Assembly: GCA_019429125.1 (NCBI GenBank) | Contig: JAHYJO010000001.1 | Location: 7,088 to 71,087 of the forward strand | DNA from: Nanobdellati archaeon | GTDB lineage: Archaea > EX4484-52 > GLR71 | Direction: 5' to 3' | Length of the DNA stretch: 64,000 nt | Shown here: positions 1 through 64,000 of the stretch, in pieces | How positions within the stretch are numbered: position 1 is the first letter of the stretch | How the letters are laid out: every line of letters begins with the position of its first letter | The notes under the pieces: model-generated | Database searches by the model: none | What the model was told of the DNA's origin: nothing | What the model saw: the letters and a program-made list of their open reading frames with translations, nothing else | Translations under genes and position numbers: made by a program

Positions 1-3000
1 TATGCGGTTGGGCCACAAAAGTGGAAATATGGACTTCTTAATAATCCTGCATATAATTCAACAAATTCTACTGAATTTTATTATAATATAACAACTGCAC
101 CGCTTGTGGTTATGCTTGAATCTCCTATAGGAGGTATTACATTTGAGAAAGGAGTGAACAATATTCTTCTTCGTGGTAATGTTAGTGATGATTGTGGTCT
201 TGTTAAAGGCGCTAACGTTGAAATTAATATTGTTAAAGATGAGACGACGTATGCAACGTGTAATCCTGCTGGGGACGAAAATACAGGGTGGTATAATTGT
301 ACAATTGTTAATACCACCCATAATACATGGCCAGTTGGTCTGTATAATATTACAATGAAAGCAGATAAAAAGTATTATAATGATTCTGAAATGTTAGTTG
401 TGGAAAATGCTTTCCGGCTTGTTATAAGACCTATATTGTCAAATCCTACTGCAACATCAATACAGGGTGGAAGTGTAGGTGGTTGGGGTGAGTTATGGGA
501 TTTTACTGTGGATATATCAGATCCAGATGGTGACAGTTCAAATGTATCATTTTGGATAAATCTAACGGGGTCATGGGAATTTATGGATTCAGTTATTTGG
601 GCACAAGGAAATCCTACTATAACTTTTTCAGGTAAGACATTTTCTTGTGCAGATGCGTTGGATCTTGGTGTGAAACAATATAAGTTCAATGTATCTGATG
701 ATTATAATTATACGAGTAATATTACATCAACAATGACAATTGAAAAAGATGATGTTTTTGTAAATCCAACAGCTACTGGAGGTCAGAGTGTTGACAGGAA
801 TGGTACTGTTACAATACTTCTTCAGACACAGATAATGGATATGGATAAAGCATATGCACCTGTAGGGTCTGGTGTGGATGGTATGACTTGGGTTACTGTT
901 AATGGTAGTGATCTTAGCAGTTATGATGGTGGTTATGGATTGCAGACAGATGCAAGTGGATATTTAAATTATAATTTTGATATAAACTGTTCTTATACAA
1001 CAGGTCAGCATGCATGGAAAGGTGGAACTTTTGCTAGTGTATGTTATAAGGACTCTATATCATCTACTATGTACTTTGATTCGTTAGGTAAATTATATAC
1101 TGATATTGAATTACCTGTGAATGGTTCAAATTATGGGACGGGTACACAAATAATAATGAGAGCTAATGTGACAAGTGAATGTGTTAATGAAGGTCTTATT
1201 GATTCTGAAGTGAAAGGGTTTGAATTTAAGAGTCCGTCTTCGTCATGGTATGGATGTTCACCTATAAATGAAGAGGAAGGTCTTGATACAGGATGGTATA
1301 ATTGTACTTGGGATTCAACATTTAAACAGCCCGGTAATTGGACAATAAGGACAAATGCGTCAAATGATACCTATTATACTGCAGTCAATACATGGGTTGA
1401 TTATTTTGAACTTCTTAATAATCCACCTAGTTATTCAGATATGAATGTTACACCAGATGCTGGTGCTTGGGGTACAGTTTATACTTTCAGTGTCAATTTC
1501 ACTGATTCTGATGCGGATACAGTTGATTGCGACCTTTATGTTACAACTGATAATGGTGCTACATGGAAACTCCGAAATTCAACAACACTTACAAGTCCTG
1601 CAGTTTGTAACTTGACTGTATCTGATTTTGATTGTGGGGATATTGGTAATGATAACTTTTTCAAGTTCGGTCTTGATGATGGTTATAATACAATAAATAC
1701 TACAAATATGAGTGGACCAAATATTACAGTTGATAATATTGAGATAATCTATGTTTATGGAAATGATAAAGATGTCAACAGGTCATATGGAATATTACCT
1801 CTTAAAGTTTATGTCAATGATACAACAAAAGGTAGTTTTGTGTCACCTAATGTGCCTGTATATTTCAATATAACAACTGATGGCGTTGCTTATAATTTAG
1901 AGGGTTCAAATGTAACGGTAAATGGTAACTCTACATATTCATTTATACCATCATGTTCATATTATGAAGGTGAACAGACTTGGTATGCTGAAGTGAATGA
2001 TTCTTGTTATATTCCAAAAAATACAACTGAATATAATCTGACAGTCTATGGTACATTAACTAATACACTTGATATACCAAATGGGGTTGAATATTTACCT
2101 AATAATAATATCACACTTCGTGCAAATGTTACAAGTGACTGTCCTGCAGAAGTCATGAATGATACGGATGTAACTTTCAGATATTTCAGGACTGGATATT
2201 CAAATACATGTACTGTTGAAAATGAATCTACAAGCTATTATAATTGTACATTTAATAACACTGGAATGTCACCTGGATATTATGATTTTGAAATGAATTC
2301 ATCAAAATCATTTTATAATACTGATTCAAGAGTATTTTCATATGTATATGGTATTTCATCTTTCTGGCTTGAGACTTTGCCTGTTCTTACAACACCAACT
2401 GTAAGTCCAGGTGTTGGTGGATGGGGGGAAACATTCTATTTCACTACAAATGCAACAGATAGAGATTTGGATACAATGACTGTCAGATTATGGTTGCGAA
2501 AGAAACCAGCCGGAAGTTGGGTTCAGAAGAATATAACAACGGTTCAAGGTATTAATCAGACCGTAAACCTATCTACAAGATTCCCAAGTGGAGGGGATAT
2601 GGGTGACTGGGAATTTAATTTTACAGTTACTGCAGATGATTCTTGGGATGTATATGGGACACAAAATGTATCGTTTACAGTTGAGGCAAATGATGTACGA
2701 ATTGAAATAATTTCTGGAAATGATTCTATTGTCAATAGATCTAGTCTTCCTGGCAACAGTAATCCTAATGTGACTTTTGGTGTGCGTGTCTTTGATGATG
2801 ATCTTAATGCACTCATTCCGTATTCTATAACTACAAGATTTTATGTGACAAAAGACGGTAGTAATTTCACGATATTGGCAACGCCACAAAATGAGACCAG
2901 TGAATTTTACGTCACACTAAATCCCGATTGCAGTTATGGTATAGGTCCTCAGATGTGGAAAGCATCAAGTGTCTTTTCAATGAACAGTTGGTATAAGCGG

Positions 3001-6000
3001 ATAAATACTTCAGATCAATATTTTAACATTACAACGGTTCCTCTGTCTACAGAGATATCTGAACCAGCAGGGATTACAACAGTCCGTGATATGGATAATA
3101 TATTGCTTCGTGCTAATGTAACAGATGAATGTGGTCTTGTAGTAGGTGCTAGTCCTGTAATTGTAGTTGAGAGATTAACAGTACCTTATTTTACTTGCCC
3201 AACAGATGGTTCTTTACAGTATGAAGGAAATGGATATTATAATTGTACAGTTCCGGCTGCATCAATGTCTGGTTGGCCAACAGGAAATTACGATGTCAAG
3301 ATTGATTCTTCAAAAGTATATTATAATTCATCTGAGACAAATATTAAAAATAATGCGTTCCGTCTTGTGACTGTGCCTAAAGTTGATAATACTGTCATAA
3401 CGTCTTTGAGTGCTACTGGTTCATCTGATTTCGGTTGGGGTGAAGACTGGACATTTACAGTTGATGTACTTGATGAAGATAATGATAATGTCAATGTATA
3501 TCTTTGGGCTAACCTTACTGGTAATTGGGAACTTTTGGATTCAACAACATGTACAAATTGTGGTGGAAGTACGCACACAATAGAATTTACAGGTCTTAAA
3601 TTCTTATGTACTCATATAGGTAACCGTGATTTCAAGTTCAATGTGTCTGATGATTATAGTTATACAAATGAGACAGTAGGTACATTTGATATAATAAAAG
3701 ATGATACAGTCACATATTATGGTATGGTTGGTGATTCATCACAGATTGATAGGGAAGGAAATGATGTTGAAATATTTTCTGTAAGAGTACGAGATATTGA
3801 TTTCAATGCTTATGTAGGTACAACAATACCTAATGCTACTGGTAAAATATTTGTGACAACAGATGGTGTAAGTTATGATGCTGGAACACAAAATCAGACA
3901 GATGTTTCTGGATATTTGTATTATACATTTAATCCAGATTGCAATTATCTTGTAGGTGCACAGAAATGGTATGGTGGACCAAGAGGTGATTCATGTTATA
4001 TGGATTCAGATTCATCAATGTTTGATACGACCATAACAGGACAGCTGAAGAGTTCAATTACAAATCCTGCATACAGTTCAAGTGTTCTTGTAGGTGATAT
4101 AGTTAATCTTAATTCAAGTGTATTTGATGAGTGTTTTGTGCCTGTGTCAGGTGTAACTATAACTCATCAGGCAGGTCCATTATCTGTTGACTTTGAAGAC
4201 ATTACACCAGTATCTGATGCAGGTGACGGATATTATAATTCTACTTGGGACACCATGTTCCATCAAGGTGGCAATTGGAGTTTTATGCTAAATGCCAGTA
4301 AGATTAATTATTATAGTAATTCAACAGTGTATGAGGAATGGTTATATCTGGATAATACTCCTCCTGTTGTTGAAAATTTCACTGTATCACCTACTATTGA
4401 AGGTTGGGGTCATGTATACACTTATGATGCACAGATGTACGATATACAACAGGATAATATCACTTGTGATCTTTATGTAAGTACAGATAATGGTGTGTCT
4501 TGGGTATTGAAAAATAGTACATTCATTGAGACTGTTTCAACTTTAGGTGTGGCTAATTGTACATTGTCATTATCTAACTTTGATTGTTCTGAAATTGGTA
4601 CTGATAATCAGTATAAGTTCCAGATAGATGATGGTACAAATGTATTTAATACAAGTTCAATATCTGGACCAAATATTACAAAAGATACGGTGTCTATTGA
4701 TTATGTTTTCGGTAATGATTCAATTGTCAACAGGTCTGGTAGTCAGACTACTTTATTTTCTGCACGAGTTCTTGATTCTGATAAGGGAAGTATACCAGTA
4801 ATGACCGGTTCTTCAGTCACTTTCTGGACAACTTATGATAATGTGGTTTATGATTTAGGATATGTAATATCAACTAATAGTACTGGTTATGCAAATTATA
4901 ATTTCAATCCGGTATGCAATCCTGTAAAGTATGAGGTTGGATTACAATATTGGAGTGCTGGCGTGACTGATTCTTGTTATAGCAGTATCAATACAAGCAG
5001 TAATTATACAACTATAATCTATGGTTCAATGGATAATCAGATATTATTACCTCTTGGAACTAAGTTTATTTCAGGGATAGATAATGTTACAATTAGGTCA
5101 AATGTTACAAGTGATTGCAGTGTCGAGGAGACTATGAATGAAACACTTGTAAATTTCACAATGACTTCACTTTATACCGGGACACCTTACGGTTGTACAA
5201 CTGAAGTGTATAATGAATCAACCGGGTATTATAATTGTACATTTGAGACTGTGGGAAAAGAGCCTCGTGAATATAACATAACTATGAATGCAACAAAAGA
5301 GTATTATATTACTAATATTACAACGATGACATATTTAGCTAGTGTGTCATCATTCCGTATAGAAAATGTTCCTTTCATGACAGCACCTGTTGTAAGTCCT
5401 GGTGTTGGTGGATGGGGTGAAACATTCTTTTTTACTACAAATGTGACTGATGCAGATAATGATAGTATGACTGTCAGATTATGGTTGCGAAAGATTTCGG
5501 GTGGTAGTTGGGTTCAGAAGAATATAACAACGGTTCAAGGTATTAATCAGACTGTTAATCTTTCAACAACATTTGTAAGCGGTAATGATATTGGTGACTG
5601 GGAATTTAATTTCACAGTGACTGCAGATGACTCTTGGGATGTTTATGGAACTGAGAATGTATCATTTATTGTGGAACCAAATGATGTACGGATTGAAATA
5701 ATTTCAGGAAATGATTCAATAGTTAACAGGTCAAGTCTGCCTGGTAACAGCAATCCTAATGTGACTTTTGTCGTAAAGATATATGATGATGACAGAAATG
5801 TTTTAATTAATATTCCGATACAAACACGATTTTATGTTACAAAAGATGGTAGTAATTTTGTGACACTTGGAGATATATCAAACAATAGCGGATATTTCTT
5901 TGCGACTCTTAATCCTGATTGCACATATGCTGTAGGTCCACAGATGTGGAAAGTAGCAAGTGTATTTTCAGGGAGCAGTTGGTATAAATTGGCAAATTCA

Positions 6001-9000
6001 TCAAATCTGAATTTTAACATAACTACAATACCTTTAGCTACGGAACTTTCAGAACCGTTTGGTATTACAAGAGTTCGTAGTGTGGATGATATATTGCTCC
6101 GTGCTAATGTTACAGATGAGTGCGGTCTTGTGTCTGGTGCAAGTCTTGAATTTTTTGTAGACCAGTCAGCAATACCTTATTTTACATGTCCATCAGACAG
6201 TACATTAAATGATGAAAATGATGGGTATTATAATTGCACAATACCTGCTGAATCTACGTCTGGTTGGTCAACAGGGGATTATAATATAAATTATACTGTA
6301 TCAAAAGTGTATTACAATTCATCAGATATTATCATGGAAAATGATGCATTCCGTCTTGTTACAGTTCCTCAAGTAAGCAATCCAGTAATTACTACTTTGA
6401 CTTCTATAGGTTATTCTGATTTTGGATGGGGTGAGGACTGGACATTTGAGGTTGATGTTTTAGATTCTGATCAGGACAATGTCAATGTGTATCTATGGGT
6501 AAACCTTACTGGAGAATGGGAACTTTTGGATTCAACAGTCTGTACAAATTGTGGAACTACACAAACAATCAGTTTTGGAGGTCATGGCTTTTCATGTAGT
6601 AATATAGGTAATCGTGATTTTAAGTTCAATGTGTCTGATGATTATTCATACACGAATTATACTGTTGGTACATTTGACATAATAAAGGATGATACTATAA
6701 CATATTATGGTGGTCTGGGAGATTTATCACAGATAGATAGGGAAGGTAGTGATTTTGAGACTCTTACAGTACAAATATTTGATGCTGATTATAATGATTA
6801 TGTAGGTTCTTCAATCCCTATTGCTACTGGGAAAATATTTGTGACTACAGATGGTGTAAATTATGATATAGGAACATCAAATCAGACAGATGCTTCGGGG
6901 TACCTGTATTATATGTTTAATCCAGATTGCTCATATCTTGTAGGAAATCAAAAGTGGAAAGGTGGGTCAAAAGGTGATGCATGTTATGTAGATTCGGATT
7001 CATCAATGTTTGATATGACTATAACAGGACAGCTGAAGAGTTCAATTACAAATCCCGTATACAGTTCAAGTGTACTTGTGGGAGATAGCATAAATTTAAA
7101 TGCAAGTATATTTGATGAGTGTCTTATACTGGTACCTGGTGTAACTATAACTCATCAGGCGGTTTCACCATCTCTTGAATTTGAAGAGATTTTACCTGTA
7201 TCAGATTCCGGTGTAGGATATTATAATTCTACATTTGATACTATGTTCCATCAAGGTGGCAATTGGAGCTTTATGATAAATTCCAGTAAGGTTAATTATT
7301 ACAGTAATTCAACGTTGTTTTCTAATTGGACATACTTGAATAATACACCACCTACTGTTGAAAACTTTACAGTGTCGCCAGATGAGGATGGTTGGGGGCG
7401 TGTCTACAGTTATGAGGCACAAATCTTTGATACTCAGATGGATAATATAACTTGTGACCTTTATGTAAGCACAAATGGTGGTGCAATTTGGACACTTAAA
7501 AACAGTACATTTATTGAGACTGTTCCAACATCCGGATTTGCAAATTGTATATTATCATTATCTAATTTTGATTGTTCTGAAATTGGTACAGATAATTTGT
7601 ATAAATTCCAGATATTTGATGGTACAAATAAGTTTAACACCAGCGAGATATCTGGACCAAATCTTACAAAAGATACGGTGTCTATTGATTATGTATTCGG
7701 TAATGATTCAATTGTCAACAGGTCTGGTAGTCAGACTACTTTATTTTCTGCACGAGTTCTTGATTCTGATAAGGGAAGTATACCAGTAATGACCGGTTCT
7801 TCAGTCACTTTCTGGACAACTTATGATAATGTGAATTATAATACTGGAAGTGTGATATCAACAAATTCTACAGGTTATGCAACATATCAGTTTAATCCAA
7901 CTTGCAGTCCTGTAAATTATGAGGTTGGTCCACAGTATTGGAAAGCAGGTGTTACTGATTCTTGTTATGCACAGATAAATTTCACTCAAGATAATTATAC
8001 AACAACTGTTATGGGGGATATTATTAATACTATTGAAAATCCATTTTATGGTACAGAATATTTGCGTGGTGAGAATGTAACTGTAAGAAGTATATCTACA
8101 CCAACAATAATGGATGATTGTACTGCGAGTCTTTTAAATATTGATAATAGTATAATATTTTATAATGAGAATGGTGTGGCTAATTATTCCTGTATTACTA
8201 ATGAGGTTGGCGGAGGATATTACGAGTGCATAAGAAATACTACAGATATGGTTGCTAGATGGTATGATACTGAGATGGTATCATGGGAAACATATTATAA
8301 TAACGGGACTGTACTTCTACAAAATCATATATTTGTAAAGACAGCACCTAATATGACTGATGAAACTGCAATTACAAGTGTTGGAGGATGGGGTGAAACA
8401 TTCTATTTCTCTGTCAATGTGACTGATGAGGATTTAGATAATGTTACATTGAATCTGTATATAAAAAATACTGCATCAGGACCATTTGGTATTTGGGGCG
8501 CACCTAAAAACAGCACTATTCTTTATAGTCCTCAAGGAGAATATGCAGTATTGTCATGGAGTGATGCGCCTTATTGTACTATCGGCACTTGGGAATATAA
8601 ATTTGAAGCAATAGATACACATGGAGATACAACATTTACAGATGCACATAATTTCACGATTGAAAAGGATGATGTTGAAGTTCTATATTCTGTGGGTGAT
8701 GGCTCTTATGTTTGGAGGAATGGGTCTGATAGTACAACATTAACATTGGATATTGTTGATTCTGATAGAGGTAACATCTCTGTTGGGACAGGTACTTCTG
8801 CACGGTTCTGGGTGACTACAAATGCAAATGATTCTAGTTCATGGGATCTTGGAAAAGATACGGCAACATTGGAGGGGGCAATAGAATATTACTTTATGAA
8901 TCAGTTCCCTGATGGAGGTCAAAAATGTGATTATACTGTCGGTATCCAGAAATGGAAAGGCGGGACATTAAATGATATCTGTTATAAGGATCAGAATTCG

Positions 9001-12000
9001 ACGGAATATGATTTGTCTGTAAATTCAAGTTTGGTGCCTAACATAACAAATGTATACAGCCAGGGATATTTGAGAGGGGATTATATACCACTTCTTACAT
9101 CTGTAACAGATGATTGTGGTTCTGTTTCGAATGTTACACTATCATATGCTCTTTTGAACATGCCAAACCAGTATGTTTGTAGCAAACAAAGCAATGTGGG
9201 GTGGAATGAGAGTGATGGGGATTATAATTGCACTTGGGATTCTACAAACAAACCATATAAATGGTATAATGTTATTGCAACAGTTTCAAAAGAATTTTTT
9301 GTAACTAATATGACTTCAGGTAATGATAGGTTCTTTTTAGGTGTAACACCACAGCTTGATTCGTTAGCTGTAGCTCCTAAGATTGGTGGTTGGGGAGAAA
9401 ATCATCAGTTTAGTGTAAGGTTAACAAGTTTTGATCTTGCAACAAATAATGTATCATTGTGGAAAAGTTTTGATAATGTGTCTTGGGACCTTGTTAACTG
9501 GCAGACTGTTATTATGCCTATAGGCCAGTGGGTATATTTCAATGAAAGGTTCACATGTAATGATTACCTTACACCACCATCAGGTCTGAATTATTATAAG
9601 ATAATATCTAAAAATGTTTTCGGGTTCAGTACTGAAACGCCAGTATATAATTATACGCTTAATTATGATAATGTTACTTTGAGTATAACTCCTGCAAGCA
9701 ACGATACTGTTCGTCGACTGGGAGTGACAAATGCGTTATTTGAGGCAAGAATATATGATACTGACTATGGTATTTATCAGAATAATACAGATGCTAACAT
9801 ATGGGTCACAAAAGATGGTAGTGTATTTGATTATAATGAGTCCTGTTCATCTCTTGATGGTTATTGCAGAATAAATTATGACCCTCAATGTGATAGTGAT
9901 GCAGGAGTGCAGAAATGGAAGATAGAAGTGTATGATTTATGTTATCAGAATATCAATTCAACAAATGTCACAGTATCTGTAATTGGGCAACTGTACAGTA
10001 ATGTAGCCAGTCCAGAACAAAATGATATCCTTAACTTAAATACGACTATCAACTTAAATACAACTGTCTATGATGAGTGTGGTAATAATATAGTTGATGC
10101 ATCTGTTTATTGGTATAATAGTGTTCCTGTATCTATTGCTTCAGGATATGATACAACCTGGAATGTTCCATTAAGCTATACAAAAGGTCCAGAGAGTATA
10201 ATTACAAATTCAACTAGGCAATATTATGATAATGGTACAAATATGACTGATGTCTATGTGTATGGTTGGAGCATAATATCATCAATGTCACCACTTGACC
10301 TTTCAAGTTATCTTGCAGGATATGATGTGCCTGTACAATGTACTGTGACTGATGCCAATACTACTAGCAACCTTACGAATTATAATGTAAGCTTTTACAA
10401 AAATGATGTGTTCCAGGATTCAAATATGACCGATTCAAACGGGACTGCTGTATGGACTTGGGTTACTGATTTAGAACCTTATGGTTGGTATAACCTTAGT
10501 TGCATGATATCAAATGATGATACTTTGTATTATACTCCTGCAGTGGCTCAGATGAATACTACTGTTAGAGTGAACAGAACATTGATGATACAAAGTATAG
10601 TACTTTCTAATCCCGACATTTATCGGAATGATTCATTTGCACCTTATGATACAAACATAACTGTCAATATATATGATGCACTATTTGGGCCTGCAGATAA
10701 TGCAGATGTATGGTTCTATAATTCAACTGGATTTATAGACAATTGTACAACTGATGTGGCTGGCAATTGTTATATCAGTTATAATGCGCCTGATAATATT
10801 ACACCTCAAGGATATGCGGTCTATGTCAATTCAACAAAAGCTGGGCTTGAAGATTCAATAACTGACAATACAATAATAGGTGTATACGGTATATATTATA
10901 TCAACATTACGGAACCTGATAATGGTAGTTCTTGGAGTAAGGCAATAATATTAAACCTTTCATCGTATATTGAAAATGAGAATGGATATGTTGATACTGC
11001 AACTGTTAATTGGTATATTGATTCTGGATTTGTTGCAACTGGACAAAATACTACATCTCCACTTATTTCACAGTTGCCGGGACCTAAAATATTGCAATCA
11101 AATGCTACACGACCATATTATATTACGGGTACTGATAATATCTTATTGAATATAAATGGTCTTGTTGATGTCATGTGGTGGTATCCTCTTAACGGTTCCA
11201 AACAAGCATATCCTGGGTCTTTTGATGTCCAGTGTCTTGTGAAAGATAACACATCTGGTGTGTCGGTTGTAGGTTATGCTGTGGATTTCTGGTACTGGAA
11301 CGGTTCAGATTATGTTTATAATGGGACCTATACAACAAATGAATTAGGTATTGCTGGTTATACATGGTATCCTGAATCAAAAGGTGTTCTTGATTTCAAG
11401 TGTAATATAACAGATAATGCTACTGTGTTTTATTCGCCAAACATTGGTGACGATATTGCCACAATAATAGTTGAGGATATAAATCCACCTGTTATATCTA
11501 ATGTGAGCATAATTCTAAATAGTACACTTGAAGCAAATCTTAATTATACAAATATAACTGCTGTTGTGATAGATGATGTGTTTGTATATTCAGTTATTGC
11601 GAGCATTACTCTTCCTAACGGTACAATAGTTAACGAAACTATGAGTAATGTATTCAATGATACTTATCGTGTTGAATATTTACCCCCTGTCGGTGGAAAT
11701 TATTCAGTAGATATAGTTGCAAGTGATTCTCCACCTGAAAATAATACCAATATTGTGTATGCTGGAGATTTTTCAGTATGGGGTACGGCGGATATTATTG
11801 GGGAGAGGACAGATGAATATGTAGCATTTGGTATAACTCAAGTATCTGATGAATCATTTGTGTTGACTGTAAATGCAACAAATAATGGTCCTGCAACAGC
11901 TTATGATGTGTCAATAACAGTTTTAGAAGACCCTATCGGTACTGTGACTTATAATACAACAAATTATGAGTGTGGTAATTTGAGTGTAGGGGTAATGTGT

Positions 12001-15000
12001 TCAAGGGATTTCCTTGTGACAGTACCTTCAAAGACTGCTCCGCAACTTATAACGGTATACAGTACAATATGGTGGGATAATCCTGATAAGACACCTAATT
12101 CAACAGTTGGTATTACTTTAATTGATGTTGCATCAAATCCTGTAGTAGATATACTTGAGATATTTATACAAAATCAGACAAAACATGGAGAAACAACAAT
12201 AATAGGAACATTGACTGTAAGTTCAGCAGGAAATGATTATGTAGATAATATTGTATTATCTAAAGTAGGAATTATATTAGATCTTTCGTGTCCATTATGT
12301 AACTTGACAATGTCAAAACAAGTTGAAGAGACATTACCTGCCGGAGAATTTTTCACATCTGTAATATCAATAGATGTTCCATATGGTCAGAGTGCAGGGG
12401 ATTATTGGACATATATATCTGCTAAATCAGATAATGCAGCACAGGATTTGGTTATTGTTAATGCAACTGTACCACTTGATGTCACTTGGGAAAGAGAACC
12501 GTCCACCTTTGGAACGATTCTTGCTCTTGTAAATACAACTACTACTCAAATTGGTGTTATTTCTACTAAGAATAATGGTAATTCTGAACGAAATTTGATT
12601 GTTCAATCTGGTGGTAATGGTTCATTATTTATTACAAAAAGTCCAAACTCATCCTCATTGGGCATTGGTGCTTCAAGAAATGTAACTCTTAATTATTCTA
12701 TTCCTGCGCTAACAACGCAGGGTATGTATTATGTACAGATACACATAAGGGAATCATCAGCTAATCCATCTGATGCAATTACTGATTTCTGGCTCAATGT
12801 GACTGACTTACCTCCTGTAATATCTAATGTGTCTATCAAGCCTCGCGGGTATGAACCCGATGTAGGATATTCAAATATATCTGCTGTGGTGATAGATAAT
12901 GTTTTAGTCTCACATGTATGGTTGAATTCAACAAAGCCAAACGGTACAGATGAGATATATTATTTTACTTTGAATGGAAGTGATGCTTATCTTAATTACA
13001 GTGAGAATGAGACTGGAGTTCATAAGGTTGTTATATGTGCAAATGATTCTGCAAATCTTATCAGTTGCACTATGATTTATGATATTAGTGTTATGGTTAA
13101 TACAACAGTTGTTACAGAAACAAACATAACTAATACAACAATTTATGGTATCATGCTTGATACGGGACTTAATGTATCATTTAATTTCACAACACTTAAT
13201 GATGGGTATTCAAGAGCACTTGATGTAAATACATCTGTTTTGTATCCAGTTTTATGGAATGTGTCACCATCAGAGTTTAATATGGGTGACATAATTTTGA
13301 TGCCTTATCAAGGTGAAGCATTACTTTTAATACCCGCTGATGTTATTGGTGAGTATTATATTAATTTTACATCTAACTGGACTAATTATGACGGTTCAAA
13401 TGATACACTTATGACACCTATAAGGATTGTAATCGGGTCTAATCCTGCACTTAATGTAACTGATATGCCTGCGTCATTTGTGATTGAAAGCGGTAAAACT
13501 CTAAGTACTAATTTGACTTTGAAGTCAATTGGTAATGATATTGCAAAAAGTATAGCGTTTAATTGTACGGAGGGGGTTGTATGTTCTGAGTTTAATGTAT
13601 CTTTCAATCCACTAGTAATAGTAAATTTAACTAAAGGCAACAGTACGAATTTCACAATTAATATATCCGTTCCGCTTGGGTATTTAGCGGGGGTATATGA
13701 TGGTGTATTTACTGTATATGAATCAAAGACAAATTTATCTGTGAATATCACCGTTGTAATTCCTGCTAACTTGACATGGGAACATAATCCTGTCATAATC
13801 TCAAAAAATGTAATTGCAAATAGGACTGGTAATTTTGGTTCTGTCAGAGTGTCCAACATGGGCAATATACCTTTGACAGTTTCGGCAATATCTACAAATA
13901 CAACAATTTTTACAATAAATGAGAGTAGTATTAATTTGCCATTGGGAGATTACTATGATGCCATGATTAATTATAGTGCACCCGAAGTATTCAGCCTTGT
14001 CACATATTCAGCATATTTCAGGACAACTAATATAACAGCTTTACCTTCTGATAGGGAAACATTCTTGAATATAACTATATATCCATTGTATTTAGATATA
14101 ATTACTCCAACAACTGTGGTTCCTAAACTAAATGTCTCAAAAGGCAAAAATATAACTGCAATATTTAATCTTACTTATAGTCTTGTGCCTGTTTCTGAGA
14201 ATGTTACATGGCAGATAAATCTGACAAAGGATAGCACATCTTTTTCAGTAAATATTACACCTGAAAATATTAATTATTCAGCAATATCTGGTCTTTGGAC
14301 AATTAATTTCACCGCACCTGATATCCTTGCAGGAGTTGCTTATGACCTTGTTGCAATTGTATTTGATGAGATAAATAATATTGAGATAATTTCGGTTGAG
14401 AAAAAGGCAATAATTTATACAGATACAATTCCACCACTACTTTTTGTTGATTTATTTTCAAATATAATTAATGGTAGTGTTATACCAATTTATGTAAATA
14501 CAACAGACGTTGGTGGTATGGATTATGTGTCAGTTGAAATAACAACACCAAATGGTACTATTTTTGCATATAATGCAACTCTTTTAGATTCTGTTGGAAA
14601 TGATTATTTCTATAATCTTGACTTTATAGAAACATCAGTTTTGGGTGCTTATCCTGTAGCTATAAGTGCGTATGATCTTTCAAGTAATGTAAATACTACA
14701 AATGTAATATTCAATGCTTATCTACCTTCATATTTCAGAGGTTATTCTTATGATCTTGAAAGTGTGGATAATGAAACAGTAGTCTCTGCAGAATTCAAGT
14801 TGTATAAACATGATGAATCTGTATTGATGCATAATTTTTGGTCAGATAATGTGACTGGTCTTTATAATGAAAGTGTGTATGTCCGGTTATATGATGTCGT
14901 TGTTGACGTATTGAATTTGACTTTAACTTTCGATGATTTCAGTATGCCTCTTGGTGGAATTTTCAATCCATTGGTGTTTGGTGATATACCAATTGCACTT

Positions 15001-17355
15001 ATCGGTGCAGGACCTAAGAAAGCAGTATATATTGATAGTGCTATGAATTCAAATCCAAATATAGTATTTGATTATTCTCCATATGTTGATTTGATTGCAA
15101 GCGATATTGCGGTCTATAATTGTGATGATTGGGCTATAAAAACAGGATGTTTAAATCAATGGATAAGAAAGAATGTTACTGTTGATACTAATTTACGAAC
15201 TGTCACAATTGATACTATAAGTCCGACTGGTGCATATGCATTGGCACAATATATATGTGGGAATAAGATTTGTGAGGATGATTATGGCGAATCTAATTCA
15301 ATATGCCCAACTGATTGTAAGATAGATGTACCGTCATTGCCTCCTATGCCTGCACAACCAACATCAGGTGGTGGTAGTGGTTCTGGGACTGGTGCGGGTG
15401 AGGGACAAGGTCGTGAAACGGGTGCAGGTGCAGGAGGTATAGATAAGGACAGTTCAGATATAGATGGCAAAGGAGGAGAATTAGTTCCTATTGAGATAAA
15501 ATCTACACTACTTTACATAACTTTAGCTCCAGGTGAAAAATCAATACATTCAATTGAGATAAAAAATAATCAGGATAAGAAAGTAACATCACAGTTAAGT
15601 GTGGATGGACTTGTCTGGGACTTGATTCAGCTTGAGAAAACTGAGATAAAAGTGGATGAGAAATCAACTGAAAATGTAAAAATATCTGCATATGTATTGC
15701 CATCTACAATGCCAGGTATTTATACTGGTGATATAGTTGTTAAAACAGGGACTATGGTATATAGGACTCCTGTCACAGTAAAGGTTGAAATTAAAAAGGA
15801 AGCGCTTTTAGATGTCATAATTGAGACATTGTCAAGTGTGGTCAAGCCCGGTGAAGATGTAAAATTCATGGTTACTGTCAAGAATATGGGTGAGACTGAG
15901 ACTGTTGAAGACATAACACTTGAATATGTCATCAAGAGTCTTTCAAATAATACTATCATTACGACATATACCGAGACACTTGCAGTCAATAAATCATTAT
16001 CATTTGTCAAATCATTAAATATACCTAATAATACAAAAGAAGAACGGTATGTCATAACTTTAAATGCAAGATATGCAAATGCTGAAAAGTTTGCAACATC
16101 TTCTGACGTTGTTGATGTAAGCACACAACCATGGCCTATAGTCCTTCTTCTTAGATTGTTTAAGAGTTGGGTAACTTATGTCATATTATTAGTTGTATTG
16201 CCAATTCTTTATTTCGGACGAAAAGCATATCTATCATATCTCGACAAGAAAAAGAAGGGCGCGAGATATATATTCCCTATGGACTATTCAAAACTGCCAC
16301 AGAAAGGTGAAGAAAGTGTTAAGGTCGGTAAGATTGCAGAAACAGATATCAATGCATACATTAATATCAAGAACTTGACTATGCACTCAATTGCAGCAGG
16401 TGGTACTGGTTCTGGTAAGAGTGTAACTGCAATGTCAACGGCTGAAGAGTTATTAGACCTTGGCATCCCTGTTGTAGTATTTGACCCTACAGCACAGTGG
16501 AGTGGGTTTATGAGACCATGTAAAGATCCGCACATGCTTGAATTATATGCTAAGTATGGGCTTAAGCCTGAAAATGCAAAATCATATAAGACAAATATCA
16601 TTGTTGTTGAGAGCGCAGACAGCCTTACTGATGCAGAAATAGATATACGACAATATATGAAACCTGGTGAAATCACAGTATTTGTAATGAGCAAGTTGAG
16701 TTCATCAGAGCTTGATAAGTTTGTAAGAAGGACTATTAAGAGCATATTTAGCATACAGTGGCCTGAAGCGAAGACTTTGAGAGTTCTTATTGTGTATGAT
16801 GAGATGCACAGACTGCTACCTAAGTATGGCGGTAAGGGTGGATATCTTGAACTGGAACGTGGATGCCGTGAATTTAGGAAATGGGGTCTTGGTCTGTTTA
16901 TGATATCTCAGGTATTGGCGGATTTCAAGGGTGCTATAAAAGCTAATGTCGCAAATGAGATCCAATTAAGGACAAAGTATAATGGAGATATACAGCGTAT
17001 CAAACAAAGGTATGGTCCGGATTATGCTATGCGGGTGGCAAAACTTACTGTCGGTGCAGGGCTGATACAGAACCCTGAGTATAATGAAGGTAAACCATGG
17101 TTTATTCAATTCAGACCACTTTTGCATGATACTGGAAGATTAAGCAATGAAGAGCTTGATGTTTATATGGGTTTGAAAAAATCAATTGATGAGATTGCTT
17201 CAAAAGTTGCTAAGATGAAAGCAAAAGGTATGGATACATATGACATTGATATTGAAGTCAATATGGCACGTACTAAACTGCAACAGGGTGTGTTCAAGAT
17301 GGCTGAGACATATATACAGTCGCTTAAAGCAAGGTTGTCGTCAATGGCAGTATGA
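1..17355 (+). CDS. Giant repetitive cell-surface glycoprotein, 5'-truncated by the window edge. Extracellular region of more than 5,300 aa, C-terminal TM anchor, cytoplasmic HerA/FtsK-like ATPase domain.
   Basis: Uninterrupted frame-1 ORF from nt 1 (the track M at 106 is internal; upstream codons continue the repeat motif YAVGPQKWKYG) to TGA at 17353-17355. Very dense NxS/T sequons and paired Cys motifs (DDCGLV, WYNCT, DSCY). Modular repeats. C-terminal hydrophobic span followed by Walker A/B motifs. Confidence 0.85.
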   Translation, partial: YAVGPQKWKYGLLNNPAYNSTNSTEFYYNITTAPLVVMLESPIGGITFEKGVNNILLRGNVSDDCGLVKGANVEINIVKDETTYATCNPAGDENTGWYNCTIVNTTHNTWPVGLYNITMKADKKYYNDSEMLVVENAFRLVIRPILSNPTATSIQGGSVGGWGELWDFTVDISDPDGDSSNVSFWINLTGSWEFMDSVIWAQGNPTITFSGKTFSCADALDLGVKQYKFNVSDDYNYTSNITSTMTIEKDDVFVNPTATGGQSVDRNGTVTILLQTQIMDMDKAYAPVGSGVDGMTWVTVNGSDLSSYDGGYGLQTDASGYLNYNFDINCSYTTGQHAWKGGTFASVCYKDSISSTMYFDSLGKLYTDIELPVNGSNYGTGTQIIMRANVTSECVNEGLIDSEVKGFEFKSPSSSWYGCSPINEEEGLDTGWYNCTWDSTFKQPGNWTIRTNASNDTYYTAVNTWVDYFELLNNPPSYSDMNVTPDAGAWGTVYTFSVNFTDSDADTVDCDLYVTTDNGATWKLRNSTTLTSPAVCNLTVSDFDCGDIGNDNFFKFGLDDGYNTINTTNMSGPNITVDNIEIIYVYGNDKDVNRSYGILPLKVYVNDTTKGSFVSPNVPVYFNITTDGVAYNLEGSNVTVNGNSTYSFIPSCSYYEGEQTWYAEVNDSCYIPKNTTEYNLTVYGTLTNTLDIPNGVEYLPNNNITLRANVTSDCPAEVMNDTDVTFRYFRTGYSNTCTVENESTSYYNCTFNNTGMSPGYYDFEMNSSKSFYNTDSRVFSYVYGISSFWLETLPVLTTPTVSPGVGGWGETFYFTTNATDRDLDTMTVRLWLRKKPAGSWVQKNITTVQGINQTVNLSTRFPSGGDMGDWEFNFTVTADDSWDVYGTQNVSFTVEANDVRIEIISGNDSIVNRSSLPGNSNPNVTFGVRVFDDDLNALIPYSITTRFYVTKDGSNFTILATPQNETSEFYVTLNPDCSYGIGPQMWKASSVFSMNSWYKRINTSDQYFNITTVPLSTEISEPAGITTVRDMDNILLRANVTDECGLVVGASPVIVVERLTVPYFTCPTDGSLQYEGNGYYNCTVPAASMSGWPTGNYDVKIDSSKVYYNSSETNIKNNAFRLVTVPKVDNTVITSLSATGSSDFGWGEDWTFTVDVLDEDNDNVNVYLWANLTGNWELLDSTTCTNCGGSTHTIEFTGLKFLCTHIGNRDFKFNVSDDYSYTNETVGTFDIIKDDTVTYYGMVGDSSQIDREGNDVEIFSVRVRDIDFNAYVGTTIPNATGKIFVTTDGVSYDAGTQNQTDVSGYLYYTFNPDCNYLVGAQKWYGGPRGDSCYMDSDSSMFDTTITGQLKSSITNPAYSSSVLVGDIVNLNSSVFDECFVPVSGVTITHQAGPLSVDFEDITPVSDAGDGYYNSTWDTMFHQGGNWSFMLNASKINYYSNSTVYEEWLYLDNTPPVVENFTVSPTIEGWGHVYTYDAQMYDIQQDNITCDLYVSTDNGVSWVLKNSTFIETVSTLGVANCTLSLSNFDCSEIGTDNQYKFQIDDGTNVFNTSSISGPNITKDTVSIDYVFGNDSIVNRSGSQTTLFSARVLDSDKGSIPVMTGSSVTFWTTYDNVVYDLGYVISTNSTGYANYNFNPVCNPVKYEVGLQYWSAGVTDSCYSSINTSSNYTTIIYGSMDNQILLPLGTKFISGIDNVTIRSNVTSDCSVEETMNETLVNFTMTSLYTGTPYGCTTEVYNESTGYYNCTFETVGKEPREYNITMNATKEYYITNITTMTYLASVSSFRIENVPFMTAPVVSPGVGGWGETFFFTTNVTDADNDSMTVRLWLRKISGGSWVQKNITTVQGINQTVNLSTTFVSGNDIGDWEFNFTVTADDSWDVYGTENVSFIVEPNDVRIEIISGNDSIVNRSSLPGNSNPNVTFVVKIYDDDRNVLINIPIQTRFYVTKDGSNFVTLGDISNNSGYFFATLNPDCTYAVGPQMWKVASVFSGSSWYKLANSSNLNFNITTIPLATELSEPFGITRVRSVDDILLRANVTDECGLVSGASLEFFVDQSAIPYFTCPSDSTLNDENDGYYNCTIPAESTSGWSTGDYNINYTVSKVYYNSSDIIMENDAFRLVTVPQVSNPVITTLTSIGYSDFGWGEDWTFEVDVLDSDQDNVNVYLWVNLTGEWELLDSTVCTNCGTTQTISFGGHGFSCSNIGNRDFKFNVSDDYSYTNYTVGTFDIIKDDTITYYGGLGDLSQIDREGSDFETLTVQIFDADYNDYVGSSIPIATGKIFVTTDGVNYDIGTSNQTDASGYLYYMFNPDCSYLVGNQKWKGGSKGDACYVDSDSSMFDMTITGQLKSSITNPVYSSSVLVGDSINLNASIFDECLILVPGVTITHQAVSPSLEFEEILPVSDSGVGYYNSTFDTMFHQGGNWSFMINSSKVNYYSNSTLFSNWTYLNNTPPTVENFTVSPDEDGWGRVYSYEAQIFDTQMDNITCDLYVSTNGGAIWTLKNSTFIETVPTSGFANCILSLSNFDCSEIGTDNLYKFQIFDGTNKFNTSEISGPNLTKDTVSIDYVFGNDSIVNRSGSQTTLFSARVLDSDKGSIPVMTGSSVTFWTTYDNVNYNTGSVISTNSTGYATYQFNPTCSPVNYEVGPQYWKAGVTDSCYAQINFTQDNYTTTVMGDIINTIENPFYGTEYLRGENVTVRSISTPTIMDDCTASLLNIDNSIIFYNENGVANYSCITNEVGGGYYECIRNTTDMVARWYDTEMVSWETYYNNGTVLLQNHIFVKTAPNMTDETAITSVGGWGETFYFSVNVTDEDLDNVTLNLYIKNTASGPFGIWGAPKNSTILYSPQGEYAVLSWSDAPYCTIGTWEYKFEAIDTHGDTTFTDAHNFTIEKDDVEVLYSVGDGSYVWRNGSDSTTLTLDIVDSDRGNISVGTGTSARFWVTTNANDSSSWDLGKDTATLEGAIEYYFMNQFPDGGQKCDYTVGIQKWKGGTLNDICYKDQNSTEYDLSVNSSLVPNITNVYSQGYLRGDYIPLLTSVTDDCGSVSNVTLSYALLNMPNQYVCSKQSNVGWNESDGDYNCTWDSTNKPYKWYNVIATVSKEFFVTNMTSGNDRFFLGVTPQLDSLAVAPKIGGWGENHQFSVRLTSFDLATNNVSLWKSFDNVSWDLVNWQTVIMPIGQWVYFNERFTCNDYLTPPSGLNYYKIISKNVFGFSTETPVYNYTLNYDNVTLSITPASNDTVRRLGVTNALFEARIYDTDYGIYQNNTDANIWVTKDGSVFDYNESCSSLDGYCRINYDPQCDSDAGVQKWKIEVYDLCYQNINSTNVTVSVIGQLYSNVASPEQNDILNLNTTINLNTTVYDECGNNIVDASVYWYNSVPVSIASGYDTTWNVPLSYTKGPESIITNSTRQYYDNGTNMTDVYVYGWSIISSMSPLDLSSYLAGYDVPVQCTVTDANTTSNLTNYNVSFYKNDVFQDSNMTDSNGTAVWTWVTDLEPYGWYNLSCMISNDDTLYYTPAVAQMNTTVRVNRTLMIQSIVLSNPDIYRNDSFAPYDTNITVNIYDALFGPADNADVWFYNSTGFIDNCTTDVAGNCYISYNAPDNITPQGYAVYVNSTKAGLEDSITDNTIIGVYGIYYINITEPDNGSSWSKAIILNLSSYIENENGYVDTATVNWYIDSGFVATGQNTTSPLISQLPGPKILQSNATRPYYITGTDNILLNINGLVDVMWWYPLNGSKQAYPGSFDVQCLVKDNTSGVSVVGYAVDFWYWNGSDYVYNGTYTTNELGIAGYTWYPESKGVLDFKCNITDNATVFYSPNIGDDIATIIVEDINPPVISNVSIILNSTLEANLNYTNITAVVIDDVFVYSVIASITLPNGTIVNETMSNVFNDTYRVEYLPPVGGNYSVDIVASDSPPENNTNIVYAGDFSVWGTADIIGERTDEYVAFGITQVSDESFVLTVNATNNGPATAYDVSITVLEDPIGTVTYNTTNYECGNLSVGVMCSRDFLVTVPSKTAPQLITVYSTIWWDNPDKTPNSTVGITLIDVASNPVVDILEIFIQNQTKHGETTIIGTLTVSSAGNDYVDNIVLSKVGIILDLSCPLCNLTMSKQVEETLPAGEFFTSVISIDVPYGQSAGDYWTYISAKSDNAAQDLVIVNATVPLDVTWEREPSTFGTILALVNTTTTQIGVISTKNNGNSERNLIVQSGGNGSLFITKSPNSSSLGIGASRNVTLNYSIPALTTQGMYYVQIHIRESSANPSDAITDFWLNVTDLPPVISNVSIKPRGYEPDVGYSNISAVVIDNVLVSHVWLNSTKPNGTDEIYYFTLNGSDAYLNYSENETGVHKVVICANDSANLISCTMIYDISVMVNTTVVTETNITNTTIYGIMLDTGLNVSFNFTTLNDGYSRALDVNTSVLYPVLWNVSPSEFNMGDIILMPYQGEALLLIPADVIGEYYINFTSNWTNYDGSNDTLMTPIRIVIGSNPALNVTDMPASFVIESGKTLSTNLTLKSIGNDIAKSIAFNCTEGVVCSEFNVSFNPLVIVNLTKGNSTNFTINISVPLGYLAGVYDGVFTVYESKTNLSVNITVVIPANLTWEHNPVIISKNVIANRTGNFGSVRVSNMGNIPLTVSAISTNTTIFTINESSINLPLGDYYDAMINYSAPEVFSLVTYSAYFRTTNITALPSDRETFLNITIYPLYLDIITPTTVVPKLNVSKGKNITAIFNLTYSLVPVSENVTWQINLTKDSTSFSVNITPENINYSAISGLWTINFTAPDILAGVAYDLVAIVFDEINNIEIISVEKKAIIYTDTIPPLLFVDLFSNIINGSVIPIYVNTTDVGGMDYVSVEITTPNGTIFAYNATLLDSVGNDYFYNLDFIETSVLGAYPVAISAYDLSSNVNTTNVIFNAYLPSYFRGYSYDLESVDNETVVSAEFKLYKHDESVLMHNFWSDNVTGLYNESVYVRLYDVVVDVLNLTLTFDDFSMPLGGIFNPLVFGDIPIALIGAGPKKAVYIDSAMNSNPNIVFDYSPYVDLIASDIAVYNCDDWAIKTGCLNQWIRKNVTVDTNLRTVTIDTISPTGAYALAQYICGNKICEDDYGESNSICPTDCKIDVPSLPPMPAQPTSGGGSGSGTGAGEGQGRETGAGAGGIDKDSSDIDGKGGELVPIEIKSTLLYITLAPGEKSIHSIEIKNNQDKKVTSQLSVDGLVWDLIQLEKTEIKVDEKSTENVKISAYVLPSTMPGIYTGDIVVKTGTMVYRTPVTVKVEIKKEALLDVIIETLSSVVKPGEDVKFMVTVKNMGETETVEDITLEYVIKSLSNNTIITTYTETLAVNKSLSFVKSLNIPNNTKEERYVITLNARYANAEKFATSSDVVDVSTQPWPIVLLLRLFKSWVTYVILLVVLPILYFGRKAYLSYLDKKKKGARYIFPMDYSKLPQKGEESVKVGKIAETDINAYINIKNLTMHSIAAGGTGSGKSVTAMSTAEELLDLGIPVVVFDPTAQWSGFMRPCKDPHMLELYAKYGLKPENAKSYKTNIIVVESADSLTDAEIDIRQYMKPGEITVFVMSKLSSSELDKFVRRTIKSIFSIQWPEAKTLRVLIVYDEMHRLLPKYGGKGGYLELERGCREFRKWGLGLFMISQVLADFKGAIKANVANEIQLRTKYNGDIQRIKQRYGPDYAMRVAKLTVGAGLIQNPEYNEGKPWFIQFRPLLHDTGRLSNEELDVYMGLKKSIDEIASKVAKMKAKGMDTYDIDIEVNMARTKLQQGVFKMAETYIQSLKARLSSMAV
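4681..4845 (+). repeat. 165-nt tract nearly identical (1 mismatch) to 7669-7833, inside otherwise ~85-88% identical repeat units.
   Basis: Direct comparison. aaagatacggtgtctattgattatgt(t/a)ttcggtaatgattcaattgtcaacaggtctggtagtcagactactttattttctgcacgagttcttgattctgataagggaagtataccagtaatgaccggttcttcagtcactttctggacaacttatgataatgtg occurs at both sites. Confidence 0.85.
7669..7833 (+). repeat. Second copy of the near-identical 165-nt tract (partner of 4681-4845). The offset equals the super-repeat period of 2,988 nt.
   Basis: Same as above. Confidence 0.85.
15337..15480 (+). other. Pro/Gly/Ser/Thr-rich low-complexity linker (SLPPMPAQPTSGGGSGSGTGAGEGQGRETGAGAGG) between the repeat ectodomain and the membrane-proximal domains. 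It is preceded by a small Cys cluster (CGNKICEDDYGESNSICPTDC).
   Basis: Read from the translation. The antisense ORF at 15282-15470 is its shadow. Confidence 0.6.
16132..16215 (+). other. Predicted single transmembrane anchor of the giant protein (WPIVLLLRLFKSWVTYVILLVVLPILYF), followed by a basic stretch (GRKAYLSYLDKKKKGAR).
   Basis: 28-residue hydrophobic stretch followed by K/R-rich residues (positive-inside rule), placing the downstream ATPase in the cytoplasm. Confidence 0.6.
16380..17352 (+). other. C-terminal FtsK/HerA-superfamily (DUF87/VirB4/TraG-like) P-loop ATPase domain fused to the giant surface protein.
   Basis: Walker A AAGGTGSGKS (nt 16399-16422), then VVVFDPTAQW, Walker B LRVLIVYDEMHRLLP (DE at 16798-16803), then ERGCREFRKWGLGLFMISQ (RKxG...SQ arginine-finger region). 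Order and spacing are typical of the HerA/VirB4 clade. Confidence 0.7.
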
Positions 17356-17392
17356 TATATCTAATGATAAATAGGACTATGATTAAAATATA

Positions 17393-19399
17393 ATGGCAGG
17401 TGATAATGTGACTAAGAAAAAAGGTAATGCTAAAGAAAGTGAATTTATGGGCATGAGCTTGGATGGTCTTCAGGATAAGAAAAAAGAGATTAAGGAATTT
17501 CTTGCATCTTTAGAAAATGATTATCGTAATGCAACTATTTCTGAAAAAAGTTATAAGCATACAAAAGAGGTCAATCTTAAAATGATGGAAGATTTAAAAC
17601 AACAGCTTGCCGATTTTGGCATAACTGATTCTGATGATGATGTCATTACAACTCCTGCAGGTGACGACAAAACAACTATTGGGACTTCTGAGGTAGCTGT
17701 GTCTGCGAGTCCTGTCAGTAATGGGGGGAGCGTTTCTGGTAATAGTGATGTAGCTGATAATGTTTCAGTTGATAATGTGGCAGCTAATAATGTGCCTCTT
17801 AGTTCTGAACCTTATTCACAGAGTACACAGAGTGCTGGAGCTTCAGAGGGATTGAATAGTTCAGATGAATCTGAACATATAATCAATAAAGATACCAAAG
17901 GGTTGTCTTTAGTAGATAAGTTAAAGCAGTATGTGGAATTATCAAATGCGGTCGCTGCTAAAAATACCAACAAATCCGGAAATGTATCCAGCAATCAGCC
18001 AGTTCAATCTGTTGCAGAGACTACACCTCAAGTTAGTCAGGTTCCAGTTGCGCCCGTGCAGAATGTTGAGTTATTGATGCAAAAGTTTTCTGAAAAAGTT
18101 AATGTGGATTTGGAACGTATCAAAGCCAATCTTGATTCCTTTAAAGAGATGCGTGCGTCAACAGATGAACATATGCAGACAGTTACAGAAGGGCTTACCG
18201 AACTTAGGACTACAGTATTTCAGAGAGAGGCGGGAATAAAAGAGCAAGAGATGCGGTTTACAAGAGTTAAAGAGCTTGTGGATGATATTGAACCTGAAAA
18301 GATAAATAAAGAGTTTATGAAACGTGATAAGTTTACATCTGAGATGGAGATACGTATTGAGAAACTTGAAGTCAAGATTGAGGATATCATAAAAACTATA
18401 AAGCATACAGATGGTCTGTTGAAAAGTATGGGAAATCTTGAAAATATAGCAAATATAGACCATAAGATTGCAAATAAAATGGAACATGTAAGTGAGACTG
18501 AAAAATCTATGGTTCATCTTTCTTCAAAAATGGAAAAGATGTTTATGAGTCTAAATGAAAAACTTGAAAATTTTGATGTTTATGAAGCAAGACAGGATAA
18601 TATGAATGAGATAATGAATGATATGCTTAAGAATGTGGATCAGCTTGGTGTCAAATTTGAGAGTTATATCGATAAGAAAGATATGTTCAAAGTTAAAAAC
18701 GATATGGATTCTTTGTCTGAAAAAATTGAGATGATGATGGGTATATTGAAAAAAGCAGTGCCGTTTGCAGAAGCTGAAATTCCAAAAGAACTTCAGGAAC
18801 TTGAAGATCAACGGGAGGATATAGAGAGTCTTCTGTCTACACTTGCGCAGGAACATAAGAAGAAACAGATATCTGATAAGGAGTATATGAATATCAAGAA
18901 GAAAAATGATGTAGCTCTGGATAATATTAAAGTAGAAATAAACAAAATTATGAAAAAAATGATTAAAAACGAATCAAGTAGCAAGTCTTTGTCATCAAAA
19001 CAGACTAAAGATGCAAAAGATAAAGTAGGAGATTCTGCTGTTGAAAAAGTAGGAGATGCTGAAATGTCTGAAACGGTTGAGATTGAGGTTGGTGTAGATA
19101 AAGGTATTACTGATTCAGATGAAATAAAAATTAATGATGATTTAATAGAGGTGGAGGGGAGTCCTAAAGATAATGGTCTTGAGAAAGCAGATGAAAAAGA
19201 ATCGTTCGAGTCTAATAAGTCTGAATCAGTGCAAGATGCTGTCAAGCCTGTTGATAATGGTGCGGGCAAGGTTAAAGAAAATATGAGTGAAAAGATTGAT
19301 GTCAATGATCCTCTTATTATTGAACTTGAGGAATCACTTGCGCAAGGTTTAATATCTCAAGAGACATATGATAAAACAAAAAAATTGATAATAGGTTGA
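17393..19399 (+). CDS. 668-aa cytoplasmic coiled-coil protein, acidic, with an S/T/N-rich low-complexity segment. No TM. Tightly linked between the two giant surface-protein genes.
   Basis: ATG 38 nt after the giant ORF stop. Long E/K-rich heptad-like regions. Stop lies 5 nt before the next gene start. Confidence 0.7.
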   Translation: MAGDNVTKKKGNAKESEFMGMSLDGLQDKKKEIKEFLASLENDYRNATISEKSYKHTKEVNLKMMEDLKQQLADFGITDSDDDVITTPAGDDKTTIGTSEVAVSASPVSNGGSVSGNSDVADNVSVDNVAANNVPLSSEPYSQSTQSAGASEGLNSSDESEHIINKDTKGLSLVDKLKQYVELSNAVAAKNTNKSGNVSSNQPVQSVAETTPQVSQVPVAPVQNVELLMQKFSEKVNVDLERIKANLDSFKEMRASTDEHMQTVTEGLTELRTTVFQREAGIKEQEMRFTRVKELVDDIEPEKINKEFMKRDKFTSEMEIRIEKLEVKIEDIIKTIKHTDGLLKSMGNLENIANIDHKIANKMEHVSETEKSMVHLSSKMEKMFMSLNEKLENFDVYEARQDNMNEIMNDMLKNVDQLGVKFESYIDKKDMFKVKNDMDSLSEKIEMMMGILKKAVPFAEAEIPKELQELEDQREDIESLLSTLAQEHKKKQISDKEYMNIKKKNDVALDNIKVEINKIMKKMIKNESSSKSLSSKQTKDAKDKVGDSAVEKVGDAEMSETVEIEVGVDKGITDSDEIKINDDLIEVEGSPKDNGLEKADEKESFESNKSESVQDAVKPVDNGAGKVKENMSEKIDVNDPLIIELEESLAQGLISQETYDKTKKLIIG

Positions 19400-19404
19400 T
19401 TTGA

Positions 19405-22400
19405 TTGTCGGTAAAAGCTAACAAACAGTGGCATATTTATGTAGTAATTGCAGTGTTAGCTTTAATGTTTTTTTCAAATTCAGTAATGGCATCTTTTGAT
19501 TCTTATTGGTTTGATACGGATTGGCATTTCAGGACGAATTTTACAATAAATAATACGGATTATGATAGGGACTATTGGCCTGTTGAACTTGATATAAATT
19601 TTACAGATATAATGCTTCAATCGGGTAAAAATGGCACATTTGATAATGAGTCAATTAGGGTTATTGAACATGATTTTAGTGGGGCTGTATTGTTTGAACA
19701 TCCTTTTCAGTTTGATAATAAAATTGGGTTTAATGTTAGTACGAATGCGGTAGGAACTATTGTTTTTCTTTTGAATGGGACAACAAATGCTAATCAGATA
19801 AGATATATTTATGTATATTTTGATACTGTCGAAAATACTGTCAAGGTGCCTGTTTCATATTCAACAAATCTTGTGTATTCTTGGGACGGTGAGGAAGCGC
19901 ATGTCAATAATAGTCTGTTTAATATGAAGATTGATACACTTAGGGGTGAAAATACATCAGGTATATATGATATTTATTCGAATAACATAATATTTTCTAC
20001 TTCTTCTACAAATAAAACAAAGGAATATACACAATTTTCAAATGGGACAGATATTTTTTCATTTGATTTTAGAAATAATGCTACATTTTCTGGTGGAAAT
20101 ATAAAAAGAGTTATGGAGCAGACAGGTGTTGAGACTTTATGGAATAATCCTGGTTTAGTTACTGGTTTTGGGTTTATGAAAAAAAGGTATATATTTTATG
20201 AAAATACATCATGGATAAAGATTGAACAAAATTATACAAATGTTGGTGTGTCATCAGTGACTCGAAATTCCACAAGTGCGGGAGCGTTATCTGTGAATGA
20301 TATTTCAACAGATGAATTTAATGGACCATTTAGGTTTGGAGATATGACTAATCCAATGTCTTGGTATGGCGCATCAGATGGTAGTCGTGGTCTTGGTCTG
20401 ATAAATTTTAATTATAGTTCTAATGCAAATTTTTATGTAAAAAATGATACAATTTTAGATCGTATGGGAATTCATCTTGACCCTGTTGTAATTATACCTA
20501 ATGAATCTGTAACTAATACAGTCATAATGCAGTTTAACGGAATTAATTATAATCAGGCAATGCTTGAATCACTTAGGAATCAGATGGCATATCCACCAAT
20601 AATTGTTCTGGAAAATAATCAATTCATTCCTGTGACTATTGTTCCAAAAATAAATTATTCAATCTATAATAGAAATGATTCAGTGCTTATAATTGCAAAT
20701 GTAACTTCAGATAAGTATAATGTTATCACATCAATGAATGCTACAGTTGATATAGGTACTGCATCTACATCTGATGATATTTTGATTAGCCTCTACGATG
20801 ATGGGTTATCTTTACATGGAGATGAGGTTGCTTATGATGGCATTTTTTCTAATATCTTTAATCCCTCTGAGAACAGTATAATAGGGGTATGGGACGTTAC
20901 TGTTCGTGCATTTGACTCTTTTGATGTAGTTCTCAATGAAGTGAATGTGTCGTTTAATGTAAGTGATATGTATAATGTGTCAATAAACATATCAAACCCG
21001 TCAGGTCTCGTTGATAGGGTTATATATGTGATTATAACTGTTCTGAATATAAGGGATGAATATATAGGTGGTGTATCTTTCAATTGTACTTATGGTGCTG
21101 GATTGCTGACAAATATAACAGATTATGATAACGGTACATATATACTTAATTTCACTGCACCGTCAATAACTGGTAATTATATTCTTGGTTGTAATGGTAC
21201 TAAGTTCAATAATATGGGGAATGACTCACAGTTTTTCAATACTGAAACGAGTGAGACAACAATTGCACTTGCGGTATCTCCACAGAATTATACTTCAGAT
21301 AATATTTCTCTATTAGTAGGTGATTATTTTGAAATAAGTGTGAATGCAACAGATGTTGGAGGGGCTAATGCAAAATATGTAAACATATCGTTGTCACTAC
21401 CTGTTAATTTAACTGCTAATTCTACTTTTGAATCTTGTGGTGATGTTTTTATGAATTTATCATGTGTTAAGGATTTCAATATAAGTATAATTAATGGTAC
21501 TGTTTCTGGAAATTATACTATAAATGTAAGTGCTACATGGTTGAACCCAAATCTTCTTACTAATTCCACTAATATTTCATTTATAACGTATGTCTATTCA
21601 AATCCTGTAATTGATATTTTGGGTGGCGGTTTAACAGGGGTTGTACCTGATGGTAAAAATGTAACATTGGGTAGTTTTAATGTGGATTCAATCGGTAATA
21701 GTGATCTTACAAACATAACATTTAATGTATCTGGTATTTCTGATTTTATTGTAATATTTAGTCCCAAAAATATATCATCATTATCTTTTGGGAGTTCACA
21801 GCCAGTCTCTGTTGAAGTTATAGTGCCACAGGATTATGTGTCGGGTAATTATTCAGGCATAATAAATATTAGTTCTGATAATGGTGGATGGAAAACTGTA
21901 GAATTGAACTTGACTGTGCCGGGAACAACTATAATATCATTACATAAAACTCCAGATAATTATACCTCTTCAATAATCTCTTTGTATTCTGGGGATTCAT
22001 TTGATGTGGATGCAATCATGACTAATGATGGTATTTCAGATGCAAAGGATGTAAATATTACATTATCTATGCCTCAGAATCTTAGTGCTAATTCAACATT
22101 TGAGCAATGTGGGCGTGTAAATGATAGTGGTTATTGTACAGAACAGTTTAACATAACAATTAGTGCGTTTACAGTTCCTGGAAATTATACTTTTAACATG
22201 ACATCAACATGGGTCAATCCTGATTTATCAACAGATTCTGTCTTATTGAATTTTACCGTTCAGGTAGTATCTAATCCAATTATTGATGTTATAGGGAACA
22301 TTTCAACCGAACTGCCTGACAATTCATTTGTTGCTGCTGGAAATTTTACTATATATTCAATAGGTAATTATAACCTTACAAACATAACATTTGATGTTAT

Positions 22401-25326
22401 TGGGCTTTCAGGTTTTAATGTTACGTTTAATCCAGTTAATGTATCTGATCTTGGAGCTATTTTGTCTCGTTTGATTTATGTTAATGTTTCTGTACCATTT
22501 GCTCAGTCTCCAGGAAATTATACAGGCTTAATAAATATTACTTCTGTAGATGGGGGATATGATACTGTTGAGATTAATGTAAGTGTCGTGACTAGAAAAG
22601 CTTGGGATGTTACACCTAAAACTTGTCTCCGGTCTGAGAATCCTGATACAGGTACCGTGTGTCTTGTCAGTATCATGAATACTGGGAATGTTCCGTTAAA
22701 TTTTACGATTAATCCTGTGGAAATTAATTATACTTCTGTAAATGAAACAAACATGACTGTGTTAAAGGATTCAATATATGTGGTTGAGTTTTTGTATAAT
22801 GTAACAAATGTGACCCGGACATTTTATTATGAGAATTATACGATTAATGTGAATGATGTTGATGTTTTTCCGCAATATTATGATTTTAATATTACGCTTG
22901 TCCCTTATGTTGAGCCTTTATTTTCTGTAAATTTGAGTGAAGTTGTAGCTCAACAGGATACGAGCATTGAAATATTTGTAAATATAACTGACAGGTCTAC
23001 AACTGGTATAAATTGGACAAGGTTGAATGTTACACTGCCAAATGGTACGGTTGAGACTTTTAATATGTCACTTGTTTCGATAAATGGTACAGATAGCTTA
23101 TGGTTCTTTAATTATTCTGGAAACATGTCTGATTTTGTTAATTATACAGATGGCAATGTGTCGCTTAATATTTCTAATTATACAGGTACTACTCTTGCAC
23201 GAGGTATATATAATATGACTATTTCATCACAGGATAATACTGGTGTAATTGGGTTATATAGTAGTAATTTTAAAATATATACAACTTTTGTTATAGGGTT
23301 TACTCCAGGGTCAACAAAGTATTATCAAGGTTCTTTAGGTATGATATATTATACTGTTACAGATACGAATGGGGATGCTATTGAAGGCGCTAATGTTACG
23401 ATATCACTTAAAGATCCAAATGGTTATGTGATATATATTGAGAATTTTATGATGGATTCAACAGGACAAGTGTCACCTGTGCCGACATTTTCTATCGCTA
23501 ATGATGCAACAGTTGGTATTTATAATTTTACTGCGGAAATGACTTATTATGATACTGTCTTGGAGACGAATGTGACAGTTGTTGATAATTCAACGTTTAT
23601 ATTACAATCGGGAAGTTCAGGTGGAGGTGGCGGTCTCACGGCAGACATTGATACGGGAGTATTGTGGTATCCTGATAATGTTATGCGCTTTGAGATGTGG
23701 TTCTCTTATGCAGGCAATGTCACAGAACCAGATAACATGACACTTTTTGTATATGATCCTGCTGAAAATCTATATTTTAATATAAATCTGAATGATACAA
23801 ATAATACTGCGCCCGGACTATATCATTATAAATTTGCAATGCCCATGAGTTCGGCGTCAGGGTATTACTATGCTATTCTTACTGCATCAAAAGAGGGTTT
23901 TGTAAGTCAAAAAGTGAAACCATTTAGGGTGTCTAAAGGAGGACCGTATGATGTCCGTGTGATGTTAATACCACCTAATGAGGTTGAGCGTCAGGATTAC
24001 GTCAATTTCAATCTATATATAGAGAATATGGGTGAGGTTACTCAAGATGTATATATTGATTATTGGGTGTCTTTTGGGAATGATACTTATTATTATAACA
24101 GTGAGGCGGTTCTTACTCCTGCTGGTGTAAATGTTACTATTACACGAAGTGCATACATATTTTCAAATCAGCCATTAGGTATAACTACTCTTAATGTTAT
24201 GGCAACATATGATAGTGTACAACCACCTATCATTTCAAATACTACTTTTGAAGTGATTGAAGATGAAATTGTGATTCCACGAAAACCGGATATTCCAGAA
24301 GTATCACCACCATTACCTACTGGGTGGCCTGAGATACCTGACAATATCGGTGGAGGAAGCAGTTTTCAACCCAATTCTGAATTTGATGAGGAATACAGCA
24401 TCGATATTGATACATACAATAAAGAAATAAATATCGTGAAAGGATGGACAGATATAAGCGGGATCCGTGTGAGAAATAATGGTTTGGATACAATTAATAA
24501 TATCACTCTGGAACTGACCGGCATACCTATGTCATGGTTTAATATAACACCTAATATGTATGAGACGATACCCTCGGGAAACAGTACCTTATTCCTTATT
24601 GAATACAGTGTGCCTAAAGATGCGAATTCAGGTGTGTATCCTTTTAATCTCATTGCAATATCTAATGAGATATCATCTAGTAAGATGGGGCGACTTATTG
24701 TGTTTACATCTATTGAAGAGTTGATAAGGCATGATATAGTCAATTTAAAGATTGAGATAAGTAAGATTGAAGAAGATATATATTTCTCTCAACGTATAGG
24801 GAAAGAGGTTTCACATATATGGAACACGGTTGATCAGGCATGGTCTGAACTTGTCCTTGCGGAAGAAAATGCAGATGCTAAATTATTTGATGATGCACTC
24901 CAGAATATACAGGTGGTTTCTGGACTTGTAAAAAGAGCTAAGATGCTTCTTGAGACATCATCAAAAATTGAAGATCTTGATGATGGGAATATTTGGATTA
25001 CTGCTTTGAAAGTGTTAGTTGTTATGGGGCTATTTGCGCTGGTCAGTGTATGGTGGATACGTAAAAAGGATAAGTTCAAGCTAAAAAAATCATTGAATAA
25101 ATTTAAGAAAAAAACATTGAGTAAAGAGGAGATTGAGATACGTCAAAAAGAGTTAATTTATGATAAAACTAAAATTCAAAGAGTATTGAAGCTTTTAGAG
25201 CGTGAGTCCAAAGATGGAACAATAAATAAAGATGCGTATGATGAATTAAAGAATATTAACGATAAAAAGTTATCTGCAATTGATAAAAAAATAAAAAGTT
25301 TGGGCGCCAATAAAGGAAGCAAATGA
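19405..25326 (+). CDS. 1,973-aa secreted surface glycoprotein with an N-terminal signal peptide, tandem ~210-aa Cys-containing modules, and a C-terminal TM anchor plus short cytoplasmic K/E-rich coiled-coil tail.
   Basis: TTG start 5 nt after the upstream stop. Signal peptide MSVKANKQWHIYVVIAVLALMFFSNSVMA. Many NxS/T sequons. Duplicated module (...NLTANSTFESCGDVFMNLSCVKDFNISI... / ...NLSANSTFEQCGRVNDSGYCTEQFNITIS...). TM ALKVLVVMGLFALVSVWWIRKK near the C-terminus. Confidence 0.8.
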   Translation: MSVKANKQWHIYVVIAVLALMFFSNSVMASFDSYWFDTDWHFRTNFTINNTDYDRDYWPVELDINFTDIMLQSGKNGTFDNESIRVIEHDFSGAVLFEHPFQFDNKIGFNVSTNAVGTIVFLLNGTTNANQIRYIYVYFDTVENTVKVPVSYSTNLVYSWDGEEAHVNNSLFNMKIDTLRGENTSGIYDIYSNNIIFSTSSTNKTKEYTQFSNGTDIFSFDFRNNATFSGGNIKRVMEQTGVETLWNNPGLVTGFGFMKKRYIFYENTSWIKIEQNYTNVGVSSVTRNSTSAGALSVNDISTDEFNGPFRFGDMTNPMSWYGASDGSRGLGLINFNYSSNANFYVKNDTILDRMGIHLDPVVIIPNESVTNTVIMQFNGINYNQAMLESLRNQMAYPPIIVLENNQFIPVTIVPKINYSIYNRNDSVLIIANVTSDKYNVITSMNATVDIGTASTSDDILISLYDDGLSLHGDEVAYDGIFSNIFNPSENSIIGVWDVTVRAFDSFDVVLNEVNVSFNVSDMYNVSINISNPSGLVDRVIYVIITVLNIRDEYIGGVSFNCTYGAGLLTNITDYDNGTYILNFTAPSITGNYILGCNGTKFNNMGNDSQFFNTETSETTIALAVSPQNYTSDNISLLVGDYFEISVNATDVGGANAKYVNISLSLPVNLTANSTFESCGDVFMNLSCVKDFNISIINGTVSGNYTINVSATWLNPNLLTNSTNISFITYVYSNPVIDILGGGLTGVVPDGKNVTLGSFNVDSIGNSDLTNITFNVSGISDFIVIFSPKNISSLSFGSSQPVSVEVIVPQDYVSGNYSGIINISSDNGGWKTVELNLTVPGTTIISLHKTPDNYTSSIISLYSGDSFDVDAIMTNDGISDAKDVNITLSMPQNLSANSTFEQCGRVNDSGYCTEQFNITISAFTVPGNYTFNMTSTWVNPDLSTDSVLLNFTVQVVSNPIIDVIGNISTELPDNSFVAAGNFTIYSIGNYNLTNITFDVIGLSGFNVTFNPVNVSDLGAILSRLIYVNVSVPFAQSPGNYTGLINITSVDGGYDTVEINVSVVTRKAWDVTPKTCLRSENPDTGTVCLVSIMNTGNVPLNFTINPVEINYTSVNETNMTVLKDSIYVVEFLYNVTNVTRTFYYENYTINVNDVDVFPQYYDFNITLVPYVEPLFSVNLSEVVAQQDTSIEIFVNITDRSTTGINWTRLNVTLPNGTVETFNMSLVSINGTDSLWFFNYSGNMSDFVNYTDGNVSLNISNYTGTTLARGIYNMTISSQDNTGVIGLYSSNFKIYTTFVIGFTPGSTKYYQGSLGMIYYTVTDTNGDAIEGANVTISLKDPNGYVIYIENFMMDSTGQVSPVPTFSIANDATVGIYNFTAEMTYYDTVLETNVTVVDNSTFILQSGSSGGGGGLTADIDTGVLWYPDNVMRFEMWFSYAGNVTEPDNMTLFVYDPAENLYFNINLNDTNNTAPGLYHYKFAMPMSSASGYYYAILTASKEGFVSQKVKPFRVSKGGPYDVRVMLIPPNEVERQDYVNFNLYIENMGEVTQDVYIDYWVSFGNDTYYYNSEAVLTPAGVNVTITRSAYIFSNQPLGITTLNVMATYDSVQPPIISNTTFEVIEDEIVIPRKPDIPEVSPPLPTGWPEIPDNIGGGSSFQPNSEFDEEYSIDIDTYNKEINIVKGWTDISGIRVRNNGLDTINNITLELTGIPMSWFNITPNMYETIPSGNSTLFLIEYSVPKDANSGVYPFNLIAISNEISSSKMGRLIVFTSIEELIRHDIVNLKIEISKIEEDIYFSQRIGKEVSHIWNTVDQAWSELVLAEENADAKLFDDALQNIQVVSGLVKRAKMLLETSSKIEDLDDGNIWITALKVLVVMGLFALVSVWWIRKKDKFKLKKSLNKFKKKTLSKEEIEIRQKELIYDKTKIQRVLKLLERESKDGTINKDAYDELKNINDKKLSAIDKKIKSLGANKGSK

Positions 25327-25338
25327 TTAGTGTTTTTT

Positions 25339-25683
25339 TCATTGTTTACACAGATTAACAATTGCTAACTTTTTTCTCATCTCAGATTTATATTCTCTTT
25401 TTTCAAAAAACATAATTAAGAATATAAGACACATAAAGATAGTTAATATCAGTATGTTTATAGTATGATTAATAAGGTCATTTATTGTGTGGTATATAGC
25501 ACCTTCGTCTGTGGAACATAATGTTTTTCCGTTCTGCATGGCAAAGGAATACTCGATTGATGAAGTGCCTTCGAAATCGTTGCAGATGTCTGCGTGTATG
25601 GATTCATGAAAATATGTTTGTGTAGAATTGATGAATATGAATATGATGAGTATTACAAGTATCTCTTTTGAAAATTGTTTCAT
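25339..25683 (-). CDS. Small hypothetical membrane protein (114 aa) with N- and C-terminal hydrophobic segments.
   Basis: ORF with two hydrophobic stretches. No recognisable family. Confidence 0.35.
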   Translation of the reverse strand: MKQFSKEILVILIIFIFINSTQTYFHESIHADICNDFEGTSSIEYSFAMQNGKTLCSTDEGAIYHTINDLINHTINILILTIFMCLIFLIMFFEKREYKSEMRKKLAIVNLCKQ

Positions 25684-25756
25684 AAATATCTTTTAATAGT
25701 ATGGTGCTTAAATAGGTGTATGTTTTTTGTATGATTGATAAATCCTATAATTATTT

Positions 25757-26791
25757 TTGTGGATTATTATGTTGTGGAGTCAGATGAGGTTAAGATATTT
25801 TAAAAAACAATTCTGCTTGGGCAGTCTTATTATATATGTTAGTTTTATGGTATGTTTATTCATCTTTACTAATCCAATTTATGCAAAAGAACTTCAGGTT
25901 GGTGTGTCTCCTTTAATGCTTGATCTTGGAACTGTGAAAAAAGGAGAAAGTGTTGTGGGGTCATTTTTTATTGTGACGTCATCACAAGATGATATTATTG
26001 TGAAATTAAAATCATCACGTTCTAATTTTGATTTCTTTAAAAAACCTATAAATATAGATATTGTTAATTATGTGTCTGAAGAAGATAGTTCCGGATGGGT
26101 TTATTTTCCTGAGAATCCATATGTTCTCAAATCTACAGAGTATGTGTTAAATACCAAAGGCGGAACAATATCTGATTGGAAAAATGTTAATTTTGTGTTG
26201 AATGTCCCTGAGGATGCTGAGTCATGCTATCATGCATTTAAGATTGAACCTACACCTTATACAACAAAAGAAGAGGCTAGTTCTGTAAGTATTGTTGCAA
26301 TGGTAACGATTACTGTGAAATTTCAGGTTGCTGGTGGATGTGAGGTCAATGGAAATATATTGGATGTCATGCAGGATACTTCAAGTAAATATATTGATTT
26401 AGGTGTATATTTTAAGAATACAGGTAATGCAACGTTTTCAGCGTATAGTCCTGACGTGATGATATTTTATGAGAATGGCACATTGCTTGATAAGCAACGT
26501 TCGGGATATGCTTATTTTACTCCTGGAGATATTGGTGTGTTGAATGCACGGTTTGATCCAAAAAAGATTGTTCCTGGTAATTATATTGTAAATACTACAG
26601 TATTATATGGTGCTAATACAACATCAAAACAAGTGCCACTTACTATTGAAAGATCAGTGGTTGCAAAAATATCGACAGTAGTTTCAAAGACACCTGATGG
26701 TACTGATAATACTTTTTGGATATTGCTACTTGCAATAATTCTGATAATTGTTGGCGCCTATAAATTCTATAAGGTCGAAGATAAAAGATAA
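25757..26791 (+). CDS. Exported protein (344 aa) with an N-terminal signal anchor and a C-terminal TM (FWILLLAIILIIVGAYKFY). Hypothetical surface protein.
   Basis: ORF with hydrophobic N-terminus, NxS/T sequons and a C-terminal hydrophobic helix followed by a basic tail. Confidence 0.6.
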   Translation: MWIIMLWSQMRLRYFKKQFCLGSLIIYVSFMVCLFIFTNPIYAKELQVGVSPLMLDLGTVKKGESVVGSFFIVTSSQDDIIVKLKSSRSNFDFFKKPINIDIVNYVSEEDSSGWVYFPENPYVLKSTEYVLNTKGGTISDWKNVNFVLNVPEDAESCYHAFKIEPTPYTTKEEASSVSIVAMVTITVKFQVAGGCEVNGNILDVMQDTSSKYIDLGVYFKNTGNATFSAYSPDVMIFYENGTLLDKQRSGYAYFTPGDIGVLNARFDPKKIVPGNYIVNTTVLYGANTTSKQVPLTIERSVVAKISTVVSKTPDGTDNTFWILLLAIILIIVGAYKFYKVEDKR

Positions 26792-26799
26792 ATGCTAAT

Positions 26800-26890
26800 A
26801 GATGTTAATAGATGATAATCTAGAATAATTGATGATAATTGATGATAATTGATGATAATTGATGATAATTGATGATAATTGATGATATAT
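26800..26890. repeat. 10-bp tandem repeat: (gatgataatt) x5 perfect at 26831-26880, plus degenerate flanking copies, about 9 units in all.
   Basis: Directly visible. Starts about 10 nt after the stop of the 25757-26791 gene. Non-coding. Confidence 0.9.
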
Positions 26891-27218
26891 CTATATTTTT
26901 TTGGTTTTTGTTAATTATTATTTTATTCAAACTTTGACATTTCTGACTTTTTTGTTTTTTATCGTTTTTTAAACACCTGAATTGGACAGATATTAGTACA
27001 GTACTAGATTGCGTTTTTTATGTTTTTTAACTTATTTTTCAATACCTCATTTGACAATTTGTATTCATAAATCAAAATATGTTATTAGGGGTTTGATATA
27101 TATTGAAATTCCGATTTAATCTATAATAAAAATTAAGAAAATTCATAAAAAGTAGCCAAATGAATTTGACAGTTGGGCTAAAATTTAAAAAAATGATTAA
27201 ACAAATAGATATTTATTC

Positions 27219-27475
27219 GTACTTGTTTAGCAAAAAAATAATCGGCATACTACGATCATCATGATGTGATTTACATACATTATACTTTTTATAAAATCAA
27301 TAGCTACAGCTTGAAAATGTGTAGTTAATTTTTGTTAAAAAATATTTACTCCTTTTTTGTAAAATCGATAGCTTGCAAGTAACGTAGAAAATTATAACTT
27401 AAAAATATTTCAACAAATAATGACCGTATCAAAAAAATCGTAAGCAAGTAAGACAAAATTTAGCTAAACAAGTAC
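27219..27475. mobile_element. 257-bp MITE-like non-autonomous element, copy 1. It has perfect 13-bp terminal inverted repeats GTACTTGTTTAGC/GCTAAACAAGTAC and is flanked by a perfect 8-bp direct duplication ATTTATTC.
   Basis: TIR at 27219-27231 and 27463-27475. ATTTATTC at 27211-27218 and 27476-27483. 97% identical to the second copy at 63509-63765. No ORF. Confidence 0.7.
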
Positions 27476-27676
27476 ATTTATTCTTATTTTTTACCATAAA
27501 TTAACTTATTTTTAGTCAAAAAGAAAGAAAATTATATGGAAAATGGAAGTAAAGTACTAAAAATAGCTAACTGTCAAATAGATATTCTGAATGAAATAGT
27601 TAACAAACTGTCAAACTTAGGTTTCATCTCTAGTTCAGTGGGTAATGTGGGCTCTTGAGAGCAATTATTATGAACC

Positions 27677-27684
27677 TATATAAG
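27677..27684 (+). promoter_or_regulatory. Candidate archaeal TATA box (tatataag) about 32-39 nt upstream of the ATG at 27716. This implies a leaderless or very short-leader transcript.
   Basis: TATA-like octamer at appropriate spacing. Inference only. Confidence 0.35.
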
Positions 27685-27715
27685 TACTTAAAACCAATAA
27701 TATTTTGTGTTCTCT

Positions 27716-28264
27716 ATGAAAAAACAGTCAAAAAACTCAAAAAAAATAAATTTAATTAAATCTTTACCAATAATCATGCTTGCTGTATTGATTGTTTCTT
27801 TGTTTGCTATCGTTTTTCATACACCCTCCTTTGAATCTGATAATCCTGTTAAGAATCATACTGTGCTGTATGAGGAAGGTATGTTTTACACTTATGAGAT
27901 TAATAAGTATCCCACTTCTGTGGAGATAAGTGATATTGATGAACGTAACCTGTCTGTTGGTTTTTCACTTGAGACATCAAGTCTTAATTTCGGGGTAGTT
28001 CCTACAGGAGGGAATATGGGTAAGAGGTTTTTGACTTTAAAGAATACGCAGGACAGTAAAGCAAAGATGATGTTTGTGGTATATGGTGGTATATCTCCTC
28101 TGATAAAGTTTAATGATAACGAATTTTATCTTTTGCCCGAAGTTCTTAAAGACATTGAGATTGTGCTTGAGACAAAACAGGACACAATGGTTGGTAATTA
28201 TTCTGGTGAAATTAATATTGTTGTCAAAAGGTCAAAATATGAATTTTTAGAATGGTTGTTATGA
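27716..28264 (+). CDS. Hypothetical exported or membrane-anchored protein (about 182 aa). First of an eight-gene same-strand run of exported-protein genes (27716-36405).
   Basis: N-terminal basic region plus hydrophobic helix (LPIIMLAVLIVSLFAIVF). ATG at 27716 is preferred over the track's GTG at 27707. Confidence 0.5.
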   Translation: MKKQSKNSKKINLIKSLPIIMLAVLIVSLFAIVFHTPSFESDNPVKNHTVLYEEGMFYTYEINKYPTSVEISDIDERNLSVGFSLETSSLNFGVVPTGGNMGKRFLTLKNTQDSKAKMMFVVYGGISPLIKFNDNEFYLLPEVLKDIEIVLETKQDTMVGNYSGEINIVVKRSKYEFLEWLL

Positions 28265-28272
28265 GGGTGTAG

Positions 28273-29091
28273 TTGATGCTTAAGGATAAATATTTTTCAT
28301 TTTATTATGTTTCTGTTATTTTGTTATCTATATTTTTTTTATGTACTTCTTTGGTGTACAGTGCGGAAATAAATGTTAATGTGGCTGAACATTTAGATAC
28401 TGTATTAAAAGAGATTGATTGCTGCAAGTTAAATGATAAAGTAATGACTGCCAGTTTTGATGTGTTTAATTCCGGAAGTATTGCATATGCTGCGCGCATA
28501 AGGCTTGATGTGTTTGATGAGGATAATGATAAGAAGATTACATCTGTTTGGAGTAGCAGTTCCGAATTTAATCCTGGACAGAGAGATAGCATCAGTCTTT
28601 ATTGGTATGAGCCGTCAGACACTACACGTATTGCAAAAGTAAGACTTTATAGGGGATATGATATTTTAAATCTTGAAGAGATTACTTGGCGGTTTAATAA
28701 GTCAGTTGAATCTCAATTATCAAAAGGGTTCGGAGAGTTTGCAGATTCTGATAATATTTTTGGAAATATTAATTTTGAGGATGTTCGGGTTTATGAGCAT
28801 AATATAAGATTTAAGATAACAGCAGATGAAGACATTGAAAAAGTAATAGTCTATCCAGTACAATACAAAGAGGGATGGATTTTTGAACAGACTGTTGTAG
28901 AGGATGTCATTGCGGATAAACCAAGAATTGTGGATGTCAATTATGATACTGGTTTTTTCTATGAAAATGAAATAACGTTGGTTGCGGTAAGTTCTGATGG
29001 CGAATATTACGGTGAACAGAAGGTGTTACTTAAGAAAGAGTCAGGTATCCGAAAATGGTTGAATCTTTTTGTAGATATGTTGAAGATATAA
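28273..29091 (+). CDS. Hypothetical secreted protein (272 aa) with a signal peptide.
   Basis: Signal-like N-terminus (VILLSIFFLCTSLVYSAEIN). Starts 9 nt after the upstream stop. Confidence 0.55.
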   Translation: MMLKDKYFSFYYVSVILLSIFFLCTSLVYSAEINVNVAEHLDTVLKEIDCCKLNDKVMTASFDVFNSGSIAYAARIRLDVFDEDNDKKITSVWSSSSEFNPGQRDSISLYWYEPSDTTRIAKVRLYRGYDILNLEEITWRFNKSVESQLSKGFGEFADSDNIFGNINFEDVRVYEHNIRFKITADEDIEKVIVYPVQYKEGWIFEQTVVEDVIADKPRIVDVNYDTGFFYENEITLVAVSSDGEYYGEQKVLLKKESGIRKWLNLFVDMLKI

Positions 29092-29097
29092 TATGGG

Positions 29098-31929
29098 ATG
29101 CTTAAGGAGATTTGTATGAAATTTGGATATGTATGTTTTATTGTTTTTATCTCCTTGTTATCTTTAGGAAATTGTGTGTATGCAGTGCCAGTATTGAATG
29201 ATTTATCTGTTCAGAATCAAGAAATTTGGCTTGGTGAAACAGAGATAATATTTGTAAATTGTACAGATGATAATCAGATTGTATCTGAGGTGTATGCAGA
29301 TATAAGTACAACGAGCGCATTGTATCCCGGTAATTCTTTCTTGTTGGATGCAGACGGTACTTATTATTTGCCTGTGTCTACATCTTTACAGTCTAATTTC
29401 AATAAGGTTGGTATCTTTGATGTGGTGGTCTATTGTCGGAATGAGAATGGGGATTCTGTAAATTCGTCCATATCATTTACTGTCTCAAATTTGAGTCTTG
29501 AGATTAGTAGTATGTCATCTTCTGTATATATCGGAGACATAGCGGAGATTAATCTTTTTGTCAAGAAAGATGGAAGTTCAATAAGTTCTGATGTCATTGA
29601 TTTTGAGGTGTTTTATGCAGGCAAAACAATATCTTTATTGTCACCACCTTATTATGATTTTGAAAAAGGGTGGGTATTAAGATACTCTACTGCTACTTTT
29701 GTGGCTGGGACTTATACATTTTCTATTGTTGCAAATTATTCTGGTAGTGAGATTGAGGCAACTAAAGGAGTAAGTATATATAATCCTGTTGATTTTTCAA
29801 TAGTTAATGTTGGTTCTTCATGGATTTCAATAGAAGAGACTGTCACTGTCTCGGTGAAAGCAACTGAGAGAGGTAATCCTATAAAAATAGATGAAAATAA
29901 GATGTCTGTACGTATCGATTCAACAACTGTAAGTAGCTTTGAGGTATTGGCGGCGTCAACAAGTAATGTTTATGATATAATATTTACAGCACCATCATTG
30001 TCTTCTGGAAAACATACACTTAAAGTATATTTTAAGTATGAGAATGATTCATTATATGATTCTGAGAATGTAATATATGTAATATCTGCTTCAGGGGTCA
30101 TGTTTATTGAAACAGATAATACTCATGTGGTTGACTTAAAGTTTAAGTCAGATAAAATAACCAAAGATGTGCGGACGGATAATAAAGGGAAATATTTGTT
30201 ATCTTTTCCTCCTGATGTTTATAATATAGAAATTAAAGATAGTTTTTTTACGCTTGGTATATCTAATGTGGAAATAGATGAGTTTGATGATGCGATAAAA
30301 TATCAGTATCTCCCAACATCATATGTGGATGGGATTTCGGGGAGTGGTATATTTTATTATGGTATTGCATCTGAACTGGATTATGATTATCTCAGTCTGA
30401 AATTAAAGTATGATTCAAGTAAGATTCATGATATTTCTTTGCTTGAAGTATATGTATGTACTGATTGGGATACTGGAAATAAGAAATGTCTCTCTGAATG
30501 GAATGTTATTGATTCTGAGATTGACAGTTTGAGGAAAACTGCAACAATTAGTCAGGCAGTGCTTAATGCAGCATATATAGTTGGAAATATTGATTCGTTG
30601 AATGTTGCAGGAACCATTGAAAAGGCGATATATAATATTAATGATGAGATAAAGATAACAGGACTTAGTCAGGACACTGCAAAAAATGTGGTTTCTGATG
30701 TAACATTTGATGCATATATTTCAGGAACATCTATTGAAGCTTCAGGTGTGTCTGATTCAAAAGGATTGTTCTCATTCAGTATTTCAAATCCAAAAGATGA
30801 AGGCAATTATACTCTTATCATAAATGCATCTAAAGATCCGTTTTTATCGGCACAAAAAAAAATTTATTTTGAGGTCTTGAAGAGAAAAGATGTGGCTATT
30901 GTCAGTCCTGATACAATCCGTTTGTATCCGGGGGATTCGTCGGAGGTTGAATTTTTAATAATAAATACGGGAGAATCTGCTCTGTCAAATATGTCTGTAT
31001 CATTGAATGGTTTACCATCGAGTTATTATCAGATGATATATCCGGATAATATCTTGAATCTGAAAGAATCTGAAGAGAGCTCAATTATTGTTTATTTTGA
31101 TATACCTATTAATGCGTCAAAAGAGATGATTAGTGTGTCATTTGAACTATCAGGGTCTGGGATATCTAAGAAACAAAATGTTGTTATGAATATATTTGCG
31201 CCAAAAAATGATAGTTTAGGGGTAATATCTGCATCTTTATCTGAATCATCAATGTCTGATAATAATTACGGTTTTTTTTCTTTGGATAAATTATCATTAT
31301 TTAGTATGCCTACAGGGAATTCTATTGCACTTTTGGCATCAGGTGAAACCATATATGTGTTCTTGTTTGCGATGTTAAGTTTTTCAACTGCATTCTTATT
31401 TAGGAAACGAAGGTTGACAAATGTATACAGCAACAGATTAAGGGAAAGTAACAGATTGCTCATATTTGAGATAAGAAAGCATATGTTTAAGGTGACGGGT
31501 TCTGATACTATTGATAATTTTAATGTGTGCGGTTGGGGTAGAAGATATGAACAACATAAAAAGCATACAAAAACAAATATGAATATGAATATGAATATGA
31601 ATATGAATATGAATACGGATAATGATATAAATACAAATACAAATAAATCAACAAGTGATATTTCAACAAGATTAGAGAGGGCGATTGTAGCGTCGTGTCC
31701 TGTGGATAAGAGAGTTATTGAACCGAACATTGAATCTGATACAAGATTAGACAAGAAGAAAGACTTAAAATTAGATTTGATCTCTGACATATATGACAAT
31801 CTGAATAAAGATTCAAATGAGAAAAAAGGATTAGATAATTCTGGAGATATAGAGAAATCAGAGGACAATGATGATGTCGATTCAAGCATGAGTGGTGAAG
31901 AATCAGAAACGAAGGTGTTGGAAAATTGA
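29098..31929 (+). CDS. 943-aa secreted glycoprotein with a signal peptide, a C-terminal TM (IYVFLFAMLSFSTAFLF), and a cytoplasmic tail containing an (NM)n / N-T-rich low-complexity tract.
   Basis: Signal peptide MLKEICMKFGYVCFIVFISLLSLGNCVYA. Many sequons. TM near residue 750. The tail includes an NMNMNMNMNMNMNTDNDINTNTN segment. Confidence 0.75.
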   Translation: MLKEICMKFGYVCFIVFISLLSLGNCVYAVPVLNDLSVQNQEIWLGETEIIFVNCTDDNQIVSEVYADISTTSALYPGNSFLLDADGTYYLPVSTSLQSNFNKVGIFDVVVYCRNENGDSVNSSISFTVSNLSLEISSMSSSVYIGDIAEINLFVKKDGSSISSDVIDFEVFYAGKTISLLSPPYYDFEKGWVLRYSTATFVAGTYTFSIVANYSGSEIEATKGVSIYNPVDFSIVNVGSSWISIEETVTVSVKATERGNPIKIDENKMSVRIDSTTVSSFEVLAASTSNVYDIIFTAPSLSSGKHTLKVYFKYENDSLYDSENVIYVISASGVMFIETDNTHVVDLKFKSDKITKDVRTDNKGKYLLSFPPDVYNIEIKDSFFTLGISNVEIDEFDDAIKYQYLPTSYVDGISGSGIFYYGIASELDYDYLSLKLKYDSSKIHDISLLEVYVCTDWDTGNKKCLSEWNVIDSEIDSLRKTATISQAVLNAAYIVGNIDSLNVAGTIEKAIYNINDEIKITGLSQDTAKNVVSDVTFDAYISGTSIEASGVSDSKGLFSFSISNPKDEGNYTLIINASKDPFLSAQKKIYFEVLKRKDVAIVSPDTIRLYPGDSSEVEFLIINTGESALSNMSVSLNGLPSSYYQMIYPDNILNLKESEESSIIVYFDIPINASKEMISVSFELSGSGISKKQNVVMNIFAPKNDSLGVISASLSESSMSDNNYGFFSLDKLSLFSMPTGNSIALLASGETIYVFLFAMLSFSTAFLFRKRRLTNVYSNRLRESNRLLIFEIRKHMFKVTGSDTIDNFNVCGWGRRYEQHKKHTKTNMNMNMNMNMNMNTDNDINTNTNKSTSDISTRLERAIVASCPVDKRVIEPNIESDTRLDKKKDLKLDLISDIYDNLNKDSNEKKGLDNSGDIEKSEDNDDVDSSMSGEESETKVLEN
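31575..31614 (+). repeat. Hexanucleotide microsatellite (AATATG)n, about 6-7 units, in-frame within the 29098-31929 CDS. It encodes the (NM)n segment.
   Basis: Directly visible. The unit length of 6 preserves the reading frame on expansion or contraction. Confidence 0.85.
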
Positions 31930-34411
31930 AAGGAAAAGATATCTTATTTTTTTGATGTTGGTATTTATTTTTCTGTTGCCGTTAATTTATTCACTTCAGC
32001 AGAATTTTATAATTAATGGTAATTTTACATCTGGAAGTTCTTTAGGATGGACTTATTCTGAAGAGGATTTGTCGGGTGTTGGGTCCTCAAATTTTAATGT
32101 GTCTGGTGGTAATGATGATTCTGGAGTATGGTATCTTGAAGTCAATGATAGTCTGTCTGATATAGGGTATAATGTTACCAGCAACTTGACTAATGATGGA
32201 GGATTGTGGTTAAATTCTGGTACTGTTGTTTCTGCTACGGTGCCATTCTCTTATAAACAGACCTGGACAATATCTGCACCTACAGTAAATCTTATTAAGG
32301 TGTTTTTGGTAAAACCTGACAGTTCAGAAGTCATTCTTTTTTCACGTTCGTCAATAGTTGATGATGCTTCATATATGACAGAATCAATAGATGTAGGTAT
32401 TAATAATTTCTCAGACAGTGGGGTGTATAAATTAAAACTGTATAATTATGTTGAGACGTCAGTTTCTGATGTGCTTATTATTCGGAACTTTTGGGACGAT
32501 ATTGATCTTGTTGTGGTATATCAGGATGAGGTGGTGCCAGAGATTACGGTGCAGTCGCCACTGAACAAATCTTATGATAATGATTCAGTATGGGCTAACT
32601 TAACATTGAATGAGGATGGTTCATGGTGTGGATATTCGCTTGACGGTGCAGTAAATATCACTATGTCAAATACATCAGGCAACTGGAACAGTCTTGTTGG
32701 TGGATTGTCTGAGGGTGCACATAAAATTACGTTTTCGTGTAATGATACGGTAGGCAATATGAATACATCTGAAGTCATTGTATATTTTACTGTTGATACG
32801 ACATATCCTCAATATGCATATAATAGTACAAATTCTACGGAAATTGGAAGTTATGTCCTTTTCAGTTTATATTGGACTGACAATTCAGTTTCAGGGTACA
32901 TATTCTCGTTTGATAATGGTACTGGTACATTTGTGAATGACAGTTATGTCAATATGGCTGGTGTTTCTGTTTGGTCAAATGTTAGTAAGCAGATTAATTC
33001 AACTGTTGGTGCACTCATACAGTGGCGCGTGTATGCAAATGATACGGGGGGAAATATGAATGCATCTGAAATATATAGTTTTTATACAGTTGATTCTGAG
33101 GCTCCGGAGATTACGGTGCATTCGCCACAGAATAAATCGTATGGTGCTGATTCAGTATGGGCTAACTTAACATTGAATAAGGCTGGTTCATGGTGCGGAT
33201 ATTCTCTTGATGGGAGGCTAAATGTCACTATGTCAAATACATCAGGCAACTGGAACAGTCTTGTTGAAGGATTGTCTGAATTGACACATAACATTACTTT
33301 CTCATGCAATGATACCTTAGGCAATATGAATACATCTGAGGTCATTGTATATTTTACTGTAGATACTATTAAACCTACATTGTATGTCTACTCACCTGAT
33401 AATATCTCATATACTACAAAATTAATTAATCTGACTGTGGGTGCGGATGAGACTATAGATACTTGGCAATACAGTCTTAATGGTATGACAAATGTGATGT
33501 TTTCACCAAATACAACAATAATTATGCTTGCTGGAGTCAATAACATAACAGTCTATGCTAATGATACTTCCGGAAATATGAATAGTACTGTGGTTTACTT
33601 TTTATTAAATACGACGCTTGAGGTTGAACTTGTGGAACCAAGCACTATCTTTGTTACAAATATCATAAAAGGTACACAATTCATCATAAATGCAACTGTC
33701 ATATGTAGGGAAGGTGATTGTGGGGATGTGTCTGCTACGGTGCGATATAATGAGACATCAGTCAATCCGGATACAGCAGTCAATATAACTGTGGGTGCTG
33801 AACCATTCTTTATTGATGAAGCATCACCAGTATCTACAAAATCTTGTTCTACAAATCCATTGTCTGAAAATGAATATTGCAATGTGTCTTGGGTGATTAA
33901 TGCGACTGATTCAGGTCTTGATTTATGGAAATTTGATGTCAATTTCAGTTCTGATACGGGTTGGACGACAATCAATAATACATTATTTTCTGAGATTTCA
34001 GTTGTACCGTGTGTTGTTGATTTTACTGTTACTTGGACATCTATAGATTTTGATAAGGCTCTAGTGCCTAATACATATCAAAATCCTGCAGTAGGCAATG
34101 ATGGTAATATTTATAACATAACAATCAATGATGGCAGTTGTAATACGGATGTGTATATTAAGGGTACGGATATGGTGGGTGAGGATACCAATAATATTCT
34201 GGGTGCAGGGAACCTTACATGGAGCAACAGTTCTAATTTGTATAGCACTTCATATAATATGACCGAAATATATATGCCATTGAAGTTTGATGTGCAGTCA
34301 TCTACAAATATTACTACATGGTACTGGATTGATATACCACCAATATTTGCTGAGAGCTATAATGGGACTGTATATATACAAGGTGTTAAAAATGGGGATC
34401 CACAACCGTAG
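31892..34411 (+). CDS. 839-aa secreted glycoprotein with three tandem ~190-aa Ig-like modules. The start overlaps the upstream gene by 38 nt; an alternative start is at 31955.
   Basis: K/R-rich N-region plus hydrophobic core (LIFLMLVFIFLLPLIYS). Dense sequons. Internal tandem duplication. Confidence 0.7.
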   Translation: MVKNQKRRCWKIERKRYLIFLMLVFIFLLPLIYSLQQNFIINGNFTSGSSLGWTYSEEDLSGVGSSNFNVSGGNDDSGVWYLEVNDSLSDIGYNVTSNLTNDGGLWLNSGTVVSATVPFSYKQTWTISAPTVNLIKVFLVKPDSSEVILFSRSSIVDDASYMTESIDVGINNFSDSGVYKLKLYNYVETSVSDVLIIRNFWDDIDLVVVYQDEVVPEITVQSPLNKSYDNDSVWANLTLNEDGSWCGYSLDGAVNITMSNTSGNWNSLVGGLSEGAHKITFSCNDTVGNMNTSEVIVYFTVDTTYPQYAYNSTNSTEIGSYVLFSLYWTDNSVSGYIFSFDNGTGTFVNDSYVNMAGVSVWSNVSKQINSTVGALIQWRVYANDTGGNMNASEIYSFYTVDSEAPEITVHSPQNKSYGADSVWANLTLNKAGSWCGYSLDGRLNVTMSNTSGNWNSLVEGLSELTHNITFSCNDTLGNMNTSEVIVYFTVDTIKPTLYVYSPDNISYTTKLINLTVGADETIDTWQYSLNGMTNVMFSPNTTIIMLAGVNNITVYANDTSGNMNSTVVYFLLNTTLEVELVEPSTIFVTNIIKGTQFIINATVICREGDCGDVSATVRYNETSVNPDTAVNITVGAEPFFIDEASPVSTKSCSTNPLSENEYCNVSWVINATDSGLDLWKFDVNFSSDTGWTTINNTLFSEISVVPCVVDFTVTWTSIDFDKALVPNTYQNPAVGNDGNIYNITINDGSCNTDVYIKGTDMVGEDTNNILGAGNLTWSNSSNLYSTSYNMTEIYMPLKFDVQSSTNITTWYWIDIPPIFAESYNGTVYIQGVKNGDPQP
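32533..33672 (+). repeat. Intragenic tandem duplication with a ~570-bp period, two well-conserved copies (roughly 88% nt identity), followed by a third diverged copy.
   Basis: tcagtatgggctaacttaacattgaat... recurs at ~32590 and ~33160. Antisense ORFs 32572-32778 and 33082-33345 are near-identical shadows of each other. Confidence 0.8.
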
Positions 34412-35069
34412 TCTTATATTATTTGCAATGTTGTTTGCGTTATTATTAGTGGAACCTGTGTGTGCATTCAATCTTGGTACTTTACAGAAAACTACAAGTT
34501 ATAATGTCACTTCTGGGGAGACTGTTCAATTTGATATTTTATTCTGGAACACGGAAGCTATAGGTTATAATTTACAATTGGAAATTGTTCACGTACCTAA
34601 AGATTGGGTTGTAATCTCTGACCCTTCTATGTTTTATCTTGATAATAATTATTCGGGTAAGATTGAACATATGTATATTTCCCGACTTAAGAAAACTGTT
34701 AATGCAGCTTTAGTAAATGTTTATGTTTATGTTCCTAAATCAGAAAAGTTGGGTAAATATACTGTGGTGTTGAAAGCTGTGGCAGGTGAGGGGGATTCTA
34801 TATCTGGTTTTTCGTTGAGGCAGGAACGCACTTTCTTTTTTGATGTCTATGTGACAGAAGATTTATATCTGGACGCACACAATGATGAAATAGAATCAAA
34901 AAGTGTTTCTATAGATATAAAGCCTATTATTAACCATAAAAAAAGCGATGTATTGTATAGGGGTTCAGAACGACCTGTTAGTATATTTCAATATATGAAG
35001 GGTGTTATTTTTTTGTTGATAATTATAATGATTTTATGGATTGCACGGAGGATATATGAATATGATTGA
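34392..35069 (+). CDS. Hypothetical exported protein (about 225 aa) with a signal peptide and a C-terminal TM (VIFLLIIIMILWIARRIY).
   Basis: ATG at 34392 gives signal peptide MGIHNRSLILFAMLFALLLVEPVCA. It overlaps the previous gene by 20 nt in another frame, so the track start at 34287 was not used. Confidence 0.6.
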   Translation: MGIHNRSLILFAMLFALLLVEPVCAFNLGTLQKTTSYNVTSGETVQFDILFWNTEAIGYNLQLEIVHVPKDWVVISDPSMFYLDNNYSGKIEHMYISRLKKTVNAALVNVYVYVPKSEKLGKYTVVLKAVAGEGDSISGFSLRQERTFFFDVYVTEDLYLDAHNDEIESKSVSIDIKPIINHKKSDVLYRGSERPVSIFQYMKGVIFLLIIIMILWIARRIYEYD

Positions 35070-36405
35070 CAAGAAATATTTTATCTTTCTGTTTGGAATT
35101 ATTGGTCTTCTTATTATAATACAGGTTCAGTCATCAATTCTTGAATCCTCCATAACTGGAAATCTATTATTGAGTGAGGTAAATGTTTCTATAAATGCCT
35201 ATGATAATGGTAAGGTTAGCATCTTGAATTATTCCGATAGGATTGAACAGTATTCAAAGTTAGTTATAGGTGCTGAATTTTTAAATACTGGGAGCACTTC
35301 ATATTCAAAAAGTTTGTTATTGCAGATTGGTACTTATGATGAGAATATGACTATTAGTGCAAACCGTACGGGAACTACAATAGTTATGAAACCAGGGGAT
35401 AGAAGTTTTGATAAATTGACATACACACCGTTATATTATGGATTTTATTGGATGCATTTGATAGTTTCTTATGGGAATAAGACTGCGGATGCGTGGGGGA
35501 CATTTTATGTTGATCCATATTATATCATAGTTATTCCGCCTAATGTAACTGAGGGTGAACCAGGGGGTCCTCTTGATGTAGAAGATACAACAGGTGGCGA
35601 TGGTGATGGTTTAAGTATGGGTGGTGGTGGTGATGATGTGGTTCTGTCTGCGTTATTGGATTCAGGTATATATGATACGGGTCGGATATTGGTCACACTT
35701 TCACATCCAGATAAGATTTCTGTTAGACCTGGGCAATCTTCTGTAGTCTATGTTATTGTCAATAATACGGGGACTATGACGCTTAGGAGGATGATGCTCT
35801 TACCGCGTATTATTGGAAATATTAAGATTGAAGCACAACCTATGAATATCCAGACATTGAAAGGTGGGCAATCTGCAATCTTTATGATTACTCTTGATGT
35901 GCCTTATGATATTTATAATCGTACATATCCATTGGATTTCAAGGTTTTATTTGATAAGGATAGTAGGGCGGGACATATTGATGTTGAAGTGGGACCTGGA
36001 AACCTTGAGGATGATCTTTTAAATATCATACTTAATTATAGGTATATTATAACAAGGCTTACAAGTGAAAGGGATAAACTTTATTTTGAGGGAAAAAATA
36101 CAACACTTCTTGATGAATACATATCTGATGCAGATTATGATTTGGTAATTGCAAAAGAGAATTATGATCTGGGTGATTATGGTCCTGTACGTGAATATCT
36201 TAATGAAACACTGAATCATCTTGAGGATGCTGTTCTTGAACTTGCCAGTCTAAGAAAATCTGATACATTTGTCCTGTTTGCTACCAATGTCTGGTTCTTG
36301 ATAGTGCTGATGATTATAATATCTATTGTGATAGCTGAGGTCTATATGCATAAACGAAAGCATAAGAAATATATTAAATATGAAGGCGAAGATGCGATTG
36401 TTTAG
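35041..36405 (+). CDS. Hypothetical exported protein (454 aa) with a signal peptide, a Gly/Asp-rich segment and a C-terminal TM anchor (WFLIVLMIIISIVIAEVY, followed by KRKHKK).
   Basis: Signal peptide (FIFLFGIIGLLIIIQVQSS). Overlaps the upstream gene. A likely alternative start is MNMIDKK at 35056. Confidence 0.65.
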   Translation: MHGGYMNMIDKKYFIFLFGIIGLLIIIQVQSSILESSITGNLLLSEVNVSINAYDNGKVSILNYSDRIEQYSKLVIGAEFLNTGSTSYSKSLLLQIGTYDENMTISANRTGTTIVMKPGDRSFDKLTYTPLYYGFYWMHLIVSYGNKTADAWGTFYVDPYYIIVIPPNVTEGEPGGPLDVEDTTGGDGDGLSMGGGGDDVVLSALLDSGIYDTGRILVTLSHPDKISVRPGQSSVVYVIVNNTGTMTLRRMMLLPRIIGNIKIEAQPMNIQTLKGGQSAIFMITLDVPYDIYNRTYPLDFKVLFDKDSRAGHIDVEVGPGNLEDDLLNIILNYRYIITRLTSERDKLYFEGKNTTLLDEYISDADYDLVIAKENYDLGDYGPVREYLNETLNHLEDAVLELASLRKSDTFVLFATNVWFLIVLMIIISIVIAEVYMHKRKHKKYIKYEGEDAIV

Positions 36406-36785
36406 GGTTTTTATTTTAAGTCGTATCTTTTCCGTCTTTTTGTATTTATTTACCGATTGAGTCGTTTAATCAGTGTGTTTGATTTTGGTGGTTTTTTTAT
36501 TTTTCTATTGGTTGGTTTATTCTAACTCGTTATTTGGTCTGTTTTATTTGTTTGGTTATTGGGTTCTTGTTGTTTATATTTTGGTATTAATTTAATACTA
36601 TTTATTTTGTTACAGAAATAGATTCATGAGTGGAGTGGTAAATTAAGCATTGTTAAATGTTTTTGGTTTGGCAGGGGGGGGTAATATGTTTGTTTGAGGA
36701 AAGAGAACAAATTAATTAAATTGGATTATAGATTTTGTGTTTTGAATAAAAATGAGATAAAAAGAAAAAGAATTTTAAAAAATAA

Positions 36786-36816
36786 AAATGAACCTGACGG
36801 GGATTCAGGTTCATTT
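36786..36816 (-). terminator. Intrinsic-terminator-like hairpin (12-bp perfect stem aaatgaacctga/tcaggttcattt, 7-nt loop cggggat). On the minus strand it is followed by a T-rich tract (TTATTTTTTAAAATT). It lies 10 nt downstream of the stop of the minus-strand gene 36827-37723, between convergent genes.
   Basis: Stem complementarity and the T-tract checked directly. Confidence 0.6.
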
Positions 36817-36826
36817 ATTACTGTAA

Positions 36827-37723
36827 TTAATATGATGCAACGATTGTTAGTGTTCCTGAAGTTGTGTCTCCGTAAGGGATTCCATTTGGTACTGATGCAT
36901 ATATACTAATTGCGTCTTCTGATCCGGGTATAAGATTATCAGTTATTAAACTTCCACTATTATCACAGTTTGGAAATTGACTTGACATATCATATTTATA
37001 GAGGTATATCTTATCACAAGTATTTGCTGTTGCAATGCAGTATCCTACAAGTGGTCCAGTGGAACATGTAAAGGTTCCCCAGGTAGTGCCTGGTGTAACA
37101 GTAGTACAAGTAGATGCTCCAACTGTTATATCACGATTTAAAGTTGTGTCATTTTCAGGTATAGAACTTATTTGAAATATCGTACCGGTATTATTACATA
37201 CTCCATCTGTTCCATTTTCAACTTTCCATAAATATTCATTACCTGTTGAGTTTCGGTACCACCCGTGAGCAAAAGCATTTGTGTTCTCATTAATATTTAA
37301 TTCTTCTCCAGTTAGTATTGATGAAAGGTTCCATTCAAGACGGCCTGCGTGTGAATGTGCGGAGTCTGTTGAATTCTTTACAAATATAAGACCTGCAGCA
37401 GAATAAGCAGTTACATCTGCTGTTGGTAGTGGGTTTGTTGATTCTACTGTGATTGTATCTGTAGTCATGTATATACCACTAACATTTACTGATCCTGTAT
37501 TTTTGATAATTATATATTCTGAAGCGCCATTTGAACCTGGTTGTAGCAGTGTCCAGTTTATGACATTTGGACTTACAACTATTGTCCCAACAGCTGATAT
37601 ATTAATATTTACAGTTACAGTATCATTTGTATCTACTGCAAATGTGATAGGACCATTTATTAGGGTCAAAAGAATTATTGCCAATGCAAGGGGCATTATG
37701 TATTTTTTATTCATATTAATCAC
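36827..37723 (-). CDS. Hypothetical secreted protein (298 aa) with a signal peptide, a Cys-rich C-terminal half and sequons.
   Basis: N-terminus MINMNKKYIMPLALAIILLTLINGPITFA. ORF ends 10 nt before the hairpin. Confidence 0.6.
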   Translation of the reverse strand: MINMNKKYIMPLALAIILLTLINGPITFAVDTNDTVTVNINISAVGTIVVSPNVINWTLLQPGSNGASEYIIIKNTGSVNVSGIYMTTDTITVESTNPLPTADVTAYSAAGLIFVKNSTDSAHSHAGRLEWNLSSILTGEELNINENTNAFAHGWYRNSTGNEYLWKVENGTDGVCNNTGTIFQISSIPENDTTLNRDITVGASTCTTVTPGTTWGTFTCSTGPLVGYCIATANTCDKIYLYKYDMSSQFPNCDNSGSLITDNLIPGSEDAISIYASVPNGIPYGDTTSGTLTIVASY

Positions 37724-37870
37724 TTGTCTAAATGTTTTTATAGTTTTATTTTGTGATCATGTCGTATATATGTCTTTCGGTTATATGGCACTGTTCAAAA
37801 AGTGAGTGAGTTTTGAGGATATATCTGATAATGTCTTTTTGCGAGTATCATATATTCTGGTGTTATTATT

Positions 37871-39070
37871 TCACATTTTAAAAAAGAATATGATTGTCGG
37901 AATTATCAGGCAACCCATTAACATTGATCTTCTTGCGCCTATTGTCTGCGCATATATGCCTAAGGAGGTTGACGTTATAAGAAGTATGAGTCCTGTTATA
38001 CTTGTGAAAATTATTGTCATAAGAGTAAGAAGAATGATTATTGAGGTACCTAAGATTCTGTAGTCTATCTTTTCTATGATGGTTGTTGCTATCTTTCCGA
38101 TTTTCATTGTTAGTATTGCTGACAGTCCGGCTGACAGGAATGCTACACCAATAAATATTGATAATGTGTTTTTTGTTAGGTCTCCTATTATTGAGTCAAC
38201 CGCTATTGCCACACCTGATCTTGCGTTACCTATTAGGTATATCGCTATAAATGACAGGATTATGTCAATTGTTCCGATTGTGCCGACGGCTATTATGAAG
38301 TTTTTTGCGCCTTTTATCTTTCCTATGTGTTGGACAAGCATTGCTGACTGGGAGGAGCCAAGACCGGGGATTATGCCTGCTACAAGGCCACCTGCAAACC
38401 CTGCAAAGGAGCTTTTGATTGTTCCTTTTGTTTTTATCTTTATTTTTGTGTTTTGTTTTGGTATTTTTGATTTGTTTTCAAGACTCATCAGTATGTTGCT
38501 TATGCCGAAAAGGCCAGCAAAGAGTGGGAATAAGGTGTAGTTTGAGTTTATCATGTGTAAATCAAGGGTTATGGTGCCTAATATCCCTGATAATATGAAA
38601 ATTAAAAGCGATCTTTTCCAGTTGCTACTTCTTGAGATTATGAATGTTATTGCAAGGACTAAAATGTAGGGGATTGATGGTTTTATTGTCTTGTATGCAG
38701 GAGTTACAAGGTCTGCAATCGTTATGAGGAATATCATAAGTATTATCATACCTAAAAGACCACCAATGACTGATAATGCCAGTGCTTCATATCCTTTTCC
38801 TTTAAACAGCATCAGGTGAGTGGGTAGTGTTGTCAAGGCTGTTGCCGGGTCGGGTGCACCGAAAAAGATTGAAGGGATGAAATCCATGAATGAGTGGGTT
38901 GTGCTCATGGTTATTATGAAACAGCTTAAAAGAAGCGGGTCTGTGTCGTAGGTTCTGTGGACTGCGAGCGCAAGGATTGCAATCGTGTTTATGTGAAGGC
39001 CAGGTGTGAGTCCTGTTACTGTTCCAGTTAGGATTCCAGCGATTGAGAATAAGAGTATTAGTTCAAGCAT
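37871..39070 (-). CDS. Polytopic membrane protein, TctA-family (DUF112)-like permease.
   Basis: 399 aa, highly hydrophobic throughout. N-terminal MLELILLFSIAGILTGTVTGLTPGLHINTIAILALAV resembles the TctA/DUF112 signature. Confidence 0.6.
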   Translation of the reverse strand: MLELILLFSIAGILTGTVTGLTPGLHINTIAILALAVHRTYDTDPLLLSCFIITMSTTHSFMDFIPSIFFGAPDPATALTTLPTHLMLFKGKGYEALALSVIGGLLGMIILMIFLITIADLVTPAYKTIKPSIPYILVLAITFIISRSSNWKRSLLIFILSGILGTITLDLHMINSNYTLFPLFAGLFGISNILMSLENKSKIPKQNTKIKIKTKGTIKSSFAGFAGGLVAGIIPGLGSSQSAMLVQHIGKIKGAKNFIIAVGTIGTIDIILSFIAIYLIGNARSGVAIAVDSIIGDLTKNTLSIFIGVAFLSAGLSAILTMKIGKIATTIIEKIDYRILGTSIIILLTLMTIIFTSITGLILLITSTSLGIYAQTIGARRSMLMGCLIIPTIIFFFKM

Positions 39071-39293
39071 TTAATTAATTTGGTTGGATATGTGGGTTAT
39101 AAATTGGTAAACACTTAAGAGGGTGAATTTGAGGAGATGGATAGGTCTGTTTTTACAGTCTTTGCAAATTGTATCTTTACAAGTTTTTGTGTATAGATAA
39201 TCTTATTTATTGAGGAGCGGTCTTATCTTGTTTGTTATGTCTTCTGATTTTTCTATTAATTGTCATCTTGTTTGTTATAATTTTTATAGAAAT

Positions 39294-41075
39294 TTAAAGT
39301 TCCTCATCATGTGTTCGAGTATATCTGTTCCAAACTGTCCTGAATATTTTTGAGTCTTTTATCAGGTCGGCAAATGATCCGTTTGCAATAACTTTTCCGT
39401 CATGGAAATAGTATATCATGTCAAACATGGGCAGGAGATGAAGCCTGTGGATGGATGATATGATTGTCCTGTCACTGAATTCATTGAATATATTTTTGTA
39501 GATGTCAATTTCGTTTTTTGAGTCCACACTGCTAGTTGGCTCGTCAAGTAATATGATTGATTTGTCTTTACAGGCCATAAGACCTCGTGCTAGTGCAAGG
39601 CGCTGTTTCTCGCCACCACTTAAATTGACGCCTTTTTCAACAATTGAAGATTCTAGTTTATTTGGTAGGCGCTCGAGGACATCTGTGAAACGGGCCAGGT
39701 CTGTGTATTTTTTTATTTCTTCTTTGCTGTGTTTTACACCCATCGTTATGTTCTCTTTTATGGTTGTTGAAAATATTTCTGGGTCTTGTGGGATGAGCGC
39801 AATTGATGAGCTTATGTCTCTGAAATTGTTTTTAAGGTGTTTTCCGTCAACTGATAAGTCTACATGTTGAGGTCTATATAATTGCCGTATAATTTTTAGT
39901 AATGTGGTCTTTCCGCTACCGCTCTCACCTATGAGCGCTATCCTTTTTCCGTTCTCAATCGATAAAGATATGTTGTCTAGGTGCTGGTCGCAACATTCTT
40001 TATTGCTGTATGAGAATGTCAGGTTTTCTATTTTTAGTTCTTGCCAGTCTTTTTTTATCAGTTTAATTTCATGAACCTTTATCTTTTCAAATTCGTCTGA
40101 TATCTCCTCAGCATTCATGACTGCAGTTCTTTCACGGACTATATCACCGTAGCGGTAGGCGAACCTGAAAAATAGTTGGTTTATCTTGTTCACATAGCCG
40201 TAAAGTGCGAATATGCTACCTACAAGCACTGTCGTGCCGGACCTTAAGCTGAAATATATGTAAGTTGCAAGGACTAGAAATTTCATTAGCGATGTGCATG
40301 TGGATACGAGGAACCATTTGGTCTCGTTTAATTTATGGTTTCGTACGAAAAGTTTGAAAGGTTCCATGATGCTTTTAAATACTGATTTTGAAATTAGGTT
40401 TTCAGTACGCAATATTATAACTGTTGTTATGTTGCTTATGGTGTCATATATCTTTTCGGATATTTTGTTTTCAGAATGGTTCAATTTTATATATTGTTTT
40501 ATGAGTGTCTTGTCAAATTTGAGAATTATGTTTAAGGTTATTATTACTATGAAAAGTACGATGTAGCTTGAATGAAGATTGAAATATATAAGCGCTATGT
40601 AGGAACCTATGAATCTTATAAGTGTCTCTATAACTTCATAGGTGTTTGAGGAATATTTGTATAGTGCGTCTGTGGACTTATTGATTTTATCTATGGTGTC
40701 TCCTGAATGATGGTCTGTGTGCCATTTTGCATGTAAGGACATTGTGCCGTTAAGAAGGTATTTTTTGTAGTTTGCGCGAACCAAAAATGCGTTTCTGTAT
40801 TCTAGGATACGGGCGGGACCGTGGAATATCCAGAATATGATGGAAAGTACTACGAAGAGGAACAAGTAAAATATGATAGTGTTAAAGTTGGTTGCGCTCA
40901 ATCCTTCGAGCTGTATAGTATTTAGGATTTTTGCGATTAGTAAAGGTTCAATCAGGTTCAGTATGTTTGCGATTATGAACATTATAAAATAGAGGATTAC
41001 CTGTTTTCTGTTGCCTTTTGAGTATTTCCACATGGTGCGGGTGAGGTAGATTACTGGGTTGTCTTTTATGGCCAT
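39294..41075 (-). CDS. ABC transporter, fused N-terminal permease and C-terminal ATP-binding domain (exporter type).
   Basis: About 6 TM helices, then Walker A GESGSGKTT, ABC signature LSGGEKQRLALAR, Walker B ILLDEPTSSVD. Confidence 0.85.
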   Translation of the reverse strand: MAIKDNPVIYLTRTMWKYSKGNRKQVILYFIMFIIANILNLIEPLLIAKILNTIQLEGLSATNFNTIIFYLFLFVVLSIIFWIFHGPARILEYRNAFLVRANYKKYLLNGTMSLHAKWHTDHHSGDTIDKINKSTDALYKYSSNTYEVIETLIRFIGSYIALIYFNLHSSYIVLFIVIITLNIILKFDKTLIKQYIKLNHSENKISEKIYDTISNITTVIILRTENLISKSVFKSIMEPFKLFVRNHKLNETKWFLVSTCTSLMKFLVLATYIYFSLRSGTTVLVGSIFALYGYVNKINQLFFRFAYRYGDIVRERTAVMNAEEISDEFEKIKVHEIKLIKKDWQELKIENLTFSYSNKECCDQHLDNISLSIENGKRIALIGESGSGKTTLLKIIRQLYRPQHVDLSVDGKHLKNNFRDISSSIALIPQDPEIFSTTIKENITMGVKHSKEEIKKYTDLARFTDVLERLPNKLESSIVEKGVNLSGGEKQRLALARGLMACKDKSIILLDEPTSSVDSKNEIDIYKNIFNEFSDRTIISSIHRLHLLPMFDMIYYFHDGKVIANGSFADLIKDSKIFRTVWNRYTRTHDEEL

Positions 41076-41178
41076 GTTTTATAATTTGTATTTTGGTTTA
41101 AATATATTTGTATATTGTTTTGTTTTTTGAGGGTTTTTACAAAATTAATTTAAAACTATGTTACCATTTTAATATTAA

Positions 41179-41526
41179 GTGATAATTATGATGCCAGGAA
41201 TGAATCCGAAACAGATGAAAAACATGATGAAGCAGATGGGTATGCAGATGGTTGAGATAAAGGCGTCTGAAGTTGTAATCAAGTGCGCAGACAAAGAAAT
41301 AATAATAATAAATCCGCAGGTTTCAAAAGTTAAGGCAATGGGTCAGGAAACGTTTCAGATTGTAGGTGACATCTCTGAAAGGTCTTTTGTGCCTGTCGAA
41401 AAGTTTACGCAGTCGGATGTCCATATAGTTGTTGATCAGACTGGGGTTTCTGAAGAGAAAGCGCGCACAGCACTTGAAGAGACAGACGGTGACCTTGCGG
41501 AAGCCATAATGAAAGTTCAGGAATAA
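41179..41526 (+). CDS. nac: Nascent polypeptide-associated complex protein (archaeal NAC-alpha).
   Basis: 115 aa. MPGMNPKQMKNMMKQMGMQM... NAC domain plus C-terminal UBA-like EEKARTALEETDGDLAEAIMKVQE. Confidence 0.75.
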   Translation: MIIMMPGMNPKQMKNMMKQMGMQMVEIKASEVVIKCADKEIIIINPQVSKVKAMGQETFQIVGDISERSFVPVEKFTQSDVHIVVDQTGVSEEKARTALEETDGDLAEAIMKVQE

Positions 41527-41818
41527 ATTTGATTGTGATTTGAGTGAGTGGTTTAAAGGCTAGTGTATATGGGTTTGTTCGCGGACCTTCTGGTATGGTT
41601 GATTCAATAACTGATGAGGATATCAATAAGTATCTGGAATGTGGGACTGATTTTTATTTAAAGGTCAGGTGTTATCTTGACAGGTGTCTTGGAATACCTT
41701 TAGTTACTATATATGATTCTCCGAAAATATATGAAGCAATAAAAGATTGTTGAGATTCTGATTTATTTAGGTATTGATTTAAATATTTTAGGAGATATAC
41801 TGTATTATTGGTGATGAT

Positions 41819-42190
41819 ATGGATGTTGTATGTACTGAGGAGTTAACATTAAAAGAAGCATATATGCAGGATCTTGGATATTCAACTAAGGGTGCTGTGT
41901 CTCAATATGCTGTTGATTATTCTTGTGCTATGCCTTGTTTTCAATCGCGAGATAAACAAGAATATAGTGGGGAATCTGTCTGGTTTGAAATTCCGATGTG
42001 TCCAGAGACTTTTGAAGATGCATACACACGAGAATATTTAGACTCTTTATTACCTTATCAATCTGAAGAGTATTGGTCAAAATTTATGCCTTTGCTTTTG
42101 GAGGAGATAAGACAGAATATATGCGATGCTACTGAAAGAGCTGAAAAATGGCAAAATAATGCTCTTCCATATTCTGTTAGGTGTGGTTAG
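41819..42190 (+). CDS. Hypothetical protein (123 aa).
   Basis: ORF only. Confidence 0.35.
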   Translation: MDVVCTEELTLKEAYMQDLGYSTKGAVSQYAVDYSCAMPCFQSRDKQEYSGESVWFEIPMCPETFEDAYTREYLDSLLPYQSEEYWSKFMPLLLEEIRQNICDATERAEKWQNNALPYSVRCG

Positions 42191-42500
42191 AAATAATCAT
42201 GTTTTATATATAATCATTCTTTTAATTATCTTAGTCTTTACAAAATTATTTTTTCTCTTTAAGTTTTGATATTGTTGTTCTTTTATGTGTTCTAGAAAGG
42301 TTATTAAGTGTTTATACACCATTATATTGTAGTTTAAGGGGTGAATTTGTATGTCAAAACACGATATTCCAAAGAATCCGTTAGTAACTGCGGTTATGGA
42401 TTTGACTAATTATTGAATTAAACAGTTAAATGTTGGTCATAATAATACAATAGGGATTGTTTTAGACCAACAACGACAATTTATAGACGGATTATTTAAG

Positions 42501-43130
42501 TTGTCTAATCAAATCAATAAATATAATGAGAACCTAGATGCATCTCTTTTGATTAAAGGCGAAAGTCCCATTTATATTGCATCTTTGTGTGATAGTGCAA
42601 ATAAAAAATTAGCTTATTTAGAATTTGATAAAAAACGTGAATACAATTCTTTTGATTCAATCCCTTTGGTAATCAATGCGGGATTGTCTGCTGTTTTTAA
42701 CAGTGTTAATCTTGATGAACTTTATATTACAATAAAGAAAGAGCTATGTTACAGTGGGGATTATTATGTTGATGAGCCTGCTGAAATAATTGAACATAAA
42801 GAACCTCAAGATATTCCAATATTTAAGTTACTGGATGAGCTTTGTTTGTATATTGATAATTATTCTAATACTGATGATAAATTTGAGAATGTTGTAAATC
42901 ATTTGGGTGCTGGGTTTTCATTTAATTTAGATATGAGCCTGTATCTGCAGGCAATTTTAAAGGAGTATGATATGGATTTGATATCAATTGTGGGGTCTGT
43001 TGATAAAAAAGAATTGTATATAAAATTGACTAATCGGGATTATGAAATGATTAGGGAGTTGTTTAAGGTATCTAATGAAAATGACTTTAGTAATTTTAAT
43101 ATTATTTTGTATAAAGAAAGGTTCAAGTAG
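42501..43130 (+). CDS. Hypothetical protein (209 aa), TTG start.
   Basis: ORF only. No in-frame ATG upstream. Confidence 0.4.
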   Translation: MSNQINKYNENLDASLLIKGESPIYIASLCDSANKKLAYLEFDKKREYNSFDSIPLVINAGLSAVFNSVNLDELYITIKKELCYSGDYYVDEPAEIIEHKEPQDIPIFKLLDELCLYIDNYSNTDDKFENVVNHLGAGFSFNLDMSLYLQAILKEYDMDLISIVGSVDKKELYIKLTNRDYEMIRELFKVSNENDFSNFNIILYKERFK

Positions 43131-43133
43131 TTT

Positions 43134-43784
43134 TTATCTTAATTTTCTTTTTACTATCTTTGTCCTTGTGAAATCTTCTCGAGCGCGTTCGTCAAGTTTA
43201 GATATTATCATCCTCTTGTCATTGTTGAGGGATGGGATGATGTAGTCTTCAAGCGCTGTTACCTTGCGTCTTGTATTTGCAATCTCTTTCTTTAATATTC
43301 TTGAGTTTGAGTCGATTTCGCCAACTTTTAGAATTAATGGTAAAGTATCCTCAAAAAGTGTTGCTGTGCCGTCAAGCGTGGCATCTGAGTCTGTGATGCT
43401 ATAGCCACGTTCAAGGATTTTTCTTGAGTAGTCGGGGGCATTGATCTTTAACAGGTTGACACCCATTATTTTTTTTTCTGTGAGGTCTGTGTTTTTTGCT
43501 TTCTGGACGGATGCACCCAAGTATCGTGTCTCTATGTGACCTAAGCTTACTTGCGCATCTTTTAATATGTTAAATGCTTCAGTCATCTTTTTTTGCATGG
43601 TTTCTTTTTTTTGTATACTGTCTTTTGACATTGAGAAATATTCAAGTATTAATGCTTCGTTTTTTTCTTCAAGAAGTGTGTGGCCGGTTCTGCTCAGGTC
43701 AAGTGTTTCACTTATTCGTTTTAGTTCAGTTCGTGTAGGTTTTGATTGTTCTCTAATCATGTCGTTCATACCAGAATCTTTCAA
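43134..43784 (-). CDS. atpD: A/V-type ATP synthase subunit D.
   Basis: 216 aa. N-terminal ...PTRTELKRISETLDLSRTGHTLLEEKNEALILEY pattern. Overlaps atpB. Confidence 0.8.
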   Translation of the reverse strand: MKDSGMNDMIREQSKPTRTELKRISETLDLSRTGHTLLEEKNEALILEYFSMSKDSIQKKETMQKKMTEAFNILKDAQVSLGHIETRYLGASVQKAKNTDLTEKKIMGVNLLKINAPDYSRKILERGYSITDSDATLDGTATLFEDTLPLILKVGEIDSNSRILKKEIANTRRKVTALEDYIIPSLNNDKRMIISKLDERAREDFTRTKIVKRKLR

Positions 43785-45108
43785 TTATGTCTTTGTCAAT
43801 TTTTGTTAGTTCTTCTTTTGGAAGAATCTTCAGTAGTTTCCAGCCAAGGTCAAGGGTGTCTCTAATACTTCTTTTTTGGTTCTGGCTTATGAATTCCCTG
43901 TCAATTGCGGTCTTGAATTTGAGATATTTTTTGTCAATGTCAGTTAGTGCGTCTTCACCTATTATGGCTTTTAATTGTTCAAGTTTTTTTCCTCGCGTGT
44001 AGAATGCATAAATTTGGTCTGATACAGCTTTATGGTCTTCTCGTGTCTTATCTAATCCTATGCCATGGTGCATCATTCTTGAAAGTGAGGGTATGATATC
44101 TATCGGAGGGAAGATGTTTTGCCTGTGAAGAGCGGGTGATAAGAGTATCTGGCCTTCTGTGATGTATCCTGTTAAATCAGGTATGGGGTGCGTGATGTCA
44201 CCTTCGGGCATGGTGAGAATAGGAATCTGGGTAATTGAACCTTTCTTGTCTTTTATTCTGCCTGTTCTTTCATAGATTGATGCTAAGTCTGAATAAAGGT
44301 ATGGAGGGTAACCTCGTCTGCTTGGTACTTCTTCTTTTGATGCGGATATCTCTCTTAGTGCATTTGCGTAGTTTGTCATGTCTGAAAGTATGACCACTAC
44401 GTTTCGGTCTTGTTCCCATGCGAAATATTCGGCAGTTGCAAGTGCTGCGCGAGGGGTGACTATACGTTCTATTACAGGGTCGCCTGCAAGGTTGGCAAAG
44501 ACTATTATGTTTTCCAGCGCTCCTGTCTTTTCAAATTCTGAGACAAAATAGTTCAGTTCGTCATTTGTGACGCCTATTGCTGCAAATATTACAAGATCAG
44601 ATTTTATGTTTTTGGCTATGTCTGCGGCTAGCTTGTTGTGGGGCATGCCGTTCTCTGAGAAGATGGGCAGTTTCTGTCCTCTGACAAGACTTAAGAGTCC
44701 GTCAATTGAGGACAGACCTGTTTCTATGAATTTGTTGGGTACATCGCGCGAGGAGGGGTTTATAGGGTTGCCGTTTATGCTTATTTTTTGGTTAGGTATG
44801 AATTTCATACTTTTTGGTCTTCCAAGACCGTCAAAGATGCCACCTACCATGTCAGGCCCCACACCAATTGTGAAACTTTTGCCTAAGAACCGTATCTTTG
44901 TGCCTTTGGTGTCAATGTCTTGCGTGCCTTCAAAGACTTCGATTATTGCCAAGTCATCTTTTAGTTCAAGTACCTGCCCAGTACGTTCTGTGCCGTCTTC
45001 AAGTATGATCTTGACCAGTTCATGGTATCTTGCGCCGTTTATGCCTTCGGCTATAATCAGAGGTCCTGCAACTTTAGTTATGGTCTCGTATTCTTTCAAG
45101 TTATTCAC
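43753..45108 (-). CDS. atpB: A/V-type ATP synthase subunit B.
   Basis: 451 aa. Typical B-subunit sequence (…TKVAGPLIIAEG…, SRRGYPPYLYSDLASIYERTG). Confidence 0.9.
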   Translation of the reverse strand: MNNLKEYETITKVAGPLIIAEGINGARYHELVKIILEDGTERTGQVLELKDDLAIIEVFEGTQDIDTKGTKIRFLGKSFTIGVGPDMVGGIFDGLGRPKSMKFIPNQKISINGNPINPSSRDVPNKFIETGLSSIDGLLSLVRGQKLPIFSENGMPHNKLAADIAKNIKSDLVIFAAIGVTNDELNYFVSEFEKTGALENIIVFANLAGDPVIERIVTPRAALATAEYFAWEQDRNVVVILSDMTNYANALREISASKEEVPSRRGYPPYLYSDLASIYERTGRIKDKKGSITQIPILTMPEGDITHPIPDLTGYITEGQILLSPALHRQNIFPPIDIIPSLSRMMHHGIGLDKTREDHKAVSDQIYAFYTRGKKLEQLKAIIGEDALTDIDKKYLKFKTAIDREFISQNQKRSIRDTLDLGWKLLKILPKEELTKIDKDIIERFWYERHD

Positions 45109-46837
45109 CTTTATCTAAAAGGTCGTCAAGGTCTATCATGTCGGTTTTACCTAACAGTGTTTCTTCAATTTTTCGTGTTAGTGCGCCAAATTCGTATCTT
45201 TTTTCAAATTTCATGCCGGCAATATTTTCAATGAGGTCTGTGTCTAATATATCTTTTAATTCTTTGTCGTGTTCAAGTGCTATAAGTCCCATTTCATAGT
45301 AGATTGCAAATATCTTTAGCATCTCGTATTGCTTATCAAATCTACAGTACATGTCAACTTCGTGGAATGCGCTCTGTTGTAGGAAATTTTCGCGGAACAG
45401 TTCTGCAACTTTTAATAAGAACCGGTCTTTGTCTTCCAAGCCTTCATAACCTACAAGACGGACTATTTTTTCCAGTTCTTTTTCGTTTTGTAGTATTGTC
45501 ATGAGTAAGTCTCGTAGTTCTGACCAGTCTTCGTAATTGTCGTCATTTATCTTTTTTAGGTCGTCTGTGTAATGTGAATAGCTTTCAAGCCAGTCAATGG
45601 CTGGGTAGTGGCGCATGTAGGCAAGGTCGCTTCTTAGTGCCCAGAAACAGCGGGTTATACTTTTTGTGGCCTGAACTACAGGTTCTGAAAAGTCACCTCC
45701 TGGGGGGGATACTGTACCCATGATGGTTAGGCTGCCAACGTTATCGTTTAATGTTTTTACAATGCCTGACCGTTCATAGAATGATGTTATTTTAGAGGCA
45801 AGGTATGCAGGATAACCTTCGTCACCAGGCATTTCTTCAAGCATGCCTGATATTTCTCTGACTGCTTCGGCCCAACGTGATGTTGAGTCAGCAATGAGTA
45901 GAACGTTTAAGCCCATGTCACGGTAATATTCGCCTATTGTTGTTGCAAGGTATATGCTTGAGATTCTGGCTGAGACTGGCATGTTTGAGGTGTTTGCAAT
46001 TATTATGCTTCTTTCCATTATGCTTTTTCCGGTTTTAATATCTTTTATTTTCGGGAAGCTTGAGAGGACGTCTGCACATTCGTTGCCACGCTCACCAACA
46101 AGTGCCATGATGACTATGTCGGCGTCTGCGAATTTGGCTATGGTCTGTGTGGTTATGGTCTTTCCACAACCGAACCCGCCAGGGATTGCGGCACAACCAC
46201 CTTTTGCGATGGGAAACATGGTGTCTATTACTCTCTGACCTGTAATTAGCATGTCTTTCGGTGTATATTTTTTCTTGAATGGTCTTTTTGTGTAGACGGG
46301 CCAGGTGATCTGCATGGTAAGGTCTAATGTCTTGTCTTTGGTTTTTAATGTTCCGAAAATGTCTGTCACTGTGTAATTGCCGTCTTTTATTTTTATTGTG
46401 CCATCAGTTGTCGCAAATATCTTGTGGGTGATGTTGTCTGTCTCTTTTACTTCAGCTATTATGTCGCCTTTGTTTACGGGACCGTCTTTTGTTTTTTTAA
46501 GGTTCCATATTGTTTTTTGGTTTAGTGGGTCTTTTGAAATGCCTTTTTCTATGAATTGGTTCATGTCTTTCAGTGGTCTTTGGAGACCGTCAAATATACT
46601 TCCTATTAGTCCCGGGCCTAAAGTTGCGGTAATCTGTGTGCCTACTGATTTTACAGGGTCACCAATTTTTAGTCCGTCTGTCTCTTCAAATGCCTGGATT
46701 ATGGCTTTACTATTTTCTAGTTTTATGATTTCACCTATCAGTTTCTCGTTTCCTATGAGTACTTTTGAGTTCATCTTTGCGTTTTCAAGGTCTCTTGCTT
46801 CAATTATGTGACCTGCAATCCGTGTTATTTTTCCCAT
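45101..46837 (-). CDS. atpA: A/V-type ATP synthase catalytic subunit A.
   Basis: 578 aa. P-loop GGFGCGKT and typical A-subunit conservation. 8-nt overlap with atpB. Confidence 0.9.
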   Translation of the reverse strand: MGKITRIAGHIIEARDLENAKMNSKVLIGNEKLIGEIIKLENSKAIIQAFEETDGLKIGDPVKSVGTQITATLGPGLIGSIFDGLQRPLKDMNQFIEKGISKDPLNQKTIWNLKKTKDGPVNKGDIIAEVKETDNITHKIFATTDGTIKIKDGNYTVTDIFGTLKTKDKTLDLTMQITWPVYTKRPFKKKYTPKDMLITGQRVIDTMFPIAKGGCAAIPGGFGCGKTITTQTIAKFADADIVIMALVGERGNECADVLSSFPKIKDIKTGKSIMERSIIIANTSNMPVSARISSIYLATTIGEYYRDMGLNVLLIADSTSRWAEAVREISGMLEEMPGDEGYPAYLASKITSFYERSGIVKTLNDNVGSLTIMGTVSPPGGDFSEPVVQATKSITRCFWALRSDLAYMRHYPAIDWLESYSHYTDDLKKINDDNYEDWSELRDLLMTILQNEKELEKIVRLVGYEGLEDKDRFLLKVAELFRENFLQQSAFHEVDMYCRFDKQYEMLKIFAIYYEMGLIALEHDKELKDILDTDLIENIAGMKFEKRYEFGALTRKIEETLLGKTDMIDLDDLLDKGE

Positions 46838-46850
46838 CGGTATTTCCTCA

Positions 46851-47048
46851 TCAATCTAGTTTGATTATAATTTTCCCCTCATCTTCAAGAGTTTCCAGTT
46901 CTTCGGTGAATCTGTCTGCATTAGTCTTGTCTACTATGAATATCTTTTCATCTTTTGCGTCTTTAGGGTTGTCGTAACTGTTTTTAATGCCTGCAAGGTT
47001 GAAACCGGTGACGGTATCTTTAGTGCCTATAATGCATATCATTTCCAA
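46851..47048 (-). CDS. atpF: A/V-type ATP synthase subunit F (short, 65 aa).
   Basis: N-terminal ICIIGTKDTVTGFNLAGI motif. Overlaps atpC. Confidence 0.6.
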   Translation of the reverse strand: MEMICIIGTKDTVTGFNLAGIKNSYDNPKDAKDEKIFIVDKTNADRFTEELETLEDEGKIIIKLD

Positions 47049-47845
47049 ACACTTCTTAAAACGCTCTTTATTAGTTTTGTTTCCATCTCTTTTCTGAACA
47101 TGAACTCAATGTAGAGGCCGATGCCGAATGGGTCAGACATTAGTTGCTGTCTTGCGCGGGCTTCAAGAGTTTTTTGTGAGGTATTTTCGTTGTTATCCTT
47201 GTTGAAGAGGTATGGCTCGGCGCAGTCTTTGCCCAACCTTGATATTGTTTTTTGGTCTATCATTTGTTTGTATGTTTTCACGAAATTTCGGATAGGCTCG
47301 GTTGATATCTTTTCAAGTTCTGCCATGTATCTTTTGTCTAGTGCGTGTTCAAGGTCGGATATTTTTTGTGTCTTTTTATAATTTGTCAAACCTTCCTTAT
47401 ATGCTTGATACCAGAGGGTGTCTTCAAGGCTATTTTCTAGTGTGTTTAGGTCTTTTAGGGTGTCTGAGATATTGTAGATTGCGCCGTAAGCGGTTAGGTC
47501 TTTTTGTATTTGGGTTATGGGTATGTTTGCGCTTAGGCCACGGATTATCAGTTTCAAGTTTTGGAGATCAAATCTGATTAGGTATCGTTTGAAGTCGTCA
47601 GAGTAGCGTTTAGGTAGAAATCCTGTTACTTTGATTAGGTTTTGTATGAGCGCATTGTTTAGGTTTGCTTCAATTTCTTCTAGGTCAGTTGAGGCAAACA
47701 TGGATTCGTATGTTGTGTCTTCAAGGTGTGTGATTAGTTCTTCTTTGGATTTTGCTGTCTGGGTTTCGGTTTTTGTTTCTGGTTTTAAGAGTTTGGAACG
47801 TAGGACGCGGACTCTTGCCGATGCGTATTCAAGGTCAAATATCAT
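47039..47845 (-). CDS. atpC: A/V-type ATP synthase subunit C (268 aa, shorter than typical).
   Basis: Position in the operon and general helical C-subunit-like sequence. Confidence 0.55.
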   Translation of the reverse strand: MIFDLEYASARVRVLRSKLLKPETKTETQTAKSKEELITHLEDTTYESMFASTDLEEIEANLNNALIQNLIKVTGFLPKRYSDDFKRYLIRFDLQNLKLIIRGLSANIPITQIQKDLTAYGAIYNISDTLKDLNTLENSLEDTLWYQAYKEGLTNYKKTQKISDLEHALDKRYMAELEKISTEPIRNFVKTYKQMIDQKTISRLGKDCAEPYLFNKDNNENTSQKTLEARARQQLMSDPFGIGLYIEFMFRKEMETKLIKSVLRSVWK

Positions 47846-48022
47846 GTGTATCTTAAGAATTAATTGGGGGCGGGTGGTATATATAGGGGGTGTGGTTTGG
47901 CATTGTTTAAGATATGAGTGATTTTGAATATTTTTTAATATTGTTTGTTTATAAACTTTTTCAAGGTTCTAAGTTTACTAAAGTAGTATTGAAATAGGGG
48001 TATCAAATAGGTAGATATCTTT

Positions 48023-48679
48023 ATGAGCAATATAAATATTATCATTTATAAGATTAAAATGATAATCAATGGTATGATTAAAGCAATCATATTTGATTTT
48101 GATGGTGTTATACATGATACTTTTGAGTTTCATAGGTCTAAATTGAAAGAGTTTACAGGGCATGAGGTATCAGAAAAAAGTTATAGGGATATTCATGACG
48201 GTAATTTCTATGAGCATAAAGGTAATGCGTTTACAAATACTGACTGGGATGGGTATGTTAAGTTTATACATCTTGAACAATCGGCACTGAAGATAAAGGT
48301 TGATATTCGGCAAGTGCTGATTGAATTGAATAAAAAGTATGAACTTTTTATCATATCGTCTGGGTGCGCAAAAAATATTTCTGCTTATCTTGGTAATAAT
48401 GGTATATCGAAGATATTTACTGAGGTTTTAGGTTTTGAGAATCATAGATCTAAAGTTGAGAAGTTCAAGATGTTGTTTGATAAGTATAGACTTTGTCATG
48501 ATAATTGCATATTTATAACTGATACGTTGGGCGACATACTGGAAGCCAACAAGGTTGGTGTTGAGACTGTAGCTGTTGATTTTGGGTTCCACTCTAAAGA
48601 ACGGTTAGAAAAAGGAAATCCATATAAGATTATTTCTTGTTTCAGGGAGATTATACCTGTTATTGATGCTGGTTTCTGA
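48023..48679 (+). CDS. HAD-superfamily hydrolase (phosphatase or beta-phosphoglucomutase-like).
   Basis: Motif I IIFDFDGVIHDT, plus downstream HAD motifs. Confidence 0.7.
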   Translation: MSNINIIIYKIKMIINGMIKAIIFDFDGVIHDTFEFHRSKLKEFTGHEVSEKSYRDIHDGNFYEHKGNAFTNTDWDGYVKFIHLEQSALKIKVDIRQVLIELNKKYELFIISSGCAKNISAYLGNNGISKIFTEVLGFENHRSKVEKFKMLFDKYRLCHDNCIFITDTLGDILEANKVGVETVAVDFGFHSKERLEKGNPYKIISCFREIIPVIDAGF

Positions 48680-48917
48680 AATTTAAACATTTTTCACTAA
48701 ATAATATCATTTTTTAAAATTATTCTGTGCTTATTAACTACGTATGGATAAAATATTGAAAAAGTATATGAGTCAGGTTGTGATTGAAAATGCGGGGCCT
48801 GATACAACTGATAATGATGAGTTGGGTACTGATTATATATGTATGATTTTACGGATTCCTATAGCTATGCTTACTGAATATTAAAAGAATAAAAGAGAGG
48901 TTAAAGGTTCTCCTGAT

Positions 48918-49172
48918 TTGGTAGGATTTTGGAAAGATACGGGATTTTATGAGAAGTTGTGCATTATTGCAGAATGTGATTATAGGTATAATTTTGCAAT
49001 TGATGCTTTGGAATTTTTAGGTGGTGAAGTTAGTGGTAAATATCTTGGGATTTTAAATGATAAAACATTACGTGTGGAAATATGTGAGGAATGGTCTGAG
49101 GATTATAGATGTGCTTACACTTTAGATTCTTATCAAAAAACTTTTGATTATTTTGAAGAAGAGTTGTTTTAA
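48918..49172 (+). CDS. Hypothetical protein (84 aa).
   Basis: ORF only. Confidence 0.3.
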   Translation: MVGFWKDTGFYEKLCIIAECDYRYNFAIDALEFLGGEVSGKYLGILNDKTLRVEICEEWSEDYRCAYTLDSYQKTFDYFEEELF

Positions 49173-49375
49173 TTCTAGTTCTGGGCACTTTAAGAACTAT
49201 ATGGTTTCTAAAAAGGTTGTATAGTCTTTTATGTGCATACATATGGTTAAAAATTTAAAAAAGATTGATTTGCATAATAATTAGAATGTATATTTAAAAG
49301 TATTAGATTAGTTTTGTTCAGCATCAAATATACAGATGCTTAGAACCGATTTATATTTTAAATTATAGATATCAT

Positions 49376-50044
49376 TTAAATTATATCTATTTGATACTTT
49401 GCATTTTTATATACAATATCTTTGTATGCTATTGCATCTTCTTCTCTTGTGAAATACTGTGGAAAACTATTTATTTTTGGATTAAGATTTATGCCACCTG
49501 AATCAAGGCTGAATGTCTTATCTTTTTCAGAAGATAATATGTCTAAATCTTTAAGATGTAAAATGATTTGTGTATATAATTTAGAACCTGAGTATTTTTG
49601 AGTATCTATTGAATCTATAAGTTTCCATTTAACAGTTGCTTCTCCTTTATTAAATATTATAGGTTCTTTAACATCATTATATATTTTTTTGAATTCATCT
49701 ATGATTGATTGACAGCATTTTGTATCTATATCAATTCCACTATAGAAGGGGTTATAAAATGGTGGAGGGGTTTGGGTTTCATATTGTTTGGGTATTGGTA
49801 TGTTTAGTTCCTGTTCAAGATATAAAATTATTCTGTTATATAATTCGTTTGGGTCTGTCTGGTCTTTAAGCTCTATAGAATCTATTAGTTTCCAGTCAAC
49901 AATTGCTTTTCCTTTATCGAAGGTTATAGGTTCTGTGACATTATCATATATATTTTTGATGTTATCTAATACTGATTTACAACATGTTTTTTGTGTTGAA
50001 ATTCCGCAGTATATACTAATACTGGGCTTATATTTTTGAGGCAT
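49376..50044 (-). CDS. Hypothetical protein (222 aa) composed of two tandem ~80-aa CC-motif domains.
   Basis: Internal repeat: ...CCKSVLDNIKNIYDNVTEPITFDKGKAIVDWKLIDSIEL... and ...CCQSIIDEFKKIYNDVKEPIIFNKGEATVKWKLIDSIDT... Confidence 0.5.
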   Translation of the reverse strand: MPQKYKPSISIYCGISTQKTCCKSVLDNIKNIYDNVTEPITFDKGKAIVDWKLIDSIELKDQTDPNELYNRIILYLEQELNIPIPKQYETQTPPPFYNPFYSGIDIDTKCCQSIIDEFKKIYNDVKEPIIFNKGEATVKWKLIDSIDTQKYSGSKLYTQIILHLKDLDILSSEKDKTFSLDSGGINLNPKINSFPQYFTREEDAIAYKDIVYKNAKYQIDII

Positions 50045-50056
50045 ATATTAATTAGA

Positions 50057-50338
50057 TTAATTTAAATATAAAAATGTTTTGTATGTATTTGATTTATTTT
50101 TTATATTTTTGCAACAGTATTGTTTATGATGTTTGTTGATGCATATAAGATTATTAATGCAACTCATAAGAATACCAAGATAAAGAATGTTTTTTTCTAA
50201 GCTCATATCTTTTTTTAAAAGCAGTAGGAAGTATGCTATGCTGCTACCTATTGCCGGGCCAACTGGGTCGAAGAACAATCCTGCAACAGGTAACAATGCA
50301 TATAGATAATTGTATCTGTTGTTATTTTTATTTATCAT
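50057..50338 (-). CDS. Small hypothetical protein (93 aa), possibly membrane.
   Basis: ORF only. Confidence 0.25.
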   Translation of the reverse strand: MINKNNNRYNYLYALLPVAGLFFDPVGPAIGSSIAYFLLLLKKDMSLEKNILYLGILMSCINNLICINKHHKQYCCKNIKNKSNTYKTFLYLN

Positions 50339-50381
50339 ATTGTGTATTTAGGTGATTTGTGTTTATATGTTGTAGAAAATG

Positions 50382-50933
50382 TTAATTGTTGAGCATTTCT
50401 GCAATGCGTTTTTCTAGATTTTCTCGTTTTTTTTCAAGGTGCAGGTCAAAACTTTTGTTGATGTGTACTTTTTTGTCTGTGAATATGAATCCACCTATGA
50501 TGTCTGTGTGTGTTGGTTTTATCTTTTTTTTTGTGAGCATGTCTTCAGCTTTCTTGTCACCTTTTTTTATTGATACAGTCATGCCTTTTTTGTAGTTGTC
50601 ATTGAATGTTTTTTCAAGAAATGAGTCATAACTTTTAGATGTTATGAATTTTATTATGCTGTCATCTATCAATTTGTCAATCAGTTCTTTTCGTCGTTCC
50701 ATTATCTTTAGTTTTTGTTTGAGGCGCGCACGACCAAGCATCTGTTTTTCGGTTGTAAGGATATCTGTTTCAGATTCTTCTTTAATTTTTTGTTCTTCTT
50801 TTGCCATACTGGTTGCAAGGTCAAGCTTTATCAGGTTCAACTTTTCTGTGTTTTGGTGCTGTATCTGGTATATTTTTTCATCTGCTTCTCTTTTTATTTC
50901 AGAGAGGAGATCTTCGGCATGCATAGGAGTCAC
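50382..50933 (-). CDS. atpE: A/V-type ATP synthase subunit E.
   Basis: 183 aa, charged helical N-terminus. Fits E subunits in size and composition. Positioned in the canonical order between K and C. Confidence 0.65.
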   Translation of the reverse strand: MTPMHAEDLLSEIKREADEKIYQIQHQNTEKLNLIKLDLATSMAKEEQKIKEESETDILTTEKQMLGRARLKQKLKIMERRKELIDKLIDDSIIKFITSKSYDSFLEKTFNDNYKKGMTVSIKKGDKKAEDMLTKKKIKPTHTDIIGGFIFTDKKVHINKSFDLHLEKKRENLEKRIAEMLNN

Positions 50934-51061
50934 TATATTATTTGTGGTGTTTTCTGTATATATAGGTTGTATTGGTTATGGTTTTTTTTGATTTGTAGTG
51001 GGTGGGAAGTAGTGAAAAGAATAAGGTTTTTAAAGATTTATATTATATTAATTGATATTGA

Positions 51062-51724
51062 TTGGTGATTGTTTTGAGTGATACTGACGATAAATGGGAT
51101 AGTTCAGAACTTGGAGATTATATGCATAATTTAAGTAATATGGTAAACTTTCTGATTAAAGAACATTTAAAGACATATTATCCTCCTGGAGGTTTACAAT
51201 TTTCAGATTTATCTATAGATCTAAAGATGGAGCCTAAACCTATTATTCAAAATACATATGAGTCACATCAAAAGAATATTTCTTATGAACAGGTTAAATT
51301 GAGTATATATGCAATTACTGAATGGTATAATTTATTTACAACAGTACTTGAGGCAGATGATGTTGAGACTATTTATGGCATGATTGGTTTTGATGAGTCG
51401 TCAGATTATTCAAATCTTGAGAAGGTTGTAGGGACTGATAAGATAACTACATTTGATATGTTTAATTATTTAGACCCTATAGATGTTGAAGAAAGTAAGT
51501 ATGATGGGTATTTATCTGATATGTTTAATCATTCTGATTTAAAAATAGTTGTAGATAGTGATTATTCTGAACCCCATAAGAATTGTATTTGTTTTAATCT
51601 TTTTCCACAGGACTGTTCAAAAAATATTTTAGTTATTTATCGAGTTGATACATGTGATGTGTTTGTGAATACTAGGGGTTATACTAATCTGAATCCAAAT
51701 TATATAATTGATAAGTTTTTCTGA
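51062..51724 (+). CDS. Hypothetical protein (220 aa).
   Basis: ORF only. Confidence 0.4.
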   Translation: MVIVLSDTDDKWDSSELGDYMHNLSNMVNFLIKEHLKTYYPPGGLQFSDLSIDLKMEPKPIIQNTYESHQKNISYEQVKLSIYAITEWYNLFTTVLEADDVETIYGMIGFDESSDYSNLEKVVGTDKITTFDMFNYLDPIDVEESKYDGYLSDMFNHSDLKIVVDSDYSEPHKNCICFNLFPQDCSKNILVIYRVDTCDVFVNTRGYTNLNPNYIIDKFF

Positions 51725-51737
51725 GGGTTTAAGTTTC

Positions 51738-51977
51738 TCAAACTGTCACCAATCCGAAACCGAATGCTATCAGAATTATTGCAATTGCAAACCCGTAAAG
51801 TGCTTGAGTCTCTGTTAATACAGCCATGGCAATGGATTTCCCAAATAGTTTTTCATTTTCTGCGGTTGCACCAATTGCTGCCGCTACTGCTTTGCCCTGG
51901 CCTATGCCTGACCCGGCAGCGGCAAAACCTACTGCGATTCCTGCGCCAATTGCTATTAGACCAATCTGTTCAAGCAT
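51738..51977 (-). CDS. atpK: A/V-type ATP synthase proteolipid subunit K (c), copy with the conserved ion-binding Glu (…LTETQALYG…).
   Basis: 79 aa, two TM helices, GSGIGQG loop, E in the E-x-x-A-(I/L)-Y-G motif (codon gag). Confidence 0.85.
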   Translation of the reverse strand: MLEQIGLIAIGAGIAVGFAAAGSGIGQGKAVAAAIGATAENEKLFGKSIAMAVLTETQALYGFAIAIILIAFGFGLVTV

Positions 51978-51992
51978 TTTTTATCATCTCTA

Positions 51993-52247
51993 TTAAATAA
52001 TTATGAGGCCGAAGCCGAAAGCAATCAATATGAAGGCGATTGCAAAACCGTAGAGCGCCTGGGTCTGGACAAGGACCGACATCGCAAGCATCTTTCCGAA
52101 TGCGTTCTGGTTCTTGGCTGTCCTCTCTATCGCTTCTCGTGTGGTTGTCCCTTGACCTATGCCTGATCCGGCAGATGCTACACCCACTGCAATTGCAGCG
52201 CCAATGGCTATAAGTCCAAGAGCTGCAAATTGTGTTTCAGCTATCAT
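51993..52247 (-). CDS. atpK: A/V-type ATP synthase proteolipid subunit K paralog with Gln replacing the conserved ion-binding Glu (…LVQTQALYG…).
   Basis: 84 aa. Aligns along its full length with the neighbouring copy. Codon cag at the position of gag. Confidence 0.85.
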   Translation of the reverse strand: MIAETQFAALGLIAIGAAIAVGVASAGSGIGQGTTTREAIERTAKNQNAFGKMLAMSVLVQTQALYGFAIAFILIAFGFGLIII

Positions 52248-52322
52248 ATAGATTACTACCTGATTATTTTTTGGTGTTATATGTATAAATAAGTTATAAC
52301 AAAAAGAAAATAAAAAATATTT

Positions 52323-52700
52323 TTATCTTGCAGTTTCGTCAGATTCCATAAGGCCTAATACATTCCCTTCAGGGTCCCTGAATACGGCCATGTAACCGAT
52401 GGTCGGGATGGGGGTCTTGGGCATGAGTATTGTGCCATGGTTATCTTTTATTTTCGTTATGTAGATGTTAATTGAAAAAACCTCAATTGTGTTTCTTGCC
52501 AGATTAGCATCTTTTTCTCTTTTTACTAATCCACCATCTATGCCAGGCATATCTGGATTACCTGTCATGATCTGCCAGTATTCCATAGGGCCTTTCCATT
52601 TCTTAAATGTCCAGCCGAAGACATCTTTATAGAATTTTATGGCTCTTTCTGGTGTCTCTGTATCTATCTCAAAGTGAACAACTCTTGGCATTTTTATCAC
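52323..52700 (-). CDS. VOC / glyoxalase-bleomycin-resistance family protein.
   Basis: 125 aa. MIKMPRVVHFEIDTETPERAIKFYKDVFGW... is typical of the VOC fold. Confidence 0.65.
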   Translation of the reverse strand: MIKMPRVVHFEIDTETPERAIKFYKDVFGWTFKKWKGPMEYWQIMTGNPDMPGIDGGLVKREKDANLARNTIEVFSINIYITKIKDNHGTILMPKTPIPTIGYMAVFRDPEGNVLGLMESDETAR

Positions 52701-52931
52701 CTTTTATCAAGTTAATTAAGGTTATAATATATATTATGTAATATATATTCCAACGTATATAAACGTGTATTTATTATCTTGTTTGAAATATAGCAAACTC
52801 CGAAAGTAATTTCGTATTTGTATCAAATATTTATGTTATGGATACCTTTTTTTCAGAAAATTAATTGAAAAACATTGTTGGTTTGCTATAATTTAATCTT
52901 ATTATTTTGTTAGTATGTAGGACTAATTGAT

Positions 52932-53687
52932 ATGGAGTCTGTTTTTTTTGTAAAGATTAAATGTAATATTTATATTATGTCGTTTTCAAATAAATGTATG
53001 CGATATTCAATTGTGGGTAAAGATTTTGTCATTTGCAGTGATATGGATAAGTTATTGATTGATAGTGGTTTTATCTGTGACAATGATAATCCTGAGGTTG
53101 TATTTTCGTGTGGTGGCGATGGGGCTATACTTGTCTCTGAAAGATTGTATCCTGGAATTCCTAAAGTAACAATTAGATATAGTGACATGGGGCATAAATG
53201 CGTATTTGATAAGGCTGATATTGAAAATGTTATTGAGTGCATAAAAAATAATGATTATAAAATTCGTGAATATATAAAACTTGAAGCTGTCTGTGACGGT
53301 GAAAAAGGTGTGGCATCAAATGAGGTGCAGGTACATAACAAGAGACCCACACGGGCTGTAAGGTTCAATGTCTATGTCAACGGCAAGATTTTATATGATA
53401 ATGTCGTAGGGGATGGTATTGTAATTTCTACTCCTTTCGGGGCGAGCGCATATTACAGGTCTGTTGGTGGCAAACAGTTTGATAAAGGGATTGGTATTGC
53501 ACTGAACAATCCGGTCGACAAGAAATCTAGTATGGTTGTTTCAGATTCGTCTGTGATTGAGATTGAGATGTTGCGAGAAGTTGGGCAGGTATTTTGTGAC
53601 AATCATTGTGAGGGTATGATGCTTCTTGCGCCGGGTAAAAAGGTATTTATTAAGAAATCTGAGGGGACTGCTAAATTTATTGTTTGA
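52932..53687 (+). CDS. ppnK: NAD kinase.
   Basis: GGDGAIL motif and NVVGDGIVISTPFGASAYYRSVGG (NAD-kinase DGxxxxTPxGSTAY-like). Confidence 0.8.
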   Translation: MESVFFVKIKCNIYIMSFSNKCMRYSIVGKDFVICSDMDKLLIDSGFICDNDNPEVVFSCGGDGAILVSERLYPGIPKVTIRYSDMGHKCVFDKADIENVIECIKNNDYKIREYIKLEAVCDGEKGVASNEVQVHNKRPTRAVRFNVYVNGKILYDNVVGDGIVISTPFGASAYYRSVGGKQFDKGIGIALNNPVDKKSSMVVSDSSVIEIEMLREVGQVFCDNHCEGMMLLAPGKKVFIKKSEGTAKFIV

Positions 53688-53735
53688 TTTTTAAAGGATT
53701 TATTCATTTTTATATTGTTATAGGGTGTTGATTTT

Positions 53736-54923
53736 ATGGCTGAAGATATTTATCAAAGATCGTTGGATGCGCACAAGCGCGCTAAAGGTAAGATTGCAAT
53801 ACTGCCTAAGATGCCGGTTGCTACAAAAAATGATTTGTCTATAGCTTATACGCCGGGTGTTGCTGAACCTTGCAGGCAGATACATAAAAATTCTGGTTTG
53901 GTTTATGATTATACATCAAAAGGTAATCTTGTGGCTGTCGTGACAGATGGTAGTGCGGTTTTAGGTCTCGGTAACATTGGGCCATTGGCTGCTCTGCCGG
54001 TCATGGAAGGTAAATCTATTCTTTTTAAGGCGTTTGGTGACGTTGATGCGATACCAATTTGTCTTGATACACAAGATGTTGATGAGATTGTTAAGACTGT
54101 TAAGTTAATCGCGCCAACATTTGGTGGTATCAATCTTGAGGATATATCTGCACCGCGATGTTTTGAGGTTGAGAGTCAGCTTAAGGCTGAGCTTGATATA
54201 CCAGTGTTCCATGATGATCAGCACGGAACGGCTATTGTTGTACTTGCTGCGCTTATTAATGCGTCAAAGGTTGTGGGTAAAGATATACATAAGATGAATA
54301 TTGTCATGTCTGGGGCAGGGGCTGCGGGCATAGCTATAGCTAATATTCTTTTGGATTATAGTATCGGTGACATGATTGTGTGCGATTCTGTGGGTGCAAT
54401 TTATTTAGGCCGAAAAGATAATATGAACACTGAGAAGGAAATTTTGGCAAAGATTACGAATCGCGGTCTTAAAGACGGTAAACTTGGTTCTGTAATTTCA
54501 GGTGCTGATGTCTTTATAGGCGTATCAAAACCAGGTGTCCTCACAAAAGAGATGGTTGCAACTATGGCAACTGACGCTATCGTATTTGCTATGGCTAATC
54601 CTGTGCCTGAAATTATGCCGGATGTTGCAAAAGAAGCAGGCGCAAAAGTTGTGGGCACTGGTCGGTCGGATTTTCCTAATCAGATAAACAATGTATTAGC
54701 GTTTCCTGGTATATTTCGCGGTGCATTGGACGTGCGCGCAAGCGACATAAATAGTGAGATGAATCTTGCGGCTGCAATGGCTATTGCTGGTCTTGTTGAT
54801 GATTCAAAGTTAGATGCTGAGCATGTTATTCCTTTGGCGACAGATAAGAATGTTGCAAAAGCTGTTGCAAAAGCTGTGTCTGTAGCAGCAAGAAAAAGTG
54901 GGGTTGCTCGGGTTTTGGATTGA
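53736..54923 (+). CDS. NAD(P)-dependent malic enzyme (short archaeal/bacterial type).
   Basis: 395 aa. YTPGVAEPC, Rossmann GAGAAGIA, VFHDDQHGTA, ANPVPE motifs. Confidence 0.85.
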   Translation: MAEDIYQRSLDAHKRAKGKIAILPKMPVATKNDLSIAYTPGVAEPCRQIHKNSGLVYDYTSKGNLVAVVTDGSAVLGLGNIGPLAALPVMEGKSILFKAFGDVDAIPICLDTQDVDEIVKTVKLIAPTFGGINLEDISAPRCFEVESQLKAELDIPVFHDDQHGTAIVVLAALINASKVVGKDIHKMNIVMSGAGAAGIAIANILLDYSIGDMIVCDSVGAIYLGRKDNMNTEKEILAKITNRGLKDGKLGSVISGADVFIGVSKPGVLTKEMVATMATDAIVFAMANPVPEIMPDVAKEAGAKVVGTGRSDFPNQINNVLAFPGIFRGALDVRASDINSEMNLAAAMAIAGLVDDSKLDAEHVIPLATDKNVAKAVAKAVSVAARKSGVARVLD

Positions 54924-54973
54924 TTTGTGGATGATGGTATTTTTTTAGTTTTTTATTCATTTTAAGTTATAAT

Positions 54974-55843
54974 GTGTGGTTTATTTTATATTTTATCTTG
55001 TGTAAAATTAGAGTTATGTCTGTTAAAGCGTCAGATTATAGTATTGAGTATTCATTAGTTGATGGGATGCCTACTCATAATATTTTTATCCGGCTTAATG
55101 ATACTTTTGCAGATTATTTAAAAAACTCGTATTATCCTAATAATAAGGATAAGTATGATGAAATTGCATTGAATGCTATGAAAATCAATAATTGTTCTGA
55201 AGATAATATTGATATCATTGAAAACAAAAGTGTATGTAATTGGGAGGGTGGAGTATTAGATAATATAATGTTTCCAGTAGGCAGTGCTGTTAGTTTAGTG
55301 ATTGAATATAATACTGATTTTGGAACAATATATAGGTCACATAATGTGGATAATATTTCCAAGATGTCTGTTCTTATGACTGTCATTACAAATTATCTTT
55401 CAAATATGAGCATGTCTTTTGAACATTTTAAGTCTGGTGAGCGAGGGAATTATAAGATTTGGTATAATATAAATGATAAGACACCCTATCATGATATTTC
55501 TGTAGAGATTTCGGATGATTTTCTAGAATCATTGAAATATTTAGATGTGAATAAAAAATATTATGATAAAATTGCTATTGATGCTATGAAAATTTGTGGC
55601 GTAGATAAAATCTTTATAGATGCTGCAGAAGTTACAGAGGTTTGTGATTGGGATGATGGGTTATTAAAACATATTATCTTGCCTTATAGGGATGCAACTG
55701 AATTGGTTCTTGAATTTGATACACCTTATGGGAATGTTTATAAATCACATAATGTGAATGGTTACGTACAGATGGCTGTTCTTATGACAGTAATTACAAA
55801 TTATTTTTCTGATATGGATTTGATATTATCACGTGATTTTTAG
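54974..55843 (+). CDS. Hypothetical protein (289 aa) made of two tandem ~140-aa domains.
   Basis: Internal repeat: ...YDEIALNAMKINNCSEDNIDIIENKSVCNWEGGVLDNIMFP...SVLMTVITNYLSNM and ...YDKIAIDAMKICGVDKIFIDAAEVTEVCDWDDGLLKHIILP...AVLMTVITNYFSDM. Confidence 0.5.
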   Translation: MWFILYFILCKIRVMSVKASDYSIEYSLVDGMPTHNIFIRLNDTFADYLKNSYYPNNKDKYDEIALNAMKINNCSEDNIDIIENKSVCNWEGGVLDNIMFPVGSAVSLVIEYNTDFGTIYRSHNVDNISKMSVLMTVITNYLSNMSMSFEHFKSGERGNYKIWYNINDKTPYHDISVEISDDFLESLKYLDVNKKYYDKIAIDAMKICGVDKIFIDAAEVTEVCDWDDGLLKHIILPYRDATELVLEFDTPYGNVYKSHNVNGYVQMAVLMTVITNYFSDMDLILSRDF

Positions 55844-56200
55844 GGATTTATTTTTTATTCGTGATTGAATTTCTTTCTTATTGAAAGGATTATAAAGCCG
55901 TATTTTTCTATATCTTCTTTTGTGTGATATTTCTCCATGTCTTTTGTGTTGAACTTGTAGAGAATCTCACAGTCTTGGGTCTTGTCTGTAAGTGTATCTG
56001 TTCCGTTTTTTTGTTCTTTCAATACTAATGTGTCGTCTTCTTTGCAATCAAAATCTGCAAGTCTTACTTCAAATCGTTTTGCGCTCTCACTAATTGCATT
56101 GAAATATTTTTATTAAACCATTTTTTCAATTTTCATAGTTTTCACTTTTATATTTATTATTTCTTATTTTGATTTGTGGTATTATCTTTATTACTTGTAA

Positions 56201-57991
56201 TTATCTACTATATTTGTTCTTGTTCTCTAACGGTTTGAATTCTTCACCGCCTGATTCGTAGAATCTTTCAAAGAATTCCACATAGTGTAATCGCATTGAA
56301 TGGACAAATGCGCTCACAACGTTTAATGCCATGTTTAAGCTGTGGCCGATAACAAAGACTAGTCCTGCAAGGATGATTGATAATTTTGCGGCTGCAGTCA
56401 CACCCATGTTTATCACGAACTGGAGCCAGGAGGTTGCAACGGCCAAGGCCATAAGACGTATGTAGGATATCCAGGATCCGAAAAATGAGGGTACTGATAA
56501 TATCCCTGTTGGGCCGTCTTTTGATCTGTAGATGATGGTTGCTATTATTAATATGCATCCGATTGATTTAGGTATTCCTTGTCCTATGACTAGTATTGTT
56601 ACTCCTATTTCAAGCGATACCCAGGATAGGGGGTCAAGGATATTTTTGCTTTTTGATTTTATCTTTGAATATAGGTCAAGCGCTAGGCCGAAATTTATGT
56701 GGACTAGACCTATAGCTAAAGATACTTTTAAGATGGTTATTGGGTCGCGGAGCGCGTCAAAAACTGAGACGAAACCTAAGAAGTCACCGAATATGCTCCC
56801 GAAAATGAGACCTGCAAAAATTGTTGCGACAGAAGACACTATCATAATATAGGATAATGCTTTGAGATCTTTGTCGTCTGTCTTTAAATATGCGAAAAGC
56901 GATGCTGCAAGGAGTATGAGACCGTAGGCCATATCTGTCAACATTATCGCGAAAAATATTGGGAATGCGACGGCGATAAATATTGTGGGGTCAATGCCTT
57001 CATATTCTGGAAGGCCGAACCATCTTGTCAATTTTTCAAAAGGTTGCGCAAAATTCGGGTTTTTCAGTTTTATTGGTGGTTCTGTTTTTGGTTTTTGTGT
57101 GTATACTACTATGTTTTCTATAGTTTCAAGCTCTTTTATGTTTGTAGTGGGTATCCAGCCTCGTAAGACAAATGTCTTTTCTGTATGGTTCAATAGTTTT
57201 TCTTTTGAAAGGCGGGTTTTTATGTTTTCCCATCGCTCTTCGTAGGCTAGGATTTTGTTTTTTTCTTTTTGAATAAGTTTTTCTGATTCTTTTATTTTGA
57301 GCGTCTCTTTGTCTATGGTGTCTAGTTCTGTTTTGGTTTCTTTTATGTTATCTTTTATTGTTTTTGTTGCGTCTATTTTTTCAAGATACATGTATTTTTT
57401 AATATCAATCCAGATCTCTTTTTTTGCTATGAATATGATATATTTCGTATCTTCTGTTTCATCTATGACCTTTAGGTCGCAGTTATCTTTTATCTTGTCA
57501 AAATCTTTTGTTTTGACTGATGCTATTGAACTTATGTATTTTTTTGTATCTGAAAATGCATTGTCTTTTATGTTGACGTGTGCGAAATGGTTTAAGAAAT
57601 CTAGTTTTTTTTCTGTTGCATTTTTTTTGTCACTAAATATTTTTTCACTTTCAAGGATGTTTTTTGCATTTTTAAATAGTGGTTCTATGTATATTTTTGA
57701 TACTGTTGCAAAAGCTATGTCTTCTGTTTCTGGTATTTGTATTATTTTTGTATCTTTTTTAAATATGTTCTTTTTTGTGTCAAGTACTTTTTTAATCGTT
57801 CTTATATGGTCAAGATTTATGACTGTCTCGTGTATGAGTTCTTTTGGTGTTTCTAAATTGCCTGTATTTTCCGTTTTGGTCAAGTGTATGGTGCCTAAAT
57901 GTTGCAATCTTTTCAAGATATCATCTTTCTCCTTTCGTAGCCCAAGGATGTATATCTCTTCCATCTTTTCGGGTCTGAACATAAATATCAC
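56201..57991 (-). CDS. atpI: A/V-type ATP synthase subunit I (a-subunit).
   Basis: 596 aa. MIFMFRPEKMEEIYILGL N-terminus, soluble coiled N-half, polytopic C-half. Confidence 0.8.
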   Translation of the reverse strand: MIFMFRPEKMEEIYILGLRKEKDDILKRLQHLGTIHLTKTENTGNLETPKELIHETVINLDHIRTIKKVLDTKKNIFKKDTKIIQIPETEDIAFATVSKIYIEPLFKNAKNILESEKIFSDKKNATEKKLDFLNHFAHVNIKDNAFSDTKKYISSIASVKTKDFDKIKDNCDLKVIDETEDTKYIIFIAKKEIWIDIKKYMYLEKIDATKTIKDNIKETKTELDTIDKETLKIKESEKLIQKEKNKILAYEERWENIKTRLSKEKLLNHTEKTFVLRGWIPTTNIKELETIENIVVYTQKPKTEPPIKLKNPNFAQPFEKLTRWFGLPEYEGIDPTIFIAVAFPIFFAIMLTDMAYGLILLAASLFAYLKTDDKDLKALSYIMIVSSVATIFAGLIFGSIFGDFLGFVSVFDALRDPITILKVSLAIGLVHINFGLALDLYSKIKSKSKNILDPLSWVSLEIGVTILVIGQGIPKSIGCILIIATIIYRSKDGPTGILSVPSFFGSWISYIRLMALAVATSWLQFVINMGVTAAAKLSIILAGLVFVIGHSLNMALNVVSAFVHSMRLHYVEFFERFYESGGEEFKPLENKNKYSR

Positions 57992-58311
57992 TTTTTATCT
58001 TCTGTGTTAAGGTATTTTATTATGAAGGTGAGTAGTTCTTTCTTTTTGTCTTTATAGTTCTCTTCAAGTAGCCTTATGTTTTTGTCTGTCTCCTTGTTCA
58101 TTGCGTGTATCTCGTTTTCAACAAGTTTCAATCGTTCTGCCTTTTCTATCTCTATCTTTGTCTTGACAGTTTTTTTGTGCTCTTTAAGTTTTTTTATATT
58201 TGTTATCTTTTCAGATTTCAATCTAAGGTTCCAGCTTTTTTCAAGGAGAGTTATGTTTTTCTCCATTTTATTTTCAGTTTCTGTGATTTTTTCTATGGTG
58301 CGCTCTATCAT
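57988..58311 (-). CDS. atpH: A/V-type ATP synthase subunit H (107-aa coiled-coil).
   Basis: K/E-rich coiled coil. 4-nt overlap with atpI. First in the canonical H-I-K-E-C-F-A-B-D order. Confidence 0.6.
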   Translation of the reverse strand: MIERTIEKITETENKMEKNITLLEKSWNLRLKSEKITNIKKLKEHKKTVKTKIEIEKAERLKLVENEIHAMNKETDKNIRLLEENYKDKKKELLTFIIKYLNTEDKK

Positions 58312-58414
58312 AGTTCTTATTTTGGTGGCTTGTGTATATATTGGTTAATGGGTTTATTATTTTTGTGCACATCAAGATGGTAACTTATTTATACGCATGT
58401 GATAAATATGTGTT

Positions 58415-59155
58415 GTGTCTATTATGGCTTTTTACAATGTCATATTTTACAGTGTGCTTGCTGCCATTATTACAGTAGCTTCAGCTGGTATATTTTTGCA
58501 TTATAAAAAGTGGACACGTCAAAATCTTGTATTCCTCATATCTTTTGCATCTGGGTTTTTGCTTTCTGTGGCATTTATTCATCTGATTCCTGAAGCTATT
58601 GAACTTGCAGGGAGCAATTCAATGCTTGTTCTTCTTTCGGGGTTTTTTTTGATATATTTTTTAGAGAAGACTATAATGATTCATTCATGTGTTGAGGCGG
58701 GAGAAGAGAAGTGCGATGTGCATAAGATGGGTATGGGTGCATTGATTGGGCTTTCGCTTCACTCTGTTTTTGACGGGATTGCAATCGGTGCCGGTTTTGA
58801 GGTGAGTAACACAATTGGTCTAATTGCAGCAATCGGTGTACTGATACATAAGCTTCCTGAAGGTCTTTCGATTATGAGTGTCATGCTTGCGGCAGACTAC
58901 AAGGAGAAGCAGGCTATGTTGCGCGTGGTATTGATTGCGTTCGGGACGCCAGTAGGTGCATTGATATCATATTTTTTGCTTGCTGGTATAGTGCCGTTTT
59001 TTATTGGTTATGCACTTGCGTTCTCTGCCGGGACTTTCATATATATAGCGGCATCAGACCTTATTCCGCAGACACATGACTGCAAAAGCATAAATACGCT
59101 TGTCATGTTTGCATTTGGGATAATTACATTGTTGTCTGTTATGGTGCTTTTTTGA
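58415..59155 (+). CDS. ZIP-family divalent metal transporter.
   Basis: 246 aa, polytopic. HSVFDGIAIG and HKLPEG motifs. Confidence 0.8.
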   Translation: MSIMAFYNVIFYSVLAAIITVASAGIFLHYKKWTRQNLVFLISFASGFLLSVAFIHLIPEAIELAGSNSMLVLLSGFFLIYFLEKTIMIHSCVEAGEEKCDVHKMGMGALIGLSLHSVFDGIAIGAGFEVSNTIGLIAAIGVLIHKLPEGLSIMSVMLAADYKEKQAMLRVVLIAFGTPVGALISYFLLAGIVPFFIGYALAFSAGTFIYIAASDLIPQTHDCKSINTLVMFAFGIITLLSVMVLF

Positions 59156-59202
59156 GAAATTGAGATGAAAAAACAAGAAAAACTGTATTTATTTTTATTT
59201 GT

Positions 59203-59373
59203 CTATTTTATAATGCAGTTTGCGGGACAGATATCTATACAGTCGCCACAGTCTATGCATTTTTTTGCGTTAACCACAGGACCTTTGTCACCCTCAACTA
59301 AAGCGCCATGTACACATGTGCTGACACAGGCCATGCATTGCATACAATCATCAAGATTTATTTTTACTGCCAT
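59203..59373 (-). CDS. Small 2x[4Fe-4S] ferredoxin (56 aa). Not in the supplied ORF track because it is under 60 aa.
   Basis: Manual translation of the minus strand: MAVKINLDDCMQCMACVSTCVHGALVEGDKGPVVNAKKCIDCGDCIDICPANCIIK. Two CxxCxxCxxxC(P) clusters. The track ORF on the + strand at 59165-59410 is its shadow. Confidence 0.65.
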   Translation of the reverse strand: MAVKINLDDCMQCMACVSTCVHGALVEGDKGPVVNAKKCIDCGDCIDICPANCIIK

Positions 59374-59711
59374 AATATTCACATCTATATTTTTATTTTA
59401 TTGTTTTTGATTTATATTTATTTATTGTTGTGATTTATATATTTTATAGTTTTGATGTTCTTTGATGTTTTGTTCTGTGGGTGTTATTTTTTTGTATTTA
59501 TTGGTTGTTATTTGTTATTTATTTTTTTTATTTTTATTTTTATTTTTATTTTTAGAATCGGTATATTTGTCAGATGAACTACTAATAGATGAACCTTAAT
59601 TCAGATACATTTATATCCATTTCGTAATAAATATATTTTCCAATCAATATCCTTTTTAATCTTTCCCTACAAATATCTTTTACTTTTGGAAGTAGTTTGT
59701 ATTATCTGAAA

Positions 59712-59719
59712 TTTTATAG
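59712..59719 (+). promoter_or_regulatory. Candidate TATA box (ttttatag) about 25 nt upstream of the nrdD-like ATG at 59741. A leaderless transcript is inferred.
   Basis: Spacing only. Confidence 0.3.
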
Positions 59720-59740
59720 ATTTTATATATGGTGGATTAG

Positions 59741-61741
59741 ATGGCTGGTAAAAAAAATAATGATTCTGAAGACAAGACACTTTTTGTGAGGACAAGCGAT
59801 GATGACATAAGGTCATGGGATAAGATGTTTATTGTTAAGTCACTTGTTGCTGAAGTAGGTATGCCCGAACCTGACGCACTTAAAGTGGCGATTGATGTTG
59901 AGTTTTTCATTAAACATTCTAATCTTAAATTCGTGTCGGCACCACTTGTCCGTGAGATAACAAATACCAAGCTTCTAGAGCATGGGTATGAGACTTATAG
60001 GAAAAGGTATACGCGTCTCGGTCTGCCACTAAATGACATGACTGATCTTTTTTTCAATAGTAATAAGGAAAATTCAAATGTGCATCATTCTTCTGAAGCT
60101 ATAAATATGACAATATCTGGCATTGCAAAGAAAGAGTATGCGCTTTTAAATGTGTTTTCAGATGATGTTGCGACTGCACATCAGAACGGTACGATTCATC
60201 TTCATGATCTTGACTTTATTGATAGGCCATACTGTACTGGCAACTCTGTTGAGTACCTTAAAAAGTTCGGGCTTGTCATGGATGGTCGCGGTAACCTTAC
60301 TGTCGCAAAACCTGCCAAGCATGCTGAGGTTCTGATACTTCACCTTACAAAGTTTGCGGCTGCGTTACAGGGTCAGTTTGCAGGGGCTATCGGGTGGGAT
60401 GCAGTCAATCTGTTCCTTGCACCATACCTTGTGGGGATGAAAGAAGATAAGATTAAACAACTTGCGCAGATGATGATATATGAGTTTGCACAGCAGGCAG
60501 TGTCTCGAGGGGGCCAGGTGACTTTCACTGACACCAATTATTTCTGGGAAGTGCCAAAACATTTTATGGATGTGCCCGCAATAGGTCCCGGCGGTAAATT
60601 TACAGGAAACAATTATTCTGAGTATGAAGAGGAATCACAGGCGTTTGCAAAAGCTGCATTTGAAGTGTACCTTAAAGGTGATGCATACGGCAGACCATTC
60701 TTTTTCCCTAAACCGGACCTTCATATAACTGAGAGATTTTTCAAGACGGATAATCATAAGGAGTTCATGGATCTTGCAACTGATGTCGCTACAAAGATGG
60801 GTAATACTTATTTCATATTTGATCGTGGTGATGAAGTTAAGATATCTGAGTGTTGTAGGTTGCAATTCAAGCTTAACGAGACTGATCTTTTGGATGTGAA
60901 GCAGCCGTGGAAGATGCGTTATTCTGCAATGCAGAACGTGACTGTCAACCTGCCAAGGGCGGCTTATTGTTCTCGTGGCAATGAAGAAGTACTTTTTGAA
61001 AAGATTTCCCAGGCTATGGAACTTGCAGCAAAGGCGCACGTGCAGAAAAAGCAGTTTATAGGTAAGATACTTGCTCTTGGTTCTTCAAGCTCTTTACCTA
61101 TACTTACTATGAATCTTGATGGTGAACCATATTATCGTTTTAATCGTGCGTCATTTTTAGTTGGTATGTTGGGTCTAAATGAGCTGGTGCAGTTCATGAC
61201 TGGTAAACAGATGCATGAGACTACTGATGCTTACAAGTATGGGCTTAAGGTAATTGCTTTCATGAGAAAGAAAACGGATGAGTTAGGTAAAAAGTATGGG
61301 ATACACATGCCACTGGAACAGACACCGGCTGAGTCAACTGCATATAGGATGGCAAAACTTGACATGGAACATTATCCTATCCCTACGGCTAAAGTGGTCA
61401 AGGGGCAGATGGGGGTACCTTATATATATTATACCAACTCTACATATTTCAATATTGGTGCACCTATGTCACCTATAGACAGGGTAACAAAGGAAGGAGC
61501 ATTTCATCCCATGATTGATGCGGGCGCAATGACACATGTATGGTTAGGCGAGAGTCAATCTGATCCTCGGTCTCTTACAAATTTTGTTATGAAGACTTTC
61601 AAGAATACTCAGAATACTCAGATTGCTTTTTCACCTGAGATTACATTCTGTAAGACATGCAACAATAAGATGACAGGGCTTAGAGATAGATGTGACAAGT
61701 GCGCAAGTGTCAAGGTTGAAGGGATAACACAATCTAAGTGA
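59741..61741 (+). CDS. nrdD: Anaerobic (class III) ribonucleoside-triphosphate reductase-like protein, with a non-canonical C-terminus.
   Basis: 666 aa. C-terminal Zn-ribbon CKTCNNKMTGLRDRCDKC (CxxC-x10-CxxC). Followed by a thioredoxin-like gene and an NrdG-type activase gene. Confidence 0.6.
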   Translation: MAGKKNNDSEDKTLFVRTSDDDIRSWDKMFIVKSLVAEVGMPEPDALKVAIDVEFFIKHSNLKFVSAPLVREITNTKLLEHGYETYRKRYTRLGLPLNDMTDLFFNSNKENSNVHHSSEAINMTISGIAKKEYALLNVFSDDVATAHQNGTIHLHDLDFIDRPYCTGNSVEYLKKFGLVMDGRGNLTVAKPAKHAEVLILHLTKFAAALQGQFAGAIGWDAVNLFLAPYLVGMKEDKIKQLAQMMIYEFAQQAVSRGGQVTFTDTNYFWEVPKHFMDVPAIGPGGKFTGNNYSEYEEESQAFAKAAFEVYLKGDAYGRPFFFPKPDLHITERFFKTDNHKEFMDLATDVATKMGNTYFIFDRGDEVKISECCRLQFKLNETDLLDVKQPWKMRYSAMQNVTVNLPRAAYCSRGNEEVLFEKISQAMELAAKAHVQKKQFIGKILALGSSSSLPILTMNLDGEPYYRFNRASFLVGMLGLNELVQFMTGKQMHETTDAYKYGLKVIAFMRKKTDELGKKYGIHMPLEQTPAESTAYRMAKLDMEHYPIPTAKVVKGQMGVPYIYYTNSTYFNIGAPMSPIDRVTKEGAFHPMIDAGAMTHVWLGESQSDPRSLTNFVMKTFKNTQNTQIAFSPEITFCKTCNNKMTGLRDRCDKCASVKVEGITQSK

Positions 61742-61885
61742 TGTCTACTGTTAAAAAACATTATTGGTAAAGTAAAGACTGTGATATATATAATTAAAAA
61801 CCTAAAATCTTTTTAAGGTGTGCATGTTATAGATAGTATAATGTAGTATTTTATTTTTATACTAAATTTAAAGAGGTAATATTGT

Positions 61886-62146
61886 ATGGAAATTAAAGTT
61901 TTCTGGCAGGCTAACTGTCCTAATTGTGCTCCCGCAAAACAGCTTGTCCGTGATGTTGTGGGTATTATGGATATTAAAGTTAGGGAATTGGATATTTCTG
62001 ATATCAACGGCATGAGTGAAGCTGCATTCCATGCTGTTATGGGAACACCGACTACAATTGTTGTTGACTCAAATGATTCTGAGATTGCTTCTTGGAGATC
62101 ACAGATTCCGTCTAAAGAGGAGCTTTTGGATGTCATCAGTAACTGA
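61886..62146 (+). CDS. Small thioredoxin/glutaredoxin-fold protein (CPNC active site).
   Basis: 86 aa. MEIKVFWQANCPNCAPAKQLV is typical of archaeal glutaredoxin-like small redox proteins. RBS-like agaggt 8 nt upstream. Confidence 0.7.
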   Translation: MEIKVFWQANCPNCAPAKQLVRDVVGIMDIKVRELDISDINGMSEAAFHAVMGTPTTIVVDSNDSEIASWRSQIPSKEELLDVISN

Positions 62147-62858
62147 AGAGCTTGAGATTTCTGGTTTTTTAGAGACCTCTTTTGTGGACTGGGACGGATT
62201 TATAACGTCTGTCATTTTTTTACCTGGTTGCAATTTAAGATGTCCGTTCTGTCATAATCATGAGCTTATATTTTCTGATAAAAGTCCAGATGATATGAAG
62301 ATTAATTCTCAACTTGTGCTGGATCATTTAAAATATAAGACTAAATGGATAGATGGGCTTACTGTGACTGGGGGGGAACCTACTTTTCATATGACAACAC
62401 TCGTTCCTTTTCTTGAGACTATTAAACAAATGGGTCTTAAGGTCAAGCTTGATACGAATGGTTCTAATCCATATGCGTTAAAAAAACTCATTGATATGAG
62501 TCTTGTGGATTATTTTGCAATGGATGTAAAAACTAGGCTTAATGACTCTGAATATCATAAGGCTACTGGTGTGGATATATCTGTTGACAAGATACGGGAA
62601 AGCATAAGGTTAATAATTAATTCTGGGGTAAATCATGAATTCAGGACTACAGTTGTTCCTACTTTAGTTTCTGTTTCGGATTTGGTATCTATTGCAAAAG
62701 ATCTTAATGGTTGCAGGTTGTATGTTCTTCAAAAGTTTCATAATGAGAATGCATGGAAAGAACCTTTTAAATCATTGGTATCTTATACTGATGATGAAAT
62801 GAAAGTTATGGGTGATGCAATACCTAGGTCTGTGACTGTCAAGCTGAGATTAAGGTGA
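62130..62858 (+). CDS. nrdG: Anaerobic ribonucleotide reductase activating protein (radical SAM).
   Basis: GCNLRCPFCHN (CxxxCxxC) near the N-terminus. The ATG at 62130 overlaps the upstream stop (ATGTCATCAGTAACTGA). The track start at 62016 was not used. Confidence 0.8.
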   Translation: MSSVTEELEISGFLETSFVDWDGFITSVIFLPGCNLRCPFCHNHELIFSDKSPDDMKINSQLVLDHLKYKTKWIDGLTVTGGEPTFHMTTLVPFLETIKQMGLKVKLDTNGSNPYALKKLIDMSLVDYFAMDVKTRLNDSEYHKATGVDISVDKIRESIRLIINSGVNHEFRTTVVPTLVSVSDLVSIAKDLNGCRLYVLQKFHNENAWKEPFKSLVSYTDDEMKVMGDAIPRSVTVKLRLR

Positions 62859-62933
62859 TGTTTTTTGTATTTCTATTTTGTTTTTTGTAATAATTATATA
62901 TGTCTGTAACTAATAAGATATTGTTATAGTTGT

Positions 62934-63491
62934 TTGCTTATGTATCTGGCGTATATCTTACCATTTATTGAATTGGTTGAAAGTCTGCAGCTGTCTGCAA
63001 TACTTTCACAGATATATTTTATTATTTCAGTGCCATTTTTTAATTCAGATATATTGTGGACTGTATTTCCTTTGATTACTACAACTATTATAATTGAACT
63101 TTATTTCGGGTCGCATAAAGAAGAGTCTCTCGGGTGGAACAGTGCAACTGCAAATGGTCTTGTGCTTGTCTATGTTGGCATTAATATTGTAAAAGACCTG
63201 CTTGATTCGGGTGCATTTAATACTGATTTGTTGGGGTCTCAGATTGCTTTGGGTATACTTGGTATGGGTGGTCTTTTGGTTTTTGTAAGTTTTTTCCATA
63301 TATTGCCTAAAGAGATTGCATTTTTTATATCCTCTGGGCTTGTTGTGCATTACCTTGCATTTTTAGGTGTGGTGTTCATATATACGGGTATTGTATATAC
63401 TGAATTGACACTTTATGCAGCTATATTGATATTTGTGGCACTTGTTTTGTTCTTTAATATTGTAAAATATTTTGAGCCTGATTTGGACTGA
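62934..63491 (+). CDS. Hypothetical polytopic membrane protein (185 aa).
   Basis: Several hydrophobic helices. No recognisable family. Confidence 0.45.
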   Translation: MLMYLAYILPFIELVESLQLSAILSQIYFIISVPFFNSDILWTVFPLITTTIIIELYFGSHKEESLGWNSATANGLVLVYVGINIVKDLLDSGAFNTDLLGSQIALGILGMGGLLVFVSFFHILPKEIAFFISSGLVVHYLAFLGVVFIYTGIVYTELTLYAAILIFVALVLFFNIVKYFEPDLD

Positions 63492-63508
63492 GAATTAATA
63501 GATGTTCT

Positions 63509-63765
63509 GTACTTGTTTAGCAAAAAAATAATAGGCATGCTACGACCATTATGATGTAACTTACATACATTATACTTTTTATAAAATCAATAGCTACAGC
63601 TTGAAAATGTGTAGTTAATTTTTGTTAAAAAATATTTACTCCTTTTTTGTAAAATCGATAGCCTGCAAGTAACGTAGAAAATTATAACTTAAAAATATTT
63701 CAACAAATAATGACCCTATCAAAAAAATCGTAAGCAAGTAAGACAAAATTTAGCTAAACAAGTAT
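63509..63765. mobile_element. 257-bp MITE-like element, copy 2. TIR GTACTTGTTTAGC / GCTAAACAAGTAt (12/13). Flanked by GATGTTCT / GAGGTTCT (7/8). Lies 30 bp from the 3' end of tRNA-Ser.
   Basis: About 8 mismatches over 256 aligned bases against copy 1. Flanking 8-mers at 63501-63508 and 63766-63773. Confidence 0.65.
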
Positions 63766-63795
63766 GAGGTTCTTATTTATAATTATTAAAAAAAG

Positions 63796-63881
63796 CGTGG
63801 GGGACGAGATTTGAACTCGTGTGAGTCGAAGACTCAGTAACTTAGCAGGCTACCGCCATGGCCGGGCTAGGCGACCCCCAC
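63796..63881 (-). tRNA. tRNA-Ser (anticodon GCU), class II with a long variable arm, no encoded CCA.
   Basis: Manual fold of the reverse complement. Acceptor GTGGGGG/CCCCCAC, 3-bp D-stem with AGCCCGGCCA D-loop, anticodon stem GTAGC/GTTAC, loop CTGCTAA, variable arm GAGTC-TTC-GACTC, T-arm ACGAG-TTCAAAT-CTCGT, discriminator G. Confidence 0.85.
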
Positions 63882-64000
63882 AAAAAAATATTTGTTTATC
63901 TTTTCTTTTCGAGGCAAAACTTTAAATTCTTGTTTGATTGAAATATATTTACTGAAACAACAAAACTTAATAAAGATTTATATATAATGTGTTATTAAGT

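Follow-up and report, generated by a model that had tools for sequence, protein, structure and literature searches.

A DPANN archaeal gene for a giant SPEARE-type membrane protein with a three-module super-repeat and a HerA/FtsK-type ATPase

Introduction

What kind of protein is encoded by the repeat array that opens this 64,000-nucleotide stretch of archaeal DNA (the window), and what might that protein do? A preliminary description of the locus spoke of a "megabase-scale protein" with a giant repeat ectodomain. The giant repeat ectodomain, its module layout and its decay near the membrane have held up, but the scale was wrong, as the part of the open reading frame (ORF) in the window is 17.35 kb and encodes 5,784 aa (639 kDa), and both the HerA/FtsK-type ATPase and the membership in the SPEARE family were overlooked. 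Judged from its sequence, the region of bases 1-17355 is the 3' 17.4 kb of a gene for a giant membrane protein of SPEARE type; the organism is a DPANN archaeon, a tiny symbiont. Its repeats are real and its product is a known type of protein; since SPEARE proteins are already known from nanohaloarchaea, the kind of protein encoded by the giant ORF is not new. Here, we describe the architecture, age and relatives of this gene and weigh the possible functions of its product. The features are collected in Table 1.

Table 1. Features of the giant gene and of its surroundings, in window coordinates
Feature	Position	Strand	Remarks
Giant ORF	1..17355	+	at least 5,784 aa, 638.7 kDa, pI 4.2; open at the 5' edge of the window
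Module M1, type A	112..1104	+	aa 38-368; module alignment and identity matrix
Module M2, type B	1105..2070	+	module alignment and identity matrix
Module M3, type C	2071..3045	+	module alignment and identity matrix
Module M4, type A	3046..4056	+	modelled as three Ig-like beta-sandwich domains
Module M5, type B	4057..5040	+	module alignment and identity matrix
Module M6, type C	5041..6036	+	module alignment and identity matrix
Module M7, type A	6037..7044	+	71% aa identity to M4
Module M8, type B	7045..8028	+	77% aa identity to M5
Module M9, diverged, weakly type C	8029..9042	+	
Module M10, most diverged	9043..10005	+	membrane-proximal end of the array
Duplication copy 1	2221..4980	+	only strong DNA-level pair; BLASTN against 5212-7968; lags 2988/2991
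Duplication copy 2	5212..7968	+	BLASTN against 2221-4980
Identical 138-nt tract, copy 1	4708..4845	+	same as 7696-7833; longest exact repeat
Identical 138-nt tract, copy 2	7696..7833	+	same as 4708-4845
Non-repeated ectodomain "stalk"	10006..16131	+	aa 3336-5377 (~2,040 aa)
Region homologous to Ca. Nanohaloarchaeum antarcticus SPEARE	11692..17337	+	aa 3898-5779, equivalent to SPEARE aa ~4085-5931
Single transmembrane helix, WPIVLLLRLFKSWVTYVILLVVLPILYFG...	16132..16242	+	aa 5378-5414; hydropathy scan and sequence
FtsK-HerA-superfamily ATPase, cytoplasmic	16243..17352	+	
668-aa acidic coiled-coil/low-complexity protein gene	17393..19399	+	translation
1,973-aa surface protein gene	19405..25326	+	Pfam and sequence

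Modules and super-repeat

Frame 1 stays open from the first base until a stop codon at 17353-17355. With no stop in bases 1-105, the ORF is already open at position 1, and the N-terminus of the protein is beyond the window and the contig that contains it. The first 3,335 residues of the visible part consist of ten modules of 321-338 aa (~330 aa) that fall into three types: A (M1, M4 and M7), B (M2, M5 and M8) and C (M3, M6 and, weakly, M9). Each is marked by a GWG motif, found at aa 161, 488 (there as AWG), 807, 1145, 1468, 1804, 2142, 2464, 2796 and 3130. Modules of the same type are spaced 980-997 aa apart, and therefore the super-repeat of about 996 codons (2,988 bp) built of ~330-aa modules that had been proposed is real, as a three-module A-B-C order of about 990 codons. 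The expected ~3-kb periodicity is present: self-identity over positions 1-18000 peaks at lags 2988 (0.346) and 2991 (0.338), against a mean of 0.275 (sd 0.017). The array does not end at 8370, as had been thought, but continues to nt 10005.

Module-to-module identity within the array is 24-77%. The predicted decay towards the membrane-proximal end is evident in M9 and M10, which are only 25-32% identical to the other modules. The motifs singled out earlier exist. The Cys of NVTDEC, YYNCT, GWG and C.Y..G.Q.W...CY vary little or not at all from module to module; NAFRLV is confined to type A. The AlphaFold2 model of M4 is all-beta (pLDDT 91.8), and by this confident model each ~330-aa module comprises a set of three beta-sandwich domains of Ig-like type. 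The fold matches Ig, MG, PKD, CARDB and adhesin-extender domains, and no Pfam model describes the tri-domain module.

Two classes of repeat protein invite comparison. In bacterial giant adhesins, the number of repeats determines the reach of the fibre. The module fold of the window protein matches that of such adhesins (1.5-MDa ice-binding MpIBP and RTX extender regions; PDB 4p99, 5irb, 6xi1 and 6xi3), and a fibre of megadalton scale with tens to more than 100 tandem Ig-like domains is a further likeness. The adhesins, however, repeat one nearly identical ~100-aa unit, leave the cell by type I secretion and are held in the outer membrane, whereas the window protein groups its three-domain modules by threes into a super-repeat, has strongly diverged copies and is anchored by a transmembrane (TM) helix and an ATPase. 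This C-terminus and 330-aa units that are 24-77% identical do not fit an adhesin of the RTX/Bap type, which has C-terminal RTX repeats or a type I secretion signal and near-identical ~100-aa tandem units. In the A-band part of titin, Ig and Fn3 domains form super-repeats of 7 and 11 domains. As in the window protein, beta-sandwich domains of different types follow one another in a set order, and this order recurs in tandem; titin is a eukaryotic intracellular muscle protein without homology to the window protein, and the analogy is one of organisation only.

Age of the repeats and the assembly

At the DNA level, units had been put at 85-88% identity, which is too high. The strong pair (positions 2221-4980 and 5212-7968) is 77.6% identical over 2,764 nt (BLASTN, E = 0), or 71-80% per module, and only local windows of 150-300 nt within it attain an identity of 0.87-0.96. 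The first super-repeat (M1-M3) is only ~53% identical to the second in nucleotides and 38-44% in amino acids, so similarity falls towards the start of the window as well. The duplicated copies have a dS of 0.53-0.88 and a dN/dS of 0.27-0.31. The ~2.99-kb duplication is thus the youngest in the array yet old (dS 0.5-0.9) and under purifying selection, and the array is an old expansion maintained by selection. The orthologous copy in L003 is 81% identical to copy 2 and 74% identical to copy 1, which makes copy 2 closer to this orthologue than to copy 1 beside it in the window.

One tract departs from this pattern. The 138-nt exact repeat has a chance expectation of ~4e-13, and its perfect identity, set against orthologues that are merely 73-81% identical, points to recent intragenic gene conversion and hence to copies that still recombine. 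The suggestion of a recombination-prone repeat is thereby upheld for one recent conversion tract, while the copies are otherwise old.

The array had also been expected to be hard to assemble. Contig breaks inside the gene are circumstantial but consistent with this: the window's contig appears to begin inside the giant gene (the locus tag of the next gene is K0B07_00010), and three related contigs end inside it. An ENA scaffold has N-gaps within the gene as well, located in the stalk, outside the 3-kb repeat. Could short-read misassembly have produced the periodicity of 3 kb, or the number of copies? The contig breaks and the exact 138-nt repeat would fit such an artefact, but 22% of sites differ between the copies, whose frames are intact and whose dN/dS is ~0.3, at least five related genomes in independent assemblies are colinear with window positions 5740-23048 and have the same modules, and distant proteins repeat the A-B-C order, so that an artefact is very improbable.

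Stalk, membrane anchor and cytoplasmic ATPase

No internal repeats were found by BLASTP in the stalk, which contains an NPCBM_assoc/NEW3 domain at aa 3951-4015 (Pfam, 45.4 bits; cut-off 24.4) and a Gly-rich linker at aa 5111-5160. The predicted TM helix is followed by KKKK in a Lys/Arg-rich stretch. With its single TM helix near the C-terminus, the bulk of the protein is predicted to be extracytoplasmic. On the N-terminal side of the helix there are 261 N-x-S/T sequons, compared with 94 +/- 8.6 in shuffled sequences, and three in the cytosolic part; the pI is 4.1 for the ectodomain and 9.4 for the cytosolic part. Heavy N-glycosylation of the ectodomain is very probable, given its sequon content. 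The visible 5,377-aa ectodomain contains Ig-like, MG and CARDB-like domains, and no protease, pore-forming or other enzymatic domain was found in it.

The cytoplasmic ATPase has a Walker A motif, GGTGSGKS (nt 16399-16422, aa 5467), and a Walker B motif, LIVYDE (nt 16786-16803, aa 5596), and a helical or coiled-coil C-terminal tail starts at about nt 17146. The domain matches Pfam DUF87 (39.5 bits; cut-off 23.2), and its motor fold is that of the FtsK-HerA ring translocases. The Walker motifs and DUF87 are common to the superfamily (HerA, VirB4, VirD4/TrwB, FtsK and EccC), and in TrwB/VirD4 and FtsK, as in the giant protein, a membrane anchor lies N-terminal to the motor. The giant protein differs from these in that it has no NurA partner nearby, only ~250 residues align structurally, and the motor is joined to a giant glycoprotein ectodomain; its ring and substrate are putative.

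Relation to SPEARE proteins

SPEARE proteins have a signal peptide, Ig-like domains, a TM segment, a cytosolic ATPase and a coiled coil (PMC10266531, PMC6642349), with adhesion-type ectodomain domains that include at least one laminin-G (Hamm 2019). The signal peptide is an N-terminal Sec signal, which a serine-protease head may or may not accompany. Examples are NAR1_1133 of Ca. Nanohaloarchaeum antarcticus (5,998 aa), a protein of Ca. Nanopetramus SG9 (8,553 aa) and SVXNc_0300 (9,409 aa) (PMC6642349, PMC10266531). Against the Ca. Nanohaloarchaeum antarcticus protein, in a sequence obtained by optical character recognition (OCR) from SI Fig. S18 of PMC6642349, window aa 5164-5779 match SPEARE aa 5316-5931 (BLASTP, 33% over 631 aa, E 1.5e-106) and window aa 3898-5074 match SPEARE aa 4085-5231 (26% over 1,215 aa, E 3e-43; phmmer, 5e-50), a colinear homology of ~1,880 aa. 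The likeness extends to a giant N-out ectodomain of tandem beta-sandwiches, a single TM helix near the C-terminus, a cytosolic P-loop ATPase ending in a helical tail, a stalk that contains NPCBM_assoc domains and a DPANN archaeon as the encoding organism. The relative P0170 (5,175 aa) has a signal or TM segment, Peptidase_S8, RCC1, modules, stalk, TM and ATPase, and thus a subtilase at the N-terminus, which the SPEARE concept also includes.

There are also differences. The distal ectodomain of the window protein is made of the tri-domain module in A-B-C order, in contrast to SPEARE, and lacks the Gly-rich repeats seen in the Ca. Nanohaloarchaeum antarcticus sequence as well as the WD40/PQQ propellers that SVXNc_0300 is reported to have (PMC10266531). 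A laminin-G domain was not matched in the visible ectodomain, the N-terminal part lying outside the window. Unlike nanohaloarchaea, the organism is not a salt-in halophile, its cytoplasmic proteins having a pI of 5.3-9.4.

The nearest relatives are mostly labelled Aenigmarchaeota. The C-terminal part has 252 homologues, and 709 protein clusters carry the module. P0157 and P0167 are colinear with the giant protein at 36-42% identity over 4,200-5,400 aa. In related genomes the gene reaches at least 4,262, 7,378 and 9,591 aa, each stopped by the end of a contig; a further copy, inside its contig and apparently complete, has 14,617 aa, and for such relatives "megadalton" is the term that fits. The A-B-C order also occurs in P0155, P0159, P0167 and P0171 and is common to distant family members. 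P0155, P0156, P0163 and P0170 begin with signal-like hydrophobic segments.

Neighbouring genes

Downstream of the giant gene, other genes for anchored surface proteins occupy about 17 kb. The 668-aa product encoded directly downstream has no P-loop and no Pfam match, and its gene is syntenic in L003-L005, L011, L012 and L014-L016. The 1,973-aa protein, also syntenic in relatives, has a signal peptide, NPCBM_assoc and MG2-like domains and a C-terminal TM anchor; its aa 629-839 are 29% identical to aa 3940-4158 of the giant protein.

Proposed function

We infer that the giant protein most likely couples a fibre for attachment to the host with a translocase driven by ATP. To our knowledge, all characterised FtsK-HerA-superfamily motors assemble into rings, and by analogy with these families the ATPase domains would form a membrane-anchored ring. 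The glycosylated beta-sandwich chain would stand out from the small cell by some 100-200 nm or more and attach to the host cell surface. Where the two cells touch, ATP hydrolysis would drive a polymer, either DNA or protein, across the membrane of the symbiont. How far the fibre reaches would depend on the number of modules, which would vary among lineages. As a whole, the explanation by a SPEARE-type fibre, TM helix and ATPase working in this way is probable. Counting against it are the lack of a laminin-G or protease match in the visible part, the coiled-coil protein gene in the place where nanohaloarchaea are reported to have a second VirB4-like ATPase gene, and the absence of recognised secretion or uptake components nearby.

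The strongest competing account, although a good deal less likely, is a passive one, in which the ectodomain serves solely as a glycosylated fibre for attachment or spacing, like bacterial giant repeat adhesins or S-layer-associated fibres, and the ATPase serves its own export, anchoring or turnover and not the transport of a substrate between cells. Generic Ig-like modules with adhesion molecules and adhesin extender repeats as best matches, an ectodomain free of pore-forming or enzymatic domains in its visible part and the adjoining surface protein genes are consistent with it. The ATPase argues against it: it is structurally among the ring translocases, and no other part of the family is as well conserved (55-94% identity, with much more diverged modules). 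Many members with the same ATPase have an ectodomain of only ~200 aa in a total of ~725 aa; as these keep the ATPase without the fibre, its function does not require the giant fibre, which counts against the passive account and also against the coupling proposed above.

For the nanohaloarchaeal giants, a type-IV-secretion-like "straw" has been proposed (PMC10266531), part of a secretion system in which a VirB4/TraG-like ATPase would power the injection of effectors into the host; such a role is unlikely here. Precomputed Pfam matches of homologues do include T4SS-DNA_transf and TrwB_AAD_bind, but the best sequence and fold matches of the motor are to HerA and not to VirB4/VirD4. A PDB profile search with the ATPase domain returned HerA only, PDB sequence searches gave no match to VirB4, TraG or TrwB at E < 1e-3, TraC matched below threshold only, and the resemblance to type IV secretion systems (T4SS) is one of fold alone. 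A second VirB4/TraG-like ATPase gene is reported directly downstream of SPEARE in SVXNc and BNXNv (PMC10266531), whereas the next gene here encodes the coiled-coil protein. Other T4SS components were not detected in the cluster, no further secretion or uptake components were recognised near the giant gene, and the beta-sandwich chain would seem to have no evident lumen.

In the original SPEARE hypothesis, the ectodomain breaches the host envelope and a cytosolic restriction-type enzyme acts on imported DNA (PMC6642349). HerA/FtsK-type motors move DNA, and NCBIfam gives weak matches of the ATPase domain to the DNA-translocating ATPase CedD and to HerA. Uptake with degradation is nevertheless more doubtful still, for no nuclease domain was detected in the cytosolic 370 aa, SPEARE proteins, when re-analysed later, showed no endonuclease domain (PMC10266531), and a NurA-like partner is absent nearby. 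A HerA-based anti-virus defence system is hardly credible, since the matches of PADLOC HerA models to the cytosolic domain (E 1.8e-16) are generic, effector partners of the Sir2, DUF4297 or NurA type are absent among the neighbouring ORFs, and the ATPase is fused to a glycoprotein ectodomain of more than 5,000 aa within a surface-protein cluster.

It is a long shot that the clade encodes the largest archaeal proteins on record, as HerA-type rings in which each subunit carries a glycosylated fibre of several hundred nm made of a previously undescribed tri-domain module, a new cell-to-cell transport machine that would import DNA or other polymers from the host and would differ both from type IV secretion and from crenarchaeal Ced. 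The size in question is that of the relative whose gene table lists 14,617 aa, or ~1.6 MDa if the average residue mass of the window protein is assumed.

Organization of the giant gene

Frame 1 of the + strand is free of stops from base 1 to the stop codon at 17353–17355, which leaves the ORF open at the left edge of the window. Its visible part encodes 5,784 aa (638.7 kDa, pI 4.2), far from the "megabase-scale" protein of the preliminary description. Autocorrelation over 1–18000 yields self-identity peaks at lags of 2988 and 2991 (0.346 and 0.338 versus 0.275 ± 0.017). BLASTN identifies a sole strong pair, 2221–4980 (copy 1) and 5212–7968 (copy 2), with 77.6% identity over 2,764 nt; 160–1784 and 3097–4736 share short weak BLASTN matches only. 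These two methods establish the ~3-kb super-repeat periodicity that had been noticed beforehand, whereas the nucleotide identity of 85–88% claimed between units was overstated. Tandem Repeats Finder reported no repeat in the repeat region because the longest period searched was 500.

At the protein level, ten modules of 321–338 aa (M1–M10) occupy nt 112–10005, confirming the earlier picture of ~330-aa units and carrying the array past 8370, where it had been thought to end. Three module types recur in A-B-C order: A (M1, M4, M7), B (M2, M5, M8), and C (M3, M6, and weakly M9). Amino acid identity within a type is 71% for M4/M7, 77% for M5/M8, and 65% for M3/M6; it is 38–44% between super-repeats 1 and 2 and 24–32% between modules of different types, with M9 and M10 the most diverged. 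Among the motifs that had been ascribed to every module, GWG, the Cys in '..DEC', 'YYNCT', and 'C.Y..G.Q.W...CY' are real, but NAFRLV is restricted to type A. The finding is real, and the locus illustrates hierarchical repetition well. No significant Pfam or NCBIfam match was obtained for aa 1–3400, where sub-threshold BNR and L24e matches were treated as noise.

Stalk, membrane anchor, and cytosolic domain

C-terminal to M10 lies a stalk of ~2,040 aa, which carries NPCBM_assoc/NEW3 domains and a Gly-rich linker (aa 5111–5160) and in which BLASTP detected no internal repeats. One hydrophobic helix (aa 5378–5414) is followed by 'RKAYLSYLDKKKKGAR', and the final, cytosolic 370 aa contain a Walker A motif, GGTGSGKS, at aa 5467 and a Walker B motif, LIVYDE, at aa 5596. 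The ectodomain (window 1–16131) has 261 N-x-S/T sequons versus 94 ± 8.6 in composition-matched shuffles, a nearly three-fold enrichment, and the cytosolic part (window 16243–17352) has almost none (3). This distribution is consistent with a predicted N-out topology and with heavy archaeal N-glycosylation, likewise predicted.

History of the repeat

In codon alignments, the young pair (copies 1 and 2) gives dS of 0.53–0.88 and dN/dS of 0.27–0.31, and both copies are, judged at the codon level, under purifying selection. The copy-2 region of L003, an orthologous locus in another species, is 81% identical to copy 2 of the window and 74% to copy 1; since it is closer to copy 2, the duplication is older than the split of the two species. 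Within the otherwise ~77%-identical copies, one tract of 138 nt (4708–4845 = 7696–7833) is perfectly identical, against a chance expectation of ~4e-13. Because the orthologous stretch in four relatives reaches just 73–81% identity to the window, the perfect tract indicates, from sequence comparison, recent intragenic gene conversion. Unequal exchange at this tract would gain or lose one super-repeat and would remain in frame, as the lag of 2,988 equals 996 × 3.

Relatives, gene length, and contig ends

The C-terminal 534 aa have at least 252 homologues, the majority labelled Ca. Aenigmarchaeota. Complete homologues of the C-terminal part on long contigs are ~725 aa long, and the closest homologues are 'partial'. 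The word-indexed protein search listed nothing above ~930 aa and overlooked giant relatives that an exhaustive search recovered, and its counts underestimate the family; with the module profile it returned 12 short fragments only. The distal part is nevertheless a widespread module without a Pfam or NCBIfam model and with a conserved A-B-C super-repeat: an exhaustive HMM search with the same profile retrieved 709 protein clusters (298 at E ≤ 1e-30), including N-terminal fragments with signal peptides and C-terminal fragments that run colinear with the window for 4,200–5,400 aa at 36–42% identity, and the A-B-C order is seen again in other proteins of the family. One apparently complete homologue, P0170 (5,175 aa), is composed of a signal/TM segment, a Peptidase_S8 subtilase, an RCC1-like propeller, six modules, the stalk, a TM segment, and the ATPase; its N-terminal Peptidase_S8 means that the family includes protease-headed forms.

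Orthologous loci were taken from species-representative genomes, and L003–L007 and L010 were read with a 10-kb flank. All are colinear with the window, L003, L004, and L005 having 81%, 78%, and 73% DNA identity to window 5740–23048. In each colinear orthologue the ORF is open at the 10-kb flank limit, at least four modules are present, and 2,449 aa separate the last module from the C-terminus, as in the window.

The 668-aa protein encoded downstream of the giant gene is 100% identical to K0B07_00010 [DPANN group archaeon], on a contig of 154,064 nt. Judging from this locus tag, the giant gene would be the first of its contig and is probably truncated there. Exact look-ups of window proteins and of P0139 and P0140, which are 100% identical, retrieved no contig, and a 50-nt stretch from the first bases of the window had no exact match in metagenome contigs. 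Long relatives in other genomes are listed below; for L015 the last 9,957 nt were read, and this relative is apparently complete. Gene length in the family thus reaches at least 14.6 kaa. Because such genes repeatedly terminate contigs, short-read MAGs underestimate the size and frequency of giant genes. The most interesting by-products of the analysis are this relative of 14,617 aa, the wide extent of the module family, and the recurrent truncation at contig ends.

Giant-gene relatives, their positions, and their lengths
Feature	Location	Length	Source
Giant-gene relative	WTCB01000067.1, from base 3 of the contig	at least 7,378 aa	gene table
Giant-gene relative	WTCA01000030.1, runs to contig end	at least 9,591 aa	gene table
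Giant-gene relative	JAIYFB010000049.1	at least 4,262 aa	gene table
Giant-gene relative (L015)	JBFOMW010000281.1, ~89,257–133,110, inside a 147,853-nt contig	14,617 aa	gene table

Two further loci are interrupted. In L002 (ENA ZHAN22-2 scaffold_1528), the orthologous gene contains 100-N gaps at 5646–5745 and 9801–9900, corresponding to window ~10880–11176 and ~15154–15482 in the stalk; they fall outside the 3-kb repeat and were dropped as proof that this repeat breaks assemblies. In L001 (JGI 3300050342 Ga0527077_0445, 24252–45148), a related giant gene of more than 10,000 codons in total is broken into at least seven consecutive frames (pieces of 5,752, 137, 282, 356, 298, 2,030, and 813 aa, followed by a DUF87 piece), reflecting either a pseudogene or indel errors of long-read assembly.

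Homology to SPEARE proteins

DPANN archaea need physical contact with host cells, and giant surface proteins of the SPEARE type are the leading candidates for their attachment and exchange. To our knowledge, such giants have been described almost exclusively from nanohaloarchaea. Hamm et al. 2019 (PMC6642349) reported nanohaloarchaeal SPEAREs of up to 8,553 aa, which are mostly extracytoplasmic, have a TM helix close to the C-terminal end, and share a conserved cytoplasmic domain; the study also pointed out that Aenigmarchaeota, Woesearchaeota, and Micrarchaeota have similar cytoplasmic sequences. In cultured nanohaloarchaea, this domain was re-read as a VirB4/TraG-like ATPase, and proteins of 8,880 and 9,409 aa were described with ~75 Ig-like domains, a TM helix, the ATPase, and a coiled coil, the latter protein being the largest of any cultivated archaeon (Front. 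Microbiol. 2023, PMC10266531); the L015 relative exceeds it. A giant-gene survey (bioRxiv 10.1101/2023.11.21.568195) found archaeal proteins above 10,000 aa to be rare and mostly from Asgard archaea, and an Aenigmarchaeota genomics paper (PMC8407114) makes no mention of such giant proteins.

The SPEARE sequence of Ca. Nanohaloarchaeum antarcticus was taken from SI Fig. S18 of PMC6642349. Window aa 5164–5779 align with SPEARE aa 5316–5931 at 33% identity (E 1.5e-106), and aa 3898–5074 align with 4085–5231 (E 3e-43; phmmer 5e-50). The window protein is thus a SPEARE homologue over its last ~1,880 aa. It adds a member to a family already published and does not represent a new kind of element. RLG14629.1, named by Hamm et al., was not found among the cluster members of the homologues or in the PMC6642349 supplement.

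Unlike in the SPEARE, the distal part of the window protein is made of a different repeat unit, and its visible part has no laminin-G domain. The next gene in nanohaloarchaeal SPEARE loci is reported to encode a second ATPase, whereas here it encodes a coiled-coil protein, and a second-ATPase assignment for this 668-aa gene was rejected. A further difference is that the proteome is not acidic, and the organism is therefore not a salt-in halophile. The same machine, with homologous stalk and ATPase, is conserved in a non-halophilic Aenigmarchaeota-like lineage.

Proposed mechanism and alternatives

The sequences establish the anatomy, topology prediction, fold classes, SPEARE homology, cross-genome conservation, and variable length of the protein; the mechanism proposed here draws on the behaviour of FtsK-HerA-superfamily motors and giant Ig-repeat adhesins. 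By analogy with these, the cytosolic domains most likely assemble into a ring anchored in the membrane; the chain of glycosylated beta-sandwich domains would extend outward and bind the host, and ATP hydrolysis would power polymer transport at the contact site. At an assumed ~4 nm per domain, the visible part, with ~30 domains from the ten modules and further ones in the stalk, would be well over 100 nm long. The alternatives to such a contact-site transporter are a passive fibre, a T4SS-like injector, a device for DNA uptake or degradation, and an assembly artefact. A reading as a defence system was rejected.

Surrounding genes

The window has a G+C content of ~34% and carries cellular genes, including an A/V-type ATP synthase operon, NrdD/NrdG, TctA, an ABC exporter, malic enzyme, and one tRNA-Ser. 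The ~19 kb that follow the giant gene (17393–36405) encode predicted envelope-associated proteins only. Besides the 668-aa coiled-coil protein and one of 1,973 aa, there is a series of ORFs of 185–943 aa whose products have a signal peptide, a beta-rich ectodomain, and a TM anchor at the C-terminus. Synteny of the 668-aa and 1,973-aa genes is kept in all relatives examined. A perfect (AATATG) × 6.7 microsatellite at 31576–31646 encodes (NM)n in the 943-aa surface protein, within its cytoplasmic tail, and may be prone to slippage. Directly 3' of the stop of a 344-aa ORF, 9.6 copies of a 10-bp unit (ATGATAATTG) lie at 26792–26887, where the intergenic sequence is AT-rich (G+C 28% in 26001–28000). 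The genes for A/V-type ATPase subunits D, B, A, C/AC39, E, and I lie on the - strand (43134–57991) and are split by unrelated + strand genes for a HAD hydrolase, NAD kinase, and malic enzyme.

Follow-up and report, generated by a model that had tools for sequence, protein, structure and literature searches.

A probable SPEARE-family giant surface protein with a HerA-like ATPase domain, encoded by a DPANN archaeon

Results

The window analysed here (the whole stretch of 64,000 nucleotides) opens within a gene that very probably encodes an Aenigmarchaeota-like (DPANN) giant surface protein of the SPEARE family, an assignment that concerns identity and anatomy and not mechanism. Its C-terminal 623 aa can be aligned over their whole length with the tail of SPEARE 1 of Ca. 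Nanopetramus SG9 (8,553 aa; 37% identity, E 6e-137), with that of SVXNc_0300 of Ca. Nanohalococcus (9,409 aa; 35% identity, E 9e-131) and with a 15,808-aa Woesearchaeota protein (39% identity, E 6e-147); the same Pfam profiles, DUF87, HerA_C, ResIII and AAA_10, are found in all three. The SPEARE family comprises already described giant DPANN host-interaction proteins: the architecture was described by Hamm et al. (2019; PMC6642349), where similar Aenigmarchaeota sequences were already noted, and the re-annotation of Reva et al. (2023; PMC10266531) lists a signal peptide, Ig-like domains, a TM helix, a VirB4/TraG-like ATPase and a coiled coil. The fusion layout, which an earlier note on this DNA had taken to be undescribed, is therefore not new. 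The same note had suspected a small-genome, possibly host-associated archaeon, and this agrees with the homologues, which are DPANN, and with a neighbouring gene 100% identical to one in a "DPANN group archaeon" MAG.

Reading frame and topology

Frame 1 is free of stops from nt 1 to 17352 and ends with the stop codon at 17353-17355, giving 5,784 codons; the ORF extends beyond the left window edge, and the N-terminus lies outside the window, hence the sequence shows no signal peptide. The giant protein is a type I membrane protein. A Kyte-Doolittle scan gives one strong hydrophobic span, aa 5379-5405, followed by RKAYLSYLDKKKKGAR, while three weaker stretches in the ectodomain (aa 3851-3872, 4084-4102 and 4770-4788) barely pass the threshold of the scan. 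In the in-window part, 264 NxS/T sequons and 85 Cys precede the TM helix, as against 1 and 2 after it. The topology and largely extracellular character proposed in the earlier note are both borne out.

The fusion of ectodomain, TM helix and ATPase is real and no artefact; the same continuity is independently present in every family member examined and in P0001, an NCBI Aenigmarchaeota MAG protein that is 95% identical and continues without a break at the TM junction from 250 aa of ectodomain through the TM helix and on through the ATPase.

Table 1. Features of the giant gene and its downstream neighbours
Feature	Position (nt)	Strand	Basis or remark
Variable giant ectodomain, aa 1-5117	1..15351	+	Open frame and composition; N-terminus and signal peptide outside window
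Gly/Ser-rich flexible linker (PAQPTSGGGSGSGTGAGEGQG...)	15352..15483	+	Sequence; between variable ectodomain and conserved module
Two membrane-proximal beta-sandwich domains (Ig/PapD-like, CARDB-like)	15484..16125	+	Kept in giant and short family members
Single TM helix, then basic stop-transfer stretch	16135..16215	+	Top hydrophobicity score of protein
Near-invariant cytoplasmic juxtamembrane motif ARYxFPxDxxKLP	16261..16299	+	Alignment A1
HerA-like RecA-fold ATPase, FtsK-HerA superfamily	16315..17118	+	Four motifs and profile match
Walker A, AAGGTGSGKS	16393-16422	+	Motif position in frame 1
VVVFDPTAQW (DPTxQW strand)	16471-16500	+	Motif position in frame 1
Walker B, LIVYDEMHRLLP	16786-16821	+	Motif position in frame 1
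RKWG...SQ arginine-finger/sensor block, REFRKWGLGLFMISQ	16867-16911	+	Motif position in frame 1
Three-helix coiled-coil tip, C-terminal	17146..17349	+	AF2 helices 555-580, 586-600, 604-622
Conserved cytoplasmic coiled-coil partner gene, 668 aa	17393..19399	+	Starts 37 nt past giant gene's stop
Second large surface protein, 1,973 aa	19405..25326	+	Starts 5 nt past partner gene's stop

A variable ectodomain and an invariant core

The ectodomain exceeds 5,100 aa and is rich in sequons and Cys, repetitive and fast-evolving. About ten tandem modules of ~330 aa, with a ~996-aa super-repeat, make up approximately aa 1-3300, and internal repeats share 25-76% identity. A Pfam scan of the ectodomain returned almost nothing apart from NPCBM_assoc/CARDB-like matches, and none of the serine-protease, laminin-G or toxin-like domains from which the SPEARE name derives was detected in its in-window part. 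Since the ectodomain is 65-69% identical to that of the L001 orthologue and the C-terminal module 86%, the former evolves faster than the core. The linker between them may act as a hinge or processing site; similar Gly-rich stretches occupy the same location in P0019, P0085, SVXNc_0300 and the L004 giant.

Two beta-sandwich domains, the TM helix, the ATPase and the three-helix coiled-coil tip form the invariant core of the family. Literature searches found no description of the family-wide conservation of the two membrane-proximal domains. In the AF2 model the TM helix is part of a long helix that spans residues 217-259, and the W.TY and P..Y.G positions of this region are moderately conserved; in the juxtamembrane motif, P272 does not vary, and conservation reaches 90% or more at R261, Y262, P265 and L271. 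The earlier note had placed the last ~400 aa in the FtsK-HerA/VirB4/TraG clade, which the analysis supports; in a profile search of the kind that the note suggested, Pfam DUF87 (HerA central domain) matches with 42 bits (E 1.3e-10; score cut-off 23.2). All four ATPase motifs lie where that note had placed them, and the predicted catalytic residues are invariant across 56 aligned homologues; the P-loop ATPase domain is HerA-like, and none of its catalytic residues is lost. The coiled-coil tip is conserved across the family and corresponds to the feature that Reva et al. (2023; PMC10266531) reported for the SVXNc_0300 tip.

With an E-value limit of 1e-3, homologue searches gave 903 clusters, and with a limit of 1e-30 they gave 359. 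The best 150 cluster representatives include 109 of at least 1,000 aa, 67 of at least 2,000 aa and 20 of at least 4,000 aa, the longest having 7,878 aa; in the representatives the ATPase invariably lies towards the C-terminus. Orthologues with the same fusion had also been proposed as a check, and at least 581 loci with a relative are present in GTDB DPANN species genomes, spanning Aenigmat-, Micr-, Woese-/Nano-, Parv-, Undin-, Alti- and Nanohalarchaeota. Among the loci possessing a full 10-kb upstream flank, the upstream frame is open across all of it in 45 of 49. The conserved module also occurs as stand-alone proteins of ~550-730 aa, each carrying a signal peptide of its own.

Possible modes of action

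The ectodomain would bind the host cell, and the ATPase, by analogy with its HerA/VirB4/FtsK relatives, would form a ring beneath the membrane where the two cells touch, gathering the TM helices and a beta-sandwich collar into a bundle. That ATP then drives movement of a polymer, either DNA or protein, between the symbiont and its host is a tentative proposal, to which we give somewhat less than an even chance. Against it, one membrane helix per protomer offers little from which to build a channel, and the analysis of the window recognised neither a polytopic membrane partner nor a pilin, a nuclease or any other gene of a secretion system. An ATPase that instead clusters or pulls on adhesin stalks is the less probable of the two, and we consider it rather unlikely. 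Ideas of DNA or protein exchange and of force generation are essentially already in Hamm et al. (2019; PMC6642349) and Reva et al. (2023; PMC10266531).

Neighbouring genes

For the coiled-coil gene that the earlier note had linked to the giant gene, a homologue comes immediately after the ATPase in 79 of the 87 loci fetched, among them loci of Nanohaloarchaeota, Woesearchaeota, Micrarchaeota and Undinarchaeota; literature searches found no earlier mention of this gene 3' of the ATPase. Its product has no TM helix and matches no Pfam or NCBIfam family, and AF2 predicts only helices and disordered linkers for it (pLDDT 57). Unlike in Nanohaloarchaeota and Woesearchaeota, where a short paralogue follows the giant gene, the window contains none. 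The second surface protein may, from its adjacency, be part of the system. In its translation a signal peptide is followed by an ectodomain rich in sequons, and the C-terminal end consists of a TM helix and a short coiled-coil tail on the cytoplasmic side. It has Pfam matches to NPCBM_assoc, MG2 and CarboxypepD_reg, and it shares a 219-aa region with aa 3940-4158 of the giant protein at 29% identity.

The giant protein is a member of the SPEARE family

DPANN archaea depend on other cells, and SPEARE-type proteins, which occupy several per cent of their tiny genomes, are the most conspicuous candidate tools for uptake from hosts. Hamm et al. (2019; PMC6642349) coined the term "SPEARE" for very long nanohaloarchaeal proteins which are mainly extracytoplasmic, cross the membrane by a transmembrane (TM) domain near their C-terminal end and keep a conserved portion inside the cell, which these authors took for a type III restriction enzyme; they noted similar sequences in Woesearchaeota, Aenigmarchaeota, Micrarchaeota and Altiarchaeales but reported none from Nanoarchaeota or Parvarchaeota. 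For SVXNc_0300 (9,409 aa), Reva et al. (2023; PMC10266531) described a signal peptide, ~75 Ig-like domains, a TM domain, a VirB4/TraG-like ATPase and a coiled-coil tip. For the nanohaloarchaeal giants they suggested a role resembling type IV secretion; they likewise set aside the restriction-enzyme reading, and disputed serine-protease, laminin-G and toxin-like domains even in the type proteins of the SPEARE family. Later papers treat SPEAREs as a known DPANN feature; a literature search for DUF87 or HerA in DPANN returned nothing that matched, the prior art being filed under giant proteins and SPEARE.

The last 623 aa of the giant protein encoded in the window align end to end with SG9 SPEARE 1 (8,553 aa; 37% identity, E 6e-137), with SVXNc_0300 (35% identity, E 9e-131) and with a woesearchaeal giant of 15,808 aa (39% identity, E 6e-147); the SVXNc (Ca. 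Nanohalococcus occultus) and SG9 (Ca. Nanopetramus) loci were retrieved via their short ATPase paralogues. The Pfam profile is identical in the window protein and the compared SPEARE tails, including a weak ResIII match (E ~1e-6 in the nanohaloarchaeal proteins) that explains the restriction-enzyme annotation of 2019. An adhesion-type giant ectodomain, a C-terminal TM helix, a homologous cytoplasmic domain and a coiled-coil tip are all present. The earlier note had taken the fusion of such an ATPase to a giant ectodomain for an undescribed architecture; given the end-to-end alignments with named SPEAREs and the papers of 2019 and 2023, that claim was wrong, and the window protein adds a member to the SPEARE family rather than a new kind of system.

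With the SPEAREs of Nanohaloarchaeota (Ca. Nanohaloarchaeum antarcticus NAR1_1133, SG9 and SVXNc_0300) it shares the order of giant part, TM helix, P-loop ATPase and coiled-coil tip, as well as a downstream coiled-coil gene. It differs in belonging to another phylum with a non-halophilic composition (~34% GC), in having ectodomain modules of ~330 aa whereas the nanohaloarchaeal Ig repeats are of ~100 aa, and in lacking a short ATPase paralogue immediately downstream of the giant gene; no second ATPase copy was found anywhere in the 64-kb window, which has the giant form only.

Topology and predicted structure

Reading frame 1 of the + strand is free of stops over nt 1-17352 (5,784 codons; stop codon at 17353-17355); the N-terminus is outside the window, to its left. 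The TM helix is preceded by more than 5,370 aa. In a hydrophobicity scan, aa 5379-5405 (nt 16135-16215) stand out as the one strong span, with the basic stretch RKAYLSYLDKKKKGAR behind it; three weak hydrophobic stretches within the ectodomain barely exceed the scan threshold. There are 264 NxS/T sequons before the span and one after it, and 85 cysteines before and two after, which is the pattern expected for a boundary between outside and inside. From hydrophobicity, the basic stretch and these sequon and cysteine rules, we infer a single TM helix near the C-terminus with a cytoplasmic region behind it, so that the earlier note was borne out both on the lone TM span with its basic stretch ahead of the ATPase and on the extracellular character of the bulk.

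With 56 homologues as input, AlphaFold2 modelled the last 623 aa (aa 5162-5784) as a monomer at mean pLDDT 87 and resolved this region into blocks (see the table). In the family alignment, W.TY and P..Y.G positions of the TM helix are moderately conserved and a juxtamembrane motif, ARYxFPxDxxKLP, is almost invariant; this pattern of conservation hints at helix packing or partner binding over a passive anchor.

Features of the giant gene, its C-terminal module and its surroundings (window nt unless a model or another locus is named)
Feature	Position	Strand	Remarks
Walker A	nt 16393-16422	+	ATPase motif
VVVFDPTAQW	nt 16471-16500	+	ATPase motif
Walker B	nt 16786-16821	+	ATPase motif
REFRKWGLGLFMISQ, arginine-finger block	nt 16867-16911	+	ATPase motif
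Two beta-sandwich domains	model residues 1-214		AlphaFold2
Long TM helix	model residues 217-259		AlphaFold2
RecA-like core	model residues 278-545		AlphaFold2
Three C-terminal helices (coiled-coil tip)	model residues 555-622		AlphaFold2; block pLDDT ~88-93 except last few residues
Coiled-coil partner gene	17393-19399	+	668 aa; starts 37 nt after giant gene stop
Type I surface protein	19405-25326		1,973 aa; starts 5 nt after partner gene
Secreted or membrane-anchored proteins	25757-37723		344, 185, 272, 943, 839, 260, 454 and 298 aa; several with C-terminal TM anchor
A-type ATP synthase D, B, A, C	43134-47845	-
A-type ATP synthase subunit I	56201-57991	-
Anaerobic ribonucleotide reductase	59741-61741	+
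tRNA-Ser(GCU)	63795-63881	-
Partner homologue, SVXNc locus (L085)	11917-13455
Partner homologue, SG9 locus (L087)	11913-14138
Partner homologue, woesearchaeal locus (L004)	12097-14187
Partner homologue, further locus (L002)	6690-8273

A HerA-like ATPase

The four ATPase motifs noticed earlier from the sequence were found where they had been placed, and the assignment to the FtsK-HerA superfamily proved correct. A profile search of the C-terminal region matched Pfam DUF87, the HerA central domain, above cut-off (E 1.3e-10), together with HerA_C (27 bits against a cut-off of 22), whereas FtsK_SpoIIIE (PF01580) stayed below threshold (16.9 bits against 24). HerA proteins also headed the PDB sequence search (8wiv, E 4e-8; 4d2i, E 2e-7), Sulfolobus HerA ranked first when Foldseek was run with the AlphaFold2 model (E 7e-13), and HerA models came first in NCBIfam and PADLOC, with NCBIfam scores far under the equivalog cut-offs (22-42 bits against 800-970; NF040937, 42 against 800; NF040819, 22 against 970). 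By every one of these methods HerA outscores VirB4. Across an alignment of 56 sequences, no substitution occurs at the Walker A lysine, the Walker B Asp-Glu pair, the arginine-finger RK or the SQ sensor, so the enzyme looks active. Profile scores and predicted fold thus indicate an ATPase that is HerA-like, and neither a restriction enzyme nor a bona fide VirB4.

The likeness to HerA lies in the RecA core with its Walker A, Walker B and EGRKxG...SQ block. The N-terminal HAS-barrel, which docks effectors in the Sir2-HerA and DUF4297-HerA anti-phage systems, is absent from the AlphaFold2 model, where its place is occupied by the TM helix and 30 aa of juxtamembrane sequence and the core begins at residue 278; nor is there a gene for NurA, Mre11, Rad50 or a defence effector near the giant gene, whose neighbours encode coiled-coil and surface proteins. 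FtsK/SpoIIIE and EccC/EssC have two to four TM helices where the window protein has one, and no counterpart to its huge extracellular part; EccC has three ATPase domains against one here, and the FtsK gamma domain is missing from the model, in which the C-terminus is a coiled coil and not a winged helix. Of the Ced/Ted models, NF053655 (CedD) matched just the Walker A region, with 37 bits where the cut-off is 600, and neither a polytopic membrane partner of CedA type nor any other Ced component was recognised in the window. Unlike VirB4, VirD4/TrwB and the Ced/Ted ATPases, the ATPase here is covalently joined to a giant adhesin.

The fusion is widespread in DPANN archaea

The nearest homologues, from Aenigmarchaeota and other DPANN MAGs, are labelled only as "DUF87 domain-containing protein"; a 95%-identical protein from an independent MAG extends from the ATPase through the TM helix into 250 aa of the ectodomain. 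When 1.84 billion cluster representatives were searched exhaustively with HMMER, 903 matched at E<=1e-3, 359 of them at E<=1e-30. Among the best 150 of these 903 representatives, 109 are 1,000 aa or longer, 67 reach 2,000 and 20 reach 4,000 (maximum 7,878 aa), and the ATPase is invariably in the C-terminal part. When each GTDB species was scanned through a single genome, at least 581 loci were confirmed, in Aenigmatarchaeota, Micrarchaeota, Woese-/Nanoarchaeia, Parvarchaeota, Undinarchaeota, Altiarchaeota and Nanohalarchaeota. The window therefore shows in an Aenigmarchaeota-like genome what is the family's standard layout and, by this comparison, the rule across DPANN. Relatives at five loci (L046, L070, L073, L077 and L082) come from MAGs labelled, as given, Nanoarchaeia, Parvarchaeota and Undinarchaeota.

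One might suspect that a chimeric assembly or a frameshift in sequencing had fused two genes, one for a surface protein and one for a membrane ATPase, given that the module also exists in short stand-alone forms with their own signal peptide, that such a short form follows the giant with a 4-nt overlap in three loci, and that the orthologous region of a close relative (locus L001, 90% identical) contains a gap of Ns and a frame break. Against this, the frame in the window is unbroken for 17.3 kb, a Gly-rich linker and not a signal peptide precedes the conserved module, the giants adjoining short forms have a C-terminal ATPase of their own, and the ATPase frame is open over the whole 10-kb upstream flank in 45 of the 49 loci for which the full flank is present. 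The same ectodomain-ATPase fusion recurs in more than 100 independent cluster representatives and in dozens of species genomes; with so many independent assemblies in agreement we reject the chimera, to which we attach next to no probability. L001 itself has the same giant ORF upstream, broken only by the scaffold gap and the one frame break (5611-5795 and 9801-9900; the gap is of 100 N and covers the Gly-rich hinge), and its public gene call begins at an internal Met, yielding a 591-aa "protein".

A conserved core with a variable ectodomain

The conserved core consists of a Gly-rich hinge, two beta-sandwich domains, the TM helix, the ATPase and the coiled-coil tip. It is found either as the tail of giants of very varied length or alone, in proteins of ~550-730 aa, and a minimal module is thereby defined for expression, imaging and mutation. 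In the window protein the hinge spans aa 5118-5161, and size-fraction data of Hamm et al. (2019) hint that it may be a site of processing. In Woesearchaeota and Nanohaloarchaeota (L004, 1-12100; L085, 1-11872; L087, 1-11878) the ATPase-bearing giant gene overlaps a short paralogue composed of signal peptide, two beta-sandwich domains, TM helix and ATPase. The woesearchaeal locus (L004; GCA_021734865.1, JAIPIC010000001.1) contains the called gene of 15,808 aa with the C-terminal module and, further downstream, a gene of at least 4,143 aa; the former, if real, far exceeds the 9,409 aa published as the maximum for cultivated archaea.

The ectodomain is 65-69% identical to that of L001, against 86% for the core module. 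Its first 3,300 aa within the window (nt 1-9900) comprise ~10 tandem modules of ~330 aa, arranged in a super-repeat of ~996 aa (~3 kb) whose copies are 68-76% identical, a degree of identity that points to recent internal duplication; the super-repeats may also give rise to variation in length or in assembly. Fast divergence and repeats together would fit a rapidly diversifying binding surface. Down to E 0.5 the Pfam annotation of the ectodomain is nearly empty, the matches being NPCBM_assoc/CARDB-like, and laminin-G, serine-protease and toxin-like domains gave no match at E<=0.5 in the ~5,100-5,160 aa of ectodomain inside the window.

A coiled-coil partner travels with the ATPase

The product of the gene directly downstream is cytoplasmic, without a TM helix and without a Pfam or NCBIfam family, and consists mostly of coiled coil and disordered linkers; its AlphaFold2 model, of low confidence (pLDDT 57), has long helices and disorder. 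The link to this gene suspected in the earlier note is upheld by the comparison: of the 87 loci fetched, 79 have a homologue immediately behind the ATPase. These 79 are spread over DPANN phyla and include both nanohaloarchaeal type loci. A term search of Reva et al. (2023; PMC10266531) found no mention of the partner gene. The partner likely binds the ATPase physically, and no fusion of the two genes was found by BLAST among 150 representatives.

The cytoplasmic side of the giants is itself variable: 65 of 150 family representatives (P0258, P0177, P0231 and P0217 among them) extend 60-490 aa past the ATPase, and the ten longest of these tails, on inspection, proved to be coiled coils rich in E/K or low-complexity stretches rich in P/A/E. 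SHOCT- and CdvA-like motifs gave only sub-threshold matches in the partner and the cytoplasmic tails (E 0.003-0.013) and were not used. Some of the extra tails contain a repeated small motif of the form ...NHFADWI/NDFADWF...

Possible functions

HerA, VirB4, TrwB, FtsK and EccC move DNA or protein through a ring. By analogy, the ATPase would assemble into such a ring on the cytoplasmic side of the membrane, gathering six TM helices and six beta-sandwich pairs, from which the variable ectodomains would reach the host; giant and short subunits could conceivably share a ring. A pump for a polymer, DNA or protein, at the contact site is the reading that we tentatively prefer and hold to be quite possible. 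The ATPase may instead be a hub for oligomerisation and anchoring that pumps nothing, ATP-driven ring assembly or conformational change serving to cluster, tension or release the adhesin stalks while the coiled-coil partner forms a cytoskeleton-like scaffold. A single TM helix connects the ATPase to the outside, a long cytoplasmic coiled-coil partner is retained, coiled-coil or low-complexity tails are common, and no channel-forming partner was recognised in the window; but every close structural relative that has been characterised threads DNA or protein through its ring, and the beta-sandwich pair and TM helix are conserved more than a passive anchor requires, so that we consider the hub somewhat unlikely. 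Taking the pump further, the core and its partner might form a novel kind of membrane-spanning translocon, self-contained and found throughout DPANN, compositionally unrelated to T4SS, Ced/Ted, T7SS and FtsK, to which giant adhesins were repeatedly appended and which moves DNA or proteins between symbiont and host; this we regard as unlikely. What the analysis itself establishes is the anatomy, an intact catalytic site and the family-wide conservation of core and partner; proteomics demonstrated that a SPEARE protein is made (Hamm et al., 2019; PMC6642349).

The type IV-secretion proposal of Reva et al. (2023) would make the ATPase a VirB4 or VirD4/TraG orthologue within a T4SS proper that injects effectors into the host. 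Apart from the consistent lead of HerA over VirB4, the family-specific models fail (TIGR02746 TraC, 19 bits against a cut-off of 567; TraD, 15.5 against 521), and the N-terminal VirB4 domain PF03135 is absent at E<=1 from the window protein, from the short paralogue SVXNc_0299 and from the SVXNc_0300 tail. We could not reproduce with current Pfam (E<=1) the PF03135 reported for SVXNc_0299 (P0284; L085, 8100-10001), the N-terminal part of which is a signal peptide and a beta-sandwich ectodomain. No Pfam family for VirB2, VirB6, VirB8-10, a coupling protein or another T4SS component was found in the scanned window ORFs, a scan that divergent archaeal analogues could escape; taken together, these results make a bona fide T4SS component improbable. 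The original proposal of a type III restriction-enzyme-like or helicase domain degrading imported DNA (Hamm et al., 2019) has the ResIII match in its favour, which in the window protein scores 18-19 bits, under the cut-off of 22.5 (E 0.001-0.002), and overlaps stronger DUF87/HerA matches in the P-loop core of all three proteins; with no nuclease domain and a fold of HerA/FtsK type, not that of an SF2 helicase, the proposal is effectively refuted. An anti-virus defence module with a surface sensor, comparable to Sir2-HerA and DUF4297-HerA, is suggested by the best PADLOC matches, which are HerA models (E 3e-16), and by several defence HerAs among the top PDB neighbours, but appears exceedingly improbable: the HAS-barrel and any adjacent Sir2, DUF4297, nuclease or other effector are absent, the partner is a coiled-coil protein, the gene lies within a surface-protein island, and the NCBIfam HerA_antiphage models, whose cut-offs are 800-850 bits, give it 15-17.

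Genomic context

Secreted or membrane-anchored proteins are encoded one after another over the first 37.7 kb of the window. The 1,973-aa surface protein has a short cytoplasmic coiled-coil tail with a weak GvpG/SHOCT-like motif, and shares with the giant (aa 3940-4158) a 219-aa NPCBM_assoc-type region at 29% identity. The rest of the window contains housekeeping genes, among them those for A-type ATP synthase, anaerobic ribonucleotide reductase and malic enzyme, indicating that the locus is chromosomal and not a conjugative element. Rfam and tRNA scans gave a single tRNA-Ser, far from the giant-gene locus. A bacterial-type, not archaeal, scan for promoters and terminators between genes returned sites no more common than in shuffled sequence and no terminator on the + strand.

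Among the smaller surface proteins, the one of 943 aa has a low-complexity (NM)n cytoplasmic stretch, and two pairs of ORFs overlap (29098-31929 with 31892-34411, and the latter with 34287-35069). GC content is 0.39-0.42 over the ATP synthase genes, compared with ~0.34 elsewhere.

Follow-up and report, generated by a model that had tools for sequence, protein, structure and literature searches.

The gene at positions 17393 to 19399 (+ strand) of the 64,000-nucleotide stretch of DNA analyzed here (the window) codes for a 668-aa protein (the target), soluble and all-helical, that belongs to a conserved three-gene arrangement, between a surface protein ending in an ATPase and a second surface protein whose cytoplasmic tail carries the same ~50-aa helical hairpin as the target itself. 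We see an even chance that the target forms the middle part, soluble and cytoplasmic, of a three-gene DPANN module, in which it would act as a sub-membrane scaffold or adaptor coupling the ATPase to the hairpin-tailed partner.

The target gene and its family

The ORF, which opens with an ATG, had been proposed from the letters of the DNA, and it was confirmed as a real gene: 16 close homologues, 766 family representatives and a core without indels across those close homologues place it beyond a chance reading frame. Translation may instead start at GTG 17408, giving a protein of 663 aa. This is the start of the NCBI call for the gene (P0002), homologues begin at the position aligned with it, and a Shine-Dalgarno-like motif, GGTGAT, lies ahead of it at 17399-17404. 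Upstream, the giant ORF stops at TGA 17353-17355, leaving a gap of 37 nt before the target ATG (counted as 38 in the sequence-only reading), while the next ORF starts at TTG 19405, 5 nt beyond the target stop codon, as had been read. An AGGT..GA motif lies within the 3' end of the target gene, ahead of TTG 19405, and together with the 5-nt gap it was counted toward translational coupling of the target and partner genes.

A profile search with the target core returned 766 cluster representatives at E ≤ 1e-3, 161 of them at E ≤ 1e-30, and every member that could be placed taxonomically was from DPANN archaea, except for a few contigs binned as Heimdallarchaeota. The target family is a large, unnamed one, with no Pfam or NCBIfam model. 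Sequence searches gave no Pfam, NCBIfam or PDB match above threshold for the whole protein, and a viral fold library gave no significant match. In the PDB, the core (A2, A3) and hairpin (A6) profiles matched nothing but designed coiled coils, prefoldin, and fusion or attachment stalks of viruses, all at E ≥ 0.007.

Domain architecture of the target protein

The target has no hydrophobic segment. Its highest Kyte-Doolittle 19-residue mean was 0.79, compared with 2.07 to 2.83 for the predicted TM and signal peptide segments of the neighboring proteins (one weak segment scored 1.83), which agrees with the earlier statement that the protein has neither. AlphaFold2 (AF2) predicted ~380 helical residues, close to the ~400 aa of coiled coil estimated beforehand, with helix-turn-helix elements at aa 23-46/51-74, 465-489/495-532 and 640-650/656-667 (pLDDT 82-97).

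The N-terminal hairpin module (17453..17614, +; aa ~21-74; helices 23-46 and 51-74; motif ISEKSYKHTK; pLDDT 82-86) is followed by a first tether (17633..18046, +; aa 81-218) that is predicted to be disordered, with a pLDDT below 50, and that varies in length and sequence between homologues. The composition of aa 81-222 is 17% S, 14% V, 9% A and 9% N. Within the tether lies a conserved island, K176-L177-K178 (nt ~17903-17935), that was invariant in the homologue alignment.

The conserved helical core (18047..18973, +; aa 219-527) consists of four long helices (222-298, 301-347, 349-425 and 429-455), the conserved loop VPFAEAEIP and the mid hairpin module (18785..18970, +; aa 465-526; motif ISDKEYMNIK), the second helix of which is delimited in the module as 495-526 and which reached a pLDDT of 95-97 in the AF2 model of the core. 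Residues 223-520 are helical, with 14% E and 13% K. The core showed zero indels among 15 close homologues and 2.6% gaps among 75 family members, and its AF2 model, made from the 75-sequence alignment, had a pLDDT of 85.9. The monomer models of the target had low pTM values (0.21 and 0.32), which leaves the helix packing uncertain. A generic coiled coil was set aside as a description of the target, given that its 309-aa helical core is indel-free among close homologues and defines a large family.

Behind the core lies a second disordered tether (18974..19297, +; aa 528-635), of mixed charge and rich in K, E, S and D, whose length differs between homologues; aa 521-635 contain 16.5% K, 14% E, 13% S and 11% D, with a net charge of -10. 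The protein ends in a C-terminal SHOCT-like hairpin (19298..19399, +; aa 636-668; PLIIELEESLAQGLISQETYDKTKKLIIG; pLDDT 92-93). The segment picture drawn from the sequence thus stands with regard to the helical stretch and the disordered segment, but it had overlooked the N- and C-terminal hairpins, and what it called an acidic tail is a mixed-charge disordered linker ending in a conserved 30-aa hairpin.

The upstream giant ATPase gene

The upstream gene (1..17355, +) encodes a giant single-pass surface protein with a huge ectodomain and SPEARE-like architecture. Since the frame is open from base 1 of the window, the ORF is truncated and the protein has at least 5784 aa. It carries NPCBM_assoc and MG2 domains near the membrane, one TM segment (nt 16138-16194; aa 5345-5363 of the ORF) and a C-terminal cytoplasmic ATPase domain (16216..17355, +), in which a HerA/FtsK-superfamily (DUF87) P-loop domain is followed by a ~70-aa helical end. 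The ATPase domain has a GTGSGKS motif and matched Pfam DUF87 (E = 9e-11) and HerA_C (E = 1e-6) as well as HerA in the PDB (8wiv; E = 2.8e-8); its NCBIfam matches to HerA (1e-11) and CedD (1e-10) were both far below the family cut-offs.

Like the upstream gene product, the SPEARE proteins of Nanohaloarchaeota combine a huge adhesion-domain ectodomain, one C-terminal-proximal TM segment, a cytoplasmic P-loop ATPase of VirB4/TraG/HerA type and, last, a helical stretch. The giant protein has a very long adhesion-type ectodomain, a single C-terminal-proximal TM segment and a cytoplasmic P-loop NTPase, and its putative assignment to the SPEARE type is by architecture, as described in PMC6642349 and PMC10266531. 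The intracellular part of SPEARE proteins is their most conserved part, and relatives have been reported in Aenigmarchaeota, Woesearchaeota and Micrarchaeota (Hamm et al. 2019, PMC6642349). The loci differ, however, in that the gene next to SPEARE in cultivated nanohaloarchaea is a second VirB4/TraG ATPase (PMC10266531), and the two SPEARE papers (PMC6642349, PMC10266531) describe no coiled-coil partner gene, no hairpin-tailed second surface protein and no minimal 723-aa version. Nor did we find the partner coiled-coil gene described in the literature on DPANN VirB4, HerA, DUF87, giant or coiled-coil proteins.

Gene order across loci

Gene order was compared in 21 distinct loci with an upstream flank, the window included, with identity to the target from ~80% down to ~25%. 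A gene ending in an ATPase (TM plus HerA/DUF87) was found directly upstream of the target homologue in 21/21 loci, and the linkage extended to distant members (Jingweiarchaeum and a P0162-like subfamily). Orthologous loci lacking the gene, which the sequence-only reading had singled out as the observation to look for, did not occur in this set. The upstream ATPase domains matched across loci with E values from 1e-57 to 1e-254, at 61-94% identity, in proteins of 723 to 14,617 aa. The distance from the ATPase gene to the target homologue ranged from -33 to +385 nt, with overlapping start and stop codons in several loci.

A second single-pass surface protein was encoded immediately after the target homologue or within 6 kb of it in 15 of the 21 loci, and the tail hairpin was present in 14 of these 15 proteins, the remaining one being cut by the contig end. 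In 4/21 loci the contig ended before any second surface protein, and the contig of L013 ended inside the target gene. In L027 and L028, 2-6 kb separated the second surface protein from the target homologue, and L024 had none next to it; this lack of constant adjacency was counted against the scaffold/adaptor explanation. L024 is also the only locus with T2SSE/T2SSF genes nearby, 4-8 kb from the target homologue. The minimal version of the module (L025) consists of a 723-aa ATPase protein, a 527-aa coiled-coil protein and a 334-aa partner, with ectodomains of only ~300 and ~200 aa, but it has lost neither the ATPase nor the coiled-coil protein nor the tail hairpin.

A hairpin shared by the target and its surface partner

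In the window, the partner gene (19405..25326, +) encodes a surface protein of 1973 aa with a signal peptide (aa 11-29), an ectodomain of ~1830 aa, a TM segment (aa 1863-1881; nt 24991-25047) and a lysine-rich cytoplasmic tail of ~90 aa. Its homologues have 1942-1988 aa in most loci, with extremes of 334 aa (L025) and 1428 aa (L026). A SHOCT-like hairpin of ~50 aa occurs at the N terminus of the target, at the end of the target core and as the cytoplasmic tail of the partner (25141..25320, +; aa ~1913-1972; LLERESKDGTINKDAYDELKNINDKKL).

An HMM built solely from the mid hairpin of the target family, family-wide, matched the N-terminal hairpin of the target (E = 6.9e-13) and the partner tail in 11/11 loci (E = 1.5e-8 in the window, 7e-10 to 6e-4 elsewhere), and its best unrelated match had an E value of 0.23. 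The match to the C-terminal hairpin was weak (E = 9e-3 for the target, 4e-5 to 7e-3 for homologues). The A6 HMM likewise matched the N-terminal hairpin (E = 6e-23) and recovered partner tails outside its training set (4e-8 in L028, 4e-5 in L025 and 4e-3 in L026), while an HMM of the C-terminal motif built from close homologues only did not detect the other hairpins. An alignment of 22 hairpins spans 62 columns and is free of internal gaps; padding was needed only at the C-terminal ends of the shorter tail sequences. The C-terminal and tail copies keep the turn glycine, whereas another residue takes its place in the N-terminal and mid copies. A search of six-frame translations of the window and 28 locus records, 321 kaa in total, found the module in no protein other than the target and the partner.

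With regard to known domains, the C-terminal 41 aa of the target gave a Pfam SHOCT match (E = 0.016; 15.3 bits) below the cut-off of 27, and the N-terminal and mid hairpins gave no SHOCT match in Pfam. Matches to SHOCT (best E = 1.3e-11) and SHOCT_2 (best E = 6.1e-8) were each obtained for 6 of 75 family members, with SHOCT matched by their terminal hairpins, and it is through these relatives that a putative kinship of the window protein with SHOCT is supported. Like SHOCT (PF09851) and SHOCT_2 (PF20612), the hairpins have two short amphipathic helices, a G-x-I-[ST] turn and no indels, and, like SHOCT-like domains generally, they are often terminal and often beside membrane-associated proteins. 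The copies at the N terminus, in mid-protein and in the tail differ from SHOCT in their greater length (~50 aa) and in an extra conserved stretch, N-x-x-K-L-x-x-I. No function is established for SHOCT; a role as inner-leaflet anchors and assemblers of membrane-associated complexes has been proposed for SHOCT-like bi-helical domains (PMC11237479), and the sole published experimental test of SHOCT as an oligomerization domain was negative (PMC3581485).

These results support in part the earlier suggestion that the target is a scaffold or regulator acting on both neighbors. Its premise of gene linkage was borne out, and its link to the downstream tail gains a concrete basis, because the same hairpin occurs in the target and in the tail and in nothing else searched. 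No hairpin was detected in the giant ATPase protein itself with the mid-hairpin and A6 HMMs, which was counted against the scaffold/adaptor explanation: a possible direct contact between target and ATPase is suggested by gene order alone. The pairing of the ATPase and coiled-coil genes is the strictest invariant of the loci, stricter than the link to the second surface protein, and, like the overlapping start and stop codons, it speaks for a different role, in which the target would be dedicated to regulating the ATPase or serving as its stator and would not act as a scaffold. The long helices would then bind the hexamer and switch or brace it, like peripheral stalks or inhibitory coiled coils, and the hairpins would merely retain the target at the membrane, a function that fits the proposed inner-leaflet anchoring by SHOCT-like domains (PMC11237479). 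No contact surface was identified, however, and the same hairpin in the second surface protein is left unexplained, and we consider such a dedicated regulator unlikely.

Location of the target protein

We infer that the target is cytoplasmic from its lack of a signal peptide and TM segment and from the inside topology of both the partner tail and the ATPase. The expectation that the target core would be conserved like the ATPase was rejected: core identity was 54/80/37%, which is the rate of the ectodomains, versus 78/94/64% for the cytoplasmic ATPase. Conservation thus gives no support for an intracellular location, and the ectodomain-like rate could instead point to a target that the neighboring HerA/FtsK-type ATPase exports, be it as cargo or as building material for the outside, where it could form a fiber or a host-contact structure. 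The C-terminal hairpin would in that case be the recognition signal, by analogy with type VII helical-hairpin substrates or type IV C-terminal signals. Export would be in keeping with the combination of a missing signal peptide and close gene linkage to an FtsK-HerA superfamily membrane ATPase, with the conserved terminal peptide behind a long disordered region, and with the proposal that SPEARE proteins are secretion 'straws' (PMC10266531). The hairpin is, however, not confined to the C terminus of the target but recurs at its N terminus and mid-protein, and the copy in the partner follows the TM segment and a lysine-rich stretch on the cytoplasmic side, which places the binding partner of the module inside the cell. 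Furthermore, the target had no WXG100, LXG or other Pfam/NCBIfam match, and among the conserved trio we noted no polytopic membrane protein that could form a channel. Export therefore appears quite improbable to us.

Comparison with other coiled-coil proteins

CdvA of Sulfolobales (PDB 9s9g) was the top fold match of the target in two programs, with a score not separated from those of generic helical bundles, and the N-terminal hairpin had a sub-threshold match to the Pfam CdvA coiled coil (E = 0.0039). In both proteins a flexible linker joins a helical coiled-coil domain, which has three helices in CdvA, to a conserved terminal peptide that serves for docking in CdvA and may do so in the target; the coiled-coil domain of CdvA polymerizes head to tail (PMC12818579). 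The target differs from CdvA in having no PRC domain, no sequence similarity and a different gene context. Membership in CdvA was not upheld in three PDB profile searches. The N terminus is a helical hairpin plus a disordered region and not a PRC barrel, and the window ORFs that were scanned gave no ESCRT-III/Vps4 family match and no CdvB or CdvC genes. Some relatives are labeled by JGI as an SMC-like 'chromosome segregation ATPase', a label rejected for the target on finding no Walker A motif in the homologues and no SMC_N or AAA match in Pfam. A general cytoskeletal, cell-division or chromosome-segregation protein of the CdvA-like or SMC-like kind, for which the position in the locus would be incidental, is a highly improbable identity for the target.

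Other DPANN coiled-coil proteins, named CCPs, are found near type IV pilus loci and have been proposed to function in cell-cell interaction (Hamm et al. 2024, PMC11291902). The target resembles them as a DPANN-specific coiled coil and in that CCPs show an HHpred resemblance to reovirus sigma-1 (6GAO), to which the target family profile had weak matches (E = 0.78 and 3.3). The T2SSE/T2SSF genes near the homologue in L024 are a further parallel. CCPs were selected for having type IV pilus genes within ten genes, whereas a scan of the window ORFs revealed no pilus genes.

DISCUSSION

In the scaffold/adaptor model that we favor, the first protein is a single-pass surface protein whose ectodomain measures ~300 to >14,000 aa and whose cytoplasmic C terminus is an ATPase of HerA/FtsK type, the second, the target, a rigid ~310-aa bundle of long antiparallel helices with two disordered tethers of 110-140 aa, and the third another single-pass surface protein with a short cytoplasmic tail ending in the ~50-aa hairpin. 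The helical core of the target would most likely self-associate beneath the membrane, and the hairpins may be docking elements that fasten this assembly to the third protein's tail, the inner side of the membrane or both. The assembly would thereby organize the hexameric ATPase of the first protein or hold it beside its partner.

The layout proposed here, with a self-associating structured core, long flexible tethers and short conserved end pieces for docking on membrane partners, resembles that of FtsZ, with its C-terminal peptide, and of the archaellum, where rings of ArlX and ArlCDE surround the hexameric motor ATPase ArlI. The target differs from these proteins in having no sequence or Pfam relation to them, no TM segment (ArlX has one) and no GTPase domain (FtsZ has one).

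A broader and more tentative possibility, which we consider less likely than not, is that the ATPase and the coiled-coil protein form, together with the hairpin-tailed partner, the conserved cytoplasm-facing core of an unrecognized, DPANN-wide envelope machine for host contact or intercellular transfer, with outer parts of anywhere between a few hundred and >14,000 residues. A sub-membrane ring or lattice of the coiled-coil protein might then assemble the machine, the ~50-aa hairpin might serve as a docking code, and a ParA/MinD-type ATPase might position the machine in some lineages.

All cultivated DPANN archaea require direct contact with a host cell, and giant proteins of the SPEARE type are the leading candidates for making it. 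Our results show such a giant gene to belong to a conserved module of three genes, in which the constant features all face the cytoplasm. The minimal version, with its 723-aa ATPase protein and 334-aa partner, offers a small, tractable set of proteins with a specific ~50-aa candidate docking module, and the SHOCT-like hairpin, which is poorly understood, gains a concrete pair of proteins for binding studies. For the uncharacterized family of 766 representatives, gene context now provides a functional hypothesis: the target probably serves as inner scaffold within an uncharacterized cell-surface machine.

Position of the coiled-coil gene and architecture of its neighbors

The coiled-coil protein gene (NCBI locus tag K0B07_00010) lies in the MAG of a DPANN archaeon with a GC content of ~34%. 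ORF calling placed it at 17393-19399 on the plus strand, encoding 668 aa, with 37 nt between the TGA of the preceding giant ORF and its start, and 5 nt between its end and a downstream ORF of 1973 aa. These calls reproduced the ORF, gene order, and downstream gap of the sequence-only reading, with the upstream gap corrected from 38 to 37 nt. Translation may instead begin at GTG 17408, giving 663 aa, since this is the NCBI call, close homologues start at the aligned position, and GGTGAT is found just 5′ of it. The protein had been described as lacking a TM segment and signal peptide, and its highest Kyte-Doolittle 19-residue mean of 0.79 confirmed that there is no hydrophobic segment; predicted TM or signal-peptide segments in the neighboring proteins reached 2.07 to 2.83, plus one weak segment at 1.83. 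An antisense ORF of 165 aa within the gene (18808-19305, minus strand) is most likely a by-product of sense-strand codon composition and not a gene.

The reading frame of the giant ORF already runs open at the first base of the window, so the ORF is truncated, with a length of 5784 aa or more; bases 1-105 are open in frame, and the 5749 aa given in the ORF list, counted from GTG 106, cover only part of it. The ending of the coiled-coil gene's locus tag (_00010) suggests that the contig itself starts inside the giant gene. The giant protein has a single TM segment at aa 5345-5363; behind it lies a HerA/DUF87 P-loop ATPase domain of 379 aa with a helical end, which we infer to be cytoplasmic. 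A single TM segment followed by a cytoplasmic ATPase with a helical end is the published architecture of SPEARE, the giant nanohaloarchaeal surface proteins (PMC6642349, PMC10266531), and we assign the locus to the SPEARE-type giant surface ATPase systems. In the downstream partner (19405-25326, plus strand), a signal peptide is followed by an ectodomain of ~1830 aa, which a single TM segment separates from a ~90-aa tail rich in lysine.

A large DPANN family invariantly linked to the ATPase gene

When the profile of the protein's helical core was searched against 1.84 billion cluster representatives, 766 proteins matched at E<=1e-3 and 161 at E<=1e-30, with the full core covered in most. Named members came from Aenigmatarchaeota, Jingweiarchaeum (Nanoarchaeia), Norongarragalinales, and MAGs labelled Nanohaloarchaea, and a few family contigs were binned as Heimdallarchaeota. 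All were annotated as hypothetical or with generic coiled-coil labels, e.g., "chromosome segregation ATPase", and sequence searches of Pfam, NCBIfam, and PDB returned no match for the window protein. The profile matches indicate a real family, distinct from generic coiled coil. The Heimdallarchaeota-binned members, all on short contigs (locus record L019, JAEOTG010000200.1, which also has the ATPase gene, and proteins P0186 and P0189), represent either mis-binned DPANN contigs or presence of the module outside DPANN.

We fetched 28 locus records carrying homologues (L001-L028; 23 distinct), giving, with the window included, 21 distinct loci with upstream flank. The placement directly after an ATPase-ending gene, first noted in the window, recurred in all 21, with the same ATPase domain (E 1e-57 to 1e-254) and intergenic gaps of -33 to +385 nt. 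The coiled-coil protein is thus a member of a large unnamed DPANN family that invariantly accompanies the giant surface ATPase. This linkage speaks against a cytoskeletal or division role unrelated to the module, a reading we regard as very improbable; that the protein is purely a regulator or stator of the ATPase is a stronger alternative that fits the present data too, though it is less likely than the scaffold model below. The ATPase-ending protein ranged from 723 aa (L025) to 14,617 aa. The latter, a gene call upstream of homologue P0014 (L001 1-9957; GCA_040960625.1, JBFOMW010000281.1) of which the last 3,318 aa were read, far exceeds the 9,409 aa of the largest protein described in cultivated archaea (PMC10266531).

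The partner gene was adjacent to the homologue in 13 loci. Its product has 1942-1988 aa in most of these; shorter ones occur in L023 (1712 aa), L026 (1428 aa), and L025 (334 aa). In L027 and L028 the gene lay 2-6 kb further downstream, and L024 had no partner gene next to the homologue; four further loci reached the contig edge first, and L013 ended within the coiled-coil gene. In L027 (11833-17771), a 1962-aa partner is encoded several genes after the coiled-coil gene, with PAS, HisKA/HATPase, and response-regulator genes among those in between; partner adjacency is thus not obligatory.

In a subfamily resembling homologue P0162 (L025 10001-11584; L026 10001-11563), the protein has no N-terminal hairpin, and its C-terminal extension, helical and ~190 aa long, is a different one; these genes nonetheless lie directly 3′ of the ATPase gene.

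Seven more plus-strand genes follow in the window (25757-36405), encoding proteins of 344, 185, 272, 943, 839, 260, and 454 aa with predicted hydrophobic (signal-peptide or TM) segments; the 943- and 839-aa proteins have Ig-like or CarboxypepD_reg matches. L002 and L007 show genes of similar size and order 3′ of the partner gene; a more extensive surface-protein cluster may therefore be common to close relatives. A-type ATP synthase genes are scattered in the window on the minus strand (D, B, A, and C at 43134-47845; E at 50382-50933; I at 56201-57991), and an ATP-synt_D gene a few kb 3′ of the module in three other loci (L001 20703-21317, L003 21429-22001, L005 19732-20349) makes the wider neighborhood seem conserved. 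In all 2-kb bins of the window (1-64000), the plus strand has more G than C, and the cumulative GC skew climbs steadily, even at ~36.8-58 kb despite many minus-strand genes there.

Anatomy of the protein and a hairpin shared with the partner

Alignment of 15 close homologues together with AlphaFold2 resolved five parts: an N-terminal helix-turn-helix (aa 23-74), a variable, disordered S/V/A/N- or P-rich tether (aa 81-218), a helical core of 309 aa (aa 219-527), a variable mixed-charge tether (aa 528-635), and a C-terminal helix-turn-helix (aa 640-667). The composition described from the sequence alone held on segment analysis, except that the "acidic tail" proved to be a linker of mixed charge that ends in a conserved hairpin; the conserved N-terminal hairpin is an addition. 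The core had no indels in any close homologue and only 2.6% gaps over 75 distant members. With the 75-sequence alignment, AlphaFold2 modelled it at pLDDT 85.9 as four helices (77, 47, 77, and 27 residues) that lead through a conserved VPFAEAEIP loop to a final hairpin; with a pTM of 0.32, the model leaves helix packing unestablished. The idea that the core is conserved like the ATPase, which would have supported the scaffold model below, was dropped, as its identity (54/80/37%) is similar to that of the ectodomains, against 78/94/64% for the ATPase. Within the first tether, an island at aa 171-181 (window 17903-17935), with K176, L177, and K178 invariant and S172 and Q179 nearly so, may be a short linear docking motif.

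In the 18,450 aa of window ORFs, four occurrences of the motif I-[STN]-x3-[YF]-x3-K were counted, three of them in the coiled-coil protein and the fourth in the partner tail. Since the motif was picked after viewing the sequences, a formal test was made with an HMM built from the mid hairpin (end of the core) of 75 family members alone, searched against 1476 six-frame segments. It recovered the N-terminal hairpin of every homologue searched (window E 6.9e-13), weakly matched the C-terminal one, and matched the partner's cytoplasmic tail in 11/11 loci (window E 1.5e-8; range 7e-10 to 6e-4), with the top unrelated match at E 0.23. Matches of a second HMM, from 22 hairpins, were confined to the coiled-coil and partner proteins across 321 kaa (the window and all 28 records), including tails outside the training set (L028 4e-8, L025 4e-5, L026 4e-3). 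The ATPase protein had no hairpin in these searches. Together, the HMM results indicate that the coiled-coil protein and the second surface protein share a specific docking-type hairpin.

The C-terminal copy is SHOCT-like (E 0.016, under the Pfam cut-off), and relatives match SHOCT at up to E 1.3e-11 and SHOCT_2 at up to E 6.1e-8. We know of no proven function for SHOCT. Its discoverers' oligomerization test was negative (PMC3581485), and a later comparative study proposed inner-leaflet anchoring and sub-membrane complex assembly (PMC11237479).

A putative sub-membrane scaffold

The module's constants are the ATPase domain, the coiled-coil protein, and the tail hairpin, while ectodomain sizes vary ~fifty-fold. 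The ATPase domain and the tail hairpin probably lie on the cytoplasmic side, and the coiled-coil protein has no export signal. That it is an exported substrate or fibre is improbable, as the same hairpin is found on the partner's inside tail. With its rigid helical core, two long tethers, and docking-type hairpins, the protein has the build expected of a sub-membrane scaffold or adaptor, the model we favor. In this model, the core would self-associate, the hairpins would tie it to the partner tail, the membrane, or both, and the tied assembly would sit next to the ATPase hexamer. The scaffold or regulator role first proposed is partly supported, with the invariant ATPase-gene linkage and the hairpin common to the protein and the partner tail as additions.

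Literature searched on SPEARE and DPANN giant ATPases described neither a coiled-coil partner gene nor the hairpin. The "CCP" coiled-coil proteins of DPANN, which may or may not belong to the same family, lie near pilus loci (Hamm et al. 2024; PMC11291902), whereas no pilus genes were found in the window.

In four distant loci, a ParA/MinD-type ATPase gene (CbiA, ParA, and AAA_31 matches) sits after the module (L023 16584-17294, L025 12597-13352, L026 16072-16839, L028 11806-12588), hinting at spatial positioning of the apparatus; none lies beside the module in the window. The minimal module (L025 7830-12597) consists of a 723-aa ATPase protein (signal peptide, ~300-aa ectodomain, TM, ATPase), a 527-aa coiled-coil protein, and a 334-aa partner (signal peptide, ~200-aa ectodomain, TM, hairpin tail), and would offer a convenient system for experiments.

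Follow-up and report, generated by a model that had tools for sequence, protein, structure and literature searches.

A predicted surface glycoprotein of DPANN archaea whose tail motif recurs in an adjacent coiled-coil protein, encoded next to a SPEARE-like giant ATPase protein

DPANN archaea live attached to other cells, and giant SPEARE-type proteins, of which the P-loop domain is the most conserved part, are the main candidates for making the contact. The SPEARE architecture, an ectodomain followed by a transmembrane (TM) segment and an ATPase, was described in Nanohaloarchaeota (Hamm et al. 2019, PMC6642349; re-analysed in PMC10266531), and neither of these accounts contains a partner glycoprotein or coiled-coil gene of the kind considered here. 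Cryo-ET of co-cultures with DPANN archaea has revealed attachment organelles whose proteins were reported as unknown (PMC11420986), and the cryo-ET literature on DPANN contact structures names no genes. A literature search for DPANN together with DUF87, DUF2341 or NEW3 returned nothing relevant.

The 64,000-nt stretch of DNA analysed here (the window) opens within a giant gene whose product conforms exactly to the SPEARE architecture, with a sequon-rich ectodomain, a TM segment, a cytoplasmic HerA-type ATPase and a C-terminal helical region (Table 1). The ATPase, of the HerA/FtsK superfamily, matched DUF87 (PF01935) at 38.9 bits against a cut-off of 23.2, PDB HerA chains at E 3e-8 and the PADLOC HerA model at 2.5e-16; beside HerA, CedD (E 1.3e-9) and TraC (E 1e-3) were matched below threshold. 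A defence-system reading was rejected, as PADLOC reported the HerA domain only and matched neither partner proteins nor the glycoprotein. The glycoprotein gene, which is the subject of this analysis, lies two genes downstream, and its product shares with SPEARE proteins a DPANN surface setting, a mostly extracellular mass built of Ig-like/adhesion arrays, a single TM segment near the C-terminus and a cytoplasmic C-terminal part. It also has a NEW3 two-domain unit in common with the giant protein (aa 629-839 match giant aa 3905-4123 at 29% identity). The glycoprotein differs, however, in that its cytoplasmic part is an 87-aa linker and hairpin without an ATPase, and in that its length is near-constant whereas the SPEARE-like neighbours vary from at least 2,094 to 14,402 aa. 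ATPase HMMs matched the upstream gene only, and no VirB4/HerA-like P-loop was found in the glycoprotein tail, which places the glycoprotein outside the SPEARE class, as a partner of the SPEARE-like protein.

Table 1. Positions of the genes, protein segments and sequence signals in the window.
Feature	Coordinates	Strand	Basis or remark
SPEARE-like giant gene	1..17355	+	open from window base 1, >5,784 codons, cut by window edge
Giant protein TM segment	16129..16224	+	
ATPase core, Walker A to Walker B	16399..16809	+	Walker A GGTGSGKS, 16399-16422; Walker B LIVYDEMH, 16786-16809
Coiled-coil protein gene	17393..19399	+	668 aa, cytoplasmic, no TM, no Cys; proposed adaptor
Hairpin motif copy 1, coiled-coil protein aa 24-67	17462..17593	+	
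Hairpin motif copy 2, coiled-coil protein aa 466-512	18788..18928	+	
Hairpin motif copy 3, coiled-coil protein aa 645-665	19325..19387	+	extreme C-terminus
Gene junction	19394..19407	+	GGTTGA, TT, in-frame TGA 19402-04, TTG 19405-07
Type I membrane glycoprotein gene (predicted)	19405..25326	+	1,973 codons, TTG start, TGA stop
Signal peptide, aa 1-29	19405..19491	+	predicted cleavage VMA/S; heuristic and orthologue comparison
Head, aa 30-395	19492..20589	+	W-x4-W-H-[FY]-R at start; galactose-mutarotase-like beta-supersandwich
Beta-sandwich array, aa 396-1665	20590..24399	+	Ig-like, NEW3/CARDB, MG2/CarboxypepD_reg-like; P-rich linker at end
Tandem unit 1, aa 619-841	21259..21927	+	NEW3 domain with C678/C687 and second beta-sandwich
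Tandem unit 2, aa 843-1064	21931..22596	+	C902/C911; 48% identical to unit 1
Membrane-proximal beta-sandwich, aa 1666-1767	24400..24705	+	
Extracellular three-helix bundle (stalk), aa 1770-1852	24712..24960	+	common with ORF 35041-36405
Transmembrane helix, aa 1863-1888	24991..25068	+	hydropathy, orthologues, AF2
Basic juxtamembrane linker, aa 1889-1906	25069..25122	+	low confidence; AF2
Cytoplasmic helical hairpin, aa 1907-1971	25123..25317	+	conserved motif, AF2
T7 run	25333..25339	+	in 12-nt gap after stop codon; sequence only
Seven genes for signal-peptide and/or TM proteins	25757..36405	+	344, 185, 272, 943, 839, 260 and 454 aa

A first-pass annotation of the window had proposed a 1,973-aa open reading frame for the glycoprotein, and this reading frame was confirmed: an open frame of that size in DNA of 33% G+C cannot have arisen by chance, and 67 full-length relatives were found. 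The gene corresponds to NCBI K0B07_00015 in all but the start. The database model (P0001) is a 1,953-aa protein beginning at an ATG (M21) and lacks most of the signal peptide; the NCBI start codon is wrong. The proposed TTG start held, but not the statement that it follows immediately upon the upstream stop, since 5 nt separate the two. The coiled-coil gene's stop lies within the SD-like GGTTGA sequence, and it is an in-frame TGA that stands directly 5' of the TTG. The same junction (GGTTGA-tt-TGA-TTG) is common to L004 and L005, the loci most similar to this one, where the in-frame extensions code for signal-peptide n- and h-regions, and orthologues whose annotated N-termini are longer have full signal peptides. 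These comparisons support TTG as the start of an anchored, exported protein, and no other start yields a signal peptide. The annotated starts of several orthologues appear to be wrong in the same way. Translation of the glycoprotein may be coupled to that of the upstream gene, a spacing of 5-6 nt between the two being confined to close relatives; elsewhere it ranges from 35 nt to 8.6 kb.

The N-terminus has the n-, h- and c-regions of a Sec-type signal peptide, as had been claimed, with K4 and K7 in the n-region, an h-region at approximately 9-32 (KD hydropathy above 1.8) and a c-region S-V-M-A/S, all assigned heuristically. The only other hydrophobic segment spans aa 1861-1886 by hydropathy, so that the protein would be mostly extracytoplasmic, with an ectodomain of 1,830 aa and a single TM segment near the C-terminus. 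All full-length orthologues keep the TM segment and a tail of 69-122 aa. The protein contains 107 N-X-S/T sequons (X not P) against 36.2±5.2 expected from 500 shuffles, which bears out the high density noted earlier, and their distribution is consistent with this topology: the ectodomain has 5.84 per 100 aa and the tail none, a split also seen in the giant protein (4.9 outside and 0.27 inside). At 58 of the 107 positions the sequon is present in 50% or more of the family members, and at 24, N65 and N124 among them, in 80% or more. Judged from these features, the glycoprotein is supported as a type I surface protein, exported by Sec and anchored at its C-terminus, and it is presumably N-glycosylated.

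Conservation within the family is highest in the head, where many charged residues are invariant; the invariant polar residues include R43, E61, D80, R85, E88, Q102, R133, D140, K147, E182, E207, Q239, E243, K260 and R287. The topology of the head is the beta-supersandwich of the galactose mutarotase-like fold, found in aldose-1-epimerase, GH38 C-terminal domains and YidC P1, to which it is 5-12% identical in sequence; it is joined to no catalytic glycosidase domain. Given that the supersandwich fold is generic and the identity this low, sugar binding by the head is a guess, and the strong conservation of the head is unlike that expected of a host-specific adhesin tip, so that a structural or intra-complex role fits at least equally well. 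The head profile gave no matches among PDB sequences. Its motif WWNxSWHYR, which resembles the N-terminal W-x-W-x-Y-R domain of DUF2341 (PF10102), did not place it in that family, for none of 30 head sequences matched in Pfam even at E<=0.1.

Within the array, domains above threshold included NPCBM_assoc/NEW3 (PF10633; 71.8 bits against a cut-off of 24.4, in two stretches, the best at aa 639-712) and the NCBIfam choice-of-anchor X domain (NF041940; 29 bits against 25, aa 461-502). The tandem Cys modules of the first-pass annotation proved to be a duplication rather than a series of modules: one 222-aa two-domain unit is present in two copies (E 1e-61), each with one Cys pair. The duplication was found by direct pairwise comparison, and self-BLAST of the whole protein did not reveal it. 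The protein has eight Cys residues in four pairs (561/596, 678/687, 902/911 and 1074/1086), each conserved in at least 92% of 65 members. The AF2 model of the C-terminus (pLDDT 87.9) comprises the membrane-proximal beta-sandwich, three-helix bundle, TM helix and hairpin; in a Foldseek search of the PDB it gave only generic Ig/PapD-like sandwich matches. The two NEW3 domains connect the glycoprotein with the NEW3 (PF10633)/CARDB-type, COG1470-like membrane proteins; these domain labels are silent on the head, the tail motif and the gene module.

The cytoplasmic tail is rich in K and E (37% combined), as stated earlier, but is 87 aa long rather than about 100, and the prediction that it forms a single long coiled coil was contradicted by the AF2 model, in which antiparallel helices (1907-1936 and 1942-1971) are joined by the turn K-D-G-T-I at a pLDDT of about 90-95. 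The tail motif, LLE-x-E-x-K-[DE]-G-[IL]-I-[ST]-x3-Y-x-E-L-K-x2-N-x2-K-L, is among the conserved parts of the family. We built an HMM from glycoprotein tails only (aa 1912-1962) and searched 717 ORFs of six loci, and apart from one weak match it found only the glycoproteins and the adjacent coiled-coil proteins, the latter in five of the six loci with full-sequence E values of 6e-13 to 2e-5. The motif is therefore common to the glycoprotein tail and the coiled-coil protein, a relationship newly found here. One to three copies are present in 39 of 40 coiled-coil ORFs of related loci, at conserved positions: the N-terminus, a point about 75% along the protein, and the very C-terminus. The weak match (E 0.0055) was to a small 97-aa ORF adjoining the L001 cluster, suggesting a locus-specific interaction code.

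The hairpin resembles SHOCT, GvpG and CdvA-type motifs, in which an amphipathic helix leads through a G-[IL]-[IL]-[ST] turn into a second helix that contains an aromatic residue, but its motif, at about 50 aa, exceeds theirs in length and is locus-specific. Assignment to SHOCT (PF09851/PF20612), a putative oligomerisation module, was rejected because the best score, from a coiled-coil motif copy, was 21.9 bits against a cut-off of 27; SHOCT_2 matches at E<=0.1 were seen in 5 of 37 tails and were sub-threshold. GvpG gave sub-threshold matches only (10 of 37 tails), and the best score for the CdvA-like coiled-coil domain (PF18822) was 22.8 bits against 30 (E 1e-4, one coiled-coil motif copy). 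Against PDB sequences, the tail and C-terminal profiles returned only coiled-coil or designed-protein noise, and the profile of the coiled-coil protein only such noise and HA2.

The 67 full-length relatives have identities of 30-100% and are mostly 1,920-2,100 aa long; related loci were searched for with 10 full-length sequences. The family is uncharacterised and occurs mostly in Aenigmatarchaeota MAGs, all members coming from MAGs or metagenomes; some are named "uncharacterized membrane protein" (JGI) or "NEW3 domain-containing protein" (NCBI). In a search of 1.84 billion representatives, the 444-position head profile found 87 at E≤1e-80; in about 80 the match covered most of the profile, and the tail motif was also present in 44 of the new full-length representatives. 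One ATPase-bearing representative contains the first sub-domain of the glycoprotein head; an apparent fusion of the head to an ATPase at L049 was rejected, as only NEW3 units are in common. The three-gene module proposed earlier was borne out by the recurrence of the order ATPase, coiled-coil protein, glycoprotein in most related loci. Of the 26 loci that include at least 8 kb of upstream sequence, 19 have the ATPase gene upstream on the same strand and a further 2 have it nearby; of the 37 that include at least 2.5 kb, 26 have the coiled-coil gene upstream and another 4 have it nearby. Neither gene was found nearby in 5 of the 26 loci, one of which belongs to a Hydrothermarchaeum MAG. In Aenigmatarchaeota-like lineages, the SPEARE-like ATPase protein thus usually comes with two fixed partners, which gives a defined set of genes to seek in cryo-ET or proteomics of enrichments.

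Given that the tail motif is shared with the coiled-coil protein, the glycoprotein probably acts with the adjacent giant ATPase in one surface apparatus, and an interaction of the tail with the coiled-coil protein, which we infer, gains indirect support from the same observation. On balance we lean, without great confidence, towards the glycoprotein being a lectin-headed surface subunit of a SPEARE-type complex at the cell surface, with its tail docked to a cytoplasmic adaptor. From tip to membrane, the outer part would consist of the lectin-like head, a stalk of sequon-covered beta-sandwiches and the three-helix bundle, and only the basic linker and the conserved hairpin would lie inside. Most probably the tail hairpin would pack on its homologues in the coiled-coil adaptor, or the two would share a single binding site. 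Such docking would tie a glycoprotein of constant length to a giant ATPase of variable length in one trans-membrane complex. As to the ligand of the head, the role of the ATPase and the biological function of the complex, we infer rather than observe; the DPANN lifestyle suggests that the complex probably serves cell-cell or host contact. By analogy only, with no homology, integrin-type receptors also combine a large glycosylated ectodomain, one TM segment and a short tail that recruits a scaffold.

An unlikely but still serious alternative is that the protein is an S-layer or envelope strut, an abundant glycoprotein that spaces the envelope and is anchored through its tail to a coiled-coil skeleton, the ATPase being functionally unlinked. 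The near-constant length across the whole range of identity, the conservation of the head and of many sequon positions, and the family members unlinked to an ATPase all fit such a role. So does the anchor design: the sequence contains the usual signals of archaeal S-layer proteins (signal peptide, sequons, C-terminal anchor), and the S-layer anchors Sulfolobus SlaB, Staphylothermus tetrabrachion and Haloferax Csg likewise have N-glycosylation potential, beta-sandwiches and a helical stalk before a C-terminal TM segment. Their stalks, however, are long coiled coils, whereas that of the glycoprotein is a short three-helix bundle, and no S-layer family (S_layer_N/C, SlaA/SlaB) was matched in Pfam or NCBIfam. 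In L002 a separate S_layer_C gene lies about 9 kb downstream, indicating that the canonical S-layer protein is probably the product of another gene. Moreover, a conserved cytoplasmic domain is unusual for S-layer proteins, and the sharing of the tail motif with the adjacent gene and the synteny with the ATPase gene in most loci also speak against a strut.

Returning to the docked surface subunit, a bolder extension, to which we would give little credence, is that the entire cluster (giant protein, adaptor, glycoprotein and seven exported proteins) is a DPANN-specific trans-envelope attachment or bridge apparatus, in which the hairpin of about 50 aa would be a new cytoplasmic "zipper" coupling surface proteins to a membrane ATPase.

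Less probable than the strut is a type-IV-secretion-like or Ced-like transfer machine, such as has been proposed for nanohaloarchaeal SPEARE proteins, with the ATPase as the pump for DNA or effectors and the glycoprotein as an adhesin or conduit subunit. The CedD and TraC matches and the ectodomain modules that the glycoprotein shares with the giant protein could be read in this way, as could the proposal that SPEARE-type proteins are secretion "straws" (PMC10266531). The ATPase, however, matches HerA best, not VirB4, and in Pfam and NCBIfam searches of the ten cluster genes no VirB6/CedA-like polytopic channel, pilin or second VirB4 was recognised, divergent ones being possible. The glycoprotein, moreover, has a Sec signal of its own and would need no dedicated exporter. 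Least probable of all is that the hairpin is an element of the SHOCT, GvpG or CdvA kind that binds membranes or nucleotides or has a regulatory role independently in each protein, and that the two proteins act separately, for the recurrent sub-threshold Pfam matches that suggest it are outweighed by the near-restriction of the motif within loci to two neighbouring gene families, by the conserved positions of its copies in the coiled-coil protein and by its presence in the 97-aa ORF.

The seven genes downstream of the glycoprotein stand in the same order in L004 and L005, and L001 preserves part of this order; their products may be part of the same apparatus. The T7 run that precedes them is a possible archaeal oligo-T terminator, which would close the three-gene unit.

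Translation of the ORF for the predicted glycoprotein yields 1,973 residues, as the first-pass annotation had it, in a window of about 33% G+C in which a long series of genes lies on one strand. The coiled-coil gene upstream ends with a stop codon at 19397-99, and after an in-frame TGA at 19402-04 the TTG at 19405 is the earliest possible start; the TTG start proposed earlier was retained, but it does not follow the upstream stop immediately. The product begins M-SVKANKQWH-IYVVIAVLALMFF-SNSVMA/S, and its hydropathy shows the n-, h- and c-region layout of the Sec signal peptide that had been assigned to it, which orthologues with unclipped N-termini also possess. The alternative starts, an ATG (M21) and a GTG at codon 17, each cut into the hydrophobic core; the NCBI model of the identical protein (K0B07_00015, 1,953 aa) begins at M21. 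At the two closest loci, L004 and L005, the junction '...GGTTGA TT TGA TTG' is identical to that in the window, and the in-frame extension after the TTG again codes for the charged part of a signal peptide and for its hydrophobic part. Because junction and extension match, the sequences support TTG as the real start. They also suggest that database models of several orthologues are truncated at the N-terminus. In relatives with unclipped N-termini the signal peptide precedes a conserved [ED]-W-W-[ND]-x-S-W-H-Y-R motif; one subclade (P0014-P0026, P0030, P0034, P0038) has, between the N-terminal hydrophobic segment and the WWN motif, a [ST]-G-[MLF]-F-[IV]-G-F-[GR] motif that might serve as a different signal for processing or sorting.

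Among 5.8 billion proteins searched there were 67 full-length relatives (30-100% identity), mostly 1,920-2,100 aa long and about 1,700 aa in five cases. All are annotated as hypothetical or by domain name only, and their taxon labels, where given, are mostly Aenigmatarchaeota, or 'DPANN', 'Nanohaloarchaea', 'Nanoarchaeota' and 'Parvarchaeota'. Loss of the transmembrane (TM) segment or tail among orthologues, which had been named as a finding that would refute the reading, was not found; all full-length relatives carry a C-terminal TM segment and a tail of 69-122 aa. A profile of the N-terminal head (444 positions) gave 1,166 matches among 1.84 billion representatives, with E≤1e-80 in 87, of which about 80 span most of the profile and the others are N-terminal fragments; the remaining matches cover only the first sub-domain (about 120-150 residues). 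The tail motif was also present in 44 newly found full-length representatives. A scan of species-representative genomes produced 76 loci, with full-length members nearly all in Aenigmatarchaeota MAGs. The first sub-domain of the head occurs in six copies in P0118, P0125, P0148 and P0163 (4,400-5,700 aa, without the ATPase), together with the ATPase in P0193 (2,604 aa), and in Thermoplasmata proteins too.

In the family alignment, conservation peaks in the head (residues about 50-300) and secondarily around 1500-1600; it is weakest in the signal peptide, in a linker near 1600-1650 and across the TM/juxtamembrane stretch. The AF2 model of residues 30-470 (30-sequence alignment, pLDDT 87.6) predicts an all-beta head. 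Pfam and NCBIfam identified two NEW3 domains and one choice-of-anchor X motif in the remaining ectodomain, along with sub-threshold matches to MG2, CarboxypepD_reg and GH123-N beta-sandwiches. A two-domain unit is duplicated in tandem (residues 619-841 and 843-1064, 48% identity, E 1e-61) with one Cys pair per copy. The tandem Cys modules described earlier therefore stand as a single duplication, in a protein with only eight Cys in all; these make four pairs, each Cys being kept in at least 92% of members, and probably form disulfides. The very high sequon density was borne out, with 107 N-X-S/T sequons observed against 36±5 in shuffled sequences; at least half of the family shares 58 of these positions, and at least 80% of it shares 24. 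None lies beyond residue 1800, and this asymmetry supports a type I topology.

Apart from the signal peptide, the sole hydrophobic segment is at residues 1861-1886, in keeping with the C-terminal TM segment expected from the first-pass annotation, and was modelled by AF2 as a helix (residues 1650-1973, pLDDT 87.9; see Table). The K/E-rich tail of about 100 aa also claimed there was found as 87 residues with 37% K+E, but not as a coiled coil. Residues E1932, G1938 and Y1945 show at least 91% conservation among members, and the family consensus reads ...R-x-L-x-L-L-E-x-E-x-K-E-G-I-I-S-x2-A-Y-x-E-L-K-K-x-N-E-x-K-L...; together with the antiparallel helices of the model, this conservation argues that the tail is a conserved hairpin, not a generic K/E coiled coil.

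Table. Coordinates of features in the window (nt) and in its proteins (aa)
Feature	Position	Remark
Giant SPEARE-like ORF	1-17355 (+)	5,784 codons
TM helix of giant	nt 16129-16224	
Coiled-coil gene	17393-19399 (+)	668 aa
Hairpin motif copies, coiled-coil protein	aa 24-67, 466-512, 645-665	
Glycoprotein gene	19405-25326 (+)	
Beta-sandwich	aa 1666-1767	AF2
Three-helix bundle	aa 1770-1852	AF2
TM helix	aa 1863-1888	AF2
Basic linker	between TM helix and hairpin	AF2, low confidence
Antiparallel helix pair	aa 1907-1936 + 1942-1971	AF2, joined at K-D-G-T-I
T7 run	25333-25339	
Convergent two-TM gene	25339-25683 (-)	114 aa
Seven genes for exported or anchored proteins	25757-36405	
Exported protein gene	29098-31929 (+)	943 aa
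Stalked, anchored protein gene	35041-36405 (+)	454 aa
Ordinary chromosomal DPANN content	36827-63881	TctA transporter, ABC exporter, A-type ATP synthase subunits A, B, C, I, malic enzyme, NAD kinase, anaerobic ribonucleotide reductase + activase, tRNA-Ser(GCT)

A tail-only HMM (residues 1912-1962, 65 members) was run on 717 ORFs of at least 60 aa from the window and five loci. It matched the glycoproteins and, in five of the six loci, the adjoining coiled-coil proteins (E 6e-13 to 2e-5, up to three copies each); the sole further match, a weak one, was a 97-aa ORF next to the cluster in L001. Over all loci, 39 of 40 coiled-coil ORFs contain one to three copies, concentrated in three places: the N-terminus, about 75% of the way along the protein, and the extreme C-terminus. 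By these sequence comparisons the hairpin motif is locus-specific and common to the tail and the coiled-coil protein. It is SHOCT-like in shape and assigned to no family, because its only Pfam matches (GvpG, SHOCT, CdvA-coil) were all sub-threshold. The 97-aa ORF (L001 8021-8314, minus strand) lies between the coiled-coil and glycoprotein genes and bears the same hairpin motif in the form G-K-I-S-x3-Y-x2-I-K (HMM E 0.0055).

The giant ORF has no stop codon from base 1 and therefore runs off the left edge of the window; its product exceeds 5,784 aa, and the true start is not the GTG at 106 that the ORF finder listed. NCBI locus tags (00005, 00010, 00015) suggest that it is the first gene of the 154-kb contig and maybe truncated there too. 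An ectodomain (4.9 sequons per 100 aa, against 0.27 in the cytoplasmic part) is followed by one TM helix, a P-loop ATPase (Walker A GGTGSGKS, Walker B LIVYDEMH) and a helical C-terminus, the same architecture as published for the SPEARE proteins of Nanohaloarchaeota. The ATPase matched Pfam DUF87 above threshold, as well as HerA chains (PDB) and HerA models (NCBIfam, PADLOC), and CedD and TraC matches scored lower than HerA. Relatives of the SPEARE cytoplasmic domain were reported in Aenigmarchaeota, Woesearchaeota and Micrarchaeota (PMC6642349), and a later paper reinterpreted the domain as a VirB4/TraG-like ATPase with a coiled coil after it (PMC10266531); the two genes downstream of the giant are mentioned in neither. 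The middle gene product, without TM segment or Cys, had no family match in databases, and its homologues are all 'hypothetical'.

The ATPase, the coiled-coil protein and the tail were each searched for by HMM in 81 retrieved loci. Of 26 loci containing a family member preceded by 8 kb or more of sequence, 19 have the ATPase gene upstream on the same strand and two have it nearby in another orientation; in the 37 loci where the upstream sequence reaches 2.5 kb or more, the coiled-coil gene lies upstream in 26 and nearby in four. The three-gene module proposed earlier, with its SPEARE-like HerA ATPase, is conserved in order. The size of the partner giant ranges from at least 2,094 up to 14,402 aa, against a nearly constant length of the glycoprotein. 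The gap between the coiled-coil and glycoprotein genes is 5-108 nt in 15 loci, with a 9-nt overlap in one, 0.3-1.9 kb in 12 and wider still in two. Close spacing, which might allow the translational coupling previously implied, is therefore confined to the close relatives. Five loci have no partner gene within reach, one of them in a Hydrothermarchaeum MAG. This member (L036 10001-15892, Hydrothermarchaeum profundi JdFR-18, 1.9-Mb contig, MAG labelled non-DPANN) is 1,963 aa long and has the tail motif, with no ATPase or coiled-coil gene in the 10 kb upstream; possible explanations are horizontal transfer, wrong binning of the contig or independent use of the protein. At L049 (9473-15730; CP070801, Aenigmatarchaeota bin1364 chromosome) NEW3 two-domain units are shared (27-29% identity) between the glycoprotein and a short ATPase-bearing protein of 1,528 aa, after which comes a 542-aa coiled-coil protein; this case shows shuffling of ectodomain modules between the two protein classes. 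In the distant loci L001, L002 and L003 the family member has, 0-7 kb downstream, a gene for a ParA/MinD-type (CbiA/ParA) ATPase; none was seen among the scanned window ORFs.

The gene is real, starts at TTG, has a defined domain order and belongs to a conserved family. We infer that the tail and coiled-coil hairpins interact, directly or through a common site, for which the conserved helical C-terminus of the ATPase protein is a candidate. Such an interaction would join a putatively lectin-headed glycoprotein of constant length and a variable giant into one surface complex; DPANN biology makes contact between cells or with a host the most plausible role of that complex. The conserved head and fixed length of the glycoprotein would also suit a structural or intra-complex role, as an S-layer component or strut and not a simple adhesin. 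Secretion or DNA transfer by a T4SS- or Ced-like machine is possible, but among the cluster genes neither channel nor pilin components were recognised. A defence-system reading is unlikely. The glycoprotein is already in databases as hypothetical, its kinds of domain are known and SPEARE-like giants are published; in the literature we found no description of the glycoprotein family, the tripartite module or the shared cytoplasmic hairpin. The proteins of DPANN contact structures were stated to be unknown in cryo-ET work (PMC11420986), and the tripartite module is a solid, testable lead, wholly computational and from uncultured lineages.

In the 12-nt gap between the glycoprotein stop codon and the convergent two-TM gene, the T7 run is a possible oligo-T terminator; that gene is conserved in L004 and L005 (119 and 120 aa). 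The seven genes beyond it keep the same order in L004 and L005 and, in part, in L001. In the 943-aa exported protein a second hydrophobic segment lies at aa 742-761, and there are also an (NM)n/(NT)n low-complexity run and an acidic tail about 180 aa long; its counterpart in L001, L004 and L005 is an 800-940-aa CarboxypepD_reg-like gene. The 454-aa protein combines a signal peptide with a beta-sandwich, a helical stalk, a C-terminal TM segment and a tail of 16 aa. Residues 163-376 of this protein align with 1622-1824 of the glycoprotein (E 9e-7), the last sandwich and helical stalk being in common, and it appears to be a miniature paralogue of the membrane-proximal module, lacking the hairpin.
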